From Candidatus Bathyarchaeota archaeon (GTDB taxonomy: Archaea; Thermoproteota; Bathyarchaeia; Bathyarchaeales; Bathycorpusculaceae), in assembly GCA_963775685.1 (NCBI GenBank), contig CAVZJV010000005.1, positions 37,022 through 101,021 of the forward strand: DNA of 64,000 nucleotides, in the 5' to 3' direction. Made by a program: the position numbers and the translations under genes. A model generated the notes under the pieces. The model did not search any database. It was not told where the DNA came from and saw only the letters and a program-made list of their open reading frames with translations. This document shows, piece after piece, positions 1-64,000 of the stretch; positions within the stretch are counted from its first letter, which is position 1; each line of letters opens with the position of its first letter.

Positions 1-5
1 TAGAG

Positions 6-1354
6 TTGGCTTTTGCGAATTTGGGGTATCCCTTTTTGCCCTATGTTTATTTTTTATTTGTTCTATTGGGCTTTGTCGGTTTGATTTTTCGACTGTTGCC
101 TCGGGCCTGGTTGTGGTTGGATCGTAGAATTAGGGGTCGAGGGTTTGGTCGTTTTAGCGATATGTTTGAATTAGATGATGGCGATTTTGGATTTTTAAAC
201 GGACGGTTGGTTGTTGTTTTGGCTGTTGTAGGTTCAGCGGTTATTTCTTGTTTATTTGTTTTGTTCACGGTCTTATCCAGAAACAATCCTACCGGTATGT
301 TGGTTAGTGTGGATTCCCCAATCTATTATAGCTGGATTACTCATATGCAGAGTGTTGATGTTAATTCTGCTTTGTCTTTTGCTTTCAGGTAACGATAGAG
401 CGCTTTTTTTGGTTCTATGTTATGCCCTATCAGCTTTCATTCCGACAATTACTGTAATTCAGTTTGTCGCAGCATTGCTAATTGTATTGTTTGGGTTTGT
501 TTCTTTGTTAGTTTTGCGCTTGTTTAGTAAAGATAGAGTGGTTTGGGTTTTTGGTGTTTTGTTGGTTCCTTTTTCATTTCAAAGCTTAGGCTTGATTTAT
601 TCTGGCTATTTTGCAAATATGCTTGCCCTTATTTTGATTTGCGTATATGTGGTATTATTCTTTAGAGTTCTTAGTTGCCTGGTCAAGTTTAGGCTTCTTT
701 TCTTTGCTAGTTGCATCTGTGCTTGTTTTATTTTCTCATTCTTGGACCTGGTTTATTTTTGCATTTACACTGGGCGTTTTCTTGTTACTCCAATGGCGAC
801 TAGCTGCTCGTGACAGAGGCTTGTGGAGCCGATTTAAAATTCAGGCAATTTTAATCTCTTCATCGATAGGGGTGGGCTTGCTTAGTGATTTAATGCGTAA
901 ATTGATATCTCCTATTTCTTCAGTTACTTCTGTCATTGGAACTGCACAGTCAAGCTTTGGGTTTCCAAATGCCGCCTTCATCCTAAGCGGGTTGCGACAG
1001 GCGGTTGATTTTACTTTAGGCGGGGTTTTTTCTAATCAACTTTTCGTTTTTCTGTCGATTGTCGGGTTCTTGGTATTGTTAAAGTTTAAATCTGAGGTCT
1101 CTAACTTTTTTGTTGCTTGGATTTTTGTGGTTTGCGTCTCTATTTTATTTGCAGGAGGAGATTTTATTTTTGATAGATTTTTGTTTTTATTTCCTTGGAT
1201 AGCTTTGTCTAGTTTGGGGTTGTTTTTTGTTGTTCGTCTTGTTGGAGCTCATTTTGGAGGATGGAGGGGTTGGCAGGTTTTGGTTTTGACATTGGTTTTC
1301 TTGGTTCTTTTGAATGGGAGCCTGAGGTTTATTTTTAACATTAATGTTTGGTAG
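6..1354 (+). CDS. polytopic membrane protein whose frame is broken twice (fragments 6-392, 256-813, 647-1354)
   Basis: Three overlapping same-strand ORFs are all extremely hydrophobic (F/L/V-rich helices). Sensible sequence continues across frame changes near 385-392 and about 660-680. The gene lies at the edge of the glycosylation island. Confidence 0.5.
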
Positions 1355-1450
1355 CGTTTTCTTGTTGAACAGTTTGAAATATTTATTTTAGATTCATAAA
1401 CCTTTTAAATTGAATATTATGATATAAGTCGCATTATTGGGGAAGAAATA

Positions 1451-2071
1451 ATGTTAAGTAAATCAAAATTAGGTGTCATTTCAATAATTGCTGTACTTAT
1501 GCTTTCACTATCCGCAAGCTTAGCAACAGCACAATACACAACGCAAAAAACCAGCAATATCGCCCTTTCTTCTGACGGAACATGTACAATATGTGAAGCT
1601 GATCTGGGTATAACATACGTGGTACAGGGCACAGCAGGAGCTACAGGAACTGTAACTGCTGCAGTCTATAATGGCAATCCTCAACCTACTGCTGAAGTCC
1701 CAAATGGGATCGCATTGACCCATTTCGTTGTTGTCACTTTCGATATGGCTGCAACTGATTTCTCTCAGGCAACAATAACTCTAACCTACACTGATTCTGA
1801 CGTAGCAAACTTAAAAGCGCCTTACTCAGTTTTCAAGTACGTTCCAGAGACACAAAGTTATGTCGAACTGCCATCAACAGTGGATACTGCTGCTAAGACC
1901 ATAACCGTTACCCTGACCAGCGTCAATGATCCTTTGTTAGCCATAGGTGGATCCAGTAGTGCAAGTACATCGGAACCCATTACGATGTGGACTTGGATAG
2001 CTGTGACAGGTGCTGTTGTCATCGCAATCATGATTGTTGCATTCGGAATCACAAGATATCGCCGCAAATAA
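1451..2071 (+). CDS. secreted surface protein with a C-terminal membrane anchor
   Basis: N-terminal signal peptide (MLSKSKLGVISIIAVLMLSLSASLATAQ), a T/S-rich body, and a C-terminal TM helix plus basic tail (WIAVTGAVVIAIMIVAFGITRYRRK). Confidence 0.7.
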   Translation: MLSKSKLGVISIIAVLMLSLSASLATAQYTTQKTSNIALSSDGTCTICEADLGITYVVQGTAGATGTVTAAVYNGNPQPTAEVPNGIALTHFVVVTFDMAATDFSQATITLTYTDSDVANLKAPYSVFKYVPETQSYVELPSTVDTAAKTITVTLTSVNDPLLAIGGSSSASTSEPITMWTWIAVTGAVVIAIMIVAFGITRYRRK

Positions 2072-2099
2072 AGAAATAATTCCGCTATCCTTTCAATCT

Positions 2100-2132
2100 G
2101 TTCGGACCCCCTCCGAACTGAACCCCCTTTTT
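2100..2132 (+). terminator. hairpin plus T-run downstream of 1451-2071
   Basis: Perfect 7-bp stem GTTCGGA (2100-2106) / TCCGAAC (2112-2118) with a CCCCC loop, followed by T5 at 2128-2132. It begins 29 nt after the stop codon. Confidence 0.55.
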
Positions 2133-2961
2133 GTTCTTAAAATCTTGCTTTATGTTTTGTTGTTGTAATTTGCACGTAGCGCCATATTCTTAATTGTCTA
2201 TTTTGCTTTTTTTAATTTGGGTGAATTAGCTTGTGTTTTCAATTATGAAAATTTTGGAAAAAAAGAGTTTTGGCTGATAGAGTTGACTAATGTGAGAATT
2301 TAGACGGTTTATCGTATTCGGAGTGAACTTCTCAAATACTTTAGCTATAACGCATATCTGTAATACTTAGTGTCAATGTTTGCCCGAAATCATCAAATCG
2401 TTATTTAATTGAATTTAACCAGTTCATATAACACCAAAAGCTTTCTTTTCGATTTCAATCATAACCTTAACATTGTTATATGAAGCTTGGGATTTCTTGA
2501 GGCACAGGATTAACATCACTTAAAAGAAAGTATTAATTTAGGTTTTAGTTCTTTGATTCAGGTATTCTGTCATTCTGTGTTTTTGTTCACTTTTGTGATT
2601 TGATTAATGGCGATAGATTAGAGCAAATTTGAATTTGTGATTGTTTAGTTTTGTAATCCTTTATAGGTGAATTATTTGTTCTTGATCACTTGAAAGCTTT
2701 TGAATAATCGTTGGTTTTGTTGTTTTCATTTGTTTTTTGGTTTATTCTTGTTGTTCAGGTTCTGGTGTTTTTAAGCTCGCCTTAAATTAAAATAAAATTT
2801 TATAAACTTCCGTATTCTTTCATTCATAATCAATTAATTTTTGGATATTCCAACAAAATACATCAAAGTTGATGATTCCTTTTTGTTTATTGTTAAATCA
2901 TAATGCTTTTAAGTATTTTACGTAAATGTGGTGTCTCATGAGAGAGGACGGAGGGTTAACG

Positions 2962-3324
2962 ATGAAGAGAGGCATCAACAGTTTAGTTTCAATAACTAAC
3001 ATTGCTGCAGCCAAGAAAAAAGCCCTCAGACACGGCCTATGGTTTAGAACTCTCAACCGATTAGAACGCGGCATCATGGACCTCACCGTAAGATACGTCG
3101 ACAGCATCAAAAGCAAAAAGTTGGTCAAAGTGTTAACGACCATAATGAAAAAGCTACAGTCTGCCAAGGACAGCGCAATAGATAAGATGGTTGGGAATGT
3201 GGGCTTGCCCTTAGCCCGAAAAATCAGTAAAATAGCAGTCAATTGGGGGAACCTCGCAGCATCCGCATGGGCTGACGATCAAAACTTTGCAATATTCTTA
3301 TCAGTTAATTTTGCCAAAACATAG
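2962..3324 (+). CDS. hypothetical helical protein
   Basis: ORF 2926-3324. The internal ATG (MKRGINSLV...) is the likelier start. I recognise no motif. Confidence 0.35.
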   Translation: MKRGINSLVSITNIAAAKKKALRHGLWFRTLNRLERGIMDLTVRYVDSIKSKKLVKVLTTIMKKLQSAKDSAIDKMVGNVGLPLARKISKIAVNWGNLAASAWADDQNFAIFLSVNFAKT

Positions 3325-3347
3325 ACAGTGTATTAGAGGATTAAGGT

Positions 3348-4319
3348 TTGGTTTTAACCACTAGCCAACCCGATGTGGCGCTAATTAATTCCGATGTTAC
3401 TGACTTGCAGGAAACATTAGTAGTTGTGGGAATTCCAGCTTACAACGAAGAAAAAACAATCGCACGAGTAGTTTTAGAAGCCAAAAAGTATGCCGATATC
3501 GTCGTAGTCTGCGATGACGGCTCAGCAGACATGACAAAACAAATTGCCGAACGCATGGGCGCTGACGTTGTTCGTCATGAACAAAATTCAGGTTATGGCG
3601 CTGCAATACAAACTTTGTTTAAGCGTGCAAAAGAACTAAGAGCAAACGTGCTAGTAACACTAGATGGGGATGGACAACACGACCCTGAAGAAATCCAGCA
3701 ATTAATCAAGCCGATCCTAACCGGCAATGCAGAAGTCGTTTTAGGTAGCCGATTCATGAATGAATGCGGCACTGCCGACATGCCATTCTACAGAAAAATA
3801 GGCATAAAAGTCGTGACAAAGCTGGCTAATGGCTCTGGAAAAAATAGAGTCACCGATTCTCAAAGCGGATTCCGAGCATATGGAAAGCAAGCCATAGAGA
3901 GTCTGTCTATGTCTGAGAATGGAATGAGCGCAAGCGTCGAAATTTTGCGTGCCATAGGAAAATCAGGTTTAAAGATATGTGAGGTCCCCATATCCTGTAA
4001 ATACGCCGATAGTGTTGGAGTAGAAACTTCAACTGAAAACCCCGTTACACACGGAGTCGGCCTAATAATGTCTATTGTCAAACTTGTCGTCGAAGACAAA
4101 CCCCTAATGCTTCTTGGATTACCTGGAATAGCATCTTTGATTATGGGTGCTTTGCTTGGGGTATGGTTAATGAACCTATACGTCGATTTAGGCAGAATAG
4201 TCACAAACGTTGCTTTAGCATCAATAGGTTTTCTAATACTAGGGTGCTTTATGCTATCAACTGCTATAACTTTGTATGGTCTAAAACGTTTAAGTCAGAG
4301 AATAGAAAAGAAGGCGTGA
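3348..4319 (+). CDS. GT2 glycosyltransferase, dolichyl-phosphate sugar synthase-like, with C-terminal TM helices
   Basis: VVGIPAYNEEKTI, VVCDDGSAD and TLDGDGQHDP (DxD region) are typical of GT-A family 2. Two C-terminal TM helices resemble Dpm1/AglD-type enzymes. Confidence 0.85.
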   Translation: MVLTTSQPDVALINSDVTDLQETLVVVGIPAYNEEKTIARVVLEAKKYADIVVVCDDGSADMTKQIAERMGADVVRHEQNSGYGAAIQTLFKRAKELRANVLVTLDGDGQHDPEEIQQLIKPILTGNAEVVLGSRFMNECGTADMPFYRKIGIKVVTKLANGSGKNRVTDSQSGFRAYGKQAIESLSMSENGMSASVEILRAIGKSGLKICEVPISCKYADSVGVETSTENPVTHGVGLIMSIVKLVVEDKPLMLLGLPGIASLIMGALLGVWLMNLYVDLGRIVTNVALASIGFLILGCFMLSTAITLYGLKRLSQRIEKKA

Positions 4320-4420
4320 AAAATAAAACTGCTGGCGATCAGTGATTCAATTCAAACCTTGTCAAGGGTAAGACTATTCAAAGTATATATGAACTAAAGA
4401 TTGCGGTCTCGGTAGTCGTT

Positions 4421-5356
4421 GTGGTAAAAAACGGTGAGACTACAATAGAGCAATGTCTTAATTCAGTATTGCAACAAGAACTAGATTACCCCTTCGAGGT
4501 GATTGTTGTTGACGGTGGTTCAACGGATAGCACAACCGACAAAGTCCAGCAATACTCTGTTCGTCTCATAAAAGATAATAATGGAACCATTGCACACAGC
4601 AGAAATGTTGGTATATACTCAGCGATGGGTGAATACATTGCTTTTACTGACTCTGACTGTGTAGTTGAAAAAAATTGGTTAAAATCACTCATAAACGAGA
4701 TACAAAGCAGCCCTAATATAGCAGCTGTCGGTGGCCCAAATTTAGTCGGTGATGCTGATCCACCATTCGGGAAAGTAGTCGGATATATGCAAGGGACATT
4801 TTTTGGTTCAGGCGGATCTCCTCAATCATATACAATGGGGAGTGCGCAATACGTTTATTCTCTGCCAAACTGCAATGCCATGTACAAAAAAAGCGTTTTT
4901 ATCGAAGAAACTTTTGATAGCAGTTTTAACGTTGGTGAGGACTGCGAACTAAATTTCAGGCTTAATCAAAGAGGGTATTCATTTTTGTATATACCCCATA
5001 TTATTGTTTGGCATCATCGTTCCAAAAATATTAAAAAATTCTTCGAAAAAATGTACAGTTATGGCTATGCTATGGGTAAGGTTAGCAAAAAGCATAAAAA
5101 GCTAGTTCGTTGGTTTGCACCTCTCCCCTCAATTGCATTGATTGCTTTAATCCTTGGCCTGCTCTTGATAGGTACTTTTCCGATTATTGCTCTGCCCATA
5201 TTAGCCTCTCTTTTTGTTTATATGGGCGTTCTTTTTTTTTCTACAGCCCAAGTATTTTCAAAATACAGACACAGTAAGTCATTGCTAGTAATGTTCCTTT
5301 TGCCATTACAGCACTTGGCTTATGCGACGGGTTTCCTAAAAAGTATCTTTGTATGA
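4421..5356 (+). CDS. GT2 glycosyltransferase with a C-terminal membrane domain
   Basis: VVDGGSTDST and FTDSDC motifs plus C-terminal TM helices. The start is uncertain: the conserved first beta-strand (LKIAVSVVVVVKN) lies upstream of GTG 4421 with no in-frame canonical start, and an ATG at 4389 is one base out of frame. Confidence 0.75.
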   Translation: MVKNGETTIEQCLNSVLQQELDYPFEVIVVDGGSTDSTTDKVQQYSVRLIKDNNGTIAHSRNVGIYSAMGEYIAFTDSDCVVEKNWLKSLINEIQSSPNIAAVGGPNLVGDADPPFGKVVGYMQGTFFGSGGSPQSYTMGSAQYVYSLPNCNAMYKKSVFIEETFDSSFNVGEDCELNFRLNQRGYSFLYIPHIIVWHHRSKNIKKFFEKMYSYGYAMGKVSKKHKKLVRWFAPLPSIALIALILGLLLIGTFPIIALPILASLFVYMGVLFFSTAQVFSKYRHSKSLLVMFLLPLQHLAYATGFLKSIFV

Positions 5357-5447
5357 TTTAATGATAAAAATATTGAGCGAAAAAGCATGAACCTTTCTTA
5401 TAGTAACTGGGCCTATTTAGCTCTCTTAAAAATGTGAAATAGAAACA

Positions 5448-6539
5448 ATGCACCCTGGTAAAACAGTTGCTTACCCCTTTGTAAGCATAATAATCCTAAA
5501 TTACAATGGGATTCGGTATCTGAAGAATCTTTTTGAATCTCTAGTTAAGACCGATTATCCAAAAGACCTCTTTGAGGTGATAATGGGCGATAACGGCTCT
5601 ACAGATGACTCAGTCAAGTTCACAGAAGAACACTTCGCTTTTGTAAGAGTGCTACGATTTGATAAAAACTACGGTTTCTGTAAAGGCAACAACTTATGTG
5701 CACAACAAGCGATTGGCAAATATGTTGTCTTTTTGAATACCGATATGATTGTAACCAAGGATTGGCTGAAAAGCCTTGTAGAGGCTGTTCTGAACGATAC
5801 GACCGCTATCAGTGCAGGCGCAAAACTACTGAAACCTTATGAAATTAACGGAAAAAAGGTGATTGATTATGCCGGTGGAAAGCTAACGAGTGAAATAAAT
5901 TTCTATGAGGGTCTGCTTGAATTTGATTGCCAAAGGTACTCTAACCAAAAAAGCACTGGTTTCGCTTGCGGCGCCGCGGTCTTGGTCGACAAGGAATTCT
6001 TCTTACTAGTTGGGGGATTTGATGAATACTACTTTGGCGGCGGCGAAGAAGTAGAGCTAGGTTTTCGTGTGTGGCAGTATGGCCACAAAGTCCTTTATGT
6101 TCCCTCGTCTGTTATCTACCACCTGAGATATGGTACGTTTAAAGAATCCGACCCCTTCCCGACCTATAATTGGGCAAAGAGCATGTTTTATTTTATTTTC
6201 AAGAACTACGGGAAAAAATATGTTGCTATCTACAGTTTTGAGAGTCTTTTAATGACGCATCTTCCAAAGATCATGGTTTTCATCGTTAACAAAGACTTGT
6301 CCTTGGCGAAGAGTGTCTTAAAAGGAATAGCTGATTTCTTTATTGAATTAAAAACAAAAAAGATTCTAGAGGATATCTATTTAAAAAGACAACCTATAAA
6401 GAAAAACGCCGTAATTTCCGATAATGACATGATAAAATTAAGTGTTACTGCATCTCTTTCAGAAAAAATGCAATATCGTATTAGACAATTTAAGAATTGG
6501 AACTCTGTTAGGCCAGAGAATCAATTGGTACAGAAATGA
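5448..6539 (+). CDS. GT2 glycosyltransferase
   Basis: VSIIILNYNG, IMGDNGSTDDS and FLNTDM (DxD-like) motifs. The architecture is that of a rhamnosyl/galactosyl-transferase-like GT-A enzyme. Confidence 0.85.
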   Translation: MHPGKTVAYPFVSIIILNYNGIRYLKNLFESLVKTDYPKDLFEVIMGDNGSTDDSVKFTEEHFAFVRVLRFDKNYGFCKGNNLCAQQAIGKYVVFLNTDMIVTKDWLKSLVEAVLNDTTAISAGAKLLKPYEINGKKVIDYAGGKLTSEINFYEGLLEFDCQRYSNQKSTGFACGAAVLVDKEFFLLVGGFDEYYFGGGEEVELGFRVWQYGHKVLYVPSSVIYHLRYGTFKESDPFPTYNWAKSMFYFIFKNYGKKYVAIYSFESLLMTHLPKIMVFIVNKDLSLAKSVLKGIADFFIELKTKKILEDIYLKRQPIKKNAVISDNDMIKLSVTASLSEKMQYRIRQFKNWNSVRPENQLVQK

Positions 6540-7753
6540 AAGGCAAACTTATTGATAACCGCTCAAAAGTGAAAGTGCTTTGGACAGAATGTATATTAAT
6601 GGATGAATCCGCATCGTTTTCAAAGACCACTGAAATAGAAATACTTAATGGATTAGCAGAACTGAATCGAGATGTTCGGCTTCTTGCCTTGCGCTCAAAA
6701 GAAGCTAATGTAAAAAGTCCCTCAATACACCTGTCTATAGTGCCGCTTAGAGCTGTCAGTCTATTAACTCCGGTCATTTTCACGGCAATCGAAGCTATTA
6801 CCATCCCATTATATATTGCCCGATCCAAAGCAGATGTAATAATAACAGAACCAGGTGGTAATTTCCTAGGCCTCATTACGAGCCTAATAGTAAAAAAAAT
6901 CAAGAAGGTTAAATTCATTCTTGATATTCGAAGTCCGCCCGTCGTGGCTTATGGTATATCCGGTTTCGTGGAAAAAAAATGTTTTTTGCTGTCAGTTTCG
7001 TTTGCAAAAAAATTCTTTGATGGTATTACTATAATTACTCCTCGAATGCGGAATGAGATTTGCCAGCAGTATTCAATTAACGCTGACAGAGTAGGTGTTT
7101 GGCCTAGTGGGGTTTCAATAGAAAAGTTTCGTCCCGAAAAGTTTAATCAAAAGAGTTTGAAGAAAAGGCTCGGTTTTTCGGGTAAATTCATAGTATTTTA
7201 TCATGGGTACTTTGCTAAAGACCGTGGTCTTAAAGAAACGGTGGATGCAATGGAGATTTTGAAATCAACATACCCAAATATTGTTTTCTTTTTACTTGGT
7301 GGTGGTCTATTTGCTGACGACTTAAAGTCGATGGTCGCTGAAAGGGAGTTAACCAACGTAATAGTCCATGACCCTGTACGTTACATGGATGTACCCAAAT
7401 TCATCGCTATGAGCGATGTGGGTATTGTACCTCTCCCCGATTTGCCCCACTGGCGGTCGCAATCTCCACTAAAACTGTTAGAGTACCTTTCAATGAAAAA
7501 GCCCGTAATATTAACTGATATCCCTGCGCACAAAGATGTTGTTAGGGACGAGAAATTTGGCATTTATTTGCGATCAATAGACCCACAAGAGATTGCAGAC
7601 CGTATTATTCAAGCGTACCAAAACAGAGAAGCCCTTTCAAAATGGGGGGTTAAAGGACGAGAGTTTGTCAAGGAAAATTACTCTTGGAAAAAGGTCGCTA
7701 AAAAGCTGGATAATTACATTACTGCCGTCAGACTTGGTGCTGCCAGCAAATAG
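6536..7753 (+). CDS. GT4 (GT-B fold) glycosyltransferase
   Basis: The C-terminal domain carries SPLKLLEYLSMKKPVILTD (an E-x7-E-like region) typical of retaining GT-B enzymes. There is a 4-nt overlap with the upstream GT2 gene. Confidence 0.8.
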   Translation: MKGKLIDNRSKVKVLWTECILMDESASFSKTTEIEILNGLAELNRDVRLLALRSKEANVKSPSIHLSIVPLRAVSLLTPVIFTAIEAITIPLYIARSKADVIITEPGGNFLGLITSLIVKKIKKVKFILDIRSPPVVAYGISGFVEKKCFLLSVSFAKKFFDGITIITPRMRNEICQQYSINADRVGVWPSGVSIEKFRPEKFNQKSLKKRLGFSGKFIVFYHGYFAKDRGLKETVDAMEILKSTYPNIVFFLLGGGLFADDLKSMVAERELTNVIVHDPVRYMDVPKFIAMSDVGIVPLPDLPHWRSQSPLKLLEYLSMKKPVILTDIPAHKDVVRDEKFGIYLRSIDPQEIADRIIQAYQNREALSKWGVKGREFVKENYSWKKVAKKLDNYITAVRLGAASK

Positions 7754-7803
7754 CGCCTTCTACGTTTTTACGTGTCTTGGGTGTCAAACATAGAAAAGGT
7801 TGA

Positions 7804-9091
7804 ATGTCTCTGAGAGTTCTGGCTTTATTGGATTATCTGCCAAATACTTTAGGTGGAGCTGAAATAAGCGCCTATTTAGTTCTTAAAAGTCTTGTTAAAC
7901 GAGGTCATGTCGTAAGCATTGTTTCAGAAAGAACCTCCATTACAAAGGGCTATTGTGATTCATTGAGAGCGAAAGATAAGTTTAAGAATGTTTTTTCAAC
8001 CTCCGTTGTTTGTCCTCAGATTAGGCCTTCTTGGATATTTATGGACGTTGTATCCATGGGTCTTTCTTTTCTAGGCAACCTTGCGATATATAAAAATTGT
8101 AAAACCAGATGTAATACTTACTCATAAGCGCGCTGGTTCCGGTGCTGTATTAGCCGCCAAGTTGATTGGCGTTCCAAGCGTTTATGTGGTTCGTGGATAT
8201 CAGCATGCGTGTTTTAATGCAGAAAAAATGCGTCCAGACTATGGGAACGTCATTAGATGTAAACTGGCGAAATGCGATGTTGGGAATCTTTCTAGATGCG
8301 TAAGATTTGCGCCTAATGGCCATGAAAACTTCTTTTGTCGAACCTTAGAGGTGCTCTTTTCTCTATATGCCTATTTTGTCTTAAGGTTGCGCCAGTTTGG
8401 CATGTCAAAAGCTACTGTTCTAGTGGGTGTATCAGATGCTGTAGCTTCGTCTTTAAAAGTTATCTATCCTGCAGATAGCGTTGTTAGAATCTATAATCCT
8501 ATGGAGATAGAATTATTCTCTGGAAAACAGAAAAAACATGATCCTGCAAAAAGGTGTTTTGTTTACGTTGGTCGTTTTTCGCGCTCCAAAGGAATTGATG
8601 TATTGTTAAAGGCCTTCAAACAATTGGTTTCTTCGTATCCTAATTGCCGTCTTGCTATGGTTGGAGACGGTCCAGAAATGAATAATCTGAAACTTTTGGT
8701 CCGTGAGTGGGAGCTAGACCAATCTGTAACTTTTATGGGGTATCTGCCTTTTGATAAGGTTTTATCGTTCCTTGAGCAAAATGGCTTTGCAACAGTAGTT
8801 CCTTCTCTTTGGGAGGAAGCGTTTGGAAGAGTAGTGATTGAATCGATGGCTATGGGAATCCCAGTTATCGCTTCAGATATAGGTGGAATGTCTGAACTAA
8901 TATCCAATGGACGAAACGGCATCCTAGTTGAACCTGGAAATTTTTTAGCTCTCTCGGAAGAAATGAAAAAATTAGTCAACAATAGTGAACTGTATGAAAA
9001 AATGTCTACTTACGATACTGAATTCGTGAATCAATTCGCTTCAGAACGCATCGCAGCAACATATGCCAAACTATTTCAATCAATAATTTGA
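7804..9091 (+). CDS. GT4 glycosyltransferase with an apparent single frameshift (fragments 7804-8127 and 8081-9091)
   Basis: The N-terminal fragment MSLRVLALLDYLPNTLGGAEISAY is a GT4 N-domain. The second fragment carries EEAFGRVVIESMAMGIPVIASDIGGMSELI. The two halves join near 8060-8090. Confidence 0.75.
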
Positions 9092-9104
9092 CAGGATTAC
9101 TCAA

Positions 9105-12100
9105 TTGAAAATAAAACTAAATTTGGAGAATCTTTGCTGGATAATTCCTTCAATAGTCATTTCAATCATCGTTCTATGGATAATTAACGGAATTCTTGGC
9201 TTCATTTTATCTGGAATTGCCGCGCTGCTCTTATTTTGTGCGTTTAAGTTATTAAATTCGCGGGATTCGTCCTTAATTGTATTATCGGTGGATCAAAAAA
9301 GCGCCAAAAGCCTAAAATCCCTGCTTTATGTTTTTGCATTTTTATCACTTTTAAGCGTTTTTCTGGTAAATCCGTTAAATACTTCTTATGCGGATTGGTC
9401 AAGTATTTCATTGTTAAACTACTTGCGTGCAATTAGTGCTTTCTTAATCACGTCTTTTTTTGGTGGTTACTTCGTTTTAGATCTCCTTGGCTTTAACGAA
9501 AAAATTAGTCGAATAGAAAAAGTGCTCTACTCTTTTATTCTTTCGGTACTCATTACTGTCACCTCAACTTATTATTTCTCGGTTTATATTAAAGAATTTT
9601 CGATAATTCCTTTAATCTCGATTTCAAGCTGTTTACTATTATTAGCGATAATCAGATTTTTATGGAAGCAATCGCGATCTTGCGGAACCGATAATACAAT
9701 AAAATCTAAGATCTCGCTTAGCTCTATAATTTTACTTCTCGTTATTTTGTTTGCCTTTTTCGGATTACTTTCTATTTTCTCAGAAAATAGCACGTTAATT
9801 TCTGGCGATATGTGGCGGCAAAATGGGTGGGGCGTAATGATTACGCGGGGGGTATTTCCTAAGGCTCTTGAAATTTTCGATAATTACCTTGCGGCTAACT
9901 TAGCACTTTCTGGGATCCCCATCTTAAACATGCATACTCTACTAGTTTTTCCGTTTGCAGCGTTGTTAATTCTTTCTTTCTATTTAATGGTTAATAGTTT
10001 ATTTAATAGTGCCAAGAAATCCGCATTATCCACTATCTTCTTTACAATTGGCGGTGGCTTTGGAGGTAGCTTATTCCTTTATAGCTACTTAACGGGTCCT
10101 TCTAACTCGCAAGCGCTCCTTGAAAACATTAGTGCTCAAACAATTCTTGATACGAGATATACTTATGGTTCACCATTCTGGTTTGCGGAGTCCATCTTTT
10201 CTTTTATTTCAGTATTCGTCCTTCTGCATTTTCTAAATACCGAAAAAAGCAAAAATAGACTATATTTACTTATTATTCCAGCGGCGATTTTTATCGGATA
10301 CATAACTCGCCCTGAAATCGCCATATTTTTCCTTGCATTAATTATTTTTAGTCTTTTGTATAGAGAAAGAGGCAGCAGAGAACACATAAAGAGGATCTCA
10401 ATAGCAAGTTTACTAGGTCTAGTCCTAACGCTTGCCTATTTTAACCCTTCTAATAACGGCTTTATTGCAATCCTTCTTCTCTTAACTTGCTCGTCTATAG
10501 CTATAATCACGCTTATAATTGTATCACTCAACTATAAGGTTAAAATCCAAGCGTCGATAAAGCGTCGATTACCAATTTTCCTTGGTTTAATCTATTTCAT
10601 TGGGCTTTCGTTTTTGGTCTGGTTTGATATGCGACCGGATATACAGAACAATTTTGATAAAATATATGCTATCGGCGTAGTTCCCTGGTATGCATACTTC
10701 CTCTTGCTAGGTCTACCTGCGATAATAGCGATGATTGGTGTTATTTTTTATTTTGGTACTTTAAGGGAAGACCTGAAGAAACCGTTAAAACTTTTTTTAG
10801 TTCTGTCTTTACTGTTTATCCTTATCGGTAGATTTCTGTCCTTTATTAATACTCAAACTACTTTCTCCTTACCTTTTTGGGAAATAAGGACCGCGTTTTG
10901 GGCTCGTATTTTCATCGCAGTATGCGCTGCATGCCTGCTTATTCCAATATTTAATTCAACAAAGACACGTTACTATAAACATGCACGTTTTTCATCATCG
11001 AGCAAAAAACTGGTTAAAATTCTGGTTATCGGCTGCATAATATCCGTTGTTGTAGTAGTTGGCGTTTCTTCAACAATTTTAAGAACTGAATATTGGACTA
11101 ACTTTGCCCAATACGGCACAGCCGGCGAAGGCCAAACAACTGTTTCGCCTAGTGAGCTTGAAGCAATAGATTTTCTACGACTTAATACCAAGCCATACTC
11201 TCAAACAATTACGTTAACCGCACTTTCCTGGGATAAAGTGAAGTATTTTGGAGGGATTCCAAACACATTTGATAGAACTTCGCTTTTTTTCGATGCCACC
11301 CAAAGTGCTTTTCTTCTTAGAACATTATCTACTCAAGATTTTATTTACGTTGATCAGGGCGATCAATTTTATTTGGATCAACCTTACAAAAACAGCTATC
11401 TTGTGACAAATTATTTGCCTTATTTACCTGTTCCTTTCAATTATTCGAATGTAGCTATTTATGAAATACCTGAAATTTCGCCGCCAAACAGTAATGCAAG
11501 TCTTGCCATAGTGACTCCCGGAACAGGTTTCACGTTTGCTGATGATAGACTGTCAACTTGGGATCTTCATGCCCAATCAAGAACTATTAAGAACATAACG
11601 ACAACTTCTAGCAGTAGCATTTTTACTTTAAGCGGCTATCTGACCACCTCAAGTAGAGACTATTATTTGTTAAGTCAACCGGTCATAAATATGAACACTA
11701 ACGATTTTCCCACATTGTCTATAAAATGGAAAAGCACAGATTCTTGTGCTACTTTTAACGTTAAATATTCAGACGGCACTTATTTAACAGAGTATACGGG
11801 TTCGAAACTAATCAGTCAATCAATGCCTGACTGGACTGTAACTACAACAAATCAACCCACAAATAAAACCGTAACCGAGATAATAGTTGGAATTGATGAC
11901 CGAACAGATATCCAAGTTGATGGTCTTCAGTCTGTTTCTATTGACTATATTGCTTTCCGCTCTAATGATCGTCCTCAAGTATCAGCCTTAACTAAGTTAC
12001 TAGCCGCCTCAAATGTTGACTATGCGATTGTTTCTGATCAAGATCCTAATCTTTGCCAATATCCCCAGCTATTGCTGGCCTCAGACATTAATACTTACGA

Positions 12101-12620
12101 TCTATCTGATGATTTTTCAAGTACCTCATCCCAATATGCTAGTCAAACGGGGGTATGGTTAATTGAAAATGGTGAATTAGAACAGACACAGAAGACGTCC
12201 TATGTAGATGCAACAATTACCGCTGGAAATCAACTTTGGACAGATTACACCGCTACAGTGCAAGCAAAAAGTATCGGAAAGTTATCTGATGATATAGCAC
12301 TTCAATTTCGTTACCAAGACTCCAACAATTCTTACGATTTTAGGATGCAATCCGACCTCTTAAGGCTCGGAAAATTCGTTAACGGTTCGTACAGTCCAAT
12401 CGTCAGCTCTACAAGCTACACAGTGGAAGGTAACACATGGTATAAGTTGAGTGTTACAGTCAAGGGTAATAATATCGTGTGCTACTTAAACGACCAACAG
12501 GTGTTCAATGTGGTCGACAACTCGTTCAGTAAGGGCCAGATTGCTCTGCGCACGGAAGGCATCACAGCTGCATTCGACAACTTAACTGTCCAAACTAGCC
12601 GACCATCTGGCGCAACTTAA
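9105..12620 (+). CDS. 1171-aa multi-pass membrane protein (GT-C-like N-terminus) with a large extracytoplasmic region and a C-terminal DUF1080/LamG-type lectin-fold domain
   Basis: About 15 or more predicted TM helices over the first roughly 640 aa. The C-terminus (WLIENGELEQ...TDYTATVQAKS...LQFRYQDSNNSYDF...GQIALRTEGITAAFDNLTV) matches the concanavalin-like DUF1080 pattern. I did not see a WWDYG AglB motif. Confidence 0.7.
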   Translation: MKIKLNLENLCWIIPSIVISIIVLWIINGILGFILSGIAALLLFCAFKLLNSRDSSLIVLSVDQKSAKSLKSLLYVFAFLSLLSVFLVNPLNTSYADWSSISLLNYLRAISAFLITSFFGGYFVLDLLGFNEKISRIEKVLYSFILSVLITVTSTYYFSVYIKEFSIIPLISISSCLLLLAIIRFLWKQSRSCGTDNTIKSKISLSSIILLLVILFAFFGLLSIFSENSTLISGDMWRQNGWGVMITRGVFPKALEIFDNYLAANLALSGIPILNMHTLLVFPFAALLILSFYLMVNSLFNSAKKSALSTIFFTIGGGFGGSLFLYSYLTGPSNSQALLENISAQTILDTRYTYGSPFWFAESIFSFISVFVLLHFLNTEKSKNRLYLLIIPAAIFIGYITRPEIAIFFLALIIFSLLYRERGSREHIKRISIASLLGLVLTLAYFNPSNNGFIAILLLLTCSSIAIITLIIVSLNYKVKIQASIKRRLPIFLGLIYFIGLSFLVWFDMRPDIQNNFDKIYAIGVVPWYAYFLLLGLPAIIAMIGVIFYFGTLREDLKKPLKLFLVLSLLFILIGRFLSFINTQTTFSLPFWEIRTAFWARIFIAVCAACLLIPIFNSTKTRYYKHARFSSSSKKLVKILVIGCIISVVVVVGVSSTILRTEYWTNFAQYGTAGEGQTTVSPSELEAIDFLRLNTKPYSQTITLTALSWDKVKYFGGIPNTFDRTSLFFDATQSAFLLRTLSTQDFIYVDQGDQFYLDQPYKNSYLVTNYLPYLPVPFNYSNVAIYEIPEISPPNSNASLAIVTPGTGFTFADDRLSTWDLHAQSRTIKNITTTSSSSIFTLSGYLTTSSRDYYLLSQPVINMNTNDFPTLSIKWKSTDSCATFNVKYSDGTYLTEYTGSKLISQSMPDWTVTTTNQPTNKTVTEIIVGIDDRTDIQVDGLQSVSIDYIAFRSNDRPQVSALTKLLAASNVDYAIVSDQDPNLCQYPQLLLASDINTYDLSDDFSSTSSQYASQTGVWLIENGELEQTQKTSYVDATITAGNQLWTDYTATVQAKSIGKLSDDIALQFRYQDSNNSYDFRMQSDLLRLGKFVNGSYSPIVSSTSYTVEGNTWYKLSVTVKGNNIVCYLNDQQVFNVVDNSFSKGQIALRTEGITAAFDNLTVQTSRPSGAT

Positions 12621-12654
12621 CCGCTATGTCGACGCCATAAAAAGTGGATTACAA

Positions 12655-13773
12655 TTGACTGTTCTAGGGGACCAAAATTTGGGTTACTTTGCATCGCTCA
12701 TGAAGCTCTACTATGGAAACGAAACATCAGTCGACTCCATTAGATACAACAATCTCACCGTTGCCACAACAACTACAGCGGTCACAACATTAAACTCAGG
12801 GGTAAACACACAAACTATCGGTGCCTACTGGGAAGGCAACACTTCAAAAACGGCCTTTGCACTATCAACCAACTTTGGCGCCGGTAAACTAATTTACATA
12901 AACAGCGGCCCCAGCCAAACCATAATTAATGCATCGCCAAGCGATTTAAAGTGGCAGTTGTTATCAGAGATGGGTAAATTGATTGGTTCAATCGCTGGAG
13001 CACAACCCACTGACTATAGTGCCATTTCTAAATGGAATTACGACATAGCACAAGATGCTACACTCACTGGAACGGTCAACGTATCAACGACGCAGCTGCC
13101 TTTTGCAGTAACAACCATACAAACTGACAACATAACCCTCTCATCTAATAGTTCCAAATCCACACAAATAACAAACGTCACTATAACCAGCATCAACGTG
13201 CAAGGAACAACCGGATCGACTATAACCGCAAACAGAACACAGTTTTCCTCGTTCAGCACGGGTTCCTACACGGCGCTCGATTTTCCAGACGGATGCCAGT
13301 GGACCATAAAATTGGATGATGACTCTTCCGTTGCTATCAATTACAATAACGGCACAGGCATACATACGGTTACAGCCAAAGGCGGAACAATCAATCTCCA
13401 TTCACCCTCCACGACTCTTCTAACAAACAAACCGCGGATAACTGTTCAAGGACAAACAAACTTCACTAAAGCATACATAGGTTGGATTGGCTCCACAGAC
13501 AAAGTACCCAGTGAAGGAGACCAGTTTACAATAAAAGGCAACGCATCCTTCACTATCGACTGCATGGATCGTACAACCGCACTGCTATCCAACTTGGTAT
13601 ATACCGGATCTGCCAGTACCTCGAAAGCTGCATCTATTATTCCGTGGAATGAAATGGATATTCCTTGGTACACAATCTTAACATCGCCTTATCATCTTCT
13701 CCTAATAACCTCAATTATCGTTGCTATACTTGCATGGTTTGGTTTGAGTAAACTAAAAGCTTGCAAAAGATAA
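12655..13773 (+). CDS. T/S/N-rich surface protein with a C-terminal TM anchor; possibly the continuation of 9105-12620
   Basis: C-terminal TM helix plus basic tail (LLLITSIIVAILAWFGLSKLKACKR), many N-x-S/T sequons, no signal peptide and a TTG start. Sense-like codons extend upstream to 12586 without a start codon, so an indel-split fusion with the upstream gene is possible. Confidence 0.55.
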   Translation: MTVLGDQNLGYFASLMKLYYGNETSVDSIRYNNLTVATTTTAVTTLNSGVNTQTIGAYWEGNTSKTAFALSTNFGAGKLIYINSGPSQTIINASPSDLKWQLLSEMGKLIGSIAGAQPTDYSAISKWNYDIAQDATLTGTVNVSTTQLPFAVTTIQTDNITLSSNSSKSTQITNVTITSINVQGTTGSTITANRTQFSSFSTGSYTALDFPDGCQWTIKLDDDSSVAINYNNGTGIHTVTAKGGTINLHSPSTTLLTNKPRITVQGQTNFTKAYIGWIGSTDKVPSEGDQFTIKGNASFTIDCMDRTTALLSNLVYTGSASTSKAASIIPWNEMDIPWYTILTSPYHLLLITSIIVAILAWFGLSKLKACKR

Positions 13774-13933
13774 TTTGAATTGTACAATAAGGAAGCTTGG
13801 GTAGATAACGAACTTTGAAAACATACACGAGGGCTTATTAGTAACAATCACCCAAAAAATTAAATTCAGGCATCGGTGACATGTTTCAACAATCAGGATT
13901 ACATAATCAATTTAACATAGAGTATTCAAACGG

Positions 13934-15664
13934 ATGACTAAACAACCGAAAGCGCTTGCTGGTTCAGCCCTCGTTTTAATGCTCTCAATACTAATTTCAG
14001 GCGTGAGCGCCGTTGATTACACTGCCTCCTTTGTCGGGGACTTCCAAAATAATAGTTATTTAGGATTTAGAACCGCAATTAATCTGAGCGAAACCCCTCA
14101 TCTAGGAGTATCCAATATCAGTGGCTTAGTGGGTTATTGGAATGCAAACGAAGGTTCTGGCAACATTACGCACGACTCAAGTGGTAATGGTAACAACGGA
14201 ACACTTTATGGTCCTGTCTGGGTGAATTGTTCTTGTGGTTCTGCCCTTAGTTTCGATGGAGTAAATGACTATGTCCAAATATCTAATCGAACATCTCTCA
14301 TTCTTAGAGATCAGTTTACGCTTTCTTTCCAGTTTAGTCCCGCTACCCTTAAGAACCAAACCCAGGCGCTAATAGGAAAAAGCAACGCATACCCAAATTA
14401 TGAATATTATGTATATTTAGAAACAGACGGTCGCTTACGTGCTGGAGTGCATACGAATTCGGATTCTGGGGATGTCTTCAGTAATTCGAATGCACGATTA
14501 GTAGCAGGTGGAAATTATAGTATTACAATCACTTGGATATATCCTGGACAAACAAAAATTTACATTAATGGGAACTTGCAAGGTTCGGCAGCAGCTCATA
14601 ATGATCCTCTTACCAGTATCGGGGAGCTGGTTATTGGTGATTTACGTGTTGGCAGAGGATTGTACTCATCAGGTGTCTTCGACAATATTCGTGTTTACAA
14701 TCGCACCCTAAGCGCCACTGAAGTCGTAGCTTTATACTTACAACCTGATCCCACTTATTCCGACGGATACTTTACCTTTCAGGATTCTACAACAAATAAT
14801 ACATTACTCATACACGTTGATAATGCTGACTTAAACAGCGGTAACTCGACATTGGTGACGTGCACTGATTTTTTTGCAGACAACCGATTGACTTTTACCG
14901 CTAACAACAGTGCAACTCTCATTTTATGGTCTAACCTTGAGAGACCTGTGTATACAACTGGTACTTGGAACAGCAATACCTATACTACTACTTTAACGCT
15001 TAATGACTCCTCAATCGGCGAATTAGACTGGAACCACGGCGTGCCTCCCTCTGCCTCACTCGCCTCCTCGAATTCAAGTTATGCAGGTAACGCTACCTTA
15101 TTCTGCGCTTTATGGACTGATAATCGAAGTCTATCAGGGGGCGGGTACATTTTTAGCACAAATAATACTGGGCAGTGGGTTAATGCATCTTGGGTGGCTT
15201 TCTCGTCTACTCCATGTTGGGGCAATGCCACGTTGACCTTGAAAAGTAAGGTTGGGTCGGTTGTTGGCTTTCGTGAGTTTGCTAATAACTCTTTTGGTTT
15301 TTGGGGGGACTCTGGAATTTATGATTTTACAACTACTAATGGTACAGTTACACCTACATCAACTCCTAGTTCAACTCCAATAATTGTTTCAGCAGTTACG
15401 CCCACTCCGAATTTAACTCCCGCTACAACTTCAACTGGGAACCAAACTGCAACATCTACATTGCAACATGAAACCAATTCCTTAGCAACTCAAACAATAA
15501 TGTTCACAGGAGCAACCGGCTCTGTATTGATTGCCTTAACTGCTTTCGCTTTCAAAAAAGGATACATAAAAGTAGAGGTTATAGAAGAGGAGAGCAACAC
15601 TGACGATGAGAATAAACAAATTAGAATAGGAAGCAGGAAAGAAAACGCAGACTACTCAATTTAG
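13934..15664 (+). CDS. secreted LamG (laminin-G_3/concanavalin-like) domain protein with a PT-rich linker and C-terminal TM anchor
   Basis: Signal peptide present. GLVGYWNANEGSGNITHDSSGNGNNGTLYGPVWV...ALSFDGVNDYVQI and VFDNIRVYNRTLSATEV are the classic LamG_3 signature. A T/P/S linker and a TM helix lie near the C-terminus. Confidence 0.8.
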   Translation: MTKQPKALAGSALVLMLSILISGVSAVDYTASFVGDFQNNSYLGFRTAINLSETPHLGVSNISGLVGYWNANEGSGNITHDSSGNGNNGTLYGPVWVNCSCGSALSFDGVNDYVQISNRTSLILRDQFTLSFQFSPATLKNQTQALIGKSNAYPNYEYYVYLETDGRLRAGVHTNSDSGDVFSNSNARLVAGGNYSITITWIYPGQTKIYINGNLQGSAAAHNDPLTSIGELVIGDLRVGRGLYSSGVFDNIRVYNRTLSATEVVALYLQPDPTYSDGYFTFQDSTTNNTLLIHVDNADLNSGNSTLVTCTDFFADNRLTFTANNSATLILWSNLERPVYTTGTWNSNTYTTTLTLNDSSIGELDWNHGVPPSASLASSNSSYAGNATLFCALWTDNRSLSGGGYIFSTNNTGQWVNASWVAFSSTPCWGNATLTLKSKVGSVVGFREFANNSFGFWGDSGIYDFTTTNGTVTPTSTPSSTPIIVSAVTPTPNLTPATTSTGNQTATSTLQHETNSLATQTIMFTGATGSVLIALTAFAFKKGYIKVEVIEEESNTDDENKQIRIGSRKENADYSI

Positions 15665-15797
15665 GACTTAGCAAACTGGAAAAGAATAAGGCTCGAATAA
15701 GCAGAATGCTCACTTGAAGCTAAATGCAACTTTCTTTTGTTGAAAAATAATCTTGGGAAAGAAATCGCAAAACTAGCTATAACCCAGTTGGGTCTTT

Positions 15798-16010
15798 CTA
15801 TTGTTTCTTTAGAAAGCTCCAACCTGCCAACATTGCGCTGGATATAACTATAAACGTTGAAAAAATCGCTTCTATCGTAATTATGTACTCGTTTGGTTCA
15901 ATCAAGGTTAGCGTATGTGAACTTCTAAAATACATCGACAATAGGATAAAAGCTATGAATAACGAATTCGCAAAATTTGCCGCAAACCAAAAAACCCATC
16001 TTAACTTCAT
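15798..16010 (-). CDS. possible small 2-TM membrane protein
   Basis: ORF 15798-16097. The internal start MKLRWVFWFAANFANSLFIAFILL gives two hydrophobic helices. There is no other support. Confidence 0.3.
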   Translation of the reverse strand: MKLRWVFWFAANFANSLFIAFILLSMYFRSSHTLTLIEPNEYIITIEAIFSTFIVISSAMLAGWSFLKKQ

Positions 16011-16545
16011 TTTAACTACCTCTGAAAATAGATTGTTGCAAAATTGAAGAGAAGCATAAGCTATTGAAGGCAGACCTTTGCTTCTGTGGTTCTGCATTTA
16101 AGGCATTTAATTGTTGTTGCTGTTTGTATTGAGATTCTGCCTTCATGTACCTTTCTCCTAATTTCTAAAGTGAGACCATTAAGGCTTAAAAGAGATATTT
16201 CACTCAACGGAATATATCCAAAAGTCAAGTAATTTGATGGAATGAACTTTAATCAACAAGAATGTAACAGAAACCTCGTAGAAATTTTCTTCTTGCCGAG
16301 TCTACTCGCAGTTTTAGGGCAGTCATCAAAAAACTAATGTTCTATTTAATTAGACCAGTAGGACACTGCAGGACCAAGAAAGTTTCTATTCGACAAATCT
16401 GCAGAGTTCATTGCAGGAAGTTTTGTTTTGCTTTGGCTATAAAAAGTAGCCTTGGATACCGCGAACTGCTTCATGTGTTTTCTCAAAAGCACACCCAACA
16501 AAGCTGCGGCAAAGAATCAGGCAATCTAAACTCTAAAATGATAAA

Positions 16546-17109
16546 CTACCGCTGTTTAGACACGGAAACAACAAGTAGGATATTTATCAAAACTAAATAG
16601 GCAGGGAAGGCCAGCTCCGAGAAACTCCACGCTGTAGCTACCAGAAAACTTGTAATGGGACTAAACACGCCTACTACAAAAGGCCAACGCGATTCCGTCT
16701 CGGGATTACGCCATGCCTTTCTCAGAGTTGGCGCCGCCGCGACAGCATCACTTAATATCGCAAACATTATTGCGTGATTCGCATTTGCTGTCACGAACCA
16801 AAAAACTAACGCCAGACCCGATAGTGCACCACAGAGATAGTCAAATGATGAAAGCTTCCAGTACGCTTTCTTTTTGAGAAATGAGGCTGATAATATCAAA
16901 AAAGGAGAAAACCCCGACATAAACACTGGTACAACTGCCCAACCCCCACCGTTGGATATAGCGGCGGCAGTGGCTATGAAAGGAGCAATAGACCACATAA
17001 GCCAGGTTACTCTGTTGGGCCTTACCTGACCCTTAAACATGCAACGTATGTAGACTAATGCAGCCAGTAGAGACGCAAAGGCCGCAACAAGCACAAGCAA
17101 CTCAAACAT
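16546..17109 (-). CDS. integral membrane protein (about 6 TM)
   Basis: 187 aa dominated by hydrophobic helices. I cannot assign a family with confidence. Confidence 0.6.
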   Translation of the reverse strand: MFELLVLVAAFASLLAALVYIRCMFKGQVRPNRVTWLMWSIAPFIATAAAISNGGGWAVVPVFMSGFSPFLILSASFLKKKAYWKLSSFDYLCGALSGLALVFWFVTANANHAIMFAILSDAVAAAPTLRKAWRNPETESRWPFVVGVFSPITSFLVATAWSFSELAFPAYLVLINILLVVSVSKQR

Positions 17110-17431
17110 ACCTTAACTAAAGGCATAAATCGAATATTTTAAGAGCATATCATAAGAGAGAAATAACCCATCGATTGACACAAAAGCCCCTGTCAAGTAT
17201 ATACCCGATTTCAAATAATTTTCTTAAAGGTCTTTTAGAAAATTGAGCGGTAAATTTGATATGAAAAAAATGTGGCAGCTCGTTTCTATTGCAGCCTTAT
17301 TATCTCTGACTTTGATATTCGGGCTCTTGCAACTTTATCGTTATGGTGTTTTTCAGCGTGTAACTTGACGTGTTCAACTGCGTCTTCTGCTCCAAAGGGC
17401 GTCTTTAACTGAAAACCTATTCCTTTGCGTT

Positions 17432-18790
17432 TTAAAATTTTGTTAAGTGGCTTCTCGATTCATTTTTCACGTAAATCTTTCGCGATGCGATCGAGGTCGT
17501 TACTACTAATATTGTTATGGCTGCTACTATGAACAGCACCGGAGGATTCTCGGAGATGATTTGCGCGTTAGTGTCGATACCTATTGATGGGTCATGTTCT
17601 AAGGTGTTTGACCCAAAGTATGGGTAGCAGATAAAAAGCTGCATATAGTTGTCGGCTGTGCGATAGGCAGCGGTAGTGTCTTCTAAATAAGCTTCCTGCG
17701 TTGTTTGGTTGATTATTGCTGCTTTGTTTGCGAAGTTAAAGAAGCCGGGAAGAGTCTTGTCACTTTGGGCAAACTGCATCCTGTAACTCTGGATTGAACC
17801 AGTCGGTATACTGAGGGAAGTAGTATCGAATTGTTTAGTGTTTTGCATATGAATCTGGTGCCCTCCTGCAATAATATCAGTCATAGTCGAACTACCTTCC
17901 AACAATCCAGTTGGCGCAAGCGTGCTGTTCTCAGGCACAGTTGTTTGGCCTTCATTAGCATCGCTTAAGGCAATCCCTAAATCTTGCATGTTAATGGAGC
18001 CAAAATCGCACCAAAGAGCCAAACTGCCAGCTTGTGATGGAACCGTGACACCATAATTATTATGCATAGACATGAAAAGACCTTCCATGTAGTTGGTGTT
18101 CCAACTCCAATCGTTTACGTTAAAACCCATTTCCATCTCTCCAGAACCAATCGTGTAGCTGTACAATCCATGAGGACTCTTTGTGCTTTGATTATCATAG
18201 AACCAGCAATTAAATCGGACATTATTTTGAGTAAATCCAAATTCTGAAGGTGCACCTCTTAGGGTAAAATTAAATGAAACGTATCCTGCCCCATTGCTAT
18301 CTGTGCCTTGACTGGGACCGGCTAAGTCCCAACTGCAGGCGCTAAACGGCAAAAAGGACGGGTGAAAATCAGATACCCAAGTTTGGTGAGCGTTTCCAAT
18401 CATGCCCCGAATCCCATTCATGCCCATGCCGCCGCCCATGCCATACCGATTTATCATAAGTGACTGCATGGTCTGCGGGTTTGCTTCACATTCAGCAGTA
18501 TAATAACCATTCAAGGGCAAGTACTCTATCAGACCACGGTACTTTACGCTGTAGACTTCGCTTGAATTATCGTTATAGTACCAGAGAAACATGGGTTTTT
18601 TACCTTGAGCAGGAAAAAGCACAGTTATCGATGAGCTGTTAATCTGCCACCATTGTCCATTATTTGAGACCTGAGGCTGACCAAAACTATCATCCGCGTT
18701 TTGTGCTGCAGTTTGATTAACAAAAAAAGGAACCATGGCAAAAACAAGCAAAGAAACAAACAATGCACTAAACAAGTTGGCAGTTCTCAT
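17432..18790 (-). CDS. secreted protein with a C-terminal TM anchor
   Basis: Signal peptide (MRTANLFSALFVSLLVFAMVPFFVNQTAAQ), an N/G/S/W-rich beta-type body, and a C-terminal TM helix (VLFIVAAITILVVTTSIASRK). Confidence 0.65.
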   Translation of the reverse strand: MRTANLFSALFVSLLVFAMVPFFVNQTAAQNADDSFGQPQVSNNGQWWQINSSSITVLFPAQGKKPMFLWYYNDNSSEVYSVKYRGLIEYLPLNGYYTAECEANPQTMQSLMINRYGMGGGMGMNGIRGMIGNAHQTWVSDFHPSFLPFSACSWDLAGPSQGTDSNGAGYVSFNFTLRGAPSEFGFTQNNVRFNCWFYDNQSTKSPHGLYSYTIGSGEMEMGFNVNDWSWNTNYMEGLFMSMHNNYGVTVPSQAGSLALWCDFGSINMQDLGIALSDANEGQTTVPENSTLAPTGLLEGSSTMTDIIAGGHQIHMQNTKQFDTTSLSIPTGSIQSYRMQFAQSDKTLPGFFNFANKAAIINQTTQEAYLEDTTAAYRTADNYMQLFICYPYFGSNTLEHDPSIGIDTNAQIISENPPVLFIVAAITILVVTTSIASRKIYVKNESRSHLTKF

Positions 18791-18969
18791 AAGAAATCTC
18801 TATAAGGATCATATTCCGCCCACTTTATTAAACAAATCGCAGCTGCATTGTCGGAGAAAAACAGTAAACAATTTTTTCAAATTGTTGATTTTCCTCTGAC
18901 ACTTCAGTTTCATGAGGAATAGCTTATTTCTAAATGCTTATTTGCCAATGGCCCTTTCCTCTCACAACA

Positions 18970-19563
18970 ATGATTCTGCAAAAATCGTTCTATAATCAGG
19001 ACACAATTACCGTTTCTAAGGAACTTTTGGGAAAAATTTTAGTTCATGAATCCGGCGAAGGCATGACGGCGGGCAAAATAGTTGAAACAGAAGCATATCG
19101 AGGACCTGAAGATCTAGCGGCCCACAGTTCTAAGGGCCGTCGGACAGCTAGGAACGAAGTTATGTTTGGGCAAAAGGGACGCGCTTACGTTTATTTTATC
19201 TACGGGTTGTATTACTGCTTTAACGTAACTGCGGGTAATGTGCCGGGAAAACCAGAGGCGGTTCTTATTAGAGCACTTGAACCGGTAGCGGGTCAGGAAA
19301 TTATGGCAAAACGTCGAGGACAACAAGTTAAGGTTGGTAACCTAACGAATGGTCCAAGCAAATTATGCATGGCAATGGGTATATCAAAGACTCAAAACAA
19401 AAATGACCTAACAACTCCGCCCCTGTACATTAAGGATACATCATTGGTTTCTCAAGATAATATAGCAGAGACAACACGTGTTGGAGTGGACTATTCTGGC
19501 GAGTGGAAAAATATGCCCTGGCGATTCTACATCAAAGATAACAAGTTTATCTCAGTTAAATGA
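18970..19563 (+). CDS. mpg: DNA-3-methyladenine glycosylase (Mpg/AAG family)
   Basis: ETEAYRGPEDLAAHSSKGRRTARNEVMFGQKGRAYVYFIYGLYYCFNV, AVLIRALEP and NGPSKLCMAMGI match the AAG family consensus. Confidence 0.85.
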   Translation: MILQKSFYNQDTITVSKELLGKILVHESGEGMTAGKIVETEAYRGPEDLAAHSSKGRRTARNEVMFGQKGRAYVYFIYGLYYCFNVTAGNVPGKPEAVLIRALEPVAGQEIMAKRRGQQVKVGNLTNGPSKLCMAMGISKTQNKNDLTTPPLYIKDTSLVSQDNIAETTRVGVDYSGEWKNMPWRFYIKDNKFISVK

Positions 19564-19627
19564 GATGAAAACATCTGCTTTTGTTTATGCAGTTTGTTAA
19601 CTAAACTCATCATGGCCAGTGTCTCTG

Positions 19628-20878
19628 CTACATTATGAAGGGCAGCACTGCAACCAACAAAACAAGAATTACACAAGCAAATGTTACCCCAACAGTAATT
19701 GTACGGATAGCTTTTTCACTTATCCGCTTGCCTATAGCTCTTTTCAAAGTGATATCGAAGATTCTGCCTCCATCCAAGGGGTATAATGGCAAAGCATTGA
19801 AGATTGCAAGGTTGAAGTTGACAAACCAGATCCAGAAAAGAGTGTTCGCAAGTATTTGCCATTGGGGTATCGGATTTGTGTAGAAAGGTGCTAAGAAATC
19901 TGAAAATGGCGTTAGACCAGAAGCTAAAGTTGGAGGAACCAAGTACATAGCGAGTCGATCTAAAGAGAAGGTTTGATAATTTTCTAGTCGTTGCTCAGTA
20001 AATAAGTCATAGGTGGTTATTCCCATGATGGTGCGGTTTTCGGATGAAGTTAGGTTAATTGTTGTGGAAAATCTATACTGCCAACTCTCGCCCCTTGCCA
20101 CTGTTACCTGAATTGTATCTCCAGCCGTCTTAGTATCTAATATAGCCCTTAACTCAGTGGTGTTAGTGATTGTTACATTGTCGATTGAAACAAAGACATC
20201 TTTTGGCAGTAATCCTGCAGTTTGAGCGGGCAATCCATTTGTGACGTCGTTGACGAATACGCCATCGATTACAGGTGTTAAGCTGCCAACAAGCAATAGA
20301 ACACCTAGGAGGCACACAACTGCTACAACGATGTTTGCACCAACGCCTCCAGCCATAACTTTTAGGGCAGTGCGGGGTTTTGCTTTCTTTATTTGCTCTT
20401 CGTCAACATCCACAAAAGCACCAATGGGAACAAACAAGAAAAACAGTAAGCCACTTGACTTAACATTCAACCCAGCGTTTCTAGCAATAACTCCATGTGC
20501 GCCTTCATGAACCACAATAGCGAACACTATTGCAACCCATCCATAGACTATTGGAAGCACAGGGTTAATTCCAGGCAACAACAGAATTGATCCTGGCCCC
20601 AAGTCTCGAACTACTTGACCCACCCCTGGATTAGCTAACAAACCGATGAGGCTGTTAACTACGAGGTAGAGAGCAACTCCTGCAACAAATGGTACAAGAA
20701 CAAGGCTTATCCACGAAAAATATCGCGATGTCCGCAAAGCACCTAACTTGTCAAAGACGACGGCAAACCGTTTTGTCCTAACAATTAACATTGGAAAATT
20801 GAATTCAAGTCTTGGCTGCTTACTTTCTTGCTTCTCGTCTTCAGTATCGGATGCCAAATATACAATCGCTCGACTCAA
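19628..20878 (-). CDS. M50 site-2 metalloprotease with an inserted PDZ-like domain
   Basis: HEGAHG (HExxH) in a TM helix and NALPLYPLDGG (NxxPxxxLDG). A soluble insert lies between the TM blocks. Confidence 0.85.
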   Translation of the reverse strand: MSRAIVYLASDTEDEKQESKQPRLEFNFPMLIVRTKRFAVVFDKLGALRTSRYFSWISLVLVPFVAGVALYLVVNSLIGLLANPGVGQVVRDLGPGSILLLPGINPVLPIVYGWVAIVFAIVVHEGAHGVIARNAGLNVKSSGLLFFLFVPIGAFVDVDEEQIKKAKPRTALKVMAGGVGANIVVAVVCLLGVLLLVGSLTPVIDGVFVNDVTNGLPAQTAGLLPKDVFVSIDNVTITNTTELRAILDTKTAGDTIQVTVARGESWQYRFSTTINLTSSENRTIMGITTYDLFTEQRLENYQTFSLDRLAMYLVPPTLASGLTPFSDFLAPFYTNPIPQWQILANTLFWIWFVNFNLAIFNALPLYPLDGGRIFDITLKRAIGKRISEKAIRTITVGVTFACVILVLLVAVLPFIM

Positions 20879-20995
20879 AAAACGTGATATCTAAAAAATA
20901 AACGTTTAGCAAAAAAAATGAAAAGCACTCAAAGACCCCAATATTTAGTGACATATCTACCAAAAACCATATTTCTCAGAAACTACCAAACAGCA

Positions 20996-21424
20996 TTATA
21001 AAGCTCCTCTATTTCTACGACTTTTTAAGTCGTTGTAGGCAAAATAAATTATGATCAAACTCCAAATTAGGGTAGCCGCATTTGGAGCAAGGATTAAGGG
21101 TTGCATCTGAATGTCGGCAAGGTTTGGAAAGAATGCGTAGTTGCTAAAGATTCGCTGATTTACAGTGATGGCTATTGCGAGAAAGGGCGCCCATCTCTTT
21201 CTTTTGATCAATAAAAGCATGGTTAGTGCAAACAAACACACCGCTATTGCAGCTTCGGTACCGATGATTGAGAACCCTAAGCGATAAATGCTCCATTGAG
21301 TGGCAGGGAAAGCGGCCCAAAGTGTTAATGCTAAACTATCTAAAACTATGTTTGCCGAAACTAAACGGATAAGAATTTTATGCGAATTGTTGCGCAAATA
21401 CTGTGACATTTCTATCCTTTTCAA
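20996..21424 (-). CDS. small integral membrane protein (about 4 TM)
   Basis: Hydrophobic 142-aa ORF with no recognised motif. Confidence 0.5.
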   Translation of the reverse strand: MKRIEMSQYLRNNSHKILIRLVSANIVLDSLALTLWAAFPATQWSIYRLGFSIIGTEAAIAVCLFALTMLLLIKRKRWAPFLAIAITVNQRIFSNYAFFPNLADIQMQPLILAPNAATLIWSLIIIYFAYNDLKSRRNRGAL

Positions 21425-21452
21425 CTACTGTTAGGTTGACTTTGTATAAACA

Positions 21453-22794
21453 TTATGCAACTGACTTAGGTATCGATTTGAATCGTGTACGTCTAAGAAT
21501 AATAACAAAGCTCACTGTCACCGCTAAAGTTGCCAAAACAAACACCAAGACAGATGGAAGGTTTCGGTTCAAAAAACCGTCTATGGGTTGTTTTAAAAGA
21601 ACCTCATTTGGAGTTGGAGAAACCAGAGCTGAGCTGTTTAGTTGAATGATCGCATTGTATTCTGGACTGCCCTCTGAGTCCAAGCGCATCTTCATAAACT
21701 ATGTCTAACTTGGAGTCATAATGCTCCAGCAGGCTGCCTAGTTCCATGCTAATTGGAGTCGACCAAGAGTCTGCTTCCCATAGACCCCAAATCTTGTCGT
21801 TTGGACCACGAAAACCATACGCGTAATCTTTTGGAAGAACAGAAGCGGTCCGGTCGATTACCTGGCTTGTTTTTCGAGGGTTTTCTTGAGAGTATTGCCA
21901 GAAGCGTTTCAAAGCGTCCAAATGGTCTTGAAGCAGAATACCGCCTGTATATTCTTTGTTTGAATTGAAAACTAAAATGTACTTTGCTCCATTGTCATAG
22001 GCTAAAACGAGATCGTTGTAGAGTTCTTCGCCTGATTCTATGTATGGCGGTTGCCTATAAGTCCAAGTTATTATGACACCCCACTGTTTGTCTTGTATAG
22101 TCGCGGCGCCCCTGCAAAGTCCGACGTTCAATTGTCGGCTGTAGTTCCAGCCAAACTGGGCTAAAAGCACATCATAACCCGCCCGATAATCAAACTCATA
22201 AAGCGCATAATCCGACGTAAACAACGTAGCGTTCGCTCCGCCTGCGTATGAGTTTCTAAACCACTCGACAGATTCTTTTGTTTTCGCATTGAACTGGCTA
22301 CTAGCGTTGGCGTAGCTGTCGGCTTTTTGAACCGTTGTCCAATGAGGATCAAGATCCAGCTGTCGCCCCCCAACCTCATCAGCATAATAAAAACCCAAAA
22401 AATGACTCCCCCAACGAGCCTTAGCGATCTCAAACCAACCTGAAACAGCGGTATTAAACCAACTATACCCCAAGGGATAGTCTTGATAGACGATGAAGAA
22501 CATGCCCTTATCGAATAGATATTGGCACGCTTCCTCCAGCTTGAGCCTGTCTTGAGTAACGCCTGTGCAACCCAAAACAAAAAGATTAGTATACGAACTG
22601 ATTTCATCAACCAACTGCTTAATCTCAGCTATGCCACCATAGGCTATGTCAACACCCACAAAAACGTTAGAATCACTTTTGGAATTTGCACCAACGGAAG
22701 GAAAAACGCCTATTATAATTGAGCTTATCAGCGTAAGAACCAAAAAGAATCCGTACCATGGAGATAGAGTCTTCATCGAACTTTCCAATGGCAT
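21453..22794 (-). CDS. secreted protein (possible TIM-barrel/glycosidase-like) with a C-terminal TM anchor; apparent frameshift near 21690
   Basis: ORF 21604-22794 has a signal/anchor N-terminus. ORF 21453-21695, in another frame, supplies a C-terminal TM helix plus basic tail (LPSVLVFVLATLAVTVSFVIILRRTRFK), like the other surface proteins here. Confidence 0.55.
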
Positions 22795-22978
22795 TAGCGT
22801 ATTTTAAAGTTGCCTGAAATCGCAGCGCACTAAAATATGACATACATTTGTGATCAATGGTTGGGCCATAGCTAAAGGCTAAAGACCTTGTTTTGGCAAA
22901 ACCTTTATTGTTAACATTTCTTTCAATTTATGTGAGGTTATTCTTATAAAAGCCGATAAATCGCTAGATTGTTTAGGT

Positions 22979-23176
22979 TTGTTCTGTCCTGAACCCGTTT
23001 TCAACACTAGATTGCAATTGGATGAGATGAAGGTTGGAGAAACTCTTGAAGTCACTGCGGATGATCCGGCAGCCAAATCTGATATTGAGAATCTTGCCAA
23101 AAACTTAGGTCACGAAGTGCTGGAAAGCAAACAAGAAGATGGTGTGACTCGGATAATAATTAAGAAGGTGAAATAG
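22979..23176 (+). CDS. tusA: TusA/SirA-like sulfur carrier protein (start uncertain)
   Basis: The CPEP motif (G-L-F-C-P-E-P) and a small alpha/beta fold pattern. The conserved LDCLGL lies upstream of the TTG at 22979 in an open frame (from 22883) that has no canonical start. Confidence 0.7.
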   Translation: MFCPEPVFNTRLQLDEMKVGETLEVTADDPAAKSDIENLAKNLGHEVLESKQEDGVTRIIIKKVK

Positions 23177-23197
23177 TCAAACAAGAGGGGACATAAT

Positions 23198-24385
23198 TTG
23201 GACGACATTGGTAAAAGAAGAATTTATATGGATTACTCAGCTGGAAAACCAGTTGATCCACGTGTAACCGATGCAATGGTGCCTTTCTTTAATTCACACT
23301 ACGGAAATCCATCGTCAGTGCATACGTTGGGACAGGAAGCAAAGCAGGCATTGGAAAAAAGCAGAGAAATCGTCGCACAATTAATAAACTCCGAGAAACC
23401 TGAAGCTATAGTTTTCACTTCAGGCGCGACAGAGAGCAACAATTTAGCAATTCGAGGTACAGCTGGCCGAAATAAAAGTCGCGGAAACAAAGTCATAACA
23501 TCCAGCGTAGAGCATATGTCAGTTGTTAACCCTTGTAAATTAATGATCCGAAACGGATTCCAAGTAGCTTTCTTGCCTGTGGACAAATTTGGGGTTTTGG
23601 ATTTAGAAAAGCTTGAAACAGAGTTGAATGATCAAACTACACTTGTTTCAATCGTTTACGCAAACCCTGAAATAGGAACTATTGAGCCGATTAAAGAGAT
23701 TAGCAAAATAGTGCATGCGAAAAAGGCTTTTCTACATGTTGATGCCACGGCAGCTTCAGGTCAAGTGCCCATTGATGTGCAAGATGAAAACATAGATCTC
23801 TTGACTTTATCAAGTAATGATATGTATGGACCAAAAGGCGTCGGAGCATTATACATTAAACCAGGCACCACGATAGAGCCCATAAATCAAGGTGGCGGTC
23901 AGGAACGTGGATTGCGGTCAGGAACAGAAAACATACCTGGTGTCGTGGGGTTTGCTAAAGCTGCAGAAATTGCCAAAAACGAAATGACTAATGAAAGTAA
24001 AAGATTGATCTTGCTCCGCAACAAACTAATTGAAGGCCTTATCGAGCCTATACCAAATTCATATCTTAACGGTCATCCAACCCAAAGGTTACCCGATAAT
24101 GTGTCAGTTAGATATAGCTTCATAGAGGGCGAGTCAATACTTTTGAGTTTAGACATTATGGGCGTTTTTGCATCATCTGGCTCAGCATGTGCCGCAAAAA
24201 CTTTGCAGCCCTCACATGTTTTGCTGGCTTTGGGCCTAGAACCTGAGGATGCACATGGTTCTTTGATGCTGACTTTGGGAAGGGAAAATACTCAAGAGGA
24301 TGCGGATAAATTAAAAAGTATCATGCCGGGTATTGTTAAGAGACTAAGAGATATGTCTCCTCTAACTCCTAAGGAGTTGAAATAA
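23198..24385 (+). CDS. iscS: cysteine desulfurase (NifS/IscS class)
   Basis: IYMDYSAGKPVDPRV, FTSGATESNN, a PLP-lysine region (SSNDMYGPKG), RSGTENIPG and the active-site loop SSGSACA. Confidence 0.9.
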   Translation: MDDIGKRRIYMDYSAGKPVDPRVTDAMVPFFNSHYGNPSSVHTLGQEAKQALEKSREIVAQLINSEKPEAIVFTSGATESNNLAIRGTAGRNKSRGNKVITSSVEHMSVVNPCKLMIRNGFQVAFLPVDKFGVLDLEKLETELNDQTTLVSIVYANPEIGTIEPIKEISKIVHAKKAFLHVDATAASGQVPIDVQDENIDLLTLSSNDMYGPKGVGALYIKPGTTIEPINQGGGQERGLRSGTENIPGVVGFAKAAEIAKNEMTNESKRLILLRNKLIEGLIEPIPNSYLNGHPTQRLPDNVSVRYSFIEGESILLSLDIMGVFASSGSACAAKTLQPSHVLLALGLEPEDAHGSLMLTLGRENTQEDADKLKSIMPGIVKRLRDMSPLTPKELK

Positions 24386-24387
24386 TT

Positions 24388-24777
24388 ATGTATTCTGAAA
24401 AAGTGATGGAACATTTTAAAAAACCTCAAAATATGGGTGAAATTCCAGATGCCGATGGTGTGGGTTCAGTTGGAAACCCCACTTGCGGAGACCTAATGAC
24501 GATGTACATTAAAGTCAAAGAAGACCGAATTGAAGACGTTAAATTCAAAACATACGGTTGCGGAGCCGCCATTGCTACAAGCAGTATGACCACTGAACTC
24601 GCAAAAGGAAAAACTGTGGATGAGGCAATGAAAATAACTCGCGCGAGTGTAGCTGACTCACTTGGAGGTCTCCCAGCCGTAAAAATGCATTGCTCAAACT
24701 TGGCAGCTGATGCACTCCATGCCGCCATCGAGGACTATAAACAAAAGCAGAAAAGTAAAGAAGAGGTGGAAGAATGA
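24388..24777 (+). CDS. iscU: Fe-S cluster scaffold IscU/NifU-like
   Basis: GNPTCGD, KTYGCGAAIA and MHCSNLA provide the three conserved Cys ligands. The gene starts 2 nt after the desulfurase stop. Confidence 0.9.
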   Translation: MYSEKVMEHFKKPQNMGEIPDADGVGSVGNPTCGDLMTMYIKVKEDRIEDVKFKTYGCGAAIATSSMTTELAKGKTVDEAMKITRASVADSLGGLPAVKMHCSNLAADALHAAIEDYKQKQKSKEEVEE

Positions 24778-24929
24778 AAAAAGAAACCGCCAAGTGCAAA
24801 TGTTGCGATACCGAAATTTCGGGAGAACCTTGTGAGCTTGCAGCTTACACTACCGAAGTAGATGGAAAAACAGTCAGCTTTTGTTGTCAAAATTGTGCAC
24901 CACAGGAAAAGAAGGTGATAAAAAAATGA
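24774..24929 (+). CDS. 50-aa Cys-rich TRASH/YHS-like metal-binding mini-protein (below the ORF-track cutoff)
   Basis: MKKETAKCKCCDTEISGEPCELAAYTTEVDGKTVSFCCQNCAPQEKKVIKK. There are ATGA overlaps with both neighbours (24774-24777 and 24926-24929). Confidence 0.5.
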   Translation: MKKETAKCKCCDTEISGEPCELAAYTTEVDGKTVSFCCQNCAPQEKKVIKK

Positions 24930-25346
24930 GTGAAAAAAAGAAATTAGCTTTAGTTGTTCAAAGTGGAACAATCGATAAACTATATTGCGCTTTCATTTTG
25001 GCATCCACATCTGTAGCCATGGGCTGGGAAGCGCACTTATACTTCACATTTTGGGGATTGCAAAGTCTAGGCAAAGGGGGCCATGGAAAAAGCAGTGTTA
25101 CCCGGAGACTACAAACATCTGGAAGAGACTATGCGAAAGAATTTAGAACGTATGAAATACCCCTCGCCTTACGATATGCTCAAGCGCATCAAGCAATCTG
25201 GTCTATGCACGATTTACGCATGTACTCCAACCATGGAAATGTTTGGAATCAAAAGAGAAGATCTGATTCCTGAAGTTGATAGCATGGTTGGCGCTGCAAC
25301 CTTCCTCGACATCGCCGCTGGCGCAGACGTTTCAATGTTCATATGA
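24926..25346 (+). CDS. DsrE/DsrF-like (COG2210-type) sulfur-relay protein, frameshifted at a G5 run (25076-25080)
   Basis: The N-terminal part MSEKKKLALVVQSGTIDKLYCAFILASTSVAMGWEAHLYFTFWGL continues in another frame as AVLPGDYKH...LCTIYACTPTMEMFGIKREDLIPEVDSMVGAATFLD, which is a single family-typical protein. Confidence 0.7.
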
Positions 25347-25603
25347 TCAGCTAATCTTAAAGAACGGCCATTCATACAAACAAACAACAGCTACAATATC
25401 AAAACACAACTTTTTATTCAGAAGTTGAGAGCAACGGCTATTTGATTGATCTAAACAGAATGCTATTCAAAACAAAAAAATTATGCTAACTCAATTTAGC
25501 AGACAATCTTTTTTTATTTAATCAAAATATTTAACCAGCCCATTTTAACGTAAAAGTTAAATGTCAAGTAAGGATTTAGAAGTTTATTCTTGAAGGTAAT
25601 TCT

Positions 25604-26833
25604 ATGGCAAACAATAAACCTCTACAAGTATCCAAAGACATCTTTTGGGTCGGAGTCAACGATTCCGAAACCCCCCTCTTTGAGGGACTTTGGAGCATAC
25701 CTGAAGGCGTTTCATACAACTCATATCTAGTTAAAGGCTCAGAGAAAACTGCTCTAATCGATAGCGTTCACGAAAAAAAAACTCAAGAGCATCTCGAAAA
25801 AATAAGCCAAATAACAGACCTCTCCAAAATAGACTATTTAATCATCAATCACATGGAACCCGACCATACAAGTGCAATTCCAACGTTCCTGCAAAAAGCA
25901 CCCAACGTCCAAATAGTCTATACCCCAGTCGCCCAAAGCATCTTCAAAAAATTCTACGGAATCACCCCCCAAGCAATCATTGCTAAAGGCGACGATATGA
26001 CAATTTCTTTGGGAAACAAGACGCTGCATTTTATTCAAACGCCGTGGCTTCATTGGCCCGAAACCATGAGCACCTACATACCAGAAGATAAAGTTCTATT
26101 TTGTTGCGATGCCTTCGGAGCGTTCAAAAAGCTACCGCAAGGAGCCATAATGGAATCAGATATTGACATGGACAAACAGAACGTTTGCGGATGCTCTCAG
26201 AAATATTTTGCTTCCGTCTTCAACGGACAAAAAGAATGGGTTCAAAAGGCCATCGAGAAATTTGAAAAAATGAATCTACAGATTGATGTTTTAGCACCAA
26301 GTCATGGTCCAGTATATACCCAAACAGTAAAGGAAACATTAAGTCGATGGGCTGGCTGGAGTAAAGGCACCTACAAAAAAACAGTCATCATCGTTTACTG
26401 CTCTATGTATGGGATGACAGCCAAGTGCCTAAGCGCCTTAGCTGACGGTATCACAGAAGCAGGGGGTACGGTGAAAAGCTTTAATCTCTCAGAAGCCAAG
26501 CCAGTTGATGCCTTAACAGCTCTTGTTGAAGCTCCTGCAATGATTGTTGGAACACCCACCTATGAACACGAGATCTTCCCCAAAGTTGCAGATTTCATAA
26601 ATTTGCTTAGGACAAAAAAATTTTCCAACAGGTGTGCCGCGGTTTTCGGGAGTTTTGGCTGGAGTGGAGAAGCAACAAGAAAAACAGTTTCTGAACTTTC
26701 TACTTTGGGATTTGAAATGGTGGGGGAACCGCTTCCAATATATGGAAGCCCAACAAATGATGATCTTCAGAAGGCACGACAAATGGGCAAAGCAGTCGCA
26801 GAAAAAGCCTTTTCCATGAACAATGAAAAATAA
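25604..26833 (+). CDS. fprA: flavodiiron protein (FprA-type O2/NO reductase)
   Basis: Metallo-beta-lactamase-like domain with HMEPDHTS (HxExDH), followed by a flavodoxin-like domain (VIIVYCSMYGMT...GTPTYEHE). Confidence 0.9.
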   Translation: MANNKPLQVSKDIFWVGVNDSETPLFEGLWSIPEGVSYNSYLVKGSEKTALIDSVHEKKTQEHLEKISQITDLSKIDYLIINHMEPDHTSAIPTFLQKAPNVQIVYTPVAQSIFKKFYGITPQAIIAKGDDMTISLGNKTLHFIQTPWLHWPETMSTYIPEDKVLFCCDAFGAFKKLPQGAIMESDIDMDKQNVCGCSQKYFASVFNGQKEWVQKAIEKFEKMNLQIDVLAPSHGPVYTQTVKETLSRWAGWSKGTYKKTVIIVYCSMYGMTAKCLSALADGITEAGGTVKSFNLSEAKPVDALTALVEAPAMIVGTPTYEHEIFPKVADFINLLRTKKFSNRCAAVFGSFGWSGEATRKTVSELSTLGFEMVGEPLPIYGSPTNDDLQKARQMGKAVAEKAFSMNNEK

Positions 26834-27033
26834 GCACACTACAAAAATCTGTTTTGTCAGCACAATTTTTTTTATAGATCAAGATTCTTAGTGTGCAAAT
26901 TTTTTAATTTTGATTGAAGAAAAAATGTTGAGAAAAATATTATAAAAAAGGTAAAAATATAAAGGTAAATATGGTAGAATTGGTTGGCAACTTGAGCAGA
27001 TTTGAGTCTGGCTGTATTTGAGAAAAGCTTGTT

Positions 27034-27318
27034 CTACCGTGGAGTATTTTCTTTAAGTTTTTGTTTTGATTTCTCGATTATTTCACAGATTAGACCTGCG
27101 GTGTCGTCAAGCATTTTCTTGAGTTTCTTCATGTCTTCTTCAACAATTTCTCGGTTTTCTAGAAGCGGGTAGACGCTCACGTGTATTAGGTCGAATGTGG
27201 CTTTTATGTCAATTTTTCCGGTCCTTTTTTGATCCATGACCGACTTTAGTATTTTTTCTCTTTTTGCGATTTCCTCAATCTTTAACTTGGGTTTATCGCT
27301 ACTTAGGCTTCTGCTCAT
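27034..27318 (-). CDS. 94-aa helical K/E-rich protein, last gene of the five-gene module
   Basis: Its ATG at 27318 directly abuts the stop (27319-27321) of the upstream gene. No motif recognised. Confidence 0.5.
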   Translation of the reverse strand: MSRSLSSDKPKLKIEEIAKREKILKSVMDQKRTGKIDIKATFDLIHVSVYPLLENREIVEEDMKKLKKMLDDTAGLICEIIEKSKQKLKENTPR

Positions 27319-28506
27319 TTACATAACCACCTCAATCTCTGGAATTTTCATTCCACATAAGTTTAATCCCTTGATTTTGATTCCTTTTAAGACTAAGTTT
27401 AAGTCCAGCTGGTTGGCAATTGCGGAATCTGTGGTAACTGATCCGTTAAGATTTGAAAATTCCAAGCCACCTTTGACTCTCATTATCATTTTGGTGATAT
27501 GAAGAGTTAATGCCCCGGTAATGTGGGCTCTGTCTGCGTCGCCGTGGAGGGCAACTCCTGCGCCATACATTTTTTTGGAAGTTGATATTGTCACTGGAGT
27601 CGTAGATTGTGCCTCGAACGCTTGGGTGGTGACAGAAGGAATTGTAACATTTAAGGCAGTTATGTTTTTCATTGAAGCTTGTGGGCTTGAAATTCCAGTT
27701 GAATCCATTTCATCTATACTTGTTTGATCCGTTGCTATGTCGTTAGGACCCATGGGATTGGGTACAGGTAGACAAAGTCCAATGCTAATTCCCAGAGGCG
27801 TATCAATAGGAATACTGGTGCATTTCATTTGAATATTTTCAGCGGTAACTTGGTCGATCTTTGTTCCTCTTATCGGATCAGGCGTCATTGAGAACGGACC
27901 AATAGAAGTCAAGGAAGAAAGCATTGAAAATTGGCCAGTGCCAAACAAAACATCTCCCAAAGAATGTTTCTCAACATAAGAATCAAAATCCACCCCACCT
28001 GAGACGCCATAACAAAAATCTGACCAACAGATAGGCCAAGGCAGATCAATGTTACCTGAAAAGGTCGTGCTAATGGATAAAGTAATTTCTAACTCTACAT
28101 TTTTTGCTTTGCAGGAATCATACTTAAAGGTCCCGCTAAAGTTTTTCAATCGAAGGCTTGGAATCGATATTTGCCCAATCTCTATTTCAGCAACAGAGAG
28201 AGGCCCGCCAATGCTGGAAGCAATTTCTGACTGCGGTATAACTGCGCGGGTCGTAACCTTTTCTTGTCTAGGCCGACAGCGCATCGTAGGCGGAGGGCAA
28301 TCGCAGCCTTTTGATGGTATCTTTGGTAAGTCAAAGCAAACTTTTTCTGTTTTTACATCTATTTTGGGTAAGTTTAGACATACTTTTTGAGTTTCGATGT
28401 TTGGCACTGGGATACAGATTTTTTGGTCTGTTGTGGTAGCGACAGAAGTTACTTCTTTGGAAATATTCTCTGGCAAAACTTTTTTTGTTCTCGAGCTTTT
28501 GCTCAA
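27319..28506 (-). CDS. 395-aa Cys-rich protein with an N-terminal tandem [QE]-K-[IV]-C-x-x-[VL]-P-x-I motif; unknown function
   Basis: No signal peptide or TM helix. Three motif copies are followed by CDCPPPTMRC, then a long S/T/G-rich beta-type body. I recognise no family. Confidence 0.6.
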   Translation of the reverse strand: MSKSSRTKKVLPENISKEVTSVATTTDQKICIPVPNIETQKVCLNLPKIDVKTEKVCFDLPKIPSKGCDCPPPTMRCRPRQEKVTTRAVIPQSEIASSIGGPLSVAEIEIGQISIPSLRLKNFSGTFKYDSCKAKNVELEITLSISTTFSGNIDLPWPICWSDFCYGVSGGVDFDSYVEKHSLGDVLFGTGQFSMLSSLTSIGPFSMTPDPIRGTKIDQVTAENIQMKCTSIPIDTPLGISIGLCLPVPNPMGPNDIATDQTSIDEMDSTGISSPQASMKNITALNVTIPSVTTQAFEAQSTTPVTISTSKKMYGAGVALHGDADRAHITGALTLHITKMIMRVKGGLEFSNLNGSVTTDSAIANQLDLNLVLKGIKIKGLNLCGMKIPEIEVVM

Positions 28507-28609
28507 TTGCTTGACCCCATTTCTATGTATGACTTATTGTTATTTATCGTTTTTGTTAAGATGCTCGATTGGTAAATAACGATGAGAACTATAGACGTTT
28601 TTACTGTTG

Positions 28610-29008
28610 CTAACGTAGTTTATATGTTAAGAAGTAGAATCGAGGTGACATTCTTGAAAGACGTAATATCTGCTCAAAAATTTTATAGCATTTTAGCAGT
28701 GTTGCGGGTTCTCCAAATGCCTCAATTTTCCCTGATTGAAGTGCGTTGTCGAGGGTAATTCTGCCTTCAAGAAGGTCAAACAGGCCTATCCTCGAAAGGA
28801 TTATGTGTACATCAATTTTTTTGGGTTTATTTTTTTCTCCGATAACAACGTCGTCAGAGGTGACGTGAATTACAGTAATCTCATTGTCGAGAGTTTGAAG
28901 CCAAGTTAAGCCTTGAGTATCCTTGACAATTTTTTGGAAGTACAGTGGATAATCTTGTTTCATTAACGCTATTAGTTCTCTAAGAAACTGTTCAAGCTTC
29001 AATTGCAT
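28610..29008 (-). CDS. SCP2 (sterol-carrier-protein-2)-like lipid-binding domain protein
   Basis: The C-terminal GLFDLLEGRITLDNALQSGKIEAFGEPATLLK matches the SCP2 signature region. The ORF extends to 29080, but the ATG at 29008 limits the overlap with the upstream gene to 17 nt. Confidence 0.55.
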   Translation of the reverse strand: MQLKLEQFLRELIALMKQDYPLYFQKIVKDTQGLTWLQTLDNEITVIHVTSDDVVIGEKNKPKKIDVHIILSRIGLFDLLEGRITLDNALQSGKIEAFGEPATLLKCYKIFEQILRLSRMSPRFYFLTYKLR

Positions 29009-30119
29009 AGCTGTTAACCCTCTTTCGTGGTCGAACTGACTCAAACCAGCAAGGAAGAACAGAATCATATTTTTGGCCATTTATCTTCCCCCTGAGGTCT
29101 GCTTCACAGAACATTTCGTTGAAAACAACTTCTGAAGGACTCATGAGACTAGCGTTGACTACACTGCACACAGCTTTGGGGGTAAATGTAATTTTAAGTT
29201 TGTCGGCACCCTTAGAAGCGGCAAATGTCAAGTTCTTCGATATTGCAGGATGGTAATCTGGATAAAGCAATTGTGTAATTGCCGGCATAATGCTCAGGTT
29301 ACCATCATACTTCCCTTTTGTGGCTATTTGCATTTCTGCGTTATCAAAGAATTGTTTTTTCCCACTCTTGCTTTCAAAAAAGACTCCGCCATAGGAAAGA
29401 TCGTCTGTGTCTCCGTAACGATAAATAAGAAAGTCTATCCTCTCCGGCTCCTGGGCAGCTAAGGGATCACAAAAGATGACGCCAGTGTCCCAGCCCCAAG
29501 TCGTTCCTATGTCGAAACATCCACCTTCATGGTCCTGATACCCCTGGCTAGTTTTAATTTGATAAGTTTTTTTGTCGAGCTGTAATTTTCCTTTAACAAG
29601 TAATCTTGGTAGCTCCACCCAGTTTTCCCATTGGCGGTTCATTTCTTGGGCAGCCAGAAGCATCTTTGCTTTAGGATCTTGCACTTTGAGCACATCAATA
29701 AATATGTCTTTGTCCGTTACGGGAGGCAGAGCAACCTTAAAATTAAGGTCAAATGAAGTTTGCTCCATCTTCCCTATAACTTTGAAAGAATTGTCTTTTA
29801 GCAAATTCACCGAGAAACTTTCACCAATAAAGTTTGGGTTGTAGGATGAAACCTCAAGATGATTCATGGGTATTAGCTTTATTTCAGAATAAATCTTTCC
29901 AGTGGGGTCGACAATGTACGCAAGTACTGAGCCCCAACCTCGTTTCGAATCGTAAGGATTGCCATGTATTCCAAAGTTTAAAAGACCGAATACCCGTTTT
30001 TTCCGGTCAAAAAACACGAAATCATGCCATTCCTGGTATAAGCTAACTTTTGTGTCAAAGATTGAGGGTAGAGTAAAAGCATCGACGCTGGCCGTGTCTT
30101 CTACACGGTATAAAGTCAT
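28992..30119 (-). CDS. 375-aa beta-rich protein resembling the CrtC/AttH, tocopherol-cyclase and DUF2804 group
   Basis: The SQGYQDHEGGCFDIGTTWGWDTGVIF segment resembles the D-H-x-W-G...W-x-W region of these lipocalin-like hydratases/cyclases. This assignment is from memory of family signatures, not a search. Confidence 0.45.
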   Translation of the reverse strand: MTLYRVEDTASVDAFTLPSIFDTKVSLYQEWHDFVFFDRKKRVFGLLNFGIHGNPYDSKRGWGSVLAYIVDPTGKIYSEIKLIPMNHLEVSSYNPNFIGESFSVNLLKDNSFKVIGKMEQTSFDLNFKVALPPVTDKDIFIDVLKVQDPKAKMLLAAQEMNRQWENWVELPRLLVKGKLQLDKKTYQIKTSQGYQDHEGGCFDIGTTWGWDTGVIFCDPLAAQEPERIDFLIYRYGDTDDLSYGGVFFESKSGKKQFFDNAEMQIATKGKYDGNLSIMPAITQLLYPDYHPAISKNLTFAASKGADKLKITFTPKAVCSVVNASLMSPSEVVFNEMFCEADLRGKINGQKYDSVLPCWFESVRPRKRVNSYAIEA

Positions 30120-30553
30120 TAGGACGACGGCTCGATGTTAGTCTCTTCAGGATTCGGAGCAGCTTTTTCTATGATATCAACAGCCCTATTGGAAACTTTT
30201 TGCACAAGAGTTAAGAGCTCTGTATTGAATTGGATATAAAGACGCATCATGTCAGCAACAGAGTTGCTCACAAGCTCGGTCATTTCTTCGTTGTCTAGTT
30301 TGCCCATACGGGCGGTCACTTTGCTCAATCTTTGAGCTGTCTGAACAGTGTTGTTAACTGAAGCCTGAGTTAACTTGGTTAGTTGGTCTTTGTACTCAGG
30401 ATTGTTTAGGGTAGAAACGATTTGGTCAATGGCTTTCTGCACAGTTTTTGGGTTTGGCATTACTGTTTTGGGATTTGCTTCTGCGGCATTTTTGGTCCTT
30501 GCACTTGCTTTTTTGGTTGTTTGAGCGCTCATTGTTATCTCCACTTTCATCAT
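30119..30553 (-). CDS. 144-aa all-helical A/K/Q/T-rich phasin-like protein
   Basis: Low-complexity basic N-terminus followed by amphipathic helices. Its stop overlaps the next start (TAATG at 30119). An alternative start lies at 30532. Confidence 0.5.
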   Translation of the reverse strand: MMKVEITMSAQTTKKASARTKNAAEANPKTVMPNPKTVQKAIDQIVSTLNNPEYKDQLTKLTQASVNNTVQTAQRLSKVTARMGKLDNEEMTELVSNSVADMMRLYIQFNTELLTLVQKVSNRAVDIIEKAAPNPEETNIEPSS

Positions 30554-30568
30554 CTCTGTTGGTTGTAT

Positions 30569-31594
30569 TTATTTTTTCCGCTGAATCAGGTAGTTCGTCT
30601 GTTCGAGAAAGAAATCTTTCCACCTTTTTTCGACTATCCAGTCGCATTCATTTAGCAAAACGTTCTTTGCTTTGGTGGCGAATTGATTTGCAGTTTTTCT
30701 AGCATATTCAATGGAACCGTATTTTTGCATAAGATCTCTAACATACATCACATCCTCTTCTGTCTTGATTTCTCGAGGTGTTTCCAATATTTTTCGAATA
30801 CGGTCTTTCTCTTCTTGAGTACAAGAGTTAAGAGTGTGAATAAGCATGAGAGTTCTTTTTCCTTCCAAAATATCGCCATCGATCTCTTTGCCATAAAGGT
30901 CCTGAGACGCTGTAAGGTTCAGAGTGTCATCGGTTATCTGAAATGCTATTCCCGTGTAGAGAGCATACCTAGTTATGGCATCTAATTGTTTAGGAGTTGC
31001 CTCATCTAACCCAATAATTATCCCTGTTCTGCATGGGGTAATAATGGTATACCAACAAGTTTTATTCTCGCAGATATAGTAATAATCTTCAGGCTTCAAA
31101 TCAACCCGATTATCTCTAACAAAAGTTAACTCAGTTATCTGCCCTTCTACACTTCTTCTTGCGGTCTCCTGTATTTCCATGATTATTTGCAAAGCTTTCC
31201 TAACGCCTATCGACGCCAAGTTGTCAACAAGTGGCGACATTGCAAGGATTTTCACCGCGTCCCCTGCATTCGCTGCCAAAGCAAGACCATACTTTCTGTT
31301 TAGAGTAAGGTCGCCGCGTCGATAAATCGATTGATCAACAATATCATCCTTTATTAGAAACGAATTGTGCAAAAGCTCAATAGCCGTGGCAGTGTTTATC
31401 GCATTATTGTAGTCGCCACCCACTGATGCCGCCGCTGCAAGACAAAGCAAAGGACGAATCCCTTTTCCTGGTCTAGTGGGATAGTCAGCCAAGAGTTCGT
31501 ATGCTAACGTTTTTGATCCAAAGTTACGTTTAAGATAGTACTGCATCCGAACAGCTACTTTTTTCTTCATCTTGGACAGAACTAATTCGCTCAA
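30569..31594 (-). CDS. trans-polyprenyl diphosphate synthase (GGPP-synthase-like)
   Basis: First Asp-rich motif DDIVD (LIKDDIVDQ), second motif FQITDDTLN (DDxxN variant), and a GKEIDGDILEGKRT region. Confidence 0.85.
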   Translation of the reverse strand: MSELVLSKMKKKVAVRMQYYLKRNFGSKTLAYELLADYPTRPGKGIRPLLCLAAAASVGGDYNNAINTATAIELLHNSFLIKDDIVDQSIYRRGDLTLNRKYGLALAANAGDAVKILAMSPLVDNLASIGVRKALQIIMEIQETARRSVEGQITELTFVRDNRVDLKPEDYYYICENKTCWYTIITPCRTGIIIGLDEATPKQLDAITRYALYTGIAFQITDDTLNLTASQDLYGKEIDGDILEGKRTLMLIHTLNSCTQEEKDRIRKILETPREIKTEEDVMYVRDLMQKYGSIEYARKTANQFATKAKNVLLNECDWIVEKRWKDFFLEQTNYLIQRKK

Positions 31595-31675
31595 GCGAAG
31601 ACCAACCCCTCATAATACCCAATATTCATAGATAACCTTTGTCCAGTTATTTTAGGAGAATAAAGCATGCATAAG

Positions 31676-33169
31676 TTAGTTGGATTTCGCTTTCTCCTCG
31701 GTTTCTAAGTAGTTTGAAGACGATGCGATTGCAACGTTTATTGCGCTTGTAGCGGATTTAATGAACCAATTGATGAAGGCAGATGGGTTCTGGGTTGCTT
31801 GAACAGTTATTTCGAAGCCTGTTTGGAGAGCTTCCATTGTAGCTTTTGCCAAGGCATTTGGATCTTGGATTGCGTCGAGCAAATTTGTGGGCCCTTTTGA
31901 TAATAGGGCTTGTTCAATTGTTCCCTGGGCGACCTCCAAGTTGGTAGCTTCGCTTTGAGGTACGGTTCCCATTAGGATGCCTCCGACGATATCAGCATAT
32001 CTCGGATCCGCTTGTGAACGTGCAGCCATGAGTTCCATTGAACGGAGCCAAAGTGAATTGAAGCTTCGATTTCTTATCAATTGAACTATTAGACTTGCAA
32101 GTGACATTCCGTATCGAAGTTCTTTCTCAACAAAACTTTGGTATGTCAACAAAGCTTCTTTGGATAAATCGTCGGCTATCAAACAAGAGATTGCAACTTC
32201 GGAAGCCCATCTGCCACTAAGAAGGGCGTATTGAATTCCTTCTCCGTTTAGAGGATTCACTAAACCCGCGGCATCGCCTACAAGCATTACTCGATTGTCA
32301 ACCAATGATTGGTTTGCGTTATAGGTTGTTAAAGGCCAACCTTTTATCGGCCCGATCAATTTAGCGTTTCTAAGGCGTTTATGCAATGATAAATCATTCT
32401 CGATGAGTTGATTTAGAAGCTCGTTCAAGCGTTTACCAGAAGGTATGGTGTCTAAGACCATGCCGACTCCTACGTTAGCTTGGTTTTTGCCCGTTGGGAA
32501 AAGCCAGCAGTAACCGGGAAAACTTTCTTTGTTGAAGTGCAGGTCAGCATGATTTGAAGAACCATCTACGTCTTTGAAGTATCCGCGTATGGCAATTATT
32601 CTGTCTGCACTCGAAGGAGGGTGCCCCCTGACGAGTTTGGCAATGGTTGAGTTGCTGCCATCCGCACCGATTAAAAGGCGAGCTTTTAATATTTTTTTAC
32701 CCGAAGGTCCCTCTACCTGTAACTCAACGATTTTGCGCTTTGTGTGCATACCTACTGCCTTTAATCCCTCAAAGAAAACAGCCCCTTCTTTGATGGCTGC
32801 GTCTAAAAGTAGTTTATCCAAAATAAAACGAGGAACCACACGCCCGTATCTGGGAAGACCTTGAACCTTTGGCACGGATCTGGAAATCAATTCGTTGCCA
32901 TCCAGATAAACTGACGCTCTCCTAATGAGGTTTGACCTCTTAAATTCAGGAGAATTTGCAAGACCCAACCTTCCAAGCTCAATTTGTGCTACAGGACTCA
33001 CAAAGTCACCGCAAACTTTGTCACGTGGAAATTTACACTTGTCAACGAGAATCACATCATAACCCGCAGATGCAAAGTAGTAAGCAGCAGCAGAGCCGCT
33101 AGGTCCAGCACCAACTACGATCACATCGCTATCATATTCTTGTTTTTTGTCTAATAGAATGATTATCAC
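31676..33169 (-). CDS. geranylgeranyl reductase family flavoprotein with a roughly 100-aa C-terminal extension
   Basis: VIVVGAGPSGSAAAYYFASAGYDVILVDK (FAD Rossmann), VCGDF, and LVGDAAGLVNPLNGEGI. At 497 aa it is longer than typical archaeal GGRs. Confidence 0.85.
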   Translation of the reverse strand: MIIILLDKKQEYDSDVIVVGAGPSGSAAAYYFASAGYDVILVDKCKFPRDKVCGDFVSPVAQIELGRLGLANSPEFKRSNLIRRASVYLDGNELISRSVPKVQGLPRYGRVVPRFILDKLLLDAAIKEGAVFFEGLKAVGMHTKRKIVELQVEGPSGKKILKARLLIGADGSNSTIAKLVRGHPPSSADRIIAIRGYFKDVDGSSNHADLHFNKESFPGYCWLFPTGKNQANVGVGMVLDTIPSGKRLNELLNQLIENDLSLHKRLRNAKLIGPIKGWPLTTYNANQSLVDNRVMLVGDAAGLVNPLNGEGIQYALLSGRWASEVAISCLIADDLSKEALLTYQSFVEKELRYGMSLASLIVQLIRNRSFNSLWLRSMELMAARSQADPRYADIVGGILMGTVPQSEATNLEVAQGTIEQALLSKGPTNLLDAIQDPNALAKATMEALQTGFEITVQATQNPSAFINWFIKSATSAINVAIASSSNYLETEEKAKSN

Positions 33170-33611
33170 TCCTGATTAGGGGAAAGGAAAACGAGCCAAA
33201 GAGGAGTAATTTAGCATTAGAGCTTGGATCAAGCAAAACTCTGCACATAAGTTTTCATTTCCCGTTTGTTAATTATGACTCTATAGAAGTAACTTTGTTA
33301 ATAACTTTGCTTTTAACCTAAATACCACTCTTTTAGTTCCAACTAACTTTATCAAGGGAAATTCTCTCTTGTTTGGGATTATCACGAACAGGACGCTGAC
33401 CCCTTACATCCTACCTAACAACATTGACCCACAAATATAGACAGATGACCTCCAACCTTACCGCCACAGTTGAACATTTTGAGATTTATGGAAAAGAATG
33501 AGCCACGTGAATGGGCTTCTGTACTAGAAATCGGCAAATCCTTTATGTTTCTGACCAAAACGCAAATAGGCAAAACCGGCGACTTGTTTTGTATATTGGG
33601 GAAGAAATAAC

Positions 33612-34100
33612 TTGTCAGAATTAGCCAACAGCTGTGAATACTTAACAAGTGAGAAATTATGCTTAGCTGTTTTAGAAAGCGAGAAAGCAAAGGCAGCCAG
33701 GCAGGAGCGATGCAAAAATGAAGAGAAGACGACCTGTTGCTATCTTTGCATGTTCGTGTTTAACTGTGCCACTCCCTGTCGGTTTTTGGGAAAAGGGGAG
33801 AGCGAGCTAAACCAAATCGACTCTGAAAAAACCCGCATTGAAAACATATCCATAAGTGAACAAAAACCCGAAGAGCTCAAAACAAAAAATTCACCTGTAA
33901 CCCGCTGCTTGTTATGTGACGTCGAGATGTCGCAAGCTCGAACTAAGTTTAAGATAGAGGGTTTGGAAAGATCAGGTCAAGAACTTTCTGAAGATGACTC
34001 AGGGCAATTGGAAAAGGAAGTGCTGCCTGTAATAGTTTATCTCTGTCCAAAATGTGGTAAAATCGAGTTTAAGGCGGATGAAAAACTAAGCAAGGACTAA
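33612..34100 (+). CDS. Cys-rich protein with a C-terminal zinc ribbon
   Basis: The C-terminus has C-L-L-C ... C-P-K-C-G. The N-terminus has a TTCCYLCMFVFNCATPC cluster. TTG start. Confidence 0.5.
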   Translation: MSELANSCEYLTSEKLCLAVLESEKAKAARQERCKNEEKTTCCYLCMFVFNCATPCRFLGKGESELNQIDSEKTRIENISISEQKPEELKTKNSPVTRCLLCDVEMSQARTKFKIEGLERSGQELSEDDSGQLEKEVLPVIVYLCPKCGKIEFKADEKLSKD

Positions 34101-34123
34101 TTGTATTTCAAACCTTTGCTAGG

Positions 34124-34267
34124 TTAAGGTTTTTCTTTTTTTGATGAAATAACCGTACCACACTCGGTACATTCCCAACAAGTGAGTATCTTGTTCTTGT
34201 CATACACAGGAATCATTTCTTCTTCGCATTCAGGGCACAGTTTTTCCAGTTGATTCTTTTTTGACAT
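34124..34267 (-). CDS. 47-aa zinc-ribbon protein (below the ORF-track cutoff)
   Basis: MSKKNQLEKLCPECEEEMIPVYDKNKILTCWECTECGTVISSKKEKP, with CxxC...CxxC. Confidence 0.45.
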   Translation of the reverse strand: MSKKNQLEKLCPECEEEMIPVYDKNKILTCWECTECGTVISSKKEKP

Positions 34268-34636
34268 TTAAATTTCAGACGTTTCAAGTGCCATTATGAA
34301 ATATAAACCAACTGGTAACCAACTCTAAATCGCAATAGCCCCCACAGGGCCTTACGAATCAGGCTTCTATAATTCAAGATAGAAAAAATATTAGATGCAG
34401 CAATAACGCGACATGAAAGAAAAAAGAGATTTTACATGGAGAACAATTCACTCGGTAGCATACTCAAATCCAGCGCCCAACCACAACTATCTGACCAAAT
34501 ATTTACTGCTAAAATTATAATTTCTACCCTATTATTTCTCGTACAAATGTTAAGATTTAGTGAGATTCTGGCAAACCTTCTAATTTGAGTGTACACCCCA
34601 ATAGGAAAACGCGATGTAAAATAGATCCTATGGAGT

Positions 34637-37600
34637 TTGACGCAGTTGGGAAGAAACCTCTTCGACACATTGAATAAATTTATTATAAAGCGGCATCGCT
34701 TGATAATCATTGCCTGGATTATTGCTTTAATTGTTTCGTTAAGTTTGGTTCCCAGTTTTTTTGGGGCAGTTTCATACGACATTACAGGCGGTTTTGCCGC
34801 TCCCACAAATAGCCAATCCGAAAAAACATCACACATACTAAAGGCTCAGTTTCCAAGTTCTCAAAACCAAAGCGCCAACAGCATCCTACTTGTAGTTCAT
34901 GGCACACAGCCGTATTCCGATGATTTAAGGAAAGCTATACTTGACCTAAACCAAACAATCTCAAAGGACCAAAGCATTGTGAACTTTACAGGGGAATCCA
35001 GCATCTACTCCACCGAGTACAGCTTACTTAATTCGTCAATTCCAAGCATTCTGCCACAAGTTGACGCCCTAGAAAATAACATAAGCTCCATCAACACAGG
35101 CGTCTATTCATTAGCGACAAACTTGGCTCCACTAAACGCAAACATTTTTCAAACCATCGAAGGAATCAACCAGACCGCTCAACTGGTCTTTGGGATTCCA
35201 GCGGCTTTTGTGGAAGTGTGGCAGGGAATAACCAGTCAAGGATTAACTGACCCATACCTTGCAAACTTTCAAGCCAACGTAACCGCCTACCAAATCACAA
35301 ACAATTTCGGAGACGACCCAAGCTCTATCGGCTACTACTCTGCATTCTTTAACGTCTGGAATGCCAGCTTCCTAAGCCTTCCAAGCAACGCTAGCTCTGT
35401 TCAAGACAGGGAAGCTTTGGCTATTAACCAATCAGTCACGCTTTTTTTGGGCAATACACAATTAGATGAACAAACTAAACAAATCGTAACAGCAGTTGGT
35501 TCAGGCTTGACAGTTTCAAGTTGGAGCCAAAGCGAATCCATCACAAACTTAGCTAAGTCAACAATAGCCTCAAGCATTCCATCCGACCTGTCAACTCAAC
35601 TGGCCATCACACCTCAAACCCTAATCAACCAACTCTACAGTTTGGGAGCCGCACCCTCAAACGCTACAATTTTGAAGTATGCAATTAACTTGACTGTAAA
35701 CTCGATGGGAAACCTTACAGACAGCGACATCGGTTTTTCGCCCTCACAACTTGTAAATGAAGCCGTCAACTTGGGTTCATCTCCAAGCTTCAAACAGCAA
35801 TGGATGCTTTCGTGCGAATTTATCGCAAACGCTACCCAAAGCGCATTCGTGGATTCTCCCCTTTTCTCAATTAATAGCTCTTCCTTAGCTACTTTGCTTT
35901 ATGTTCTGCCACAAAGGGCCACCTTAACCGAAATCGATGCGGCAATCGAAAACACAATCGCATATCAAAACTATGTTAGCTACCCCTACAAACCAACCCA
36001 TGCAATCACCCAAAACTTTGTTGGCACCGACAACAACACGGTGCTTATCATTTTGGGCTTCTCTTCAGAACCAGATGTCACATCAATAGCTCAAATAAAG
36101 TCAGCCGTACAAAACTCAGAATTGCAAAACCTAGGAACAACCTACGTTACCGGGTCACCTGTTCTCGGTCGCGACATCGAAAACACCTTCATACCCGCAC
36201 TTGAACTCACCGTAGGACCCGCGATCGCCATTTCTTTGTTGATTGTCGGACTCTTATTCTTGGCACCTTTAGCCGCGATTATCCCGATCATTTTAGGAGG
36301 TTTTTCGACAGTTATTTCTCTTGCTTCGATCTATTTTGCAGTGGTTATAGTAGGTAAAGGCGACATAACATTCCTTACACCCACTCTGACCATCCTTCTT
36401 CTGCTGGGATTAGCAGTTGACTACGCGGTCTTGCAGCTTAGACGAACAAGAGAAGAGAGACAACAAGGCAGATCGGTAGAAGAGAGCGTAGGGCTCTCCG
36501 TCCGTTGGGCTGGGCAAGCTGTGCTTACCGCAGGAATCACAGTCATCGTAGCGTACATAGTAATGGCAGTTGTTAACGTACCTATATTCAGCGATGTGGG
36601 AACTGCTATTGCCATCAGCGTCTCCATTCTGCTTGCAGCCTCCTTAACGCTGCTACCTGCACTTGAAATCGCTTTGAATGATAAAATTTTTTGGCCGGGA
36701 CTAGGCAAAAACAAAAACATCTCCTCCAATTCGCCGCGTTTAAGAAACCTGGCGAAAAATATACTAAAAAAGAAAAAAGTAATAGCTATTCTAATAAGCG
36801 GGTTGGCTTTGGGCGCATTCTACTTTGAATATACAACACCCACCGGCTCAGACTTCCTAAAACTCATACCAAACTTTTCCAGCAACCAGGGCTTAACGGT
36901 TATATCGAACAGTTTTGGAGGCGCATCCATCAGTCCAACCACCATTGTGGTAACAACCCCCACTCCTGTATCCTACGGCAAAAACCAACTAAATCAAACT
37001 CTCATGGACCAACTTGAATTGGTAGCCATTTCAGTCGCTAACTCGCCCAATGTAGTCACAGTGATTGGCCCCACAAGACCGTTTGGTTCCTCTTTCAACT
37101 ATTCAGGGCTATCAAGCATGTCTGACACGCTTAAGCCGCAATATGAAAGCCAAATCTACTCTATGATAGGGAAAGACAATATGACCGTTCGAATCACGGT
37201 GGGACTCGCTAACGAATCGCAAAGTCAGATTGCTATGACTTCGCTTCTTCAAATGGAAAAGAAAATTAATGCGCTGGTACTTATTGACGGGGTCACAGTT
37301 AATTTTGGCGGAGAAACCCAATCCTCGATAGACAGCAAAGCCTTTATGGCAAACCTGCTGCCCGAAGTCGTCGTTATCCTCTCCGTTGCAGTGTACATAA
37401 TCTTATTTGTGCAACTTCGGTCAGCCTTCACCCCTCTACGGCTAATTTTCACCATACTCTGCAGCGTAGCTTTTGCGATAGCTATTCTCTCAGCAGTTTT
37501 CTTCTATGCCAGCAATTTGCCAATCCTCGACTTCGCACCCCTCTTTGTGGTAGTAACTATGCTAGGGGTAGGAATAGACTACGACATATTCTTTGTAACC

Positions 37601-37903
37601 CGAATACGCGAAGAAGCACTCAAAGGAAACACAGACGATGAAGCCATAAAAACAGCCGTCGAAAAAGTTTGGGTAACCATTCTGGGGTTGGGATTAGTTC
37701 TTGCCACCGTCTTTGCGTCCTTGATCATAACAGGCATCGCACTTTTGCAAGAAATCGCCTTAGCTGTATCAGCCGCCATAATCATCGATGTTTTGGTGGT
37801 TATCCTGTTTTTTGTGCCTTCCCTGATGGGGTTAGCACAGAGACTTAACTGGTGGCCACATAAAACCTCAAAAACTCCACAAGACACTACAGAAAACACC
37901 TAA
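34637..37903 (+). CDS. MMPL/RND-superfamily membrane transporter (1088 aa)
   Basis: Two blocks of about 6 TM helices, each preceded by a large extracytoplasmic domain. The motifs GLAVDYAVLQL and GVGIDYDIFFVTRIREE are typical of MMPL domains. Confidence 0.85.
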   Translation: MTQLGRNLFDTLNKFIIKRHRLIIIAWIIALIVSLSLVPSFFGAVSYDITGGFAAPTNSQSEKTSHILKAQFPSSQNQSANSILLVVHGTQPYSDDLRKAILDLNQTISKDQSIVNFTGESSIYSTEYSLLNSSIPSILPQVDALENNISSINTGVYSLATNLAPLNANIFQTIEGINQTAQLVFGIPAAFVEVWQGITSQGLTDPYLANFQANVTAYQITNNFGDDPSSIGYYSAFFNVWNASFLSLPSNASSVQDREALAINQSVTLFLGNTQLDEQTKQIVTAVGSGLTVSSWSQSESITNLAKSTIASSIPSDLSTQLAITPQTLINQLYSLGAAPSNATILKYAINLTVNSMGNLTDSDIGFSPSQLVNEAVNLGSSPSFKQQWMLSCEFIANATQSAFVDSPLFSINSSSLATLLYVLPQRATLTEIDAAIENTIAYQNYVSYPYKPTHAITQNFVGTDNNTVLIILGFSSEPDVTSIAQIKSAVQNSELQNLGTTYVTGSPVLGRDIENTFIPALELTVGPAIAISLLIVGLLFLAPLAAIIPIILGGFSTVISLASIYFAVVIVGKGDITFLTPTLTILLLLGLAVDYAVLQLRRTREERQQGRSVEESVGLSVRWAGQAVLTAGITVIVAYIVMAVVNVPIFSDVGTAIAISVSILLAASLTLLPALEIALNDKIFWPGLGKNKNISSNSPRLRNLAKNILKKKKVIAILISGLALGAFYFEYTTPTGSDFLKLIPNFSSNQGLTVISNSFGGASISPTTIVVTTPTPVSYGKNQLNQTLMDQLELVAISVANSPNVVTVIGPTRPFGSSFNYSGLSSMSDTLKPQYESQIYSMIGKDNMTVRITVGLANESQSQIAMTSLLQMEKKINALVLIDGVTVNFGGETQSSIDSKAFMANLLPEVVVILSVAVYIILFVQLRSAFTPLRLIFTILCSVAFAIAILSAVFFYASNLPILDFAPLFVVVTMLGVGIDYDIFFVTRIREEALKGNTDDEAIKTAVEKVWVTILGLGLVLATVFASLIITGIALLQEIALAVSAAIIIDVLVVILFFVPSLMGLAQRLNWWPHKTSKTPQDTTENT

Positions 37904-38329
37904 TCAACTCTGTCTACCACCTTTTTGCAAGCTTCAACCATCTAAAGCATAGCCCCATCACATAGTTGCAATGAATGCGTAACAGGTAAATATTACCTGA
38001 TTAACTAATTTTATTATTACCCTAAAGGAACATAAGAAAGCCCTGTGTGGTGGCGCAGAGAAGTTAATTATAGTTATTTCAACTGGCGTCTAATTTTTGT
38101 AATTGCTGGAGCAGCCACAACCTTTCAAGACCCTAACTTTCTGGGTTCAAGTCTTAGTTAAGTTACCCATTACTTCAATTCATGGGACTTAAACAAATAG
38201 TCAAAGGCGGCATCTCTTCAGATGCATTCGTTGAGAAACAAGAACAAGGAAGGACTCATATTTAAAAGAATAATAAAAGAAAAACGGTCAATAACAAACT
38301 TCAAAGGGAAATAAAAATTCATGCCCTTC

Positions 38330-38506
38330 TTAAAGGACGAGTTCTGCGTCTGCACAACCGCTAATTAGGTTCGTTATTCTAATCTTTACATGTTCGTTAG
38401 CTTTGGCATTCTTTATGAAAACCGGAAAACCTTTGATTTTGGCGACGCCCTCCCCATTGGGACTCACATCTATAACATCCACGTCGAATTCTTCTCCAAT
38501 TTCCAT
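38330..38506 (-). CDS. TRAM-domain protein (58 aa, below the ORF-track cutoff)
   Basis: MEIGEEFDVDVIDVSPNGEGVAKIKGFPVFIKNAKANEHVKIRITNLISGCADAELVL is a canonical archaeal stand-alone TRAM. A basic KKRTPRNAKNRGRG stretch is in frame upstream but has no start codon. Confidence 0.7.
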   Translation of the reverse strand: MEIGEEFDVDVIDVSPNGEGVAKIKGFPVFIKNAKANEHVKIRITNLISGCADAELVL

Positions 38507-38622
38507 TGGATATTCAATGCCTCTGCCTCGGTTTTTGGCGTTTCTGGGGGTTCTTTTTTTGGGACTAAAAGCGCATCATTCCTCTTTCCAATACAATGTA
38601 CTCTATCAACATAAGAGTTTTG

Positions 38623-39636
38623 TTATTCATCTAGATTTTTCAGCGTCTCCACCGCTTTTTCTGCCCACTGCGAATCCCCCCAAAACGCCCGCCCAACCGC
38701 TACCAAATCAATTTTGCCCTCACGCACCAGCATATCCGCATATTCGGGCTCTGTGATTCCGCCCACGCCGATAACTGGAACTGTAACCGCCTTTTTAATC
38801 GTAGCAGCTTGCGGAACAAAATAGCCTTTAACTTGTCGTAGCTGCCTTGGTTCGCTGCCACACATGCCCCCGGAAACATCCAGGATATCTACTCCAGATG
38901 CCTCGAGTCTCTTAGCGAACGTCACTGAATCTTCAATATGGGTTCCATATGGAGCTAAATCATCTGACCCTAACCTATAGAGCAATATTTTAGAGCCGAG
39001 GCATCTGCGCACTTTTTCGGCAACCAACAGCGGAAAACGCATCCTTTTCTCCAAAGAACCGCCAAACTCATCCTCACGCCTATTAAACAAAGGAGAATAA
39101 AACTGGTTTAACAGGTAGCCATGGGCGCCATGCAACTCAACCCCGTCAAACCCAGCCTTAACTGCACGCTCAGTCGCCAAAGCAAACTCATCAGCTAGTC
39201 TGAAAATTTCCGCTGCATCCAACATTCTGCTTTTATCTCTTGGGGAAGGACCTCCTGGTTCGACACCGATGACCCGTCGGTTCGTGACTGCGCCTGCATG
39301 TGAAATCTGCACGATTGCTGGTGCACCAACTTCATGCAGGGCGTTTGCGAGCTCTGCAAAACCGTCAATTACTGAGTCATCGTGGATTCCGAGTTGTTTG
39401 GGTCCTATCTTCCCGGTGGGTGAAACATAAGAGTGCTCAACAATGGGTAACCCTAAAGCTGCTGAGCGGCGAACATAAAAGTTTATCAATCTGTTGGTTA
39501 TTGCGCCCTCAAAGCTTGCTCTTCCCGTCTGCATAGGTGGCAAAACAATACGGTTGCGAAGAGTGTAACCCTTAACCTTTAAAGGCTCAAGTAAACCAAG
39601 CAAAGCAACACCGATGCAACAAAAAATAACCTGCAT
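38623..39636 (-). CDS. NADH:flavin oxidoreductase (Old Yellow Enzyme family)
   Basis: VLPPMQT, GFDGVELHGAHGYLLNQFYSPLFNRREDEFGGSLEKRMRF and VIGVGGI. Confidence 0.85.
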   Translation of the reverse strand: MQVIFCCIGVALLGLLEPLKVKGYTLRNRIVLPPMQTGRASFEGAITNRLINFYVRRSAALGLPIVEHSYVSPTGKIGPKQLGIHDDSVIDGFAELANALHEVGAPAIVQISHAGAVTNRRVIGVEPGGPSPRDKSRMLDAAEIFRLADEFALATERAVKAGFDGVELHGAHGYLLNQFYSPLFNRREDEFGGSLEKRMRFPLLVAEKVRRCLGSKILLYRLGSDDLAPYGTHIEDSVTFAKRLEASGVDILDVSGGMCGSEPRQLRQVKGYFVPQAATIKKAVTVPVIGVGGITEPEYADMLVREGKIDLVAVGRAFWGDSQWAEKAVETLKNLDE

Positions 39637-39783
39637 CTATATATGAACTTGCGGACGGAAAATTGAAAAAAGGCTGAAAATGACGAGTTATGTTTTAGAA
39701 GAAATTTTTTATACTACATGCATCTGTTTGTATGTTGGGTAAACTCATTTCTTGCCCTAAAAAGTGTTTTAGGTTGAGTTTTT

Positions 39784-40524
39784 ATGGATGTCAAAGACAA
39801 AATAGCCATTATAACAGGAGCCTCATCTGGAATAGGGCTAGCAACTGCAAAACTACTCTCCATTAAGGGCGCCAAGGTGGCGCTGGTTTCACGTTCAAAA
39901 GACAAATTAGAGAATCTATCAAAAGAAATTCCCAACTCCATTGCAATTGCCGCTGATATGTCGAAGGTTTTTGAAGTCAAAAGGATGATTAAAGAAGTGT
40001 TTAACCGATTTGGCAAAATCGACTTGCTAATCAACAACGCTGGCGTTGGCTATGATGCTTTAACGGAAAAAATGGACCTTGACACCTTCCACTATATCTT
40101 CGACTTGGACTTGGTTGGACCAATCGCCGCGATGCAACAGGTTATTCCATTAATGAGGGCAGGGGGCGGAGGCACAATAGTTAACATAAGCTCAGCCGTT
40201 GCCTTGATGAACCTGGCAAACAACGCCCCTTACGCCTCAATAAAACGTGCCCTGTCAGTTGTAAGTTTAACCGCCAGAGAAGAACTCAAAAAAGAGAACA
40301 TAACTGTAAGCGTAGTCTACCCCTACATTACACTTACCAACTTTGAAAGAAACACCATCCGAGACGTCCCAGTGCCCGAGAGCGAACTAGAACCTCACGG
40401 TCCATTCCCGCCTGACCCCGCAGAATACGCAGCGCATAAGATTATGGAAGGCATAGAAAGCGGTGAAGCGGAAATTTTCGCCCATGACTGGATAAGAGAT
40501 AGGGCTCTAGGAAAAATTCATTAA
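39784..40524 (+). CDS. short-chain dehydrogenase/reductase (SDR)
   Basis: ITGASSGIG cofactor motif, NNAG, and the catalytic Y-x3-K (YASIKRA). Confidence 0.9.
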   Translation: MDVKDKIAIITGASSGIGLATAKLLSIKGAKVALVSRSKDKLENLSKEIPNSIAIAADMSKVFEVKRMIKEVFNRFGKIDLLINNAGVGYDALTEKMDLDTFHYIFDLDLVGPIAAMQQVIPLMRAGGGGTIVNISSAVALMNLANNAPYASIKRALSVVSLTAREELKKENITVSVVYPYITLTNFERNTIRDVPVPESELEPHGPFPPDPAEYAAHKIMEGIESGEAEIFAHDWIRDRALGKIH

Positions 40525-40680
40525 AAAAGAGCCTACTTCATTCACCTTTTTTGAATGAACCTTCAAGCGGGAACATTCTGAGTTATTGTAATAACTAAAA
40601 CACATACAATGAAAACTGCTACAATTACCCATTCTCCATCGAAAAGGTTCATGAAGATAAAACTGACACCGAAAGCAGAG

Positions 40681-41214
40681 TTAGGTATACTTTTCCAAGA
40701 TTTCGCTGATTATATTCATGTTTCGAGTAGTTGCCTTCATTTTCAACTTTGACTCCAAAAAAGAATTAGGCAAAGCACCTTCGCCGCCACCGTGAGTCAC
40801 ACTAAAAACTTCAGTGCCCTTCGCCGAAATTACTTGCGCAGTGGATTTTGGAATTGTTAAGGGCAATTGAAGAGGGGAAGTGGTTGGCGCAGTTGCTAGA
40901 AAAGTCACCAGAAAACTTGCGCCTTCTCTGCTTTGACCTTTGAACTGGTCAAGATTGATTATGCCTTCGAGCTGGGAAAATGTCCGTACAAACACGGCAA
41001 CCGTGTATCCTAAGTCGTCAAAGAGTTTTTCTTCGATTTGGGCTTTCACTTCTTGAGAATCCGGAGAGTCAGCCTCAAAAACTACATTGCCGCTTTGTTT
41101 GTGAGTGGAAACGTTTTTGAAGCCTAAAGAAGTGAAGGCTTCTTTTAGTTTTTCTTTTACAACAATGTGTCCGCCCACATTGATTGCTCTCAGGAAAGCC
41201 ACAAAGCGATACAT
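40681..41214 (-). CDS. DUF1697 family protein
   Basis: MYRFVAFLRAINVGGHIVVKEKLKEAFTSLGFKNVSTHKQSGNVVF matches the DUF1697 N-terminal signature (LLRGINVGG...SGN). Confidence 0.8.
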   Translation of the reverse strand: MYRFVAFLRAINVGGHIVVKEKLKEAFTSLGFKNVSTHKQSGNVVFEADSPDSQEVKAQIEEKLFDDLGYTVAVFVRTFSQLEGIINLDQFKGQSREGASFLVTFLATAPTTSPLQLPLTIPKSTAQVISAKGTEVFSVTHGGGEGALPNSFLESKLKMKATTRNMNIISEILEKYT

Positions 41215-41368
41215 AAAAAACCAGTGAAAGGGCACGCTTATAAAAATTTGTTTTTAGCCATGTGTCAGCGGTTTGATGTTTTTTAACGAATACAATAGCT
41301 TTTTTAATCAACGTTTCACCCTTATTTTGCGGTGTATTAAAACGGAAGAAGCTGATGTCTGGACTCCC

Positions 41369-42382
41369 ATGGATGGAGACACGTTTGTTACAAAAGACGG
41401 TTTTATCATGAACACGTTTGGGTACGAGCACCCTGACGACAGAGTTTTCGCGTTCCTCAAATACATCCCCGCTCAATACAAGGGATTATTCGATGTTGAA
41501 ATGCTCACTAGGACATGGCGGTTTGGCACAAACCCGCTTACTAGCCAACTGTTCCGTGCAGAAAAACTCTACACCGCCAAAAACTACCAAACCTTCATCG
41601 AAGCCTTCCGCAAAACCTTCCCAAGTTACCTCTATTTTGACCAGACACGCGGCAAAGAACTCATAACTGCCCCACTAGACGCGATTGAACAGGTTTTCGT
41701 TCCCAAAGACCGCCTTGTTTGGCTCCAGACCCTTAAAAACCCAGATAGACTCCAAGCCATGTCACTTCGACTAATCGATTTAATCTCCAAAGAGTCAGGT
41801 GTCCCCTGCAGCGACCTGGGCATCCACGGCTCCATTGCCCTGGAAATGCATGCACCAGAATCAGACATCGACTTTGTCGTCTATGGCTCAAACAACTTCC
41901 GAGTTGTCGAAGATGCCATACAACGGCTCGTAAACGAAAACAAGCTCACCTACATCGCGGGCAACCGCATTGAAGCCGCGCGAAAGTTCGTGGGCAAGTA
42001 TCAGGGCAAAATCTGGATGTACAACGCAACCAAAAAACCCGAGGAAATCAAAACCCTTTATGGAGATTATACTTTCACCCCGCTAGCACAGCTCCGTTTT
42101 ACAGCAACCGTTTGCGACGAAACAGAAACCATGTATCGACCAGCAATCTACCGAATTAGCAACTATCAACCCCAAGACCAACAAAGCGAAATCAGCCTCG
42201 AACAAACCCCAACCATTGTGACCTCAAACATAGGTTGCTACCGAAACGTCGCAAGAGCAGGACAGCAAATTAAAGTTGCAGGAACACTGGAGAAAGCCCA
42301 AAGCACAAAAGACGGCAGCGTCTTCTACCAAGCCGTCGTGGGAACAGCCACCTCGGAAGAAGAGTACATATGGCCAATCTAA
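41369..42382 (+). CDS. Pol-beta-superfamily nucleotidyltransferase with N-terminal beta domain and C-terminal OB-like domain (paralog 1)
   Basis: [25 protein letters not shown] (G-S...D-x-D). The architecture is shared with 42370-43443 and 43440-44457. The ORF extends to 41273, but the paralog alignment favours the ATG at 41369. Confidence 0.7.
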
Positions 42383-43443
42383 AACTGCGTGATCGCGATG
42401 CCATCCAAACCGCAGAAGGCATAATTTTCCGTGTCTTCGGTTATAGCCACCCACAAAACTCCTACATATGCGACGCGGAATACGCCTCATCCAAAATTTT
42501 TCATTCAAAAGATCCACGTGCACCAAGAACAGGAAGAAGGGAACTCTTCTACAAATTCTACAACGACGAAGGCATGAAACTCGTCACCGAAAAATACCCA
42601 CATTACCTTGTTTTGCATGAGATGCTGGGCCTAAAAATCGTTGGAGTACCACGTAATTTAATTGCACAAGCTAGACGACCGCAGCCTCGCCTACAAGAAC
42701 TACTTAAAGCAGGACCAACGGATTCACTGCTGGCAGCGATGGAACATGTTCTGGATTTAGCAACTCAAAAATCAGGAGTAACCGCCAAAAGTTTCGGGGT
42801 CTTCGGCTCGATGCTACATGGATTCCACCACCCAAAGTTCTCTGACATAGATTTTACCATTTACGGTAAAACTGAAAATGTCAAAATGTGCCAAACCATG
42901 GCAGAATTATACGCTGACAACAGTTCAGGTTTAAGAAACGAGTTTGAATCCAACGATGCGATGAAGGGCAAAGATTGGCGATTCAAAAATTTTGATGTTG
43001 AAGATTTTGTTTGGCATCAGCGTCGCAAAATGATTTATGGCCTATACGACGACACCAAACACAGCGGCAGGGTAATAAAAGCCGAATTTGAACCCGTGAA
43101 AGCTTGGAGTGAAATCAAAAACGAATACGACCCACAAGCACACATCATGCAGAAAGGCTGGGTTAAACTAAAAGCCCGCGTCACCAAGGACGATGAGGCA
43201 CCTTTTATTCCATCAATCTATGGTATCGAGCCCATTGAAGTTTTGGCTGGTCCTAAGGAGGCGCTTAAAGTGATACGGATTTTCTCATACATGGAAGAGT
43301 TCAGGCAGCAGACAAAAAAAGACGAAACCGTGATCGTTGAGGGCAACCTAGAAGAAGTACAGTTGCCAGTGGGAAGCTTTTGGCAGATAACGTTGACCTA
43401 TTGCCCATGCTACTACGAACAGGTCCTTAAAGTGTTGCACTAA
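42370..43443 (+). CDS. Pol-beta-superfamily nucleotidyltransferase+OB-like protein (paralog 2)
   Basis: [26 protein letters not shown]. The N-terminus ([21 protein letters not shown]) aligns with paralog 1. There is a 13-nt overlap with paralog 1. Confidence 0.7.
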
Positions 43444-44457
43444 TGCAGAAGCACCATGTAATCGGACGGCTTGCTACCAATAATTAGGCGGTAATGTTCA
43501 CGCCCGCTTTTCTTGGCGGTTACAAGCTCCACTTTTCCCTGTGCCTCAACTTTTTCGTCTACTACCGCTTGTTCACAGAATCTACCGCGAAAAGAAACGA
43601 TTTCCTCGATTGGCGCCAATTTGGGTCCTTCAACAGTTGCCACTTCATGGAACTTGTAAGAGCAGGGCGTGAATAGTGAATCGGATGCATCAGCTATCTT
43701 GGCGGTTATTTTTGCGTAGCCACTATTGCTATAGCACACCTCGCCATACTGCTCGATAGTTTCAGCCCAATCTTTCACGAAGCGTATGAAGTAGTCCGTG
43801 CCCATGAACATGCCCTGGAAAGCTTTGCGGCTTTCGACTAAAACAAAGTCTTCGAAGCTCATCTGGGTATCCTTCGAACGGAAATCGAAGAGAGTCTGGA
43901 GCTCCTCACTGGCTGTAGGGTTTGAATCCTGAATCCTCCTCTTTTAGCAGTTCCTTCAGGGCAACGTAAGCTTTGTGGCTGTTCTTTACGCCGTAAACCA
44001 GCGGGTCGATATCTGATTTCTCAGTTGTTAAACCCGCCATTATCGAACCAGAAATGCCAATCGCACTCCATGAGATCCCTGCTTTTTCTTTTAACGCTGT
44101 CGCAAGATGTAGCCCTTTGCTTTCTAAGGCATTGAGGGTTTTGGATTTGCGCAATTCTGCAAGTTTCTCGGTCGGCAGATAATGTTCAGCTATTTGCTCT
44201 ATGGGGACCTCACACATTGTCTCCCCAAACACAGGGTCAAAAATGATGAGGTCTGGATGGTTCTTCCGCAAGTACTCGAATCGGTCGCTTAGGCTGTAAA
44301 CTTTGCCATAAAGCCCATCTTTGCTCCTTCGTATGCCTTCAGGCGAAGGGATGAAACGGGGAAACGCGACGATCTTGTTTGGTGGATGAACCAGGCCTTT
44401 AACATCGAAAACTACATTGCTTTTGGTTTTGACCAGGTCGCCTTCGCGTGCAATCAT
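43440..44457 (-). CDS. Pol-beta-superfamily nucleotidyltransferase+OB-like protein (paralog 3), frame broken near 43905-43915
   Basis: The N-terminal fragment 43906-44457 carries IGISGSIMAGLTTEKSDIDPLVYG. The C-terminal fragment 43440-43862 aligns with the paralog C-termini. The downstream frame stays open upstream of its ATG (EELQTLFDFRSKDTQ-MSFEDFV) and aligns with paralog 2 ([13 protein letters not shown]). Confidence 0.65.
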
Positions 44458-44528
44458 GTCAATCAGGGCTTGTAGTTTTCAAAACTTTAATAAACCTTTT
44501 TAAAACCACATAGAGTCGGAGCATTCCG

Positions 44529-45476
44529 ATGAGCAACTGCAAAAAAGCCCAGCACATTTCAAAGTGCCTTCAGCTGGCGATAATGCTTGAAGTCAGCGCC
44601 CAAAAACCAGGCAACGTCAGCTTCACCTCCAGCTTTGAAAAAACAAGGGTGGAGCATTTTTTGGCTTCAGCGGTTGCAGCGGGACCAAATTTTCAGGAAG
44701 CAGCATATCTTGGAACAAAAGTCGCAGAGAAGAGGCTTGATGCTGGCAAAGTTGGAGTGGGGCAACTTATCAAAGACTGCGCATTAGATGTTAAGGCTTG
44801 GCAGAGGGGCGGAAACACAATCTTAGGCACCGTTATGCTTTTTATTCCCATTGCAGTTGCCGCAGGAATGACACCTACAAAGGAAAATTACGCCTTTAAT
44901 TTCTTTGAGATACGCAAAAACATCGATTTAGCAGTTAAATCAACCACAGCTTGGGATTCGGTTCATCTCTACGAAGCTGTTGATATCGCGAGCCCAAGTG
45001 GACTTGGCGAGGCACCAGACCTTGATGTTTCTGATCCTGCGTCTAAAGAAAGGTTGCTAACAGATAATATTGGGTTGTTTGAGGTTTTCAAAATCGCCCA
45101 AGGATACGACGACATATGCTACGAATGGGTCAACAACTACTCCATAACCTTTGACTTATCATACCCATATCTGATGAAACAACTTGAAAACAAGCCCCTT
45201 AACAATGCGGTCGTCCACACTTTCCTTAAAATCCTCTCAGAGCGCGCCGACACCTTCATCGCCCGCAAAGTTAGCAAACAAAAAGCTCTTGAAGTCTCAC
45301 AAGAGGCAAAGGCAATTTTGGCGATAGGAGGCTTAGACACCGCTGAAGGGAAAAATAGCCTCACTGAGTTTGATCGGACCCTTCGCTCATCTGGCAACTC
45401 CTGCAATCCAGGCACTACAGCAGACCTAACCGCGGTGGCATTGGCACTCTGTACCCTAAGCGGATACAGACCATAA
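44529..45476 (+). CDS. CitG/MdcB-like triphosphoribosyl-dephospho-CoA synthase family protein (archaeal COG1767 type)
   Basis: LEVSAQKPGNVSF...RVEHFLASAVAA and a C-terminal NPGTTADL match the family pattern (PKPGxV ... F..SA ... NPGT.AD). Confidence 0.75.
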   Translation: MSNCKKAQHISKCLQLAIMLEVSAQKPGNVSFTSSFEKTRVEHFLASAVAAGPNFQEAAYLGTKVAEKRLDAGKVGVGQLIKDCALDVKAWQRGGNTILGTVMLFIPIAVAAGMTPTKENYAFNFFEIRKNIDLAVKSTTAWDSVHLYEAVDIASPSGLGEAPDLDVSDPASKERLLTDNIGLFEVFKIAQGYDDICYEWVNNYSITFDLSYPYLMKQLENKPLNNAVVHTFLKILSERADTFIARKVSKQKALEVSQEAKAILAIGGLDTAEGKNSLTEFDRTLRSSGNSCNPGTTADLTAVALALCTLSGYRP

Positions 45477-45548
45477 CATTCCATTAACTCTGACGGTACC
45501 TTTAATATTTAAAAACCCGCCTGTAAAAGTACTCTAAGGTGAACGTTT

Positions 45549-46514
45549 ATGGGTAAAGCACTTAGCATAAACCAAATGGCTTGGAATATAGCGCAAAAAT
45601 TTATCGATAACCCTGAATTCTACTGTGTTACAGTTTCAAAATCGGCTGCTGGAGCCACAATCATCGATTCAGGCGTAAATGCCCCAGGCGGCTTTCAAGC
45701 AGGGAAAAAACTAACTGAACTTTGTCTAGGCGGCGCCGGCAAAGCGCAATTGGGCTTCAAAACTTATGGCGACCTAACTTTCCCATCCATCACTGTTACC
45801 TCAGATCATCCAGCGATTGCCATGTTGGGCTCTCAGTTTGCAGGGTGGCGCATCAAAGAACCAGACGGCTCCATAGCCATAGGTTCAGGTCCCATCCGCG
45901 CCCTTGCGCTTAAACCCAAAGACATTTTCGAAGAGATAGCCTACAAGGACATAAGCGACAAAGCTGTCATCACACTGGAAAGCAACGTTTTACCTTCTGA
46001 CGCGCTCATAGAAAAAGTGACAACTACCAGCGGTGTCTCAGCGCAGAACCTGATTGCAGTTGTCGCTCCAACCGCAAGCATCGCAGGCTTAACTCAAGTT
46101 GCGGGTAGAGTAGTTGAAGTGGGCATCCATAAACTCCGTACTCTTGGTTTAAGCTCAAAGGTTATTCGTTATGCGATGGGTTACTGTCCAATTCCACCCG
46201 TTGGCATGGACTTTGAGGTTGCTATGGCAAGAACCAACGACACCATACTCTATGGTGGAACAGTCTATCTCACAGTTGACTTTGACGATGAAGTTGCGCT
46301 TCAAAACATTATCAACCAAGCACCATCAATGGCTTCCAAAGATTACGGCAAGCCGTTCCTGCAGATTTTCCGCGAAGCCGACAAAGACTTCTACAAAATC
46401 GACCATGGCTTATTCGCCCCCGCTTTTTTAATGATTAATAATGCAAAAACAGGCAAAACTTTCAAAGCGGGAAAAATAAACCCTAAGGTACTGGCAGAAT
46501 CCTTAGGATTCTAA
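45549..46514 (+). CDS. mch: methenyltetrahydromethanopterin cyclohydrolase
   Basis: Full-length resemblance to Mch: TIIDSGVNAPGGFQAGKKLTELCLGG, AIAMLGSQFAGW, IGSGPIRALA and ILYGGTVYL. Confidence 0.9.
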   Translation: MGKALSINQMAWNIAQKFIDNPEFYCVTVSKSAAGATIIDSGVNAPGGFQAGKKLTELCLGGAGKAQLGFKTYGDLTFPSITVTSDHPAIAMLGSQFAGWRIKEPDGSIAIGSGPIRALALKPKDIFEEIAYKDISDKAVITLESNVLPSDALIEKVTTTSGVSAQNLIAVVAPTASIAGLTQVAGRVVEVGIHKLRTLGLSSKVIRYAMGYCPIPPVGMDFEVAMARTNDTILYGGTVYLTVDFDDEVALQNIINQAPSMASKDYGKPFLQIFREADKDFYKIDHGLFAPAFLMINNAKTGKTFKAGKINPKVLAESLGF

Positions 46515-46521
46515 ATTTTCT

Positions 46522-47157
46522 TCATTTTTGTGTTGGAACCGGACATTTTTCTACCTGTGGCATCGTTATATGCAGGACTTTTTGAACCCTGTGTGCAATC
46601 AACCAGCCTATCGGAATTGTATACAGCGCAAGAGTTGCGTTGAAGAAGGCGGCAAATGGTAGATATGCAATTGTTAATGCTTGGTCGAAGCCGAAGCTTT
46701 TGAAGCCTATTGGTGCTTCCTGAGGAAGCGCAAAGTATAGAACAAGTGACATGAATGCCACCCTGGTTAAGATCCCTAAGGTTGTTGCGACTGCCGCCCA
46801 TTTGGCTTTAGAGAGTATATTCGTGTCTGGGTTTTTTGAGCAGAAAAATCTTTTGCCTAATGCTACCGCAGCAAAAATTCCAACTTGCATGGATAAGGTT
46901 GCGGCGAGGTTGTAGATTGGACCTGTAGGTAAGGCGCCGGGGAAGATTGCGAATAAGACAGCGGTATTCAAGAGTGATACTCCTATTCCGGCTACTGGGC
47001 TGATTATTAGGAATGCGATTACTATGGGGATTTCCCATATTTGATAGATGAGCCCTTGCGCGAAGGGTGCAGCAAAGCTGATGTAGGTAAATGTTGGGTT
47101 TAGGGCTATTGCTAGGGCTGCGAAGACGATTGTTAGTGACAGCTTTTTAGTGTCCAA
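46522..47157 (-). CDS. integral membrane protein, ECF-transporter S-component-like
   Basis: 211 aa with about 6 TM helices. The N-terminus (KKLSLTIVFAALAIALNP) is reminiscent of S components. The assignment is tentative. Confidence 0.45.
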   Translation of the reverse strand: MDTKKLSLTIVFAALAIALNPTFTYISFAAPFAQGLIYQIWEIPIVIAFLIISPVAGIGVSLLNTAVLFAIFPGALPTGPIYNLAATLSMQVGIFAAVALGKRFFCSKNPDTNILSKAKWAAVATTLGILTRVAFMSLVLYFALPQEAPIGFKSFGFDQALTIAYLPFAAFFNATLALYTIPIGWLIAHRVQKVLHITMPQVEKCPVPTQK

Positions 47158-47295
47158 GATGTTTTCCTCTTAGGCTTGTTTTAACAGTTGTTACCTATTT
47201 AAGAGTAGCTACCCAAAATAGAGTACAAAATTGTGTACAAATCGGGCTAAAATTGATAAACAAGCCAACAAATAAAGTAGTACAGTGAAGCAGTA

Positions 47296-48549
47296 TTGAC
47301 TGAAACAACCCTACAGTTCTCATCCTCAGACGAAGTGAAACGTTGGCTTGAAAACCAAACTAGCTCAATCCTCACACCTGTACATGCCCAAGCCAAAAAA
47401 CTACGTGACGAAATGAATTTTTCCCTTCAAACTGTTGCAGATGTTAGCAGGCAGCTTTTTGACACCAGTTCAAAAGAGATAGAAAAAAGGAACATGAAAG
47501 TTTACAACCGCGCTAGAGCCTTAAACAAATTAGCCCGATTATTTCTCGATCGACTCAAAAAACTCAGTCCTCCCGATCAAGTCTCCTATGAGAGTATGAG
47601 TAGGTATGTTCAGGAAACACAAAAAGTCCTATTGGTAACGGATATAGACATTAAAAATTGGTTTCCAAGAATCTCACCCTTCTTCATCATGGATAGAAGG
47701 AAATTCTTAGCCGTTTATGAGCGTGCCAAACAAGCATACAACACCCTAAACGACTACGTCACCAAGGAATATATCAAAACTAAAACCTTGGAAGAAGCTC
47801 TCCAGCAAATAAACGAGCTTCAAAACATAGAAAAACAGTTAATTGCCTATGGCGAAGATAAGGAAAACCTAAGAAATGAGCGTAAGCCAATCGAGCAGGA
47901 CATCGATACTTTAGAGGAAAAAATAAACGAACTAACAAGCAAAGGACCAATCGACAAACTCAATATGGTAACCTGTGAGATTGAATCCTTAAGCAACGAG
48001 TTAAAGCATGATCTTAGGCACTTGCAGAAGCCTTTCATCAAAATGCAAGCCTTAGCCACTGGAGGCGGCGGAGGAGGAATAACACCCGACGAACTAAACA
48101 AGATCAGCCAGTACCTTGAGAAGCCCTTTGACGCATTGGTATCAGAGAAACCGGGTTATCCCCTGCTTAAAGAGATTCTGCAGAGACTTGAAGAGCTATT
48201 AGCAGAGGATAAGCTAAAGTTGAAACCTGACAAGGCACGGAAAGCGACAGATTCTGTGGTTGAGATTCTGCATAAGGATTCTTTAGTGAAGCTGCAACTA
48301 AGGTGCATAGAGATGGCGACGAATAAAGACCAGTTGCTAGCGTCATCGAGAATGGATGAAATAAATCAAACCCTGGCGCAATTCCAAGAACAAGTAAACC
48401 TTCTAAAAGTCAGAAAAACAAGCGTAGAAACACATGAAATCGTAAAAGAAAACGCTTACAAAGAAACAGAGGACAAAATCAACAACCTAAAACGCACAAT
48501 CGAGAAAAACATCTACAGTTCAATCGACAAAAAAATCCAGATAACATAG
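47296..48549 (+). CDS. 417-aa coiled-coil protein with a central Gly6 hinge
   Basis: Long heptad-like K/E/L/Q-rich stretches. GGGGGG is encoded at 48061-48078. TTG start. No enzymatic motif. Confidence 0.6.
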   Translation: MTETTLQFSSSDEVKRWLENQTSSILTPVHAQAKKLRDEMNFSLQTVADVSRQLFDTSSKEIEKRNMKVYNRARALNKLARLFLDRLKKLSPPDQVSYESMSRYVQETQKVLLVTDIDIKNWFPRISPFFIMDRRKFLAVYERAKQAYNTLNDYVTKEYIKTKTLEEALQQINELQNIEKQLIAYGEDKENLRNERKPIEQDIDTLEEKINELTSKGPIDKLNMVTCEIESLSNELKHDLRHLQKPFIKMQALATGGGGGGITPDELNKISQYLEKPFDALVSEKPGYPLLKEILQRLEELLAEDKLKLKPDKARKATDSVVEILHKDSLVKLQLRCIEMATNKDQLLASSRMDEINQTLAQFQEQVNLLKVRKTSVETHEIVKENAYKETEDKINNLKRTIEKNIYSSIDKKIQIT

Positions 48550-48897
48550 CTTCCAAAAGTAATTTTCTTTAATCTTTTTTTGGAAGATTTTGCCTTTTTG
48601 ATGATTTTAGGGGTGTCTTGATTCCCGTTGATAGAGTTGGACGAGGAAGAACGTGGTTGAGAAGCCTGTTAAAGCTTGTACTGGTTGTAAAAACAAAATT
48701 ATGTATGCGAATGTTAACTGAGCAACATTATTCTAAGTCAGTTTGTTCACTTTCCCATATTAATCAGCTTCAAACGTCAAAACCAAATTATGCTAAGTCC
48801 TGTTTCTCCAATTCTACGTAAATAAAGCAGAATCAGCATGCTTTTATTGAACTGGCAACTATCCAATAACAAAAACCTCGTTGCGAAGGCAAAAAGG

Positions 48898-50427
48898 ATG
48901 GCTGAACTCAGAACCCAAGAACAACAACTCCTCTCGGCATTGGAGACGCTTGGCGGAAACGCAACCGTTGACCAACTAATCCAAGCCTGCGGAATTCAAG
49001 ATTCAGCCGTGATGCGCAACGCCCTAACGCTGCAAGAAAAAAACTTTGTAGCCATCCACGCAAAAATTCAAACCATCATCAAATTAACTCCAGAGGGCGA
49101 AAAATACGCCAAAAATGGCTTACCTGAACGAAACCTAATCCTGGCTACCGCACAACTTGGCGGAACCGCAGACCTAAAAGAAGCGGCAGAAAAAGCTGGG
49201 CTCAAGGATCAGTTTGTTCAGATTGCACTTGGTTGGGTTATTAGAAAAAAATGGGCAATTTTCACGCCGCAAAGCAATACACTTCATATAACTGAATTAT
49301 TGCTGCACCAAACAGTTATCCCCGAAGGATGCGACGAAACCCTCCTAAAACATTTGCAGACAAAAAAGCAAGAACCCCAAGAAGACCTAAGCTTGGAACT
49401 TCAACAAGCAACTGAACAACTTAAAAAAAGAAAACTCCTAACCGTTGAGCCGAAAACTACACGCACTCTCCAAATCACCGCAGAAGGCAAAAAAACAGCC
49501 GCTGTAGCCACAATCGCGCCCCAAGAAGTCACCCAGTTGACCCCAGAACTCATAATTACAGGCAAATGGAAAAAGGTTAAGCTGCAAAAATATAACATAG
49601 AAGCGCCAGTGGCAAAAACTTTTTCTGGAAAGAAACATCCTTACTTGCAGTTTCTTGACGAGGTTCGTGCTAAACTGGTCCAGTTAGGTTTTCAGGAAAT
49701 GATTGGAACTGCTGTTGAAACGGCATTCTTCAATTTTGACGCGCTTTATGTGCCACAGGACCATCCAGCTCGGGAACCCTCAGATATATACTACATTAAA
49801 GATCCGCAGTGTGGCGAATTAGCAAAACATGCTCAGGCACTCGAAAACGTAAAAGAGACACATGAAAATGGCTGGAAAACGGGTTCTACAGGTTGGGGAT
49901 ACAACTACTCTCTTGGAGCTGCCCAACGTTTGCTGCTTCGTGGACACGGCACATGTCTTAGCGCAAGAACTCTTGAAGCAAAAAAGTTTGAGGCCCCTAG
50001 CAAACACTTCTCAATTGCAAGGGTTTACCGACCCGAAATAACGGACAAAACGCACCTCTCAGAATTTAATCAGGTCGAAGGCATCGTAATCGACAAAAAC
50101 CTCAACCTAAAAGACCTGCTTGGCGTGTTAGGAAAGTTTGCCAAGGAAATAGCCGGAGCAGAAAAAATCCGCTTCAAACCCGACTATTTCCCCTTCACTG
50201 AACCTAGCGTAGAACTCAGCGCTTACAAGGAAGGTTACGGCTGGGTGGAATTTGGCGGTTCAGGGATTTTCCGTCCCGAAGTCACCTTGCCACTAGGAGT
50301 TAAGGAGCCTGTGATTGCCTGGGGACTTGGCGTTGACCGCCTTTTCATGATGCGTGCGGGCATTGAGGATATACGCATGATTTTTAGCCAAGACCTCAAT
50401 TGGCTACGGAAAAAACAGGTGACTTAG
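48898..50427 (+). CDS. pheS: phenylalanine--tRNA ligase alpha subunit (archaeal type)
   Basis: N-terminal winged-helix repeats, then class II motifs (PQDHPAREPSDIYY; LRGHGTCLSAR; FRPDYFPFTEPSVE; GSGIFRPEV...WGLGVDR). The ATG at 48898 has an AAGG-type SD-like sequence, and the ORF extends upstream to 48838. Confidence 0.9.
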   Translation: MAELRTQEQQLLSALETLGGNATVDQLIQACGIQDSAVMRNALTLQEKNFVAIHAKIQTIIKLTPEGEKYAKNGLPERNLILATAQLGGTADLKEAAEKAGLKDQFVQIALGWVIRKKWAIFTPQSNTLHITELLLHQTVIPEGCDETLLKHLQTKKQEPQEDLSLELQQATEQLKKRKLLTVEPKTTRTLQITAEGKKTAAVATIAPQEVTQLTPELIITGKWKKVKLQKYNIEAPVAKTFSGKKHPYLQFLDEVRAKLVQLGFQEMIGTAVETAFFNFDALYVPQDHPAREPSDIYYIKDPQCGELAKHAQALENVKETHENGWKTGSTGWGYNYSLGAAQRLLLRGHGTCLSARTLEAKKFEAPSKHFSIARVYRPEITDKTHLSEFNQVEGIVIDKNLNLKDLLGVLGKFAKEIAGAEKIRFKPDYFPFTEPSVELSAYKEGYGWVEFGGSGIFRPEVTLPLGVKEPVIAWGLGVDRLFMMRAGIEDIRMIFSQDLNWLRKKQVT

Positions 50428-50428
50428 A

Positions 50429-52139
50429 ATGCCAACAATCGATGTAGATTATCCTGAACTGGAACGTTTGCTCAACGTGAAATTGAACGGTGATAGGGCA
50501 AAACTCGACGAAATCCTCGCTTACGTCAAAGCGGAAGTGAAAGGGTTCAACGAAAAAGAATGTACCGTTAGCATTGAAATGAAAGACACCAACCGCCCCG
50601 ACCTCTGGGGCGTCGAAGGCTTAAGCCGCGCATTGCAAGGCTACCTGAACAACACGAAGGGAATAAAACAATATTCTTTGGGCAAATCATCCATCGAAGT
50701 CAATGTTAACCCTCAATTGTACAACATTCGACCCTACATTTGTTGCTCCATAATCAAAGACATACACCTCTCAGACACCACAATCAGAGGAATCATGCAC
50801 CTGCAAGACAAACTAGACCAGACTAACGGTCGAAGCCGCCAAAAAACCTCCATCGGCATCTACAACTTGGACCTCATTAAGCCCCCAATCGAATACACCG
50901 CAGTTAAGCCTACGGATATAAGTTTTGTTCCTTTGGGCTTCAGTGAAAAAATGGGTTTAGACGAAATTCTCGAGCGCCACCCAAAAGGCATCGAGTATGG
51001 TCAAATCGTTAAGAAAAACCCACTTTACCCAATGCTATTTGACAGCGAAGGCAAAGTGCTCTCGTTCCCTCCAATCATAAACTCGAATGATTTAGGCAAA
51101 ATTACAGAGGATTCACGCAACCTACTAGTTGAAGTCACTGGAACACTGCATAAAACCGTTCTAAACACGCTTAACCTAGTTACTTTGGCGTTGATTGACC
51201 GCGGTGGAAAAGCATATTCGGCAACGATCAATTACCCTGCAAAGTCAAGTTATACAGAGAAAACCGTAATTACGCCTGATTTTAACAACCGCAAGATACC
51301 TTTGAGCATTGAGTACACGAACAGGCTTTTGGGCTTAAAGTTGAATAGCAAACAAATTTCTGATTTGCTGCTCACCGCTGGATTGGAAGTTGAAAAGGTT
51401 TCAGGCGACTGTTTGTCGGTGCTGGTTCCATGCTACCGCGTAGATGTAATGCATCAAGTTGACATAATCGAAGACGTAGCCATCGCATACGGCTACAACA
51501 ACATAGAGCCAACATGGCGCGAGATGCCAACTACAGGATGCGCAAAACCCGACCAACACTACATCGACGTCGCCCGCGAACTCTATGGTTGGACTTGGAT
51601 ATCAAGAAACACTAAACACCACCCTAACCAACCAGGAAACACTTTTCCAAAAAATGAACACACCACCAACCAAAATCATCGAACTCACCAACCCAAAAAT
51701 AATAACTATGACCTGCATGCGCAACTGGCTCCTACCTAGCCTTATGGAATTCCTCAGCAACAACCCTTCAGTGGAGTTTCCGCAAAAAATCTTTGAACTG
51801 GGCAAAGTTACGTTACCCGATGAAACCCACGAAACACGAACACGCGATGAAGATTTGCTAGCCGCAGTAACCGCCCATCCACAGGCAAATTTCAGCGAAA
51901 TCAAATCTGTCCTCGAGTCTTTTATGGCTAATTTTGGTGTTGATTGGCAAATAAAAGTAACCACTCACCCGAGCTTTATAGAAGGCAGAGTAGGTAAAAT
52001 CTGTGTTGGAGGCGTTGAAGTAGGCATTGTGGGTGAGGTTAATCCTTTGGTGCTAGAGGTTTGGAAACTTGAAAACCCGGTATCCTCTTTTGAGCTTAAC
52101 TTAAAACAAATTCTTAGAAGCAAAATTAGTAAAAAATAA
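50429..52139 (+). CDS. pheT: phenylalanine--tRNA ligase beta subunit (archaeal type) with an apparent +1 frameshift at about 51584
   Basis: The N-terminus MPTIDVDYPELERLL...B3/4 domain is typical of PheT. The sense frame changes at CTC-T-ATG (51581-51587): ARELY... becomes nonsense (N/H/T/Q-rich) while the other frame reads MVGLGYQETLNTTLT...PSLMEFLSNN. Confidence 0.85.
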
Positions 52140-52185
52140 AATTCTCGGATTTTCGCACTCATCGTCCGTAGTCTTTGATATGTTT

Positions 52186-52600
52186 TTAAGACCTGAAAAT
52201 GCCTTCTGTTTTTTCATACAATTTAGAATCGGATGTGATGAGTTGGTCTTTAATTTTTTGATCTAAGAAGAGATAAGTGGAATCATAAATTTCAATTTCT
52301 AGTTTGGCCCATGTGTTGAGTATTTGTGAAGCTTCGTTCCAATCAAACTTATGAAGACCCTATGTTGTTGTTACCAAGCATTTTTAGCGCTTCTTGGGCG
52401 TTTTCTAGAGAAAGCCTTTTGAATTTTACTGCTTTTCACAAAACATTGGTGACTTCAATAGTAAGATAGTGGACGCGCATAAACCGACTCTTTTAGAAAT
52501 GTAGTAATCCTTAATTGTAAAGCATTTTTTTGGTAGGGTTCAATTGGTAGAACCCATTTTGCCACTACACCTTTGCTTCGACGACGTATTGAATTAGATT
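52186..52600 (-). pseudogene. vapC: decayed PIN-domain (VapC-like) toxin gene
   Basis: Hand translation gives PIN-like pieces in shifting frames: VVAKWVLPIEPYQKNALQL, LTIEVTNVL*KAVKFKRLSLENAQEALKML (a TGA where W is expected), and YDSTYLFLDQKIKDQLITSDSKLYEK. Confidence 0.6.
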
Positions 52601-52822
52601 TATGTCTCTCTGCCTTCTTGAATCCAAGTTAATAATTCATCTTCTGATATTGGTTTGGCGCGCAACCTTATTTCACAAGAGCAGAAGCTTCTTTCATTTT
52701 TTGTTCATCTATCTTTTTTTAAACACACTCTCTAATGTATTCACTCCAGTTGACATCAACTTGCTTTATTTCTTTTTTGAGTTCAGTTGGGATTTTACAG
52801 TTATAATGTTTGTTTGACTCAA
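52600..52822 (-). pseudogene. vapB: decayed VapB/RHH-type antitoxin gene
   Basis: (TTG)SQTNIITVKIPTELKKEIKQVDVNWSEYIRECV, then an in-frame TAA at an A7 run, then KKIDEQKMKEASALV, then after a frame change EIRLRAKPISEDELLTWIQEGRET. A TATA-like TATATATTTT lies upstream. Confidence 0.55.
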
Positions 52823-52924
52823 AATGTAAAATACCCAAAATATATACCGCACGTATATACTCTTAAAAGTCGTCACTCTGTGAATAAAAGCAAAGCCTCA
52901 TCATGAAGGTATTTGCATTCTGTT

Positions 52925-53719
52925 TTAGAACCAGGAGAGGGTTCCGTTTTTCCTCGCCATTTTAAGGCACCAAGAGTATGCCAGGTAACCGACAGGAAGA
53001 ATTAGCGCGCACATCAGACCCAGAATTAATATATCCGGCAGAATCACTCCAATGGCTTGTCCAATCAACATAGGTCGAATACAAGTGAAGAAGTAATACT
53101 GCGGCACAAAGAAGCTGATTATCTGAAGGGGAAGCGGCATAACAGAGATTGGGAAAAGCACGTTTCCAAACAGGTTGGTGGCTAAAGTGATGATTGTGGT
53201 AACAGGGTCGCCCTGTTTTGTTAAAATTAAAACTCCAGCACCTATCATGCTAAACCCGATGAATGTTCCAATCCCCAGCCCTACAACAATGATGGTTCCA
53301 ATGATGTTGACACTTAAGATAACCCCAAAAGCAAAAACACCCACAGACAAGTAAATAACAATGACAAGCGTGCTCCAGATGAACCCCCAAAGCGAACTGC
53401 CTACAATAAAGGTTACAAGTCCGGTGGGCGAAACCAACACTTCCTCAAGACTCCATGGGTTAATGGTTTTCTGAACTAGCGTAAGGCTCTGGGACAAGTA
53501 TGTGTTAAAAGCAAGGCCAATGAGCAAGTAAGTTACAACGGGCATACCGAGATTCTGCACGCTCGGCATGGATGCGTTAGCTCCCCAAAATGCGTATGAC
53601 AACGCTCCAAAAAGAGCACTTACGACGCTTAGCAAGATGTTTGTTTTGTAAGTTGAGAATGAAATGATGTCGCGTTTCATGAAGTAGTAGATTTTGTCCA
53701 GTTCCTGAGTCAACCTCAT
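52925..53719 (-). CDS. ABC-2 type exporter permease
   Basis: 264 aa with about 6 TM helices. There is a 4-nt overlap with the upstream ATPase gene. Confidence 0.8.
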   Translation of the reverse strand: MRLTQELDKIYYFMKRDIISFSTYKTNILLSVVSALFGALSYAFWGANASMPSVQNLGMPVVTYLLIGLAFNTYLSQSLTLVQKTINPWSLEEVLVSPTGLVTFIVGSSLWGFIWSTLVIVIYLSVGVFAFGVILSVNIIGTIIVVGLGIGTFIGFSMIGAGVLILTKQGDPVTTIITLATNLFGNVLFPISVMPLPLQIISFFVPQYYFFTCIRPMLIGQAIGVILPDILILGLMCALILPVGYLAYSWCLKMARKNGTLSWF

Positions 53720-54733
53720 CGGCTCGTACCAGCATCTGTTAGCTCAATAAATGCATCCTCCAATGTGGGCTCTTCCTGGCGAAAGTTAACAAGCTTGATT
53801 TTCTCGCGGAAAAAGAAATCTAACACAATCGGCAACGAGTCCACGTTCTCCAAGCGCACCCGTAGGCGCGTCTGCCCAAGAACTGAATCCTGCACTTCTG
53901 AAGCTAAACCTGCAACCCCAGCCAAACCACGCAACGCATTCACCTGTGCTTGGGACATGTTTTTAACAACGAAATCTGCGACTTCGTTTTTCTTTGCCAT
54001 GCCCTTTAATGCGTTAGGTGTGTCTAACGCAACGATTTTACCCTTGTTCATGATGCCAACTCTGTCGCACATCTGGGAAACCTCCTCGATGTAATGCGTC
54101 GTGTAAAGTACTGTCTTTGCCGTGTTTTTTGCTAAGGTCATTTTTTATGAAATCGCGAATGTTCCTAGACGAAGTAACGTCTAGCCCTGTGGTTGGCTCA
54201 TCCAGAAGAAGAATAGGCGGGTCTGCCAACAAAGCTCTTGCCAGGGCAAGCTTTCTTTTCATTCCACCTGAATACTTCTGGAAAAGCACATCTGCCTTCT
54301 CCTTCAAATCCACCAGCTCCAGAACCTCCATGATTCGCTTTTGTCTGGTACTTCGAGGAACGTTGTTTATAGCGGCAAAGAACTCCAAGTTGCGGTAACC
54401 GCTGAGCCTCCAGAAGAAACCGCGTTCTCCCACGCTGAAAAGAGTGCCTATAGACTGTTTTACTTTCATCTGCTGCTTGACTACATCAAAGCCGTTTACT
54501 GTGGCGGTGCCTTGGTCTGGCGGCAGAAGTGTGCAGAGTATCTTGACAAGGGTTGTTTTACCTGCTCCGTTGGGTCCAAGGAGCCCGAAGAGTTCGCCTC
54601 TTTTAATTAGTAGGTTAAGGTTGTCGATAGCGTTGATAGATTGGGTTTTATTGTTGAACAGGCTGTTGTTTGGTGTTTTGAATTTGTATGCTTTTGTGAG
54701 GTTAATTGTTTGGATGGCAGTTTCACTTTGCAA
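53716..54733 (-). CDS. ABC transporter ATP-binding protein, frameshifted at a homopolymer (T6 on the plus strand, 54141-54146)
   Basis: Walker A GPNGAGKTT, signature YSGGMKRKL, Walker B LLLDEPTTGLD. Removing one A gives ...RDFIKMTLAKNTAKTVLYTTHYIEEV (H-loop). Confidence 0.85.
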
Positions 54734-55334
54734 CAGTAAATCACTTTGTGAATTTGTTTACAAAAAATTTCTAGTAACTCTTTAGCGTTAACGCGGCAAT
54801 TAAGTATTTCTGCTAAGCATAGCTAAATTGGGAGAGGAAATTACCTATTCAGTAGAAAATTGGGAAAATAATAAAGGAGAGTTATTTGAGCTTCTCAAAA
54901 GAATTAACTAACCTAATTAACAAGAAATTTTCTTGTTTTCTTTTTTTTGGATTAATAATTATTTTGTCGTAGTACCGTCAAGTCAAATTCCTCAGTTACT
55001 GCAGGAAAATTTGTCGCCATTTATTGTGAACCTAAACCTTAAACCGTATTCAACTTTTTGCTTTAACCAATTTACCCCGCGCTTGAATAATTTCTTTTTC
55101 ACTTGAAAACCAGTCTGTACCTTCTTGCAGATCGTGACAGAAACTCTAATGCTCCTATACCCCCTAAACCTTAACATAGAACTATAAACGGGACGCAAAC
55201 AACACTTTTGACTATACATATAATTATTTATTTTGCAAATCATCTGAAACCCCCTCAAGTATTATTGTGGTTGCTTGATCCCACACACATATTTTTTTAT
55301 CCTTTACGCATAATAGTAATTTGGTTATTCACAA

Positions 55335-55490
55335 TTGGTGATTGATTTTCAAGGTCTTGCGTTAATTATCAGTTGTCCAAACTGTGGAAAGAATATAGAT
55401 AGACCTGATAAGAAAATAGAGAACACTCACTTCTGCTTAGCATCTTACATTTGCCCAGAATGCGGCAACCATTTTAAAAAATCAGACTAA
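55335..55490 (+). CDS. possible zinc-ribbon protein of about 50 aa (below the ORF-track cutoff)
   Basis: ...ISCPNCGKNIDRPDKKIENTHFCLASYICPECGNHFKKSD. Only TTG (55335) or GTG (55338) starts are available. Confidence 0.35.
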   Translation: MVIDFQGLALIISCPNCGKNIDRPDKKIENTHFCLASYICPECGNHFKKSD

Positions 55491-55786
55491 CAGTTTCTAG
55501 CAATCAATTAACCAAATCATATATCCCGATTCTAAGTTGTTGCTTCAATCTGAGACAACATCATTTTATATCATTTAGACTCGTAACGAGTACTAAGAAC
55601 AAATAAGTTAATACACCCTCGTTATGCGGGTCTGGCTGCTAACACGAGATAAAGTGTCTCCCCTCTTGACTTTTGCACTTTATCGATGTTGGCACGTGGC
55701 TTGGTTCGCTTAACCCTCCCTTTTTGCCCCTAACAAAGCGAAAGTGGGAAGAAGCTTTTTTAAACTTACAAGTCAGTTTAGAAGCT

Positions 55787-56308
55787 ATGTCGCTAAGAGC
55801 CCTTGCAAACACATTTCGTAGCAGACGATTTTGGGTTTGGCAGATAGGAGGCGCTTTCATTTATGCCATACCAGCGACGATTCGGCTTGCTACCGGCAAC
55901 GTCCACCTACCAATCTTAAGCGCATTTATGCCGCCATGGACAACCCCTTTTGTGCCCCGCAACATCGTTGAAAAAGTTTTGGTTAATGCTTTTTTCCCTG
56001 GAGGCGCCGGAGCGATTGCAGGAGAGGTCTTTTACACAAACAAAAACCAGAATCTTAGTAGAAAAAAGAAGTATCTGGCGCGTCTTGGCGGCGCGTGGGT
56101 TCAAACCGCATTATGGTCACTGTTCCAATTCGTTGGTTACATACAAAATATAAATGGTTCCTATGGTGGCAACCTCTTTGAATCCACATATGTTTTTCCA
56201 CTTAACTTCACTTTGGCATCACTCGCCATTTTTACCCCCGATGTTGTGGGCTTCCTAAAAAGCAAACTTCTCAACACTTATCAAAAACTACACCACAAAA
56301 AAAGTTAA
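55787..56308 (+). CDS. integral membrane protein
   Basis: ORF 55673-56308. The internal ATG (MSLRALANTF...) precedes about 4 hydrophobic helices. Confidence 0.5.
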   Translation: MSLRALANTFRSRRFWVWQIGGAFIYAIPATIRLATGNVHLPILSAFMPPWTTPFVPRNIVEKVLVNAFFPGGAGAIAGEVFYTNKNQNLSRKKKYLARLGGAWVQTALWSLFQFVGYIQNINGSYGGNLFESTYVFPLNFTLASLAIFTPDVVGFLKSKLLNTYQKLHHKKS

Positions 56309-56335
56309 TATTACTTTACCCATTAGAATCAAAGC

Positions 56336-56815
56336 ATGTCTTTTCATGTTAGACGCAAAGAACGAGAAATCACCGATGACAAAGAGATGCAACAGATTTT
56401 GAAGAAAACAAAATACGTCACCATTGCCCTCTGCATGAACAACGAGCCATATCTGGTTGCACTAAATCACGGCTACGACCAAGATAAAAACTGTCTCTAT
56501 TTCCACTGTGCACCTGAAGGCAAAAAACTCATTTACGCACAGGCAAACCCAAATGTTTGGGGACAAGCAGTTCTGAATTTTGGCGTTACCGATGAGTGTG
56601 ATTATGCCTACACTTCGGTGCATTTCCAAGGCACAATAAGCCTAATTTCTGATTCAGCAGAAAAACGACATGCCCTTGAAGTTATAGTGAGACAAGTCAC
56701 CCTAAATCCTGAGTCAAAGCTTGCAAAGATCAAACCTGAAAAAATAGATAAGACCACAATGTTCAAAATAGAAATCACTTACATCAGCGGCAAGAAGCGT
56801 CAAGCTACGCCATAA
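56336..56815 (+). CDS. pyridoxamine 5'-phosphate oxidase-like FMN-binding split-barrel protein
   Basis: MSFHVRRKEREITDDKEMQQILKKTKYVTIALCMNNEPYLVALNHGYD...LYFHCAPEGKK is typical of the COG3467-type PNPOx-like family. Confidence 0.75.
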   Translation: MSFHVRRKEREITDDKEMQQILKKTKYVTIALCMNNEPYLVALNHGYDQDKNCLYFHCAPEGKKLIYAQANPNVWGQAVLNFGVTDECDYAYTSVHFQGTISLISDSAEKRHALEVIVRQVTLNPESKLAKIKPEKIDKTTMFKIEITYISGKKRQATP

Positions 56816-56965
56816 AACCAGCCTAACTATACATGGAAGACCCTATTAAATCGCCTAATTTATAGAGGTTTGTAGATATTGCGATTAAATCGCATTTCGG
56901 TTTTTTGGTTGTTTTTTGGGTCATTTTTTCACACACTCAATTTTTTAATCTGTTGTTTAAAAAAA

Positions 56966-58039
56966 CTATTCGGGAAAGAGAATATCTTCACTGTCTAAAC
57001 TCATTAATCCGTCTGAGTCGTTAAGGTCTCTCTCTTCTTTTTGGTCTTCGTTGTTCATTTCGTCTAAGCCTTGAGAAATGCGTCTTTCGTCTCTCTGGGT
57101 TTGTGCTTTTGTTCGCTGTTTGTTTAGCCAGTCGTTTATTTTCTCTGAGAGGGTTTTCTTTTTTGGCAAACTTGAGAGCCATTTCTGTTTTAAAGTTTCG
57201 TTGATTATAAACGGTTTTCCATTGCCTTGGCTGAATGTTGGAGACAAAAACGTTTTTCCATCATAAAACCAAGTTTGTGGTTTCATTTCTGCAAAACTGA
57301 GACCTTGAGATTTTTCTATTTTTCTAAGAAATGGCGTTATGTCTTCATTGCTTAATTTACCAATTACGCTTAACTGTTTGCTTCTAATCGTTTTTGAGAA
57401 GTCATTTAAACGCTGGCTTGCAGTGAAGAAACTCTCTTTTTGGTTTCGTGCTTCATTGAAAACACTAAGGAAGGTCTCCGTTTCCTTGCTGGCTGTGGTG
57501 CGGTTTGTAAATATCCCTTGAGCCTCTTCTAAAATATAGGCTATGGCTTGTTTTGGTTCGTGGCTCTCTGAGGTTGTCTTTTCTACTCTCTGCTTTTGGT
57601 CTAAGTAGTTAACCACGGAACGAACAAAAAACGCTTTTTTGCTTGGTTGTCGGGTCTTGAATCTAAACAGTAAATCTTTTTCAGTATCTAAAGCCATTCT
57701 TAAGAGGTTAGCGTTTCTTAGTGTGTACTTTTCGAAGGCTTGAGAATTTCGTCTTTCACTCTCTAAAATGTCCCTTTCCGAGACGTTATAAACTGGAATT
57801 CGAGACGCTTTATAAATCCAAGTTTCGGAACTGTCAAAAGCTAAGACCCTTATGTTTTCTTGTTTTTGCAGTGCTTGAGCTATAGAGAACAAAAGAAATG
57901 TCTTTCCGTGGCTCTTGTTTGCTACGATATGAGACCCACCACACTTTAAGCCTTCAAAAAGCATAGTTTCAAACGTGTTTTCCATATGTTGTCTTATGTC
58001 GGCTTGCTTTAGCTCTGTGTTTTGTTTTTCGTTTGACAT
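56966..58039 (-). CDS. P-loop NTPase (packaging/replication-type ATPase candidate) with an acidic C-terminal tail
   Basis: Walker A ANKSHGKT (57899-57922) and a Walker B-like IAYILEEAQ about 125 aa downstream. The ORF extends to 58183, but MSNEKQ at 58039 is the likelier start. Confidence 0.55.
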   Translation of the reverse strand: MSNEKQNTELKQADIRQHMENTFETMLFEGLKCGGSHIVANKSHGKTFLLFSIAQALQKQENIRVLAFDSSETWIYKASRIPVYNVSERDILESERRNSQAFEKYTLRNANLLRMALDTEKDLLFRFKTRQPSKKAFFVRSVVNYLDQKQRVEKTTSESHEPKQAIAYILEEAQGIFTNRTTASKETETFLSVFNEARNQKESFFTASQRLNDFSKTIRSKQLSVIGKLSNEDITPFLRKIEKSQGLSFAEMKPQTWFYDGKTFLSPTFSQGNGKPFIINETLKQKWLSSLPKKKTLSEKINDWLNKQRTKAQTQRDERRISQGLDEMNNEDQKEERDLNDSDGLMSLDSEDILFPE

Positions 58040-58559
58040 AGATGTTTCAATCCGTGGGTTTAACCGTGAAAATCGAAGGTATATATGCAGTATGGCAAAA
58101 AGACCATACTTTTTATAAAAAGTGACTGAAATGCGGCTCAAATTAGGCTTATTTTGGGTTGTCTTCGAATAGTTTTCGACCAAGTCTAAGGCTTTTTTGC
58201 CGAAATAATCAGTTTTGAGCCTTATTTCAAGGGTTTATCATTCAAAAAACGGAGTAAATTTTTGGATTTTTGAAAATTCCCTTTTGCATACTATGCATAG
58301 AAGGGTTTGGAAAGGTTCGACTCTGAGATTGTAATTCATTTTAAAACCACTAAAAAAAGTTGATAATCTGATGTGAAAATCGAATCCCTTTGAGTTTGGT
58401 TTCTGAAATAATGTTCTAAGAGTCTCATAAGGGGATTTTAATTTAGCTACTTTTTGAAAACGTCTTTTTGGAAATGGCAAAAAAATTGAAAAATTCCCAG
58501 ATGGGGGGGGTTATATCTGAAAGGCGTATTTTCTTTTTTCTGGCGTTACATTCTTTTGC

Positions 58560-58793
58560 CTATTTAGTGCGAAGTGTCATACGTCTAAAGAGTAAGCCCA
58601 TTTGCGAAACAACTTTCTCGTTAGCATAGTATTTTTGGAAGCATTGTTCACAAATAGCCTTCATTTTCTGTGAATCTGGAATAAACCCTTCAATGTTAGA
58701 GTAAACCGTTTCACCTTTTTCAATGGTTCGGTCACACTTACCGCATTTACCAGAGAACAACGCCTTTCCTTTTGTCCAAACCATCTTTACCAC
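58560..58793 (-). CDS. 77-aa zinc-ribbon protein
   Basis: CGKCDRTI ... CEQC arrangement. Confidence 0.45.
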   Translation of the reverse strand: MVKMVWTKGKALFSGKCGKCDRTIEKGETVYSNIEGFIPDSQKMKAICEQCFQKYYANEKVVSQMGLLFRRMTLRTK

Positions 58794-58976
58794 CAGAAGT
58801 GATGATATTGGTTATGTTAGCTTTTATGTTTTTGCATCTCTCAGCTTTTTCTAAGTCCCATTTGGTTTCCATAATTTAAAGGAAACGTTGAAGGAAGATG
58901 AGGCGTTATAAGAAGCAAATAGGTAACCATTAAAATGATAAGTAAACAAACCCAAATTATAAAAGATTTTTTTCTA

Positions 58977-59693
58977 CTAAATTTCTTGTTCAGAAACGTC
59001 TTTTTGGAATAATTTTGAGCGAAGTTTGCATATTTCTTTCTCAATAGTAGCAAACTCTTCCAGCTCTTTCGAATACAATTCTCCAACCCTTTGATAAAAC
59101 CATTTGTAAAAATCTTTGATTAAACATTGATATTGATTTAATACAACCTTCAAGTCAACCTCTTGATTGACACGGATGTACCTTTTAGAACCAGCACTCA
59201 ATTTCTTTGAAGGTAACCTTTGCTTTTCCAACAGTATGCTTTGTTTAATTTGCTGCTCTTCTCTGGAAAAATGTGTTAACAAGTAGGGAAATTCAATATG
59301 TTGGGTAATATTTCGCAAGTCTTTTATAAAAACGTAACAATCGTTAGGCTCTAAAGCGTTGACTCTTGCATCATATTCTTCTTTTAGTTTTGAGTATTTC
59401 TCACAAAATCTTGAATTATGTCTAATCAAACTGAAAGTACTGGAAAGATAATTATGCAGTAGTCTTGAAAGTTCTCTAAAAAAGAGAGTACGTTCTTTTC
59501 CACTATTCCACAATGCTGAGTTGCCTTCGTAATTTGCCATTGCTAAGGATAATTCTTGATAGTTTCTGTTTACTGCATAATGAGTACTTTTAAATTGTCT
59601 AAGCATTATAACGATTTTTGTGCCTTCTAACGTTTCTTGCTTGTCAGTAAGTTCATTTAATCTTTCAACAATTTCAAATTGTTCTTGACTCAT
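58977..59693 (-). CDS. 238-aa helical protein with an HEPN-like R-x4-H motif (Abi-like candidate)
   Basis: FIKDLRNITQHIEFP (R127..H132, encoded at 59298-59315) resembles the RN(x)3H motif of HEPN/Abi_2-type proteins. The rest of the protein is helical. Confidence 0.45.
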   Translation of the reverse strand: MSQEQFEIVERLNELTDKQETLEGTKIVIMLRQFKSTHYAVNRNYQELSLAMANYEGNSALWNSGKERTLFFRELSRLLHNYLSSTFSLIRHNSRFCEKYSKLKEEYDARVNALEPNDCYVFIKDLRNITQHIEFPYLLTHFSREEQQIKQSILLEKQRLPSKKLSAGSKRYIRVNQEVDLKVVLNQYQCLIKDFYKWFYQRVGELYSKELEEFATIEKEICKLRSKLFQKDVSEQEI

Positions 59694-59827
59694 TATTTTT
59701 CAACATATCCTTAGTCTGTCTGACATTTAGGAACGCGCTAATATTCAGTTTTAAGTTTTTTGGCTATTTCTACGCTGTTACAAATTTAAGACTTATTACG
59801 TTTTCAAAAAACAAAATGAGGAAAGGG

Positions 59828-60544
59828 CTATTTCTTGGCTTTTCTCCTTTTGATAAATACAATTGACAATAATGATGCAACTACGAGTATTGGCAGAATT
59901 AACCACGATGGAAACTCTGGAACTGTAGGTGTAGGAGTTGGGTTCTGGGAAGAATAAGGCGTAGCTGTCGGGTCTTGTGTTGGTGTTGCTGTCGGAGTTG
60001 CTGTAGGTGTTGGGGCAACTGTTGATGTTGGACTTGGACTTGGAGTGGTGTTATCCACGGAAGGTGACACATAAAGCACCCAATCATCAACGTTGGTAGT
60101 GAGGAAATAAATCTTGTAGCCTTGGCTACCTATCTGTGAATTCTTTAGACTGTAAGGATAAGGGTTGATTAAATCAATGCCAGTTGTGCCTGCGTTGGCG
60201 TAGCCATCATTGCCGCTGTCGCCTACCATAACATTGGTAGCTACATCATAAATACTGTATTTTACCCATGTATATTCATAGTAACCGCTGGTGTAGTTGC
60301 AGTCCCATTGCATCCACCACATACCATTAGGGTTGGTCGCCGTCTTAGGTATGAAAACTGTAGGCACAGCATAATCTGTATTTTTGAAAGTATAGGTCGG
60401 CGAGGTCAGCGGGGAATCGGGTTGTGGATTTATCCATGGAAGAAGAGGAAAAGCATCTGCAGGTGCAATCATACAAACCGCAAAAAAGACTAATACGACA
60501 GTTACCAAACTACAAATAACCAATACTTTGTTTGCTAAACGCAT
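59828..60544 (-). CDS. secreted protein with a PT-rich linker and a PEF-CTERM-like sorting signal
   Basis: N-terminal signal/anchor (MRLANKVLVICSLVTVVLVFFAVCMIAPADA), an aromatic-rich beta body, then TPSPSPTSTVAPTPTATPTATPTQDPTATP...PTPTVPEFPSWLILPILVVASLLSIVFIKRRKAKK. Confidence 0.7.
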   Translation of the reverse strand: MRLANKVLVICSLVTVVLVFFAVCMIAPADAFPLLPWINPQPDSPLTSPTYTFKNTDYAVPTVFIPKTATNPNGMWWMQWDCNYTSGYYEYTWVKYSIYDVATNVMVGDSGNDGYANAGTTGIDLINPYPYSLKNSQIGSQGYKIYFLTTNVDDWVLYVSPSVDNTTPSPSPTSTVAPTPTATPTATPTQDPTATPYSSQNPTPTPTVPEFPSWLILPILVVASLLSIVFIKRRKAKK

Positions 60545-60827
60545 AACTACCGCTTCTCCCCAGTTGTAGTGTTATGTTTTTAGCTATTAATAATTTTAGT
60601 AATAGTACTCACAATATACTCTACGATTCATTCTCAAATAGTACTATGAACTTACCGAAAGAAATGAAGGAAACTTTAGGCATAACTGAGATAAAAGGCA
60701 AAATATTGTTTATCTTAGAAGGCTCTCAAGTCATAGTGCAAAAAGCCTATTTTTATCTGTCAATTTTGACCATTAAAAAATGACAGAGAGATATCGGTTT
60801 TCTCCATAAAAAAATATATATATGCAC

Positions 60828-61385
60828 TTATCCAGCGTACAATTCCCTTAACCTTTTGCTCTCTTCACACTTAACAATCTTGGAATATTCAACAATAAAC
60901 TCTCTAATTTCACTATAATTAAGAGAGGTTACACGTTCCTTATTGTTAATATCACTATTATGAGTAGTAGTATATTGAGAGGTTAATAGTAATTGTATTA
61001 ATTGTTCTAATTGTGAAAAACCGCAAATTTGAATTTTGTCGGCTTGAGCAAGGTCTATAACGCTGTTATAGTTTTGTGGTCTATTGGTTAATAATACGTG
61101 GATGTGAAATTTATCGGCTATGTGGCAATCTTGGAATCTGGGTTTAACGCTGTCTAAATACCATTGCGTTCTTATGGGATAATCTGCTTCGCAATGTTTG
61201 TTTTCCACGTAAATTTTATATGAGCCAACAGTAAAAATAAAATCTACTCCGACCCCTCTTTCCCTTTTCCATAGGTGTGGAATCCAAGAATTGTGATAAG
61301 TTAAATATTTGCTTAGTTTTTTGGCTTGAGTTTTTTTGAAAATAGAGTACTCTTGGTTTATGCCTATCGTGTCGAATTTGCTCAA
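60828..61385 (-). CDS. PD-(D/E)xK nuclease-like protein
   Basis: GVGVDFIFTVGSYKIYVENKHCE gives a D...E-x-K arrangement (61197-61244) on predicted beta strands. There is no further support. Confidence 0.4.
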   Translation of the reverse strand: MSKFDTIGINQEYSIFKKTQAKKLSKYLTYHNSWIPHLWKRERGVGVDFIFTVGSYKIYVENKHCEADYPIRTQWYLDSVKPRFQDCHIADKFHIHVLLTNRPQNYNSVIDLAQADKIQICGFSQLEQLIQLLLTSQYTTTHNSDINNKERVTSLNYSEIREFIVEYSKIVKCEESKRLRELYAG

Positions 61386-61538
61386 GTATTGGCTTGTTAT
61401 CGTTTTTTAGCACTCTCCCTTTTTAGGGTGTCACACTACTATATAAACTTTACGTTTGTAAATGTTTTGGTTGTCATATGTAAAGGTTCAGCATCCATCC
61501 ACTTTTTAATCAAGTGATTAAAAAACGAACCCTAAAAG

Positions 61539-61557
61539 CCTTTACATATGTAAAAGG
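61539..61557. promoter_or_regulatory. near-perfect palindrome CCTTTACATATGTAAAAGG (operator candidate) in the divergent intergenic region
   Basis: Seen directly. A partial second copy, CATATGTAAAGGTT, lies at 61475-61488. Confidence 0.4.
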
Positions 61558-61581
61558 TTTAGTTTACATAAAACCATAACA

Positions 61582-61613
61582 TTTATATATTAGTGTATGC
61601 ATTATAGTGCATA
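61582..61613 (+). promoter_or_regulatory. archaeal TATA box (TTTATATA, 61582-61589) followed by the inverted repeat TATGCA-N6-TGCATA (61596-61613) upstream of the RHH gene
   Basis: The TATA box lies about 37-44 nt upstream of ATG 61626. The palindrome covers the expected transcription start, and a GAGG lies at 61613-61616. Confidence 0.45.
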
Positions 61614-61625
61614 GAGGTTTACACT

Positions 61626-61970
61626 ATGTCAAGTAAAACTAATCAAACAGTTTATGTTCGTAAAGGCTCTCAAGCAGTTTTGAAACAATTAAGTGAAAAG
61701 ACCCGATTAAGTCAGAGTGAAATTTTGGCTAATTGGCTCTCTGCTATAGAGGTAGTTATGAACCGTTTTTCAGACTTGTCATATGACCGTTTAAGTTTTG
61801 CTTCATATCCGACAGAGAGAAAAGAAGTCAAAACGCTGTTAGCACCTATAATTAGTGGTGAAGTTCAATTCCAGCTTGATAACACAAGCGAATCTGTAAA
61901 TGAGGCGAGAGCAGACCACGCAGTGACTAAAGACCTTGAAAGAATAGCTCAAAAGGCAAAGGTGAACTAA
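61626..61970 (+). CDS. ribbon-helix-helix (CopG/Arc-like) DNA-binding protein
   Basis: The N-terminus TVYVRKGSQAVLKQLSEKTRLSQSEILANWL fits a strand-helix-helix pattern. It is the first gene of the plus-strand operon, downstream of the palindromes. Confidence 0.5.
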   Translation: MSSKTNQTVYVRKGSQAVLKQLSEKTRLSQSEILANWLSAIEVVMNRFSDLSYDRLSFASYPTERKEVKTLLAPIISGEVQFQLDNTSESVNEARADHAVTKDLERIAQKAKVN

Positions 61971-61971
61971 A

Positions 61972-62646
61972 ATGACCCCTGAAGAAATTGCAGAACAATG
62001 GAAAAAAGAAGGCGAAGCACGAATTAACGGTCAACAGCGAACCGAAGTTATAAAAATTAACGTTGATAATCAAGCCATTACCGATACAATCAACGAAAAC
62101 AAGAAACTTAAAGCAGAAATTGAAGAGGGAAAGGATGCAACAGACTTATTTACTGAATTAAAAGAAAAAGCAAGCGTAGAATTAACGTCTCTCGGTGTGA
62201 ATACTGAGGTCTCAGATTTAAAGAGCAAAAACGATTTAGATAGAGCAATAACGACAATTCAGAAATTAAAGGCTGGAAAAGGCTCAAATTCTAATTATCC
62301 AAGCATCCCAAGTGGAACAGTGCCGTTATCAAGCCAAACGCCTGCTAAAAAGTCTGGATATTCAAACGTTGAACAAATGGTGGATGACGCAAACCAGAAC
62401 AAGGAAATAAGAAACGCATTGCTCTCTAAATGCTTAAAAGGCGTAAAAGAAGGGCATTTAATTCTCAAAAGCTATGAGTTGCCACTACCAGAAACTCAAA
62501 CCTCAGATTTAATTGAGAATGGGAAATTATCAAAAAAACCTGACGTTCTCGGAATTCAACATATGCACCGAACTAAGAAACTAAGGGAACGTGCTGAAAA
62601 AGGCGACTCTCAAGCAATTGACCTTTTGAACAGTGGAAATTATTAA
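61972..62646 (+). CDS. hypothetical K/E-rich protein
   Basis: It starts 1 nt after the previous stop and is coiled-coil-like. No motif recognised. Confidence 0.5.
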   Translation: MTPEEIAEQWKKEGEARINGQQRTEVIKINVDNQAITDTINENKKLKAEIEEGKDATDLFTELKEKASVELTSLGVNTEVSDLKSKNDLDRAITTIQKLKAGKGSNSNYPSIPSGTVPLSSQTPAKKSGYSNVEQMVDDANQNKEIRNALLSKCLKGVKEGHLILKSYELPLPETQTSDLIENGKLSKKPDVLGIQHMHRTKKLRERAEKGDSQAIDLLNSGNY

Positions 62647-62658
62647 AAGGTGTTATGT

Positions 62659-63141
62659 ATGGGTAAAAGACAAAAAATAGCATTTAACGAAAATAGCGAA
62701 GTGGTTTTTCTAACCATTGACACAAACACAAACGAAACCATTGAGACGAAAACCCCTTTAGAAATGGGTCTCTGGAAAAGCAGAGAATTCTATTACATTT
62801 TTAAGAGATGTGCCTTAAATCCAGTTTCACTTCAAAACATAGAAGGATTTTTCATTCAAAAAGTGCTTTTTCGTTGTCCTAATAAAGACGGTCTCGAATT
62901 CCATTACTTTTACTTCGAAAAAGGGTTTAGTTTGCCTTGTTGTAGAATCTTAGACCCACGGTTAAACAATTTGTGCGGTTTAACTTTCCAAGTTTCGACA
63001 AATGACCCAACATTCACTAAAAATATAGGTAAACCTAAACGTTTGTCTAATACAATCGTTAAAAAAGCGATAATTGACAAAAAATATAATGGCATTGATG
63101 TTTTAGGATGCTATAGTGAAGACGGCTCGGAGAGGGTTTAA
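62659..63141 (+). CDS. hypothetical protein
   Basis: The ORF runs from GTG 62650, and the ATG at 62659 (MGKRQKIAF) is the likelier start. No motif recognised. Confidence 0.45.
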   Translation: MGKRQKIAFNENSEVVFLTIDTNTNETIETKTPLEMGLWKSREFYYIFKRCALNPVSLQNIEGFFIQKVLFRCPNKDGLEFHYFYFEKGFSLPCCRILDPRLNNLCGLTFQVSTNDPTFTKNIGKPKRLSNTIVKKAIIDKKYNGIDVLGCYSEDGSERV

Positions 63142-63250
63142 AGTGACTGTGTTTAGCTGTGTCTCTTTGGTTTCTTTGAGTCATATCGGGTTTCACCTAT
63201 TTCACTACACGGCTAAGCACTTCACAATTTAAAATTAAGGTGATTAGTCT

Positions 63251-63619
63251 ATGCCTTTAAAAAATTGCAAAAAGTGCGGAAAGCCATTTCGGGCTAATAC
63301 TGGTCAAACGCATTGCCATAATCCTTGTTACCCAGAGAGTGAAAAAACTTTCAATCATTGCAGTGAGTGCGGTAGAAAACTAATTAATGGTTTTTGGTCT
63401 CGAAAACCTGAAAGTGAAAGGATATGCAGTTTTTGCGATGACCGACATAAAAAATTAAGGGTAACTCAAAAAGAAGACGCACGGAAAAAAACGCTTAGAA
63501 AATGCTCAGAATGTGGTGAATATTCGTATTTAGTGCTTAAAGAATCGCTTTGCCGTGCTTGTTTCAGAAAAAAAGAGAATCCCAGAATTATATCAATAAA
63601 AGAGGTTAAAAATTTATGA
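63251..63619 (+). CDS. multi-zinc-ribbon protein (four CxxC pairs)
   Basis: CKKCGKPF, CSECGRKL, CSFCDD, CSECGEY...CRAC. Confidence 0.55.
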   Translation: MPLKNCKKCGKPFRANTGQTHCHNPCYPESEKTFNHCSECGRKLINGFWSRKPESERICSFCDDRHKKLRVTQKEDARKKTLRKCSECGEYSYLVLKESLCRACFRKKENPRIISIKEVKNL

Positions 63620-63741
63620 GTGAAATTCAAAAAGAAAAATGCGTTTGTGGTTACTCTGAGACCACTTTAAAACTAACTGAATGCACTCAATTAGAAGTTT
63701 GCAGTTATTGCGGCTCTATTAGAAGGAAATTTCAGTTTTGA
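63616..63741 (+). CDS. 41-aa Cys-rich mini-protein
   Basis: MSEIQKEKCVCGYSETTLKLTECTQLEVCSYCGSIRRKFQF. ATGA overlap with the upstream gene. Confidence 0.35.
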   Translation: MSEIQKEKCVCGYSETTLKLTECTQLEVCSYCGSIRRKFQF

Positions 63742-63752
63742 GAGTGGTAAAT

Positions 63753-63902
63753 ATGGAAGACATAAACAATTTAGAACCTAAAAAACAGAAAAAAGCTAAA
63801 ACGTTTGAAGAGTGGGAAGCATCTCACAACTTTAAAGACGTTGACCCCAAATTAGTTTCTAAGGCAATTTTAGCTGAATATGATAATCGAGAGCAGTCTT
63901 GA
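63753..63902 (+). CDS. 49-aa hypothetical protein
   Basis: MEDINNLEPKKQKKAKTFEEWEASHNFKDVDPKLVSKAILAEYDNREQS, in operon context only. Confidence 0.3.
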   Translation: MEDINNLEPKKQKKAKTFEEWEASHNFKDVDPKLVSKAILAEYDNREQS

Positions 63903-64000
63903 AAAATTTCACGTATATTTTGACGTAGGGCTTTATAAGTGACTGTTAAGAGTCAAGATATTTAGTGGTTGACTAATCGCCTCAAGGTTTCTGTAAAACT

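Follow-up and report, generated by a model that had tools for sequence, protein, structure and literature searches.

Gene content and organization of the locus

The locus lies in a window of 64,000 nucleotides, the whole stretch of DNA analysed, from a Candidatus Bathyarchaeota archaeon (contig CAVZJV010000005.1). It comprises seven minus-strand open reading frames (Table 1), all located where an earlier, sequence-only reading of this DNA had placed them and all encoding proteins with no transmembrane segments. Each gene has dozens to thousands of homologues; with 113 homologue clusters for the 375-aa protein, 100 for the 395-aa protein and a core whose order and strand are kept, these are genes far beyond chance. 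For the SCP2-like protein, the 133 codons counted from the ATG at 29008 fit homologues of 132 aa, the mechanically called frame beginning at 29080.

Table 1. Features of the locus (positions are those of the window)
Feature	Positions	Strand	Remarks
GGR-family flavoprotein	31676..33169	-	497 aa, GTG start
Conserved intergenic block GA(C/G)AAAGGTTATCTAT	31628..31643	-	BRE/TATA-like, upstream of synthase gene
Short-chain trans-prenyl diphosphate synthase, GGPPS-like	30569..31594	-	341 aa, TTG start
144-aa protein, candidate helical domain	30119..30553	-	Between synthase and AttH-like genes
375-aa AttH/CrtC-fold double beta-barrel protein	28992..30119	-	AF2 model and Foldseek
133-aa SCP2-like protein	28610..29008	-	Alkyl_sulf_C and SCP2 profile matches
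Conserved intergenic block ACAAAAACGATAAATAAC	28539..28556	-	BRE/TATA-like, for 395/94 gene pair
395-aa protein, Cys-rich tail and all-beta core	27319..28506	-	TTG start
94-aa basic protein	27034..27318	-	Coupled to 395-aa ORF

The four close junctions described earlier all match the sequence: a gap of 15 nt, read directly from the sequence, between the synthase and 144-aa frames, a TAATG overlap of the 144-aa and 375-aa frames at 30119, a 17-nt overlap of the 375-aa and SCP2-like frames (28992-29008), and a TAA of the 395-aa frame abutting the ATG of the 94-aa frame (27319/27318). Two further junctions are loose, with 81 nt between the geranylgeranyl reductase (GGR) and the synthase and 103 nt between the SCP2-like and 395-aa genes, and each of these spacers carries a conserved block. 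GA(C/G)AAAGGTTATCTAT is identical across eight Bathyarchaeota loci, while the surrounding spacer varies; ACAAAAACGATAAATAAC is identical across nine, in an otherwise variable spacer of 90-130 nt, and is followed downstream by a conserved GGGG and then the conserved TTG start of the 395-aa gene. Both blocks resemble archaeal BRE/TATA boxes and may serve as promoters. Loose spacers with invariant boxes thus point to two coupled blocks, each probably under its own promoter. The proposed coupling of five genes therefore applies within the synthase/144-aa/375-aa/SCP2-like block and within the 395-aa/94-aa pair, but not across the 103-nt spacer, and a single tightly coupled operon is contradicted by the two spacers and their promoter-like blocks; the cluster probably consists of three transcription units. 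The sequence-only reading is thus partly confirmed in its observations, for the reading frames and most junctions, but not for the one-operon coupling.

Conservation of the module across genomes

Gene context is the strongest line of evidence. In every informative locus, drawn from Bathyarchaeota, Ca. Methanoperedens and non-ammonia-oxidizing Thaumarchaeota (three archaeal groups that live in soil and groundwater), the core has an invariant order of prenyl synthase, ~140-aa putatively helical protein, AttH-like protein and SCP2-like protein. This four-gene core is kept, with order and strand conserved, in ~30 independent loci spread over three lineages of archaea, as well as in the remote relatives L038, L039 and L043, and the pairwise-identity matrices of its proteins correlate (r = 0.93-0.98). 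The 144-aa gene always sits between the synthase and AttH-like genes, and the SCP2-like gene always directly follows the AttH-like gene, including in L038, L039, L040 and L043. Bacterial-type relatives combine synthase, AttH-like and SCP2-like genes with a gene for an FAD oxidoreductase or a NUDIX protein, and even distant relatives, bacteria included, still adjoin a prenyl synthase that belongs to the same subfamily. The expectation that the genes travel with isoprenoid genes was upheld: an isoprenoid synthase is present in every context examined, and so isoprenoid-free contexts were not encountered. The 395-aa/94-aa pair always lies within ~2.5 kb of the core genes, with the 395-aa gene on either strand, and in Bathyarchaeota, Methanoperedens and several Thaumarchaeota loci a 94-aa homologue comes after that of the 395-aa protein.

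The reductase has a narrower distribution. Its TIGR02032 score of 215 bits exceeds the cut-off of 158.8; it also matches PF22578 GGR_cat and FAD_binding_3, and has the Thermoplasma DGGGPL reductase 3oz2 as its nearest solved structure. In every Bathyarchaeota locus the gene directly precedes that of the synthase. The 497-aa type is absent at the Methanoperedens and Thaumarchaeota module loci, the former having no reductase within 10 kb of the module and the latter a different, unrelated-looking GGR-like protein of ~350 aa. Membership of the reductase in the module, assumed in the sequence-only reading, consequently applies to Bathyarchaeota only, where it is a lineage-specific accessory. The C-terminal extension ascribed to this enzyme is real, reaching ~85 aa beyond the Thermoplasma enzyme 3oz2 and ~30 aa beyond the Sulfolobus enzyme 3atq, but it is common to a wider subfamily of ~500-aa reductases and hence not peculiar to this cluster.

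Properties of the encoded proteins

The prenyl synthase scores 187.6 bits against PF00348, and among solved structures the GGPP synthases 1wmw (1e-44) and 1wy0 are closest to it. All module-linked synthases, remote and bacterial ones included, carry the signature HN(A/S)FLIK|DDIVD with FQITDDTLNL. Identity of the synthase across phyla is 68-75%. One aromatic residue and the similarity to GGPP synthases suggest a product of about C20.

The AttH/CrtC-type fold anticipated for the 375-aa protein is borne out by an AF2 model (pLDDT 86, pTM 0.89), which in Foldseek matches AttH (2ich, E 4e-12), kievitone hydratase (~1e-9), the 25-phosphosteroid lyase 9fzn and decalin Diels-Alderases, all at E-values from 4e-12 to 1e-8. 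No Pfam or PDB sequence profile is significant and no Pfam family reaches threshold, and the kinship to AttH and CrtC indicated by the model is structural only. The likeness to DUF2804 and tocopherol cyclase noted earlier does exist as the only sequence-level matches, which are weak and centred on a Y-x-D-H-x-G-G motif, but all fall below gathering thresholds. The 113 homologue clusters span 43-100% identity. The family-invariant polar residues are Y194, D196, H197, E198, D203, W210 and D211; Y194, D196 and W210 remain invariant in the wider superfamily, and the Y-x-D-H...W core is kept in 67 divergent relatives. Two tryptophans, W164 and W167, sit 27-30 residues before Y194. CrtC relies for catalysis on a Y-x-D pair and on His and Trp residues that precede the Tyr by 25-27 positions (PMC4717167). 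The 375-aa protein is presumed to be the catalytic core of the module, acting on an isoprenoid as a hydratase, cyclase or lyase; since the same fold hosts Diels-Alderases and a phosphate lyase, hydration is only one option.

The SCP2-type assignment of the 133-aa protein likewise stands: 24 of 24 family members match Alkyl_sulf_C (best E 7e-6) and 21 of 24 match SCP2 (best E 2e-6), while its PDB profile matches are weak, with SCP2 and alkyl sulfatase C-terminal regions appearing amid unrelated chance matches. The 144-aa protein has an N-terminal tail that is basic and variable, followed by a conserved domain of ~95 aa that is probably helical, with no consistent Pfam or PDB match; a phasin identity, suggested earlier, was dropped, as the phasin profile is matched by 3 of 24 members at E-values of at least 0.03 and there is no PDB match. 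In the 395-aa protein, the description as a Cys-rich repeat protein suits only the lineage-variable N-terminal tail (residues 1 to ~85), and not the conserved all-beta core (~86-395). AF2 models this core at pLDDT 85-95 with strands of 20-30 residues, leaving out a conserved loop (219-259), and the model has no structural match in PDB or viral libraries. The invariant residues of the protein are mainly hydrophobic, Gly or Pro. The 94-aa protein, which has no Pfam match, is presumed to be helical.

Comparison with known systems

No published description of the module was found in the literature searched, in keeping with the claim that no archaeal system of this composition has been described. 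The general idea has a precedent in Hgs, the hydroxy-GDGT synthase of Bathyarchaeota and ANME, an AttH-like hydratase encoded beside the B12-radical-SAM desaturase Ted (bioRxiv 10.1101/2025.10.20.683597), though its partner genes are different. As proposed for the 375-aa protein, Hgs is a soluble archaeal enzyme of the AttH fold class that acts on isoprenoid chains; it likewise occurs in Bathyarchaeota and methane-cycling Methanobacteriota, and a conserved gene pair reveals its substrate. The module differs in its partners (prenyl synthase, SCP2-like protein, helical protein and beta-protein pair, with neither Ted nor Grs), and the 375-aa family is missed by the AttH/CrtC Pfam models.

The carotenoid 1,2-hydratase CrtC and the fungal kievitone hydratase, which share the double beta-barrel fold with the 375-aa protein, convert a terminal prenyl double bond into a tertiary alcohol without a cofactor. 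The Tyr-x-Asp pair and upstream aromatics of CrtC appear to be mirrored by Y194-Q-D196 and W164/W167, but structure-based identity is only ~9-13%, no sequence-profile link is significant, and the H-x-W motif of CrtC includes a His with no obvious counterpart in the 375-aa protein. A carotenoid pathway is ruled out by the absence of phytoene synthase and desaturase. The tocopherol pathway combines a GGPP synthase, a GGR (ChlP) and a cyclase of the AttH/CrtC fold class; tocopherol cyclase (VTE1) and DUF2804 resemble the 375-aa protein weakly at the motif mentioned above, but the cluster has no aromatic prenyltransferase or methyltransferase. In the ubiquinone metabolon, the SCP2 proteins UbiJ/UbiT and the small coiled-coil protein UbiK chaperone a polyprenyl lipid between soluble enzymes, an arrangement that the pairing of an SCP2-domain protein with small helical accessory proteins may parallel, although only the SCP2 fold is in common and the module has no quinone-ring enzymes. 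The 25-phosphosteroid lyase of anaerobic sterol degradation (9fzn), of the same fold as the 375-aa protein, deals with a phosphate ester and acts at the tertiary carbon in the side chain of an isoprenoid, but it is a catabolic bacterial enzyme with a kinase partner (PMC8449060), and the module has no kinase.

Proposed function and alternatives

The module probably makes a modified isoprenoid, and a fairly good case can be made that it hydrates or cyclizes a prenyl chain of ~C20 by acid catalysis in the cytoplasm and handles it by means of a carrier. The interpretation in the sequence-only reading is thus partly supported, in its isoprenoid-tailoring and SCP2 components; its phasin-like coat finds no support, and its GGR belongs to the unit in Bathyarchaeota alone.

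It is unlikely, though worth weighing, that the AttH-like protein is instead a non-canonical beta-barrel terpene synthase or lyase acting directly on its neighbour's prenyl diphosphate, which would be ionized or eliminated much as the 25-phosphosteroid lyase eliminates phosphate, the resulting hydrocarbon or tertiary alcohol then being carried by the SCP2-like protein. The co-evolving synthase subfamily next to it in all contexts, archaeal and bacterial alike, the structural similarity to 9fzn, the solubility of all the proteins, the NUDIX hydrolase of the bacterial-type locus L040 and the lack of a canonical terpene synthase or prenyltransferase in any cluster are consistent with such chemistry. 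However, this reading is drawn from context only, a Mg-binding DDxxD or NSE motif is not evident, and the literature searched yielded no AttH-fold enzyme that uses a prenyl diphosphate; to our knowledge, none is known.

Tailoring of membrane ether lipids, in which the module would act as a functional analogue of Hgs on hydroxy-archaeol- or hydroxy-GDGT-like products and the synthase and GGR would merely feed and saturate membrane-lipid chains, seems less likely again. Hgs itself makes OH-GDGTs, its hosts partly overlap those of the module (Bathyarchaeota, and ANME-2d, i.e. Methanoperedens), and a GGR adjoins the module in Bathyarchaeota. Against this, genes for Ted (B12-radical SAM), GGGPS, DGGGPS, CarS and Tes are absent from all loci, all the proteins are soluble, and the AttH/CrtC Pfam models miss the family while Hgs is annotated AttH-like. 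At least one genome, L008, moreover encodes a second polyprenyl synthase, 32% identical, which makes the module synthase a paralogue there, and the same synthase/AttH-like/SCP2-like cassette occurs in bacterial relatives, where archaeal ether lipids are absent. The sequestration role originally suggested, with the 144-aa protein as a phasin-like coat on an isoprenoid storage body or lipid droplet built by the module, was not supported and is very improbable: a lipid carrier is present, the conserved 144-aa domain looks helical, and the long beta-hairpins and structural-type conservation of the 395-aa protein could fit an assembly, but the phasin profile fails, nothing indicates granules, and a long-chain polymerizing enzyme is absent because the synthase belongs to the short-chain type.

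Under the favoured reading of hydration or cyclization, the module would be a self-contained, horizontally mobile isoprenoid-tailoring set whose proteins are all soluble. Its dedicated GGPPS-like synthase would supply a short all-trans prenyl diphosphate, probably ~C20, and the invariant Y-x-D-H-E acid/base centre of the 375-aa enzyme would protonate a trisubstituted double bond of this chain or a close derivative. By analogy with its fold family, water could quench the tertiary carbocation to yield a tertiary alcohol, the outcome with CrtC, kievitone hydratase and Hgs; alternatively, an internal nucleophile or alkene could do so and form a ring, as in tocopherol cyclase. The SCP2-like protein may bind the hydrophobic substrate or product before handing it on, with the 144-aa protein as a putative obligatory partner; the 395-aa/94-aa pair would be transcribed separately as a second sub-module, for which a structural or binding role is likelier than a catalytic one. 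Leftover double bonds may be saturated by the 497-aa GGR in Bathyarchaeota and by the ~350-aa GGR-like flavoprotein in Thaumarchaeota. These two lineages have recruited different types of GGR-family reductase beside the module.

Conservation and distribution of the module

Gene context provides the decisive evidence that these minus-strand genes form a module. Scanning a single genome for each GTDB species recovered 29 loci with the module. Their hosts are Bathyarchaeota soil MAGs (the clade of the window), Ca. Methanoperedens and those Thaumarchaeota that do not oxidise ammonia, Ca. Gagatemarchaeum among them. When all fetched loci were searched by tblastn with the seven window proteins, the genes for the prenyl synthase (341 aa), the 144-aa protein, the 375-aa AttH-like protein and the 133-aa SCP2-like protein were found in the same order and on the same strand wherever the sequence was long enough. 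The genes for the 395-aa and 94-aa proteins lie within ~2.5 kb of this core in all cases: in Bathyarchaeota and Methanoperedens they come directly downstream, most Thaumarchaeota have them on the opposite strand, and in locus L001 they are upstream. Pairwise-identity matrices of the synthase, 144-aa, 375-aa and SCP2-like families are closely correlated (r = 0.93-0.98), to which shared species phylogeny contributes. The modules of Methanoperedens and of two groundwater 'Thaumarchaeota' cluster together, which would fit a transfer of the whole module.

The architecture is unchanged in the loci of remote relatives (L038, E 1e-76; L039; L043). Loci of bacterial type, which carry sigma-54 regulators and Ser/Thr kinases, hold a cassette comprising a prenyl synthase, three small ORFs (about 200-240, 114-137 and 78-95 aa), an AttH-like gene and then an ORF of ~148 aa (L044) and/or a FAD protein; the latter is amine-oxidase-like and 650-890 aa long, with a NUDIX hydrolase as the alternative. 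L040 is similarly organised, its AttH-like gene being followed by a 149-aa SCP2-like ORF and a NUDIX gene, and the ~148-aa ORF of L044 gave no SCP2 match. Every module-linked synthase, those in the loci of remote relatives included, carries the signature HNAFLI(K/H)-DDxxD ... FQIxDDxLNL. The genes are therefore clearly neither scrambled nor separated from isoprenoid neighbours, either of which would have counted against the sequence-only reading; linkage to the synthase extends to the remote loci too.

Flanking genes (an MMPL transporter, an old-yellow-enzyme-type NADH:flavin oxidoreductase, a short-chain dehydrogenase, NifS/NifU and a flavodiiron protein) were checked and rejected as members since they are not co-conserved with the module across loci; the unit therefore ends at the geranylgeranyl reductase (GGR) gene on one side and at the 94-aa gene on the other. 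The MMPL gene probably lies outside the unit because, apart from the window, L018 is the only Bathyarchaeota locus where it adjoins the module. The NifS/NifU/DsrE/flavodiiron genes do so in two other loci only (L014 and L016). In the Methanoperedens loci L005 and L006, an 843-aa ORF without a family follows the module, and an ELP3-type radical SAM gene and triose-phosphate isomerase precede it (see table); none of the three neighbours recurs in the other lineages.

An AttH-like protein at the core

The 375-aa protein, presumed to be the catalytic core, has homologues in 113 clusters of nearly constant length. An AF2 model built from 50 homologues (pLDDT 86, pTM 0.89) was matched by Foldseek to AttH NE1406 (2ich; E 4e-12, TM 0.59/0.67) and to 7a0t, 9fzn and 7e5v at 1e-9 to 1e-8. 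By name, its structural matches beyond AttH are kievitone hydratase (~1e-9), 25-phosphosteroid lyase (9fzn, ~1e-8) and the decalin-forming pericyclases Phm7, Fsa2 and CghA. The protein is thus predicted to have the double beta-barrel (lipocalin-like tandem) fold of AttH, CrtC and kievitone hydratase, and the matches to AttH and kievitone hydratase mean that the earlier guess of a CrtC/AttH-type protein was right at the level of the fold.

By sequence, the family stands alone. Neither the 50 family members nor the 67 wider relatives gave any match to the AttH and CrtC Pfam models, and the sub-threshold Pfam matches were to DUF2804, DUF7065 and Tocopherol_cycl only. The window protein scored 15.9 bits against DUF2804 (PF10974)/Tocopherol cyclase (PF14249), short of the gathering threshold (26.9); weak DUF2804 matches were seen in 7/50 family members and 4/67 relatives, and weak Tocopherol_cycl matches in five of the 67. 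PDB searches with the 50-sequence and 67-sequence profiles returned nothing meaningful. Searching 1.84 billion representatives with a profile retrieved 299 relatives, of which 131 reach E <= 1e-10.

Invariant polar residues of the family include D38, N48, D57, Y194, D196, H197, E198, D203, W210, D211, D218, E224, R234, E335 and E360. Across 67 of the 299 relatives, W31, G177, Y194, D196, G200, W210 and P279 are invariant, within the consensus AYHDHNWGxFxWG. CrtC depends for catalysis on two residue pairs, Tyr-x-Asp (Y266, D268) and, 25-27 positions before the Tyr, His/Trp (H239, W241) (PMC4717167). The invariant stretch Y194-Q-D196-H197 of the 375-aa family has W164/W167 27-30 residues before it, and the His of the CrtC H-x-W is not evident; the resemblance of Y194/D196 to the catalytic pair is suggestive.

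Prenyl synthase and reductases

The window synthase scores 187.6 bits against PF00348, and the closest solved structures are the GGPP synthases 1wmw (Thermus, 1e-44) and 1wy0 (Pyrococcus). Its first Asp-rich motif, DDIVD, conforms to DDxxD; the second, DDTLN, is a DDxxN variant found also in T. thermophilus GGPPS 1wmw. The Pfam match and the two motifs class it as a trans-isoprenyl diphosphate synthase. All NCBIfam equivalog models scored far under their cut-offs. The product is likely to be short-chain, around C20, as judged from the similarity to GGPPS structures and from one aromatic residue, a Phe four residues ahead of the first motif.

The 497-aa protein of the window can be assigned as a bona fide GGR-family flavoprotein by its matches to TIGR02032 (215.1 bits; cut-off 158.8) and to the catalytic domain PF22578 (GGR_cat; 40.2 bits; cut-off 27), and scores far under the cut-offs of the substrate-specific equivalogs (MenJ, DGGGPL reductase). 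Its C-terminal extension, previously described as unusual, is indeed longer than the tails of the Thermoplasma GGR 3oz2 (by ~85 aa) and the Sulfolobus GGR (by ~30 aa), but it is common to a subfamily: wider relatives of ~500 aa, 47-55% identical, span at least 94% of the window GGR, and the tail is hence a subfamily trait. Kinship of the tail with the 144-aa protein was ruled out (BLASTP E 3.6).

In the tblastn comparison of fetched loci, the 497-aa GGR was confined to Bathyarchaeota, so its proposed membership of the module does not extend beyond them. In many Thaumarchaeota loci, a divergent GGR-like flavoprotein of ~350 aa adjoins the module. It matches TIGR02032 at E 1e-12 to 4e-16, under the TIGR02032 and GGR_cat thresholds, and has GxGxxG, YxWxFP and GEGI motifs; copies are 59-77% identical to one another. 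A GGR-type reductase appears to have been recruited here a second time, independently. Methanoperedens loci have no reductase within 10 kb of the module.

Putative carrier and accessory proteins

An SCP2-type reading of the 133-aa protein is probable at the family level: all 24 members match Alkyl_sulf_C (best E 7e-6) and 21 of them SCP2 (best E 2e-6), the window copy itself falling below both cut-offs (21.6 vs 27 bits and 17.3 vs 21.3 bits, respectively). Weak PDB profile matches included the SCP2 proteins 4uei and 1c44 and alkyl sulfatase C-terminal regions, together with unrelated chance hits.

The 144-aa protein combines a tail that is basic and varies between homologues with a conserved domain of ~95 residues, which is probably helical. 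It has no consistent family match in Pfam and NCBIfam profile searches. A phasin (PF09361) assignment finds no support, as the window copy gives E 0.26 and only 3/24 members match (best E 0.03). An in-frame stop precedes a conserved peptide in the Methanoperedens homologues. Read-through or pyrrolysine was considered and rejected, the codon being TAA, an ordinary stop.

The 395-aa protein had been described as a Cys-rich repeat protein. That description fits residues 1 to ~85, with their Cys repeats and CxCPPPxxRC motif, but not the conserved all-beta core; the Cys-repeat N-terminus occurs in Bathyarchaeota and Methanoperedens homologues only and is absent from Thaumarchaeota. Core invariants are mostly hydrophobic, Gly and Pro, and AF2 predicts an all-beta core with strands of 20-30 residues (pLDDT 85-95). 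Residues 219-259 are the most conserved stretch (M227, C229, P237, P247, N250), yet have a pLDDT < 50, and this loop may bind a partner or ligand. The model matched nothing in PDB and viral fold libraries; nominal likeness to secretins or capsids (TM < 0.15) was rejected as chance. Residues 117-144 (SLRLKNFSGTFKYDSCKAKNVELEITLS) and 347-374 (GLEFSNLNGSVTTDSAIANQLDLNLVLK) form a weak internal repeat (hhalign E 0.002, probability 13%), a hint that duplication gave rise to the two beta halves. Pfam and NCBIfam yielded nothing for the 395-aa and 94-aa proteins.

Proposed function and alternatives

Folds, conservation and linkage bear out the core of the sequence-only reading, namely an isoprenoid module with an AttH-like fold and a putative SCP2-type carrier. 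In the pathway we propose, the dedicated synthase would supply a prenyl chain of about C20, on which the AttH-fold enzyme would perform Bronsted-acid chemistry at a trisubstituted double bond, leading either to a tertiary alcohol by hydration or to the start of a cyclisation. The SCP2-like protein would act as a lipid shuttle, and GGR-type enzymes, where present, would saturate the remaining double bonds. CrtC, kievitone hydratase, tocopherol cyclase and 25-phosphosteroid lyase serve as mechanistic models for the 375-aa protein, and UbiJ/UbiK offers an analogy for a carrier with small helical partners.

The best rival explanation is that the barrel protein is a new terpene synthase or lyase working directly on the diphosphate. 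In its boldest form, the 375-aa family and its ~300 divergent relatives would constitute a new all-beta class of terpene synthases or cyclases, using the diphosphate of the co-evolved synthase with the SCP2-like protein as chaperone, which we regard as unlikely; if true, a widespread and unrecognised terpenoid cassette would exist in archaea and bacteria, and its products would possibly be new archaeal lipid biomarkers. A role in membrane lipids, as for the hydroxy-GDGT synthase Hgs, is less likely, because no locus has an ether-lipid gene or Ted (the B12-radical SAM desaturase encoded beside Hgs), the seven proteins are soluble, with no transmembrane segment in any of them, and the same cassette occurs in bacteria. 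The phasin coat, and with it the sequestration part of the earlier model, finds no support.

Relation to known systems and significance

Among described systems, Ted-Hgs of Bathyarchaeota and ANME comes nearest; its AttH-like hydratase produces hydroxy-GDGTs (bioRxiv 10.1101/2025.10.20.683597). The 375-aa family differs from Hgs in having other partner genes and in escaping AttH models. All loci read lack a B12-radical-SAM gene beside the AttH-like gene; the sole radical SAM neighbour among them is the ELP3-type gene of Methanoperedens. Literature searches on the module, DUF2804 and AttH-type terpene cyclases found no description of the module, in agreement with the earlier statement that no archaeal system of this composition was known. 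We rate the module as new in its family and its gene architecture, inside a known class of fold and chemistry.

Isoprenoid lipids of archaea serve as biomarkers in environmental and palaeoclimate work, and several of the enzymes that modify them are still to be found. Terrestrial non-ammonia-oxidising Thaumarchaeota, like Bathyarchaeota and Methanoperedens, have not been cultured or are difficult to grow, and the lipids of all three are consequently mostly inferred from genes. The six or seven soluble proteins form a compact co-expressible set for finding a new isoprenoid product. As the 375-aa family lacks a curated model and has relatives beside prenyl synthases in bacteria too, one characterised member would annotate hundreds of genes; the enzyme could also be of interest for biocatalysis, as a hydratase or cyclase that needs no cofactor.

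Gene layout and probable transcription units

All seven minus-strand ORFs were found in the window, and the tight junctions described earlier (synthase/144-aa, 144-aa/375-aa, 375-aa/SCP2-like, 395-aa/94-aa) read as claimed. A gap of 15 nt separates the synthase stop from the 144-aa ORF, which shares a TAATG at 30119 with the 375-aa ORF. From ATG 29008, the SCP2-like ORF overlaps the 375-aa ORF by 17 nt and has 133 codons, in agreement with 132-aa homologues, and the TAA of the 395-aa ORF abuts the ATG of the 94-aa ORF. The loose junctions are the GGR-synthase (81 nt) and SCP2-like-395-aa (103 nt) spacers, both variable in alignments of 8-9 Bathyarchaeota loci apart from a single invariant block each. 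These blocks look like archaeal BRE/TATA promoters for the synthase block and the 395/94 pair. Three transcription units are therefore probable (GGR; synthase-144-375-SCP2; 395-94) in place of the single coupled operon first envisaged, and translation looks coupled inside each multi-gene unit. tRNA and Rfam scans of the 64-kb window gave no matches.

Positions of promoter-like blocks, neighbouring genes and related loci
Feature	Locus	Position	Strand	Remarks
Promoter-like block GA(C/G)AAAGGTTATCTAT	window	31628-31643	-	upstream of synthase; invariant across Bathyarchaeota loci
Promoter-like block ACA(A/C)AAACGATAAATAAC	window	28539-28556	-	followed by conserved GGGG and TTG start of 395-aa gene
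162-aa Cys-rich ORF	window	33612-34100	+	diverges from GGR
1088-aa MMPL/RND-type transporter	window	34637-37903	+	diverges from GGR
NifS-like cysteine desulfurase, NifU-like scaffold, DsrE-like and flavodiiron-type (metallo-beta-lactamase + flavodoxin) proteins	window	23198-26833	+	downstream of module
ELP3-type radical SAM gene and triose-phosphate isomerase	L005/L006 (Methanoperedens)	4601-6208		precede module
~350-aa GGR-like gene	L001	10112-11185		
~350-aa GGR-like gene	L003	11273-12325		
~350-aa GGR-like gene	L007	11352-12404		
~350-aa GGR-like gene	L038	3374-4423		
~350-aa GGR-like gene	others			
Bacterial-type relative	L044	2362-8992		
Bacterial-type relative	L040	354-6666		
Bacterial-type relative	JGI 3300041965 contig			

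Frameshifts or split matches within module genes were seen in several MAG loci (L010, L012, L022, L036 and L037); assembly errors, and not pseudogenes, are the probable explanation, since the genes next to them suffer to the same degree. The invariant blocks ahead of the 395-aa and synthase genes, ACAAAAACGATAAATAAC and GACAAAGGTTATCTAT, have the common pattern AAA(C/G)G(A/T)TA....
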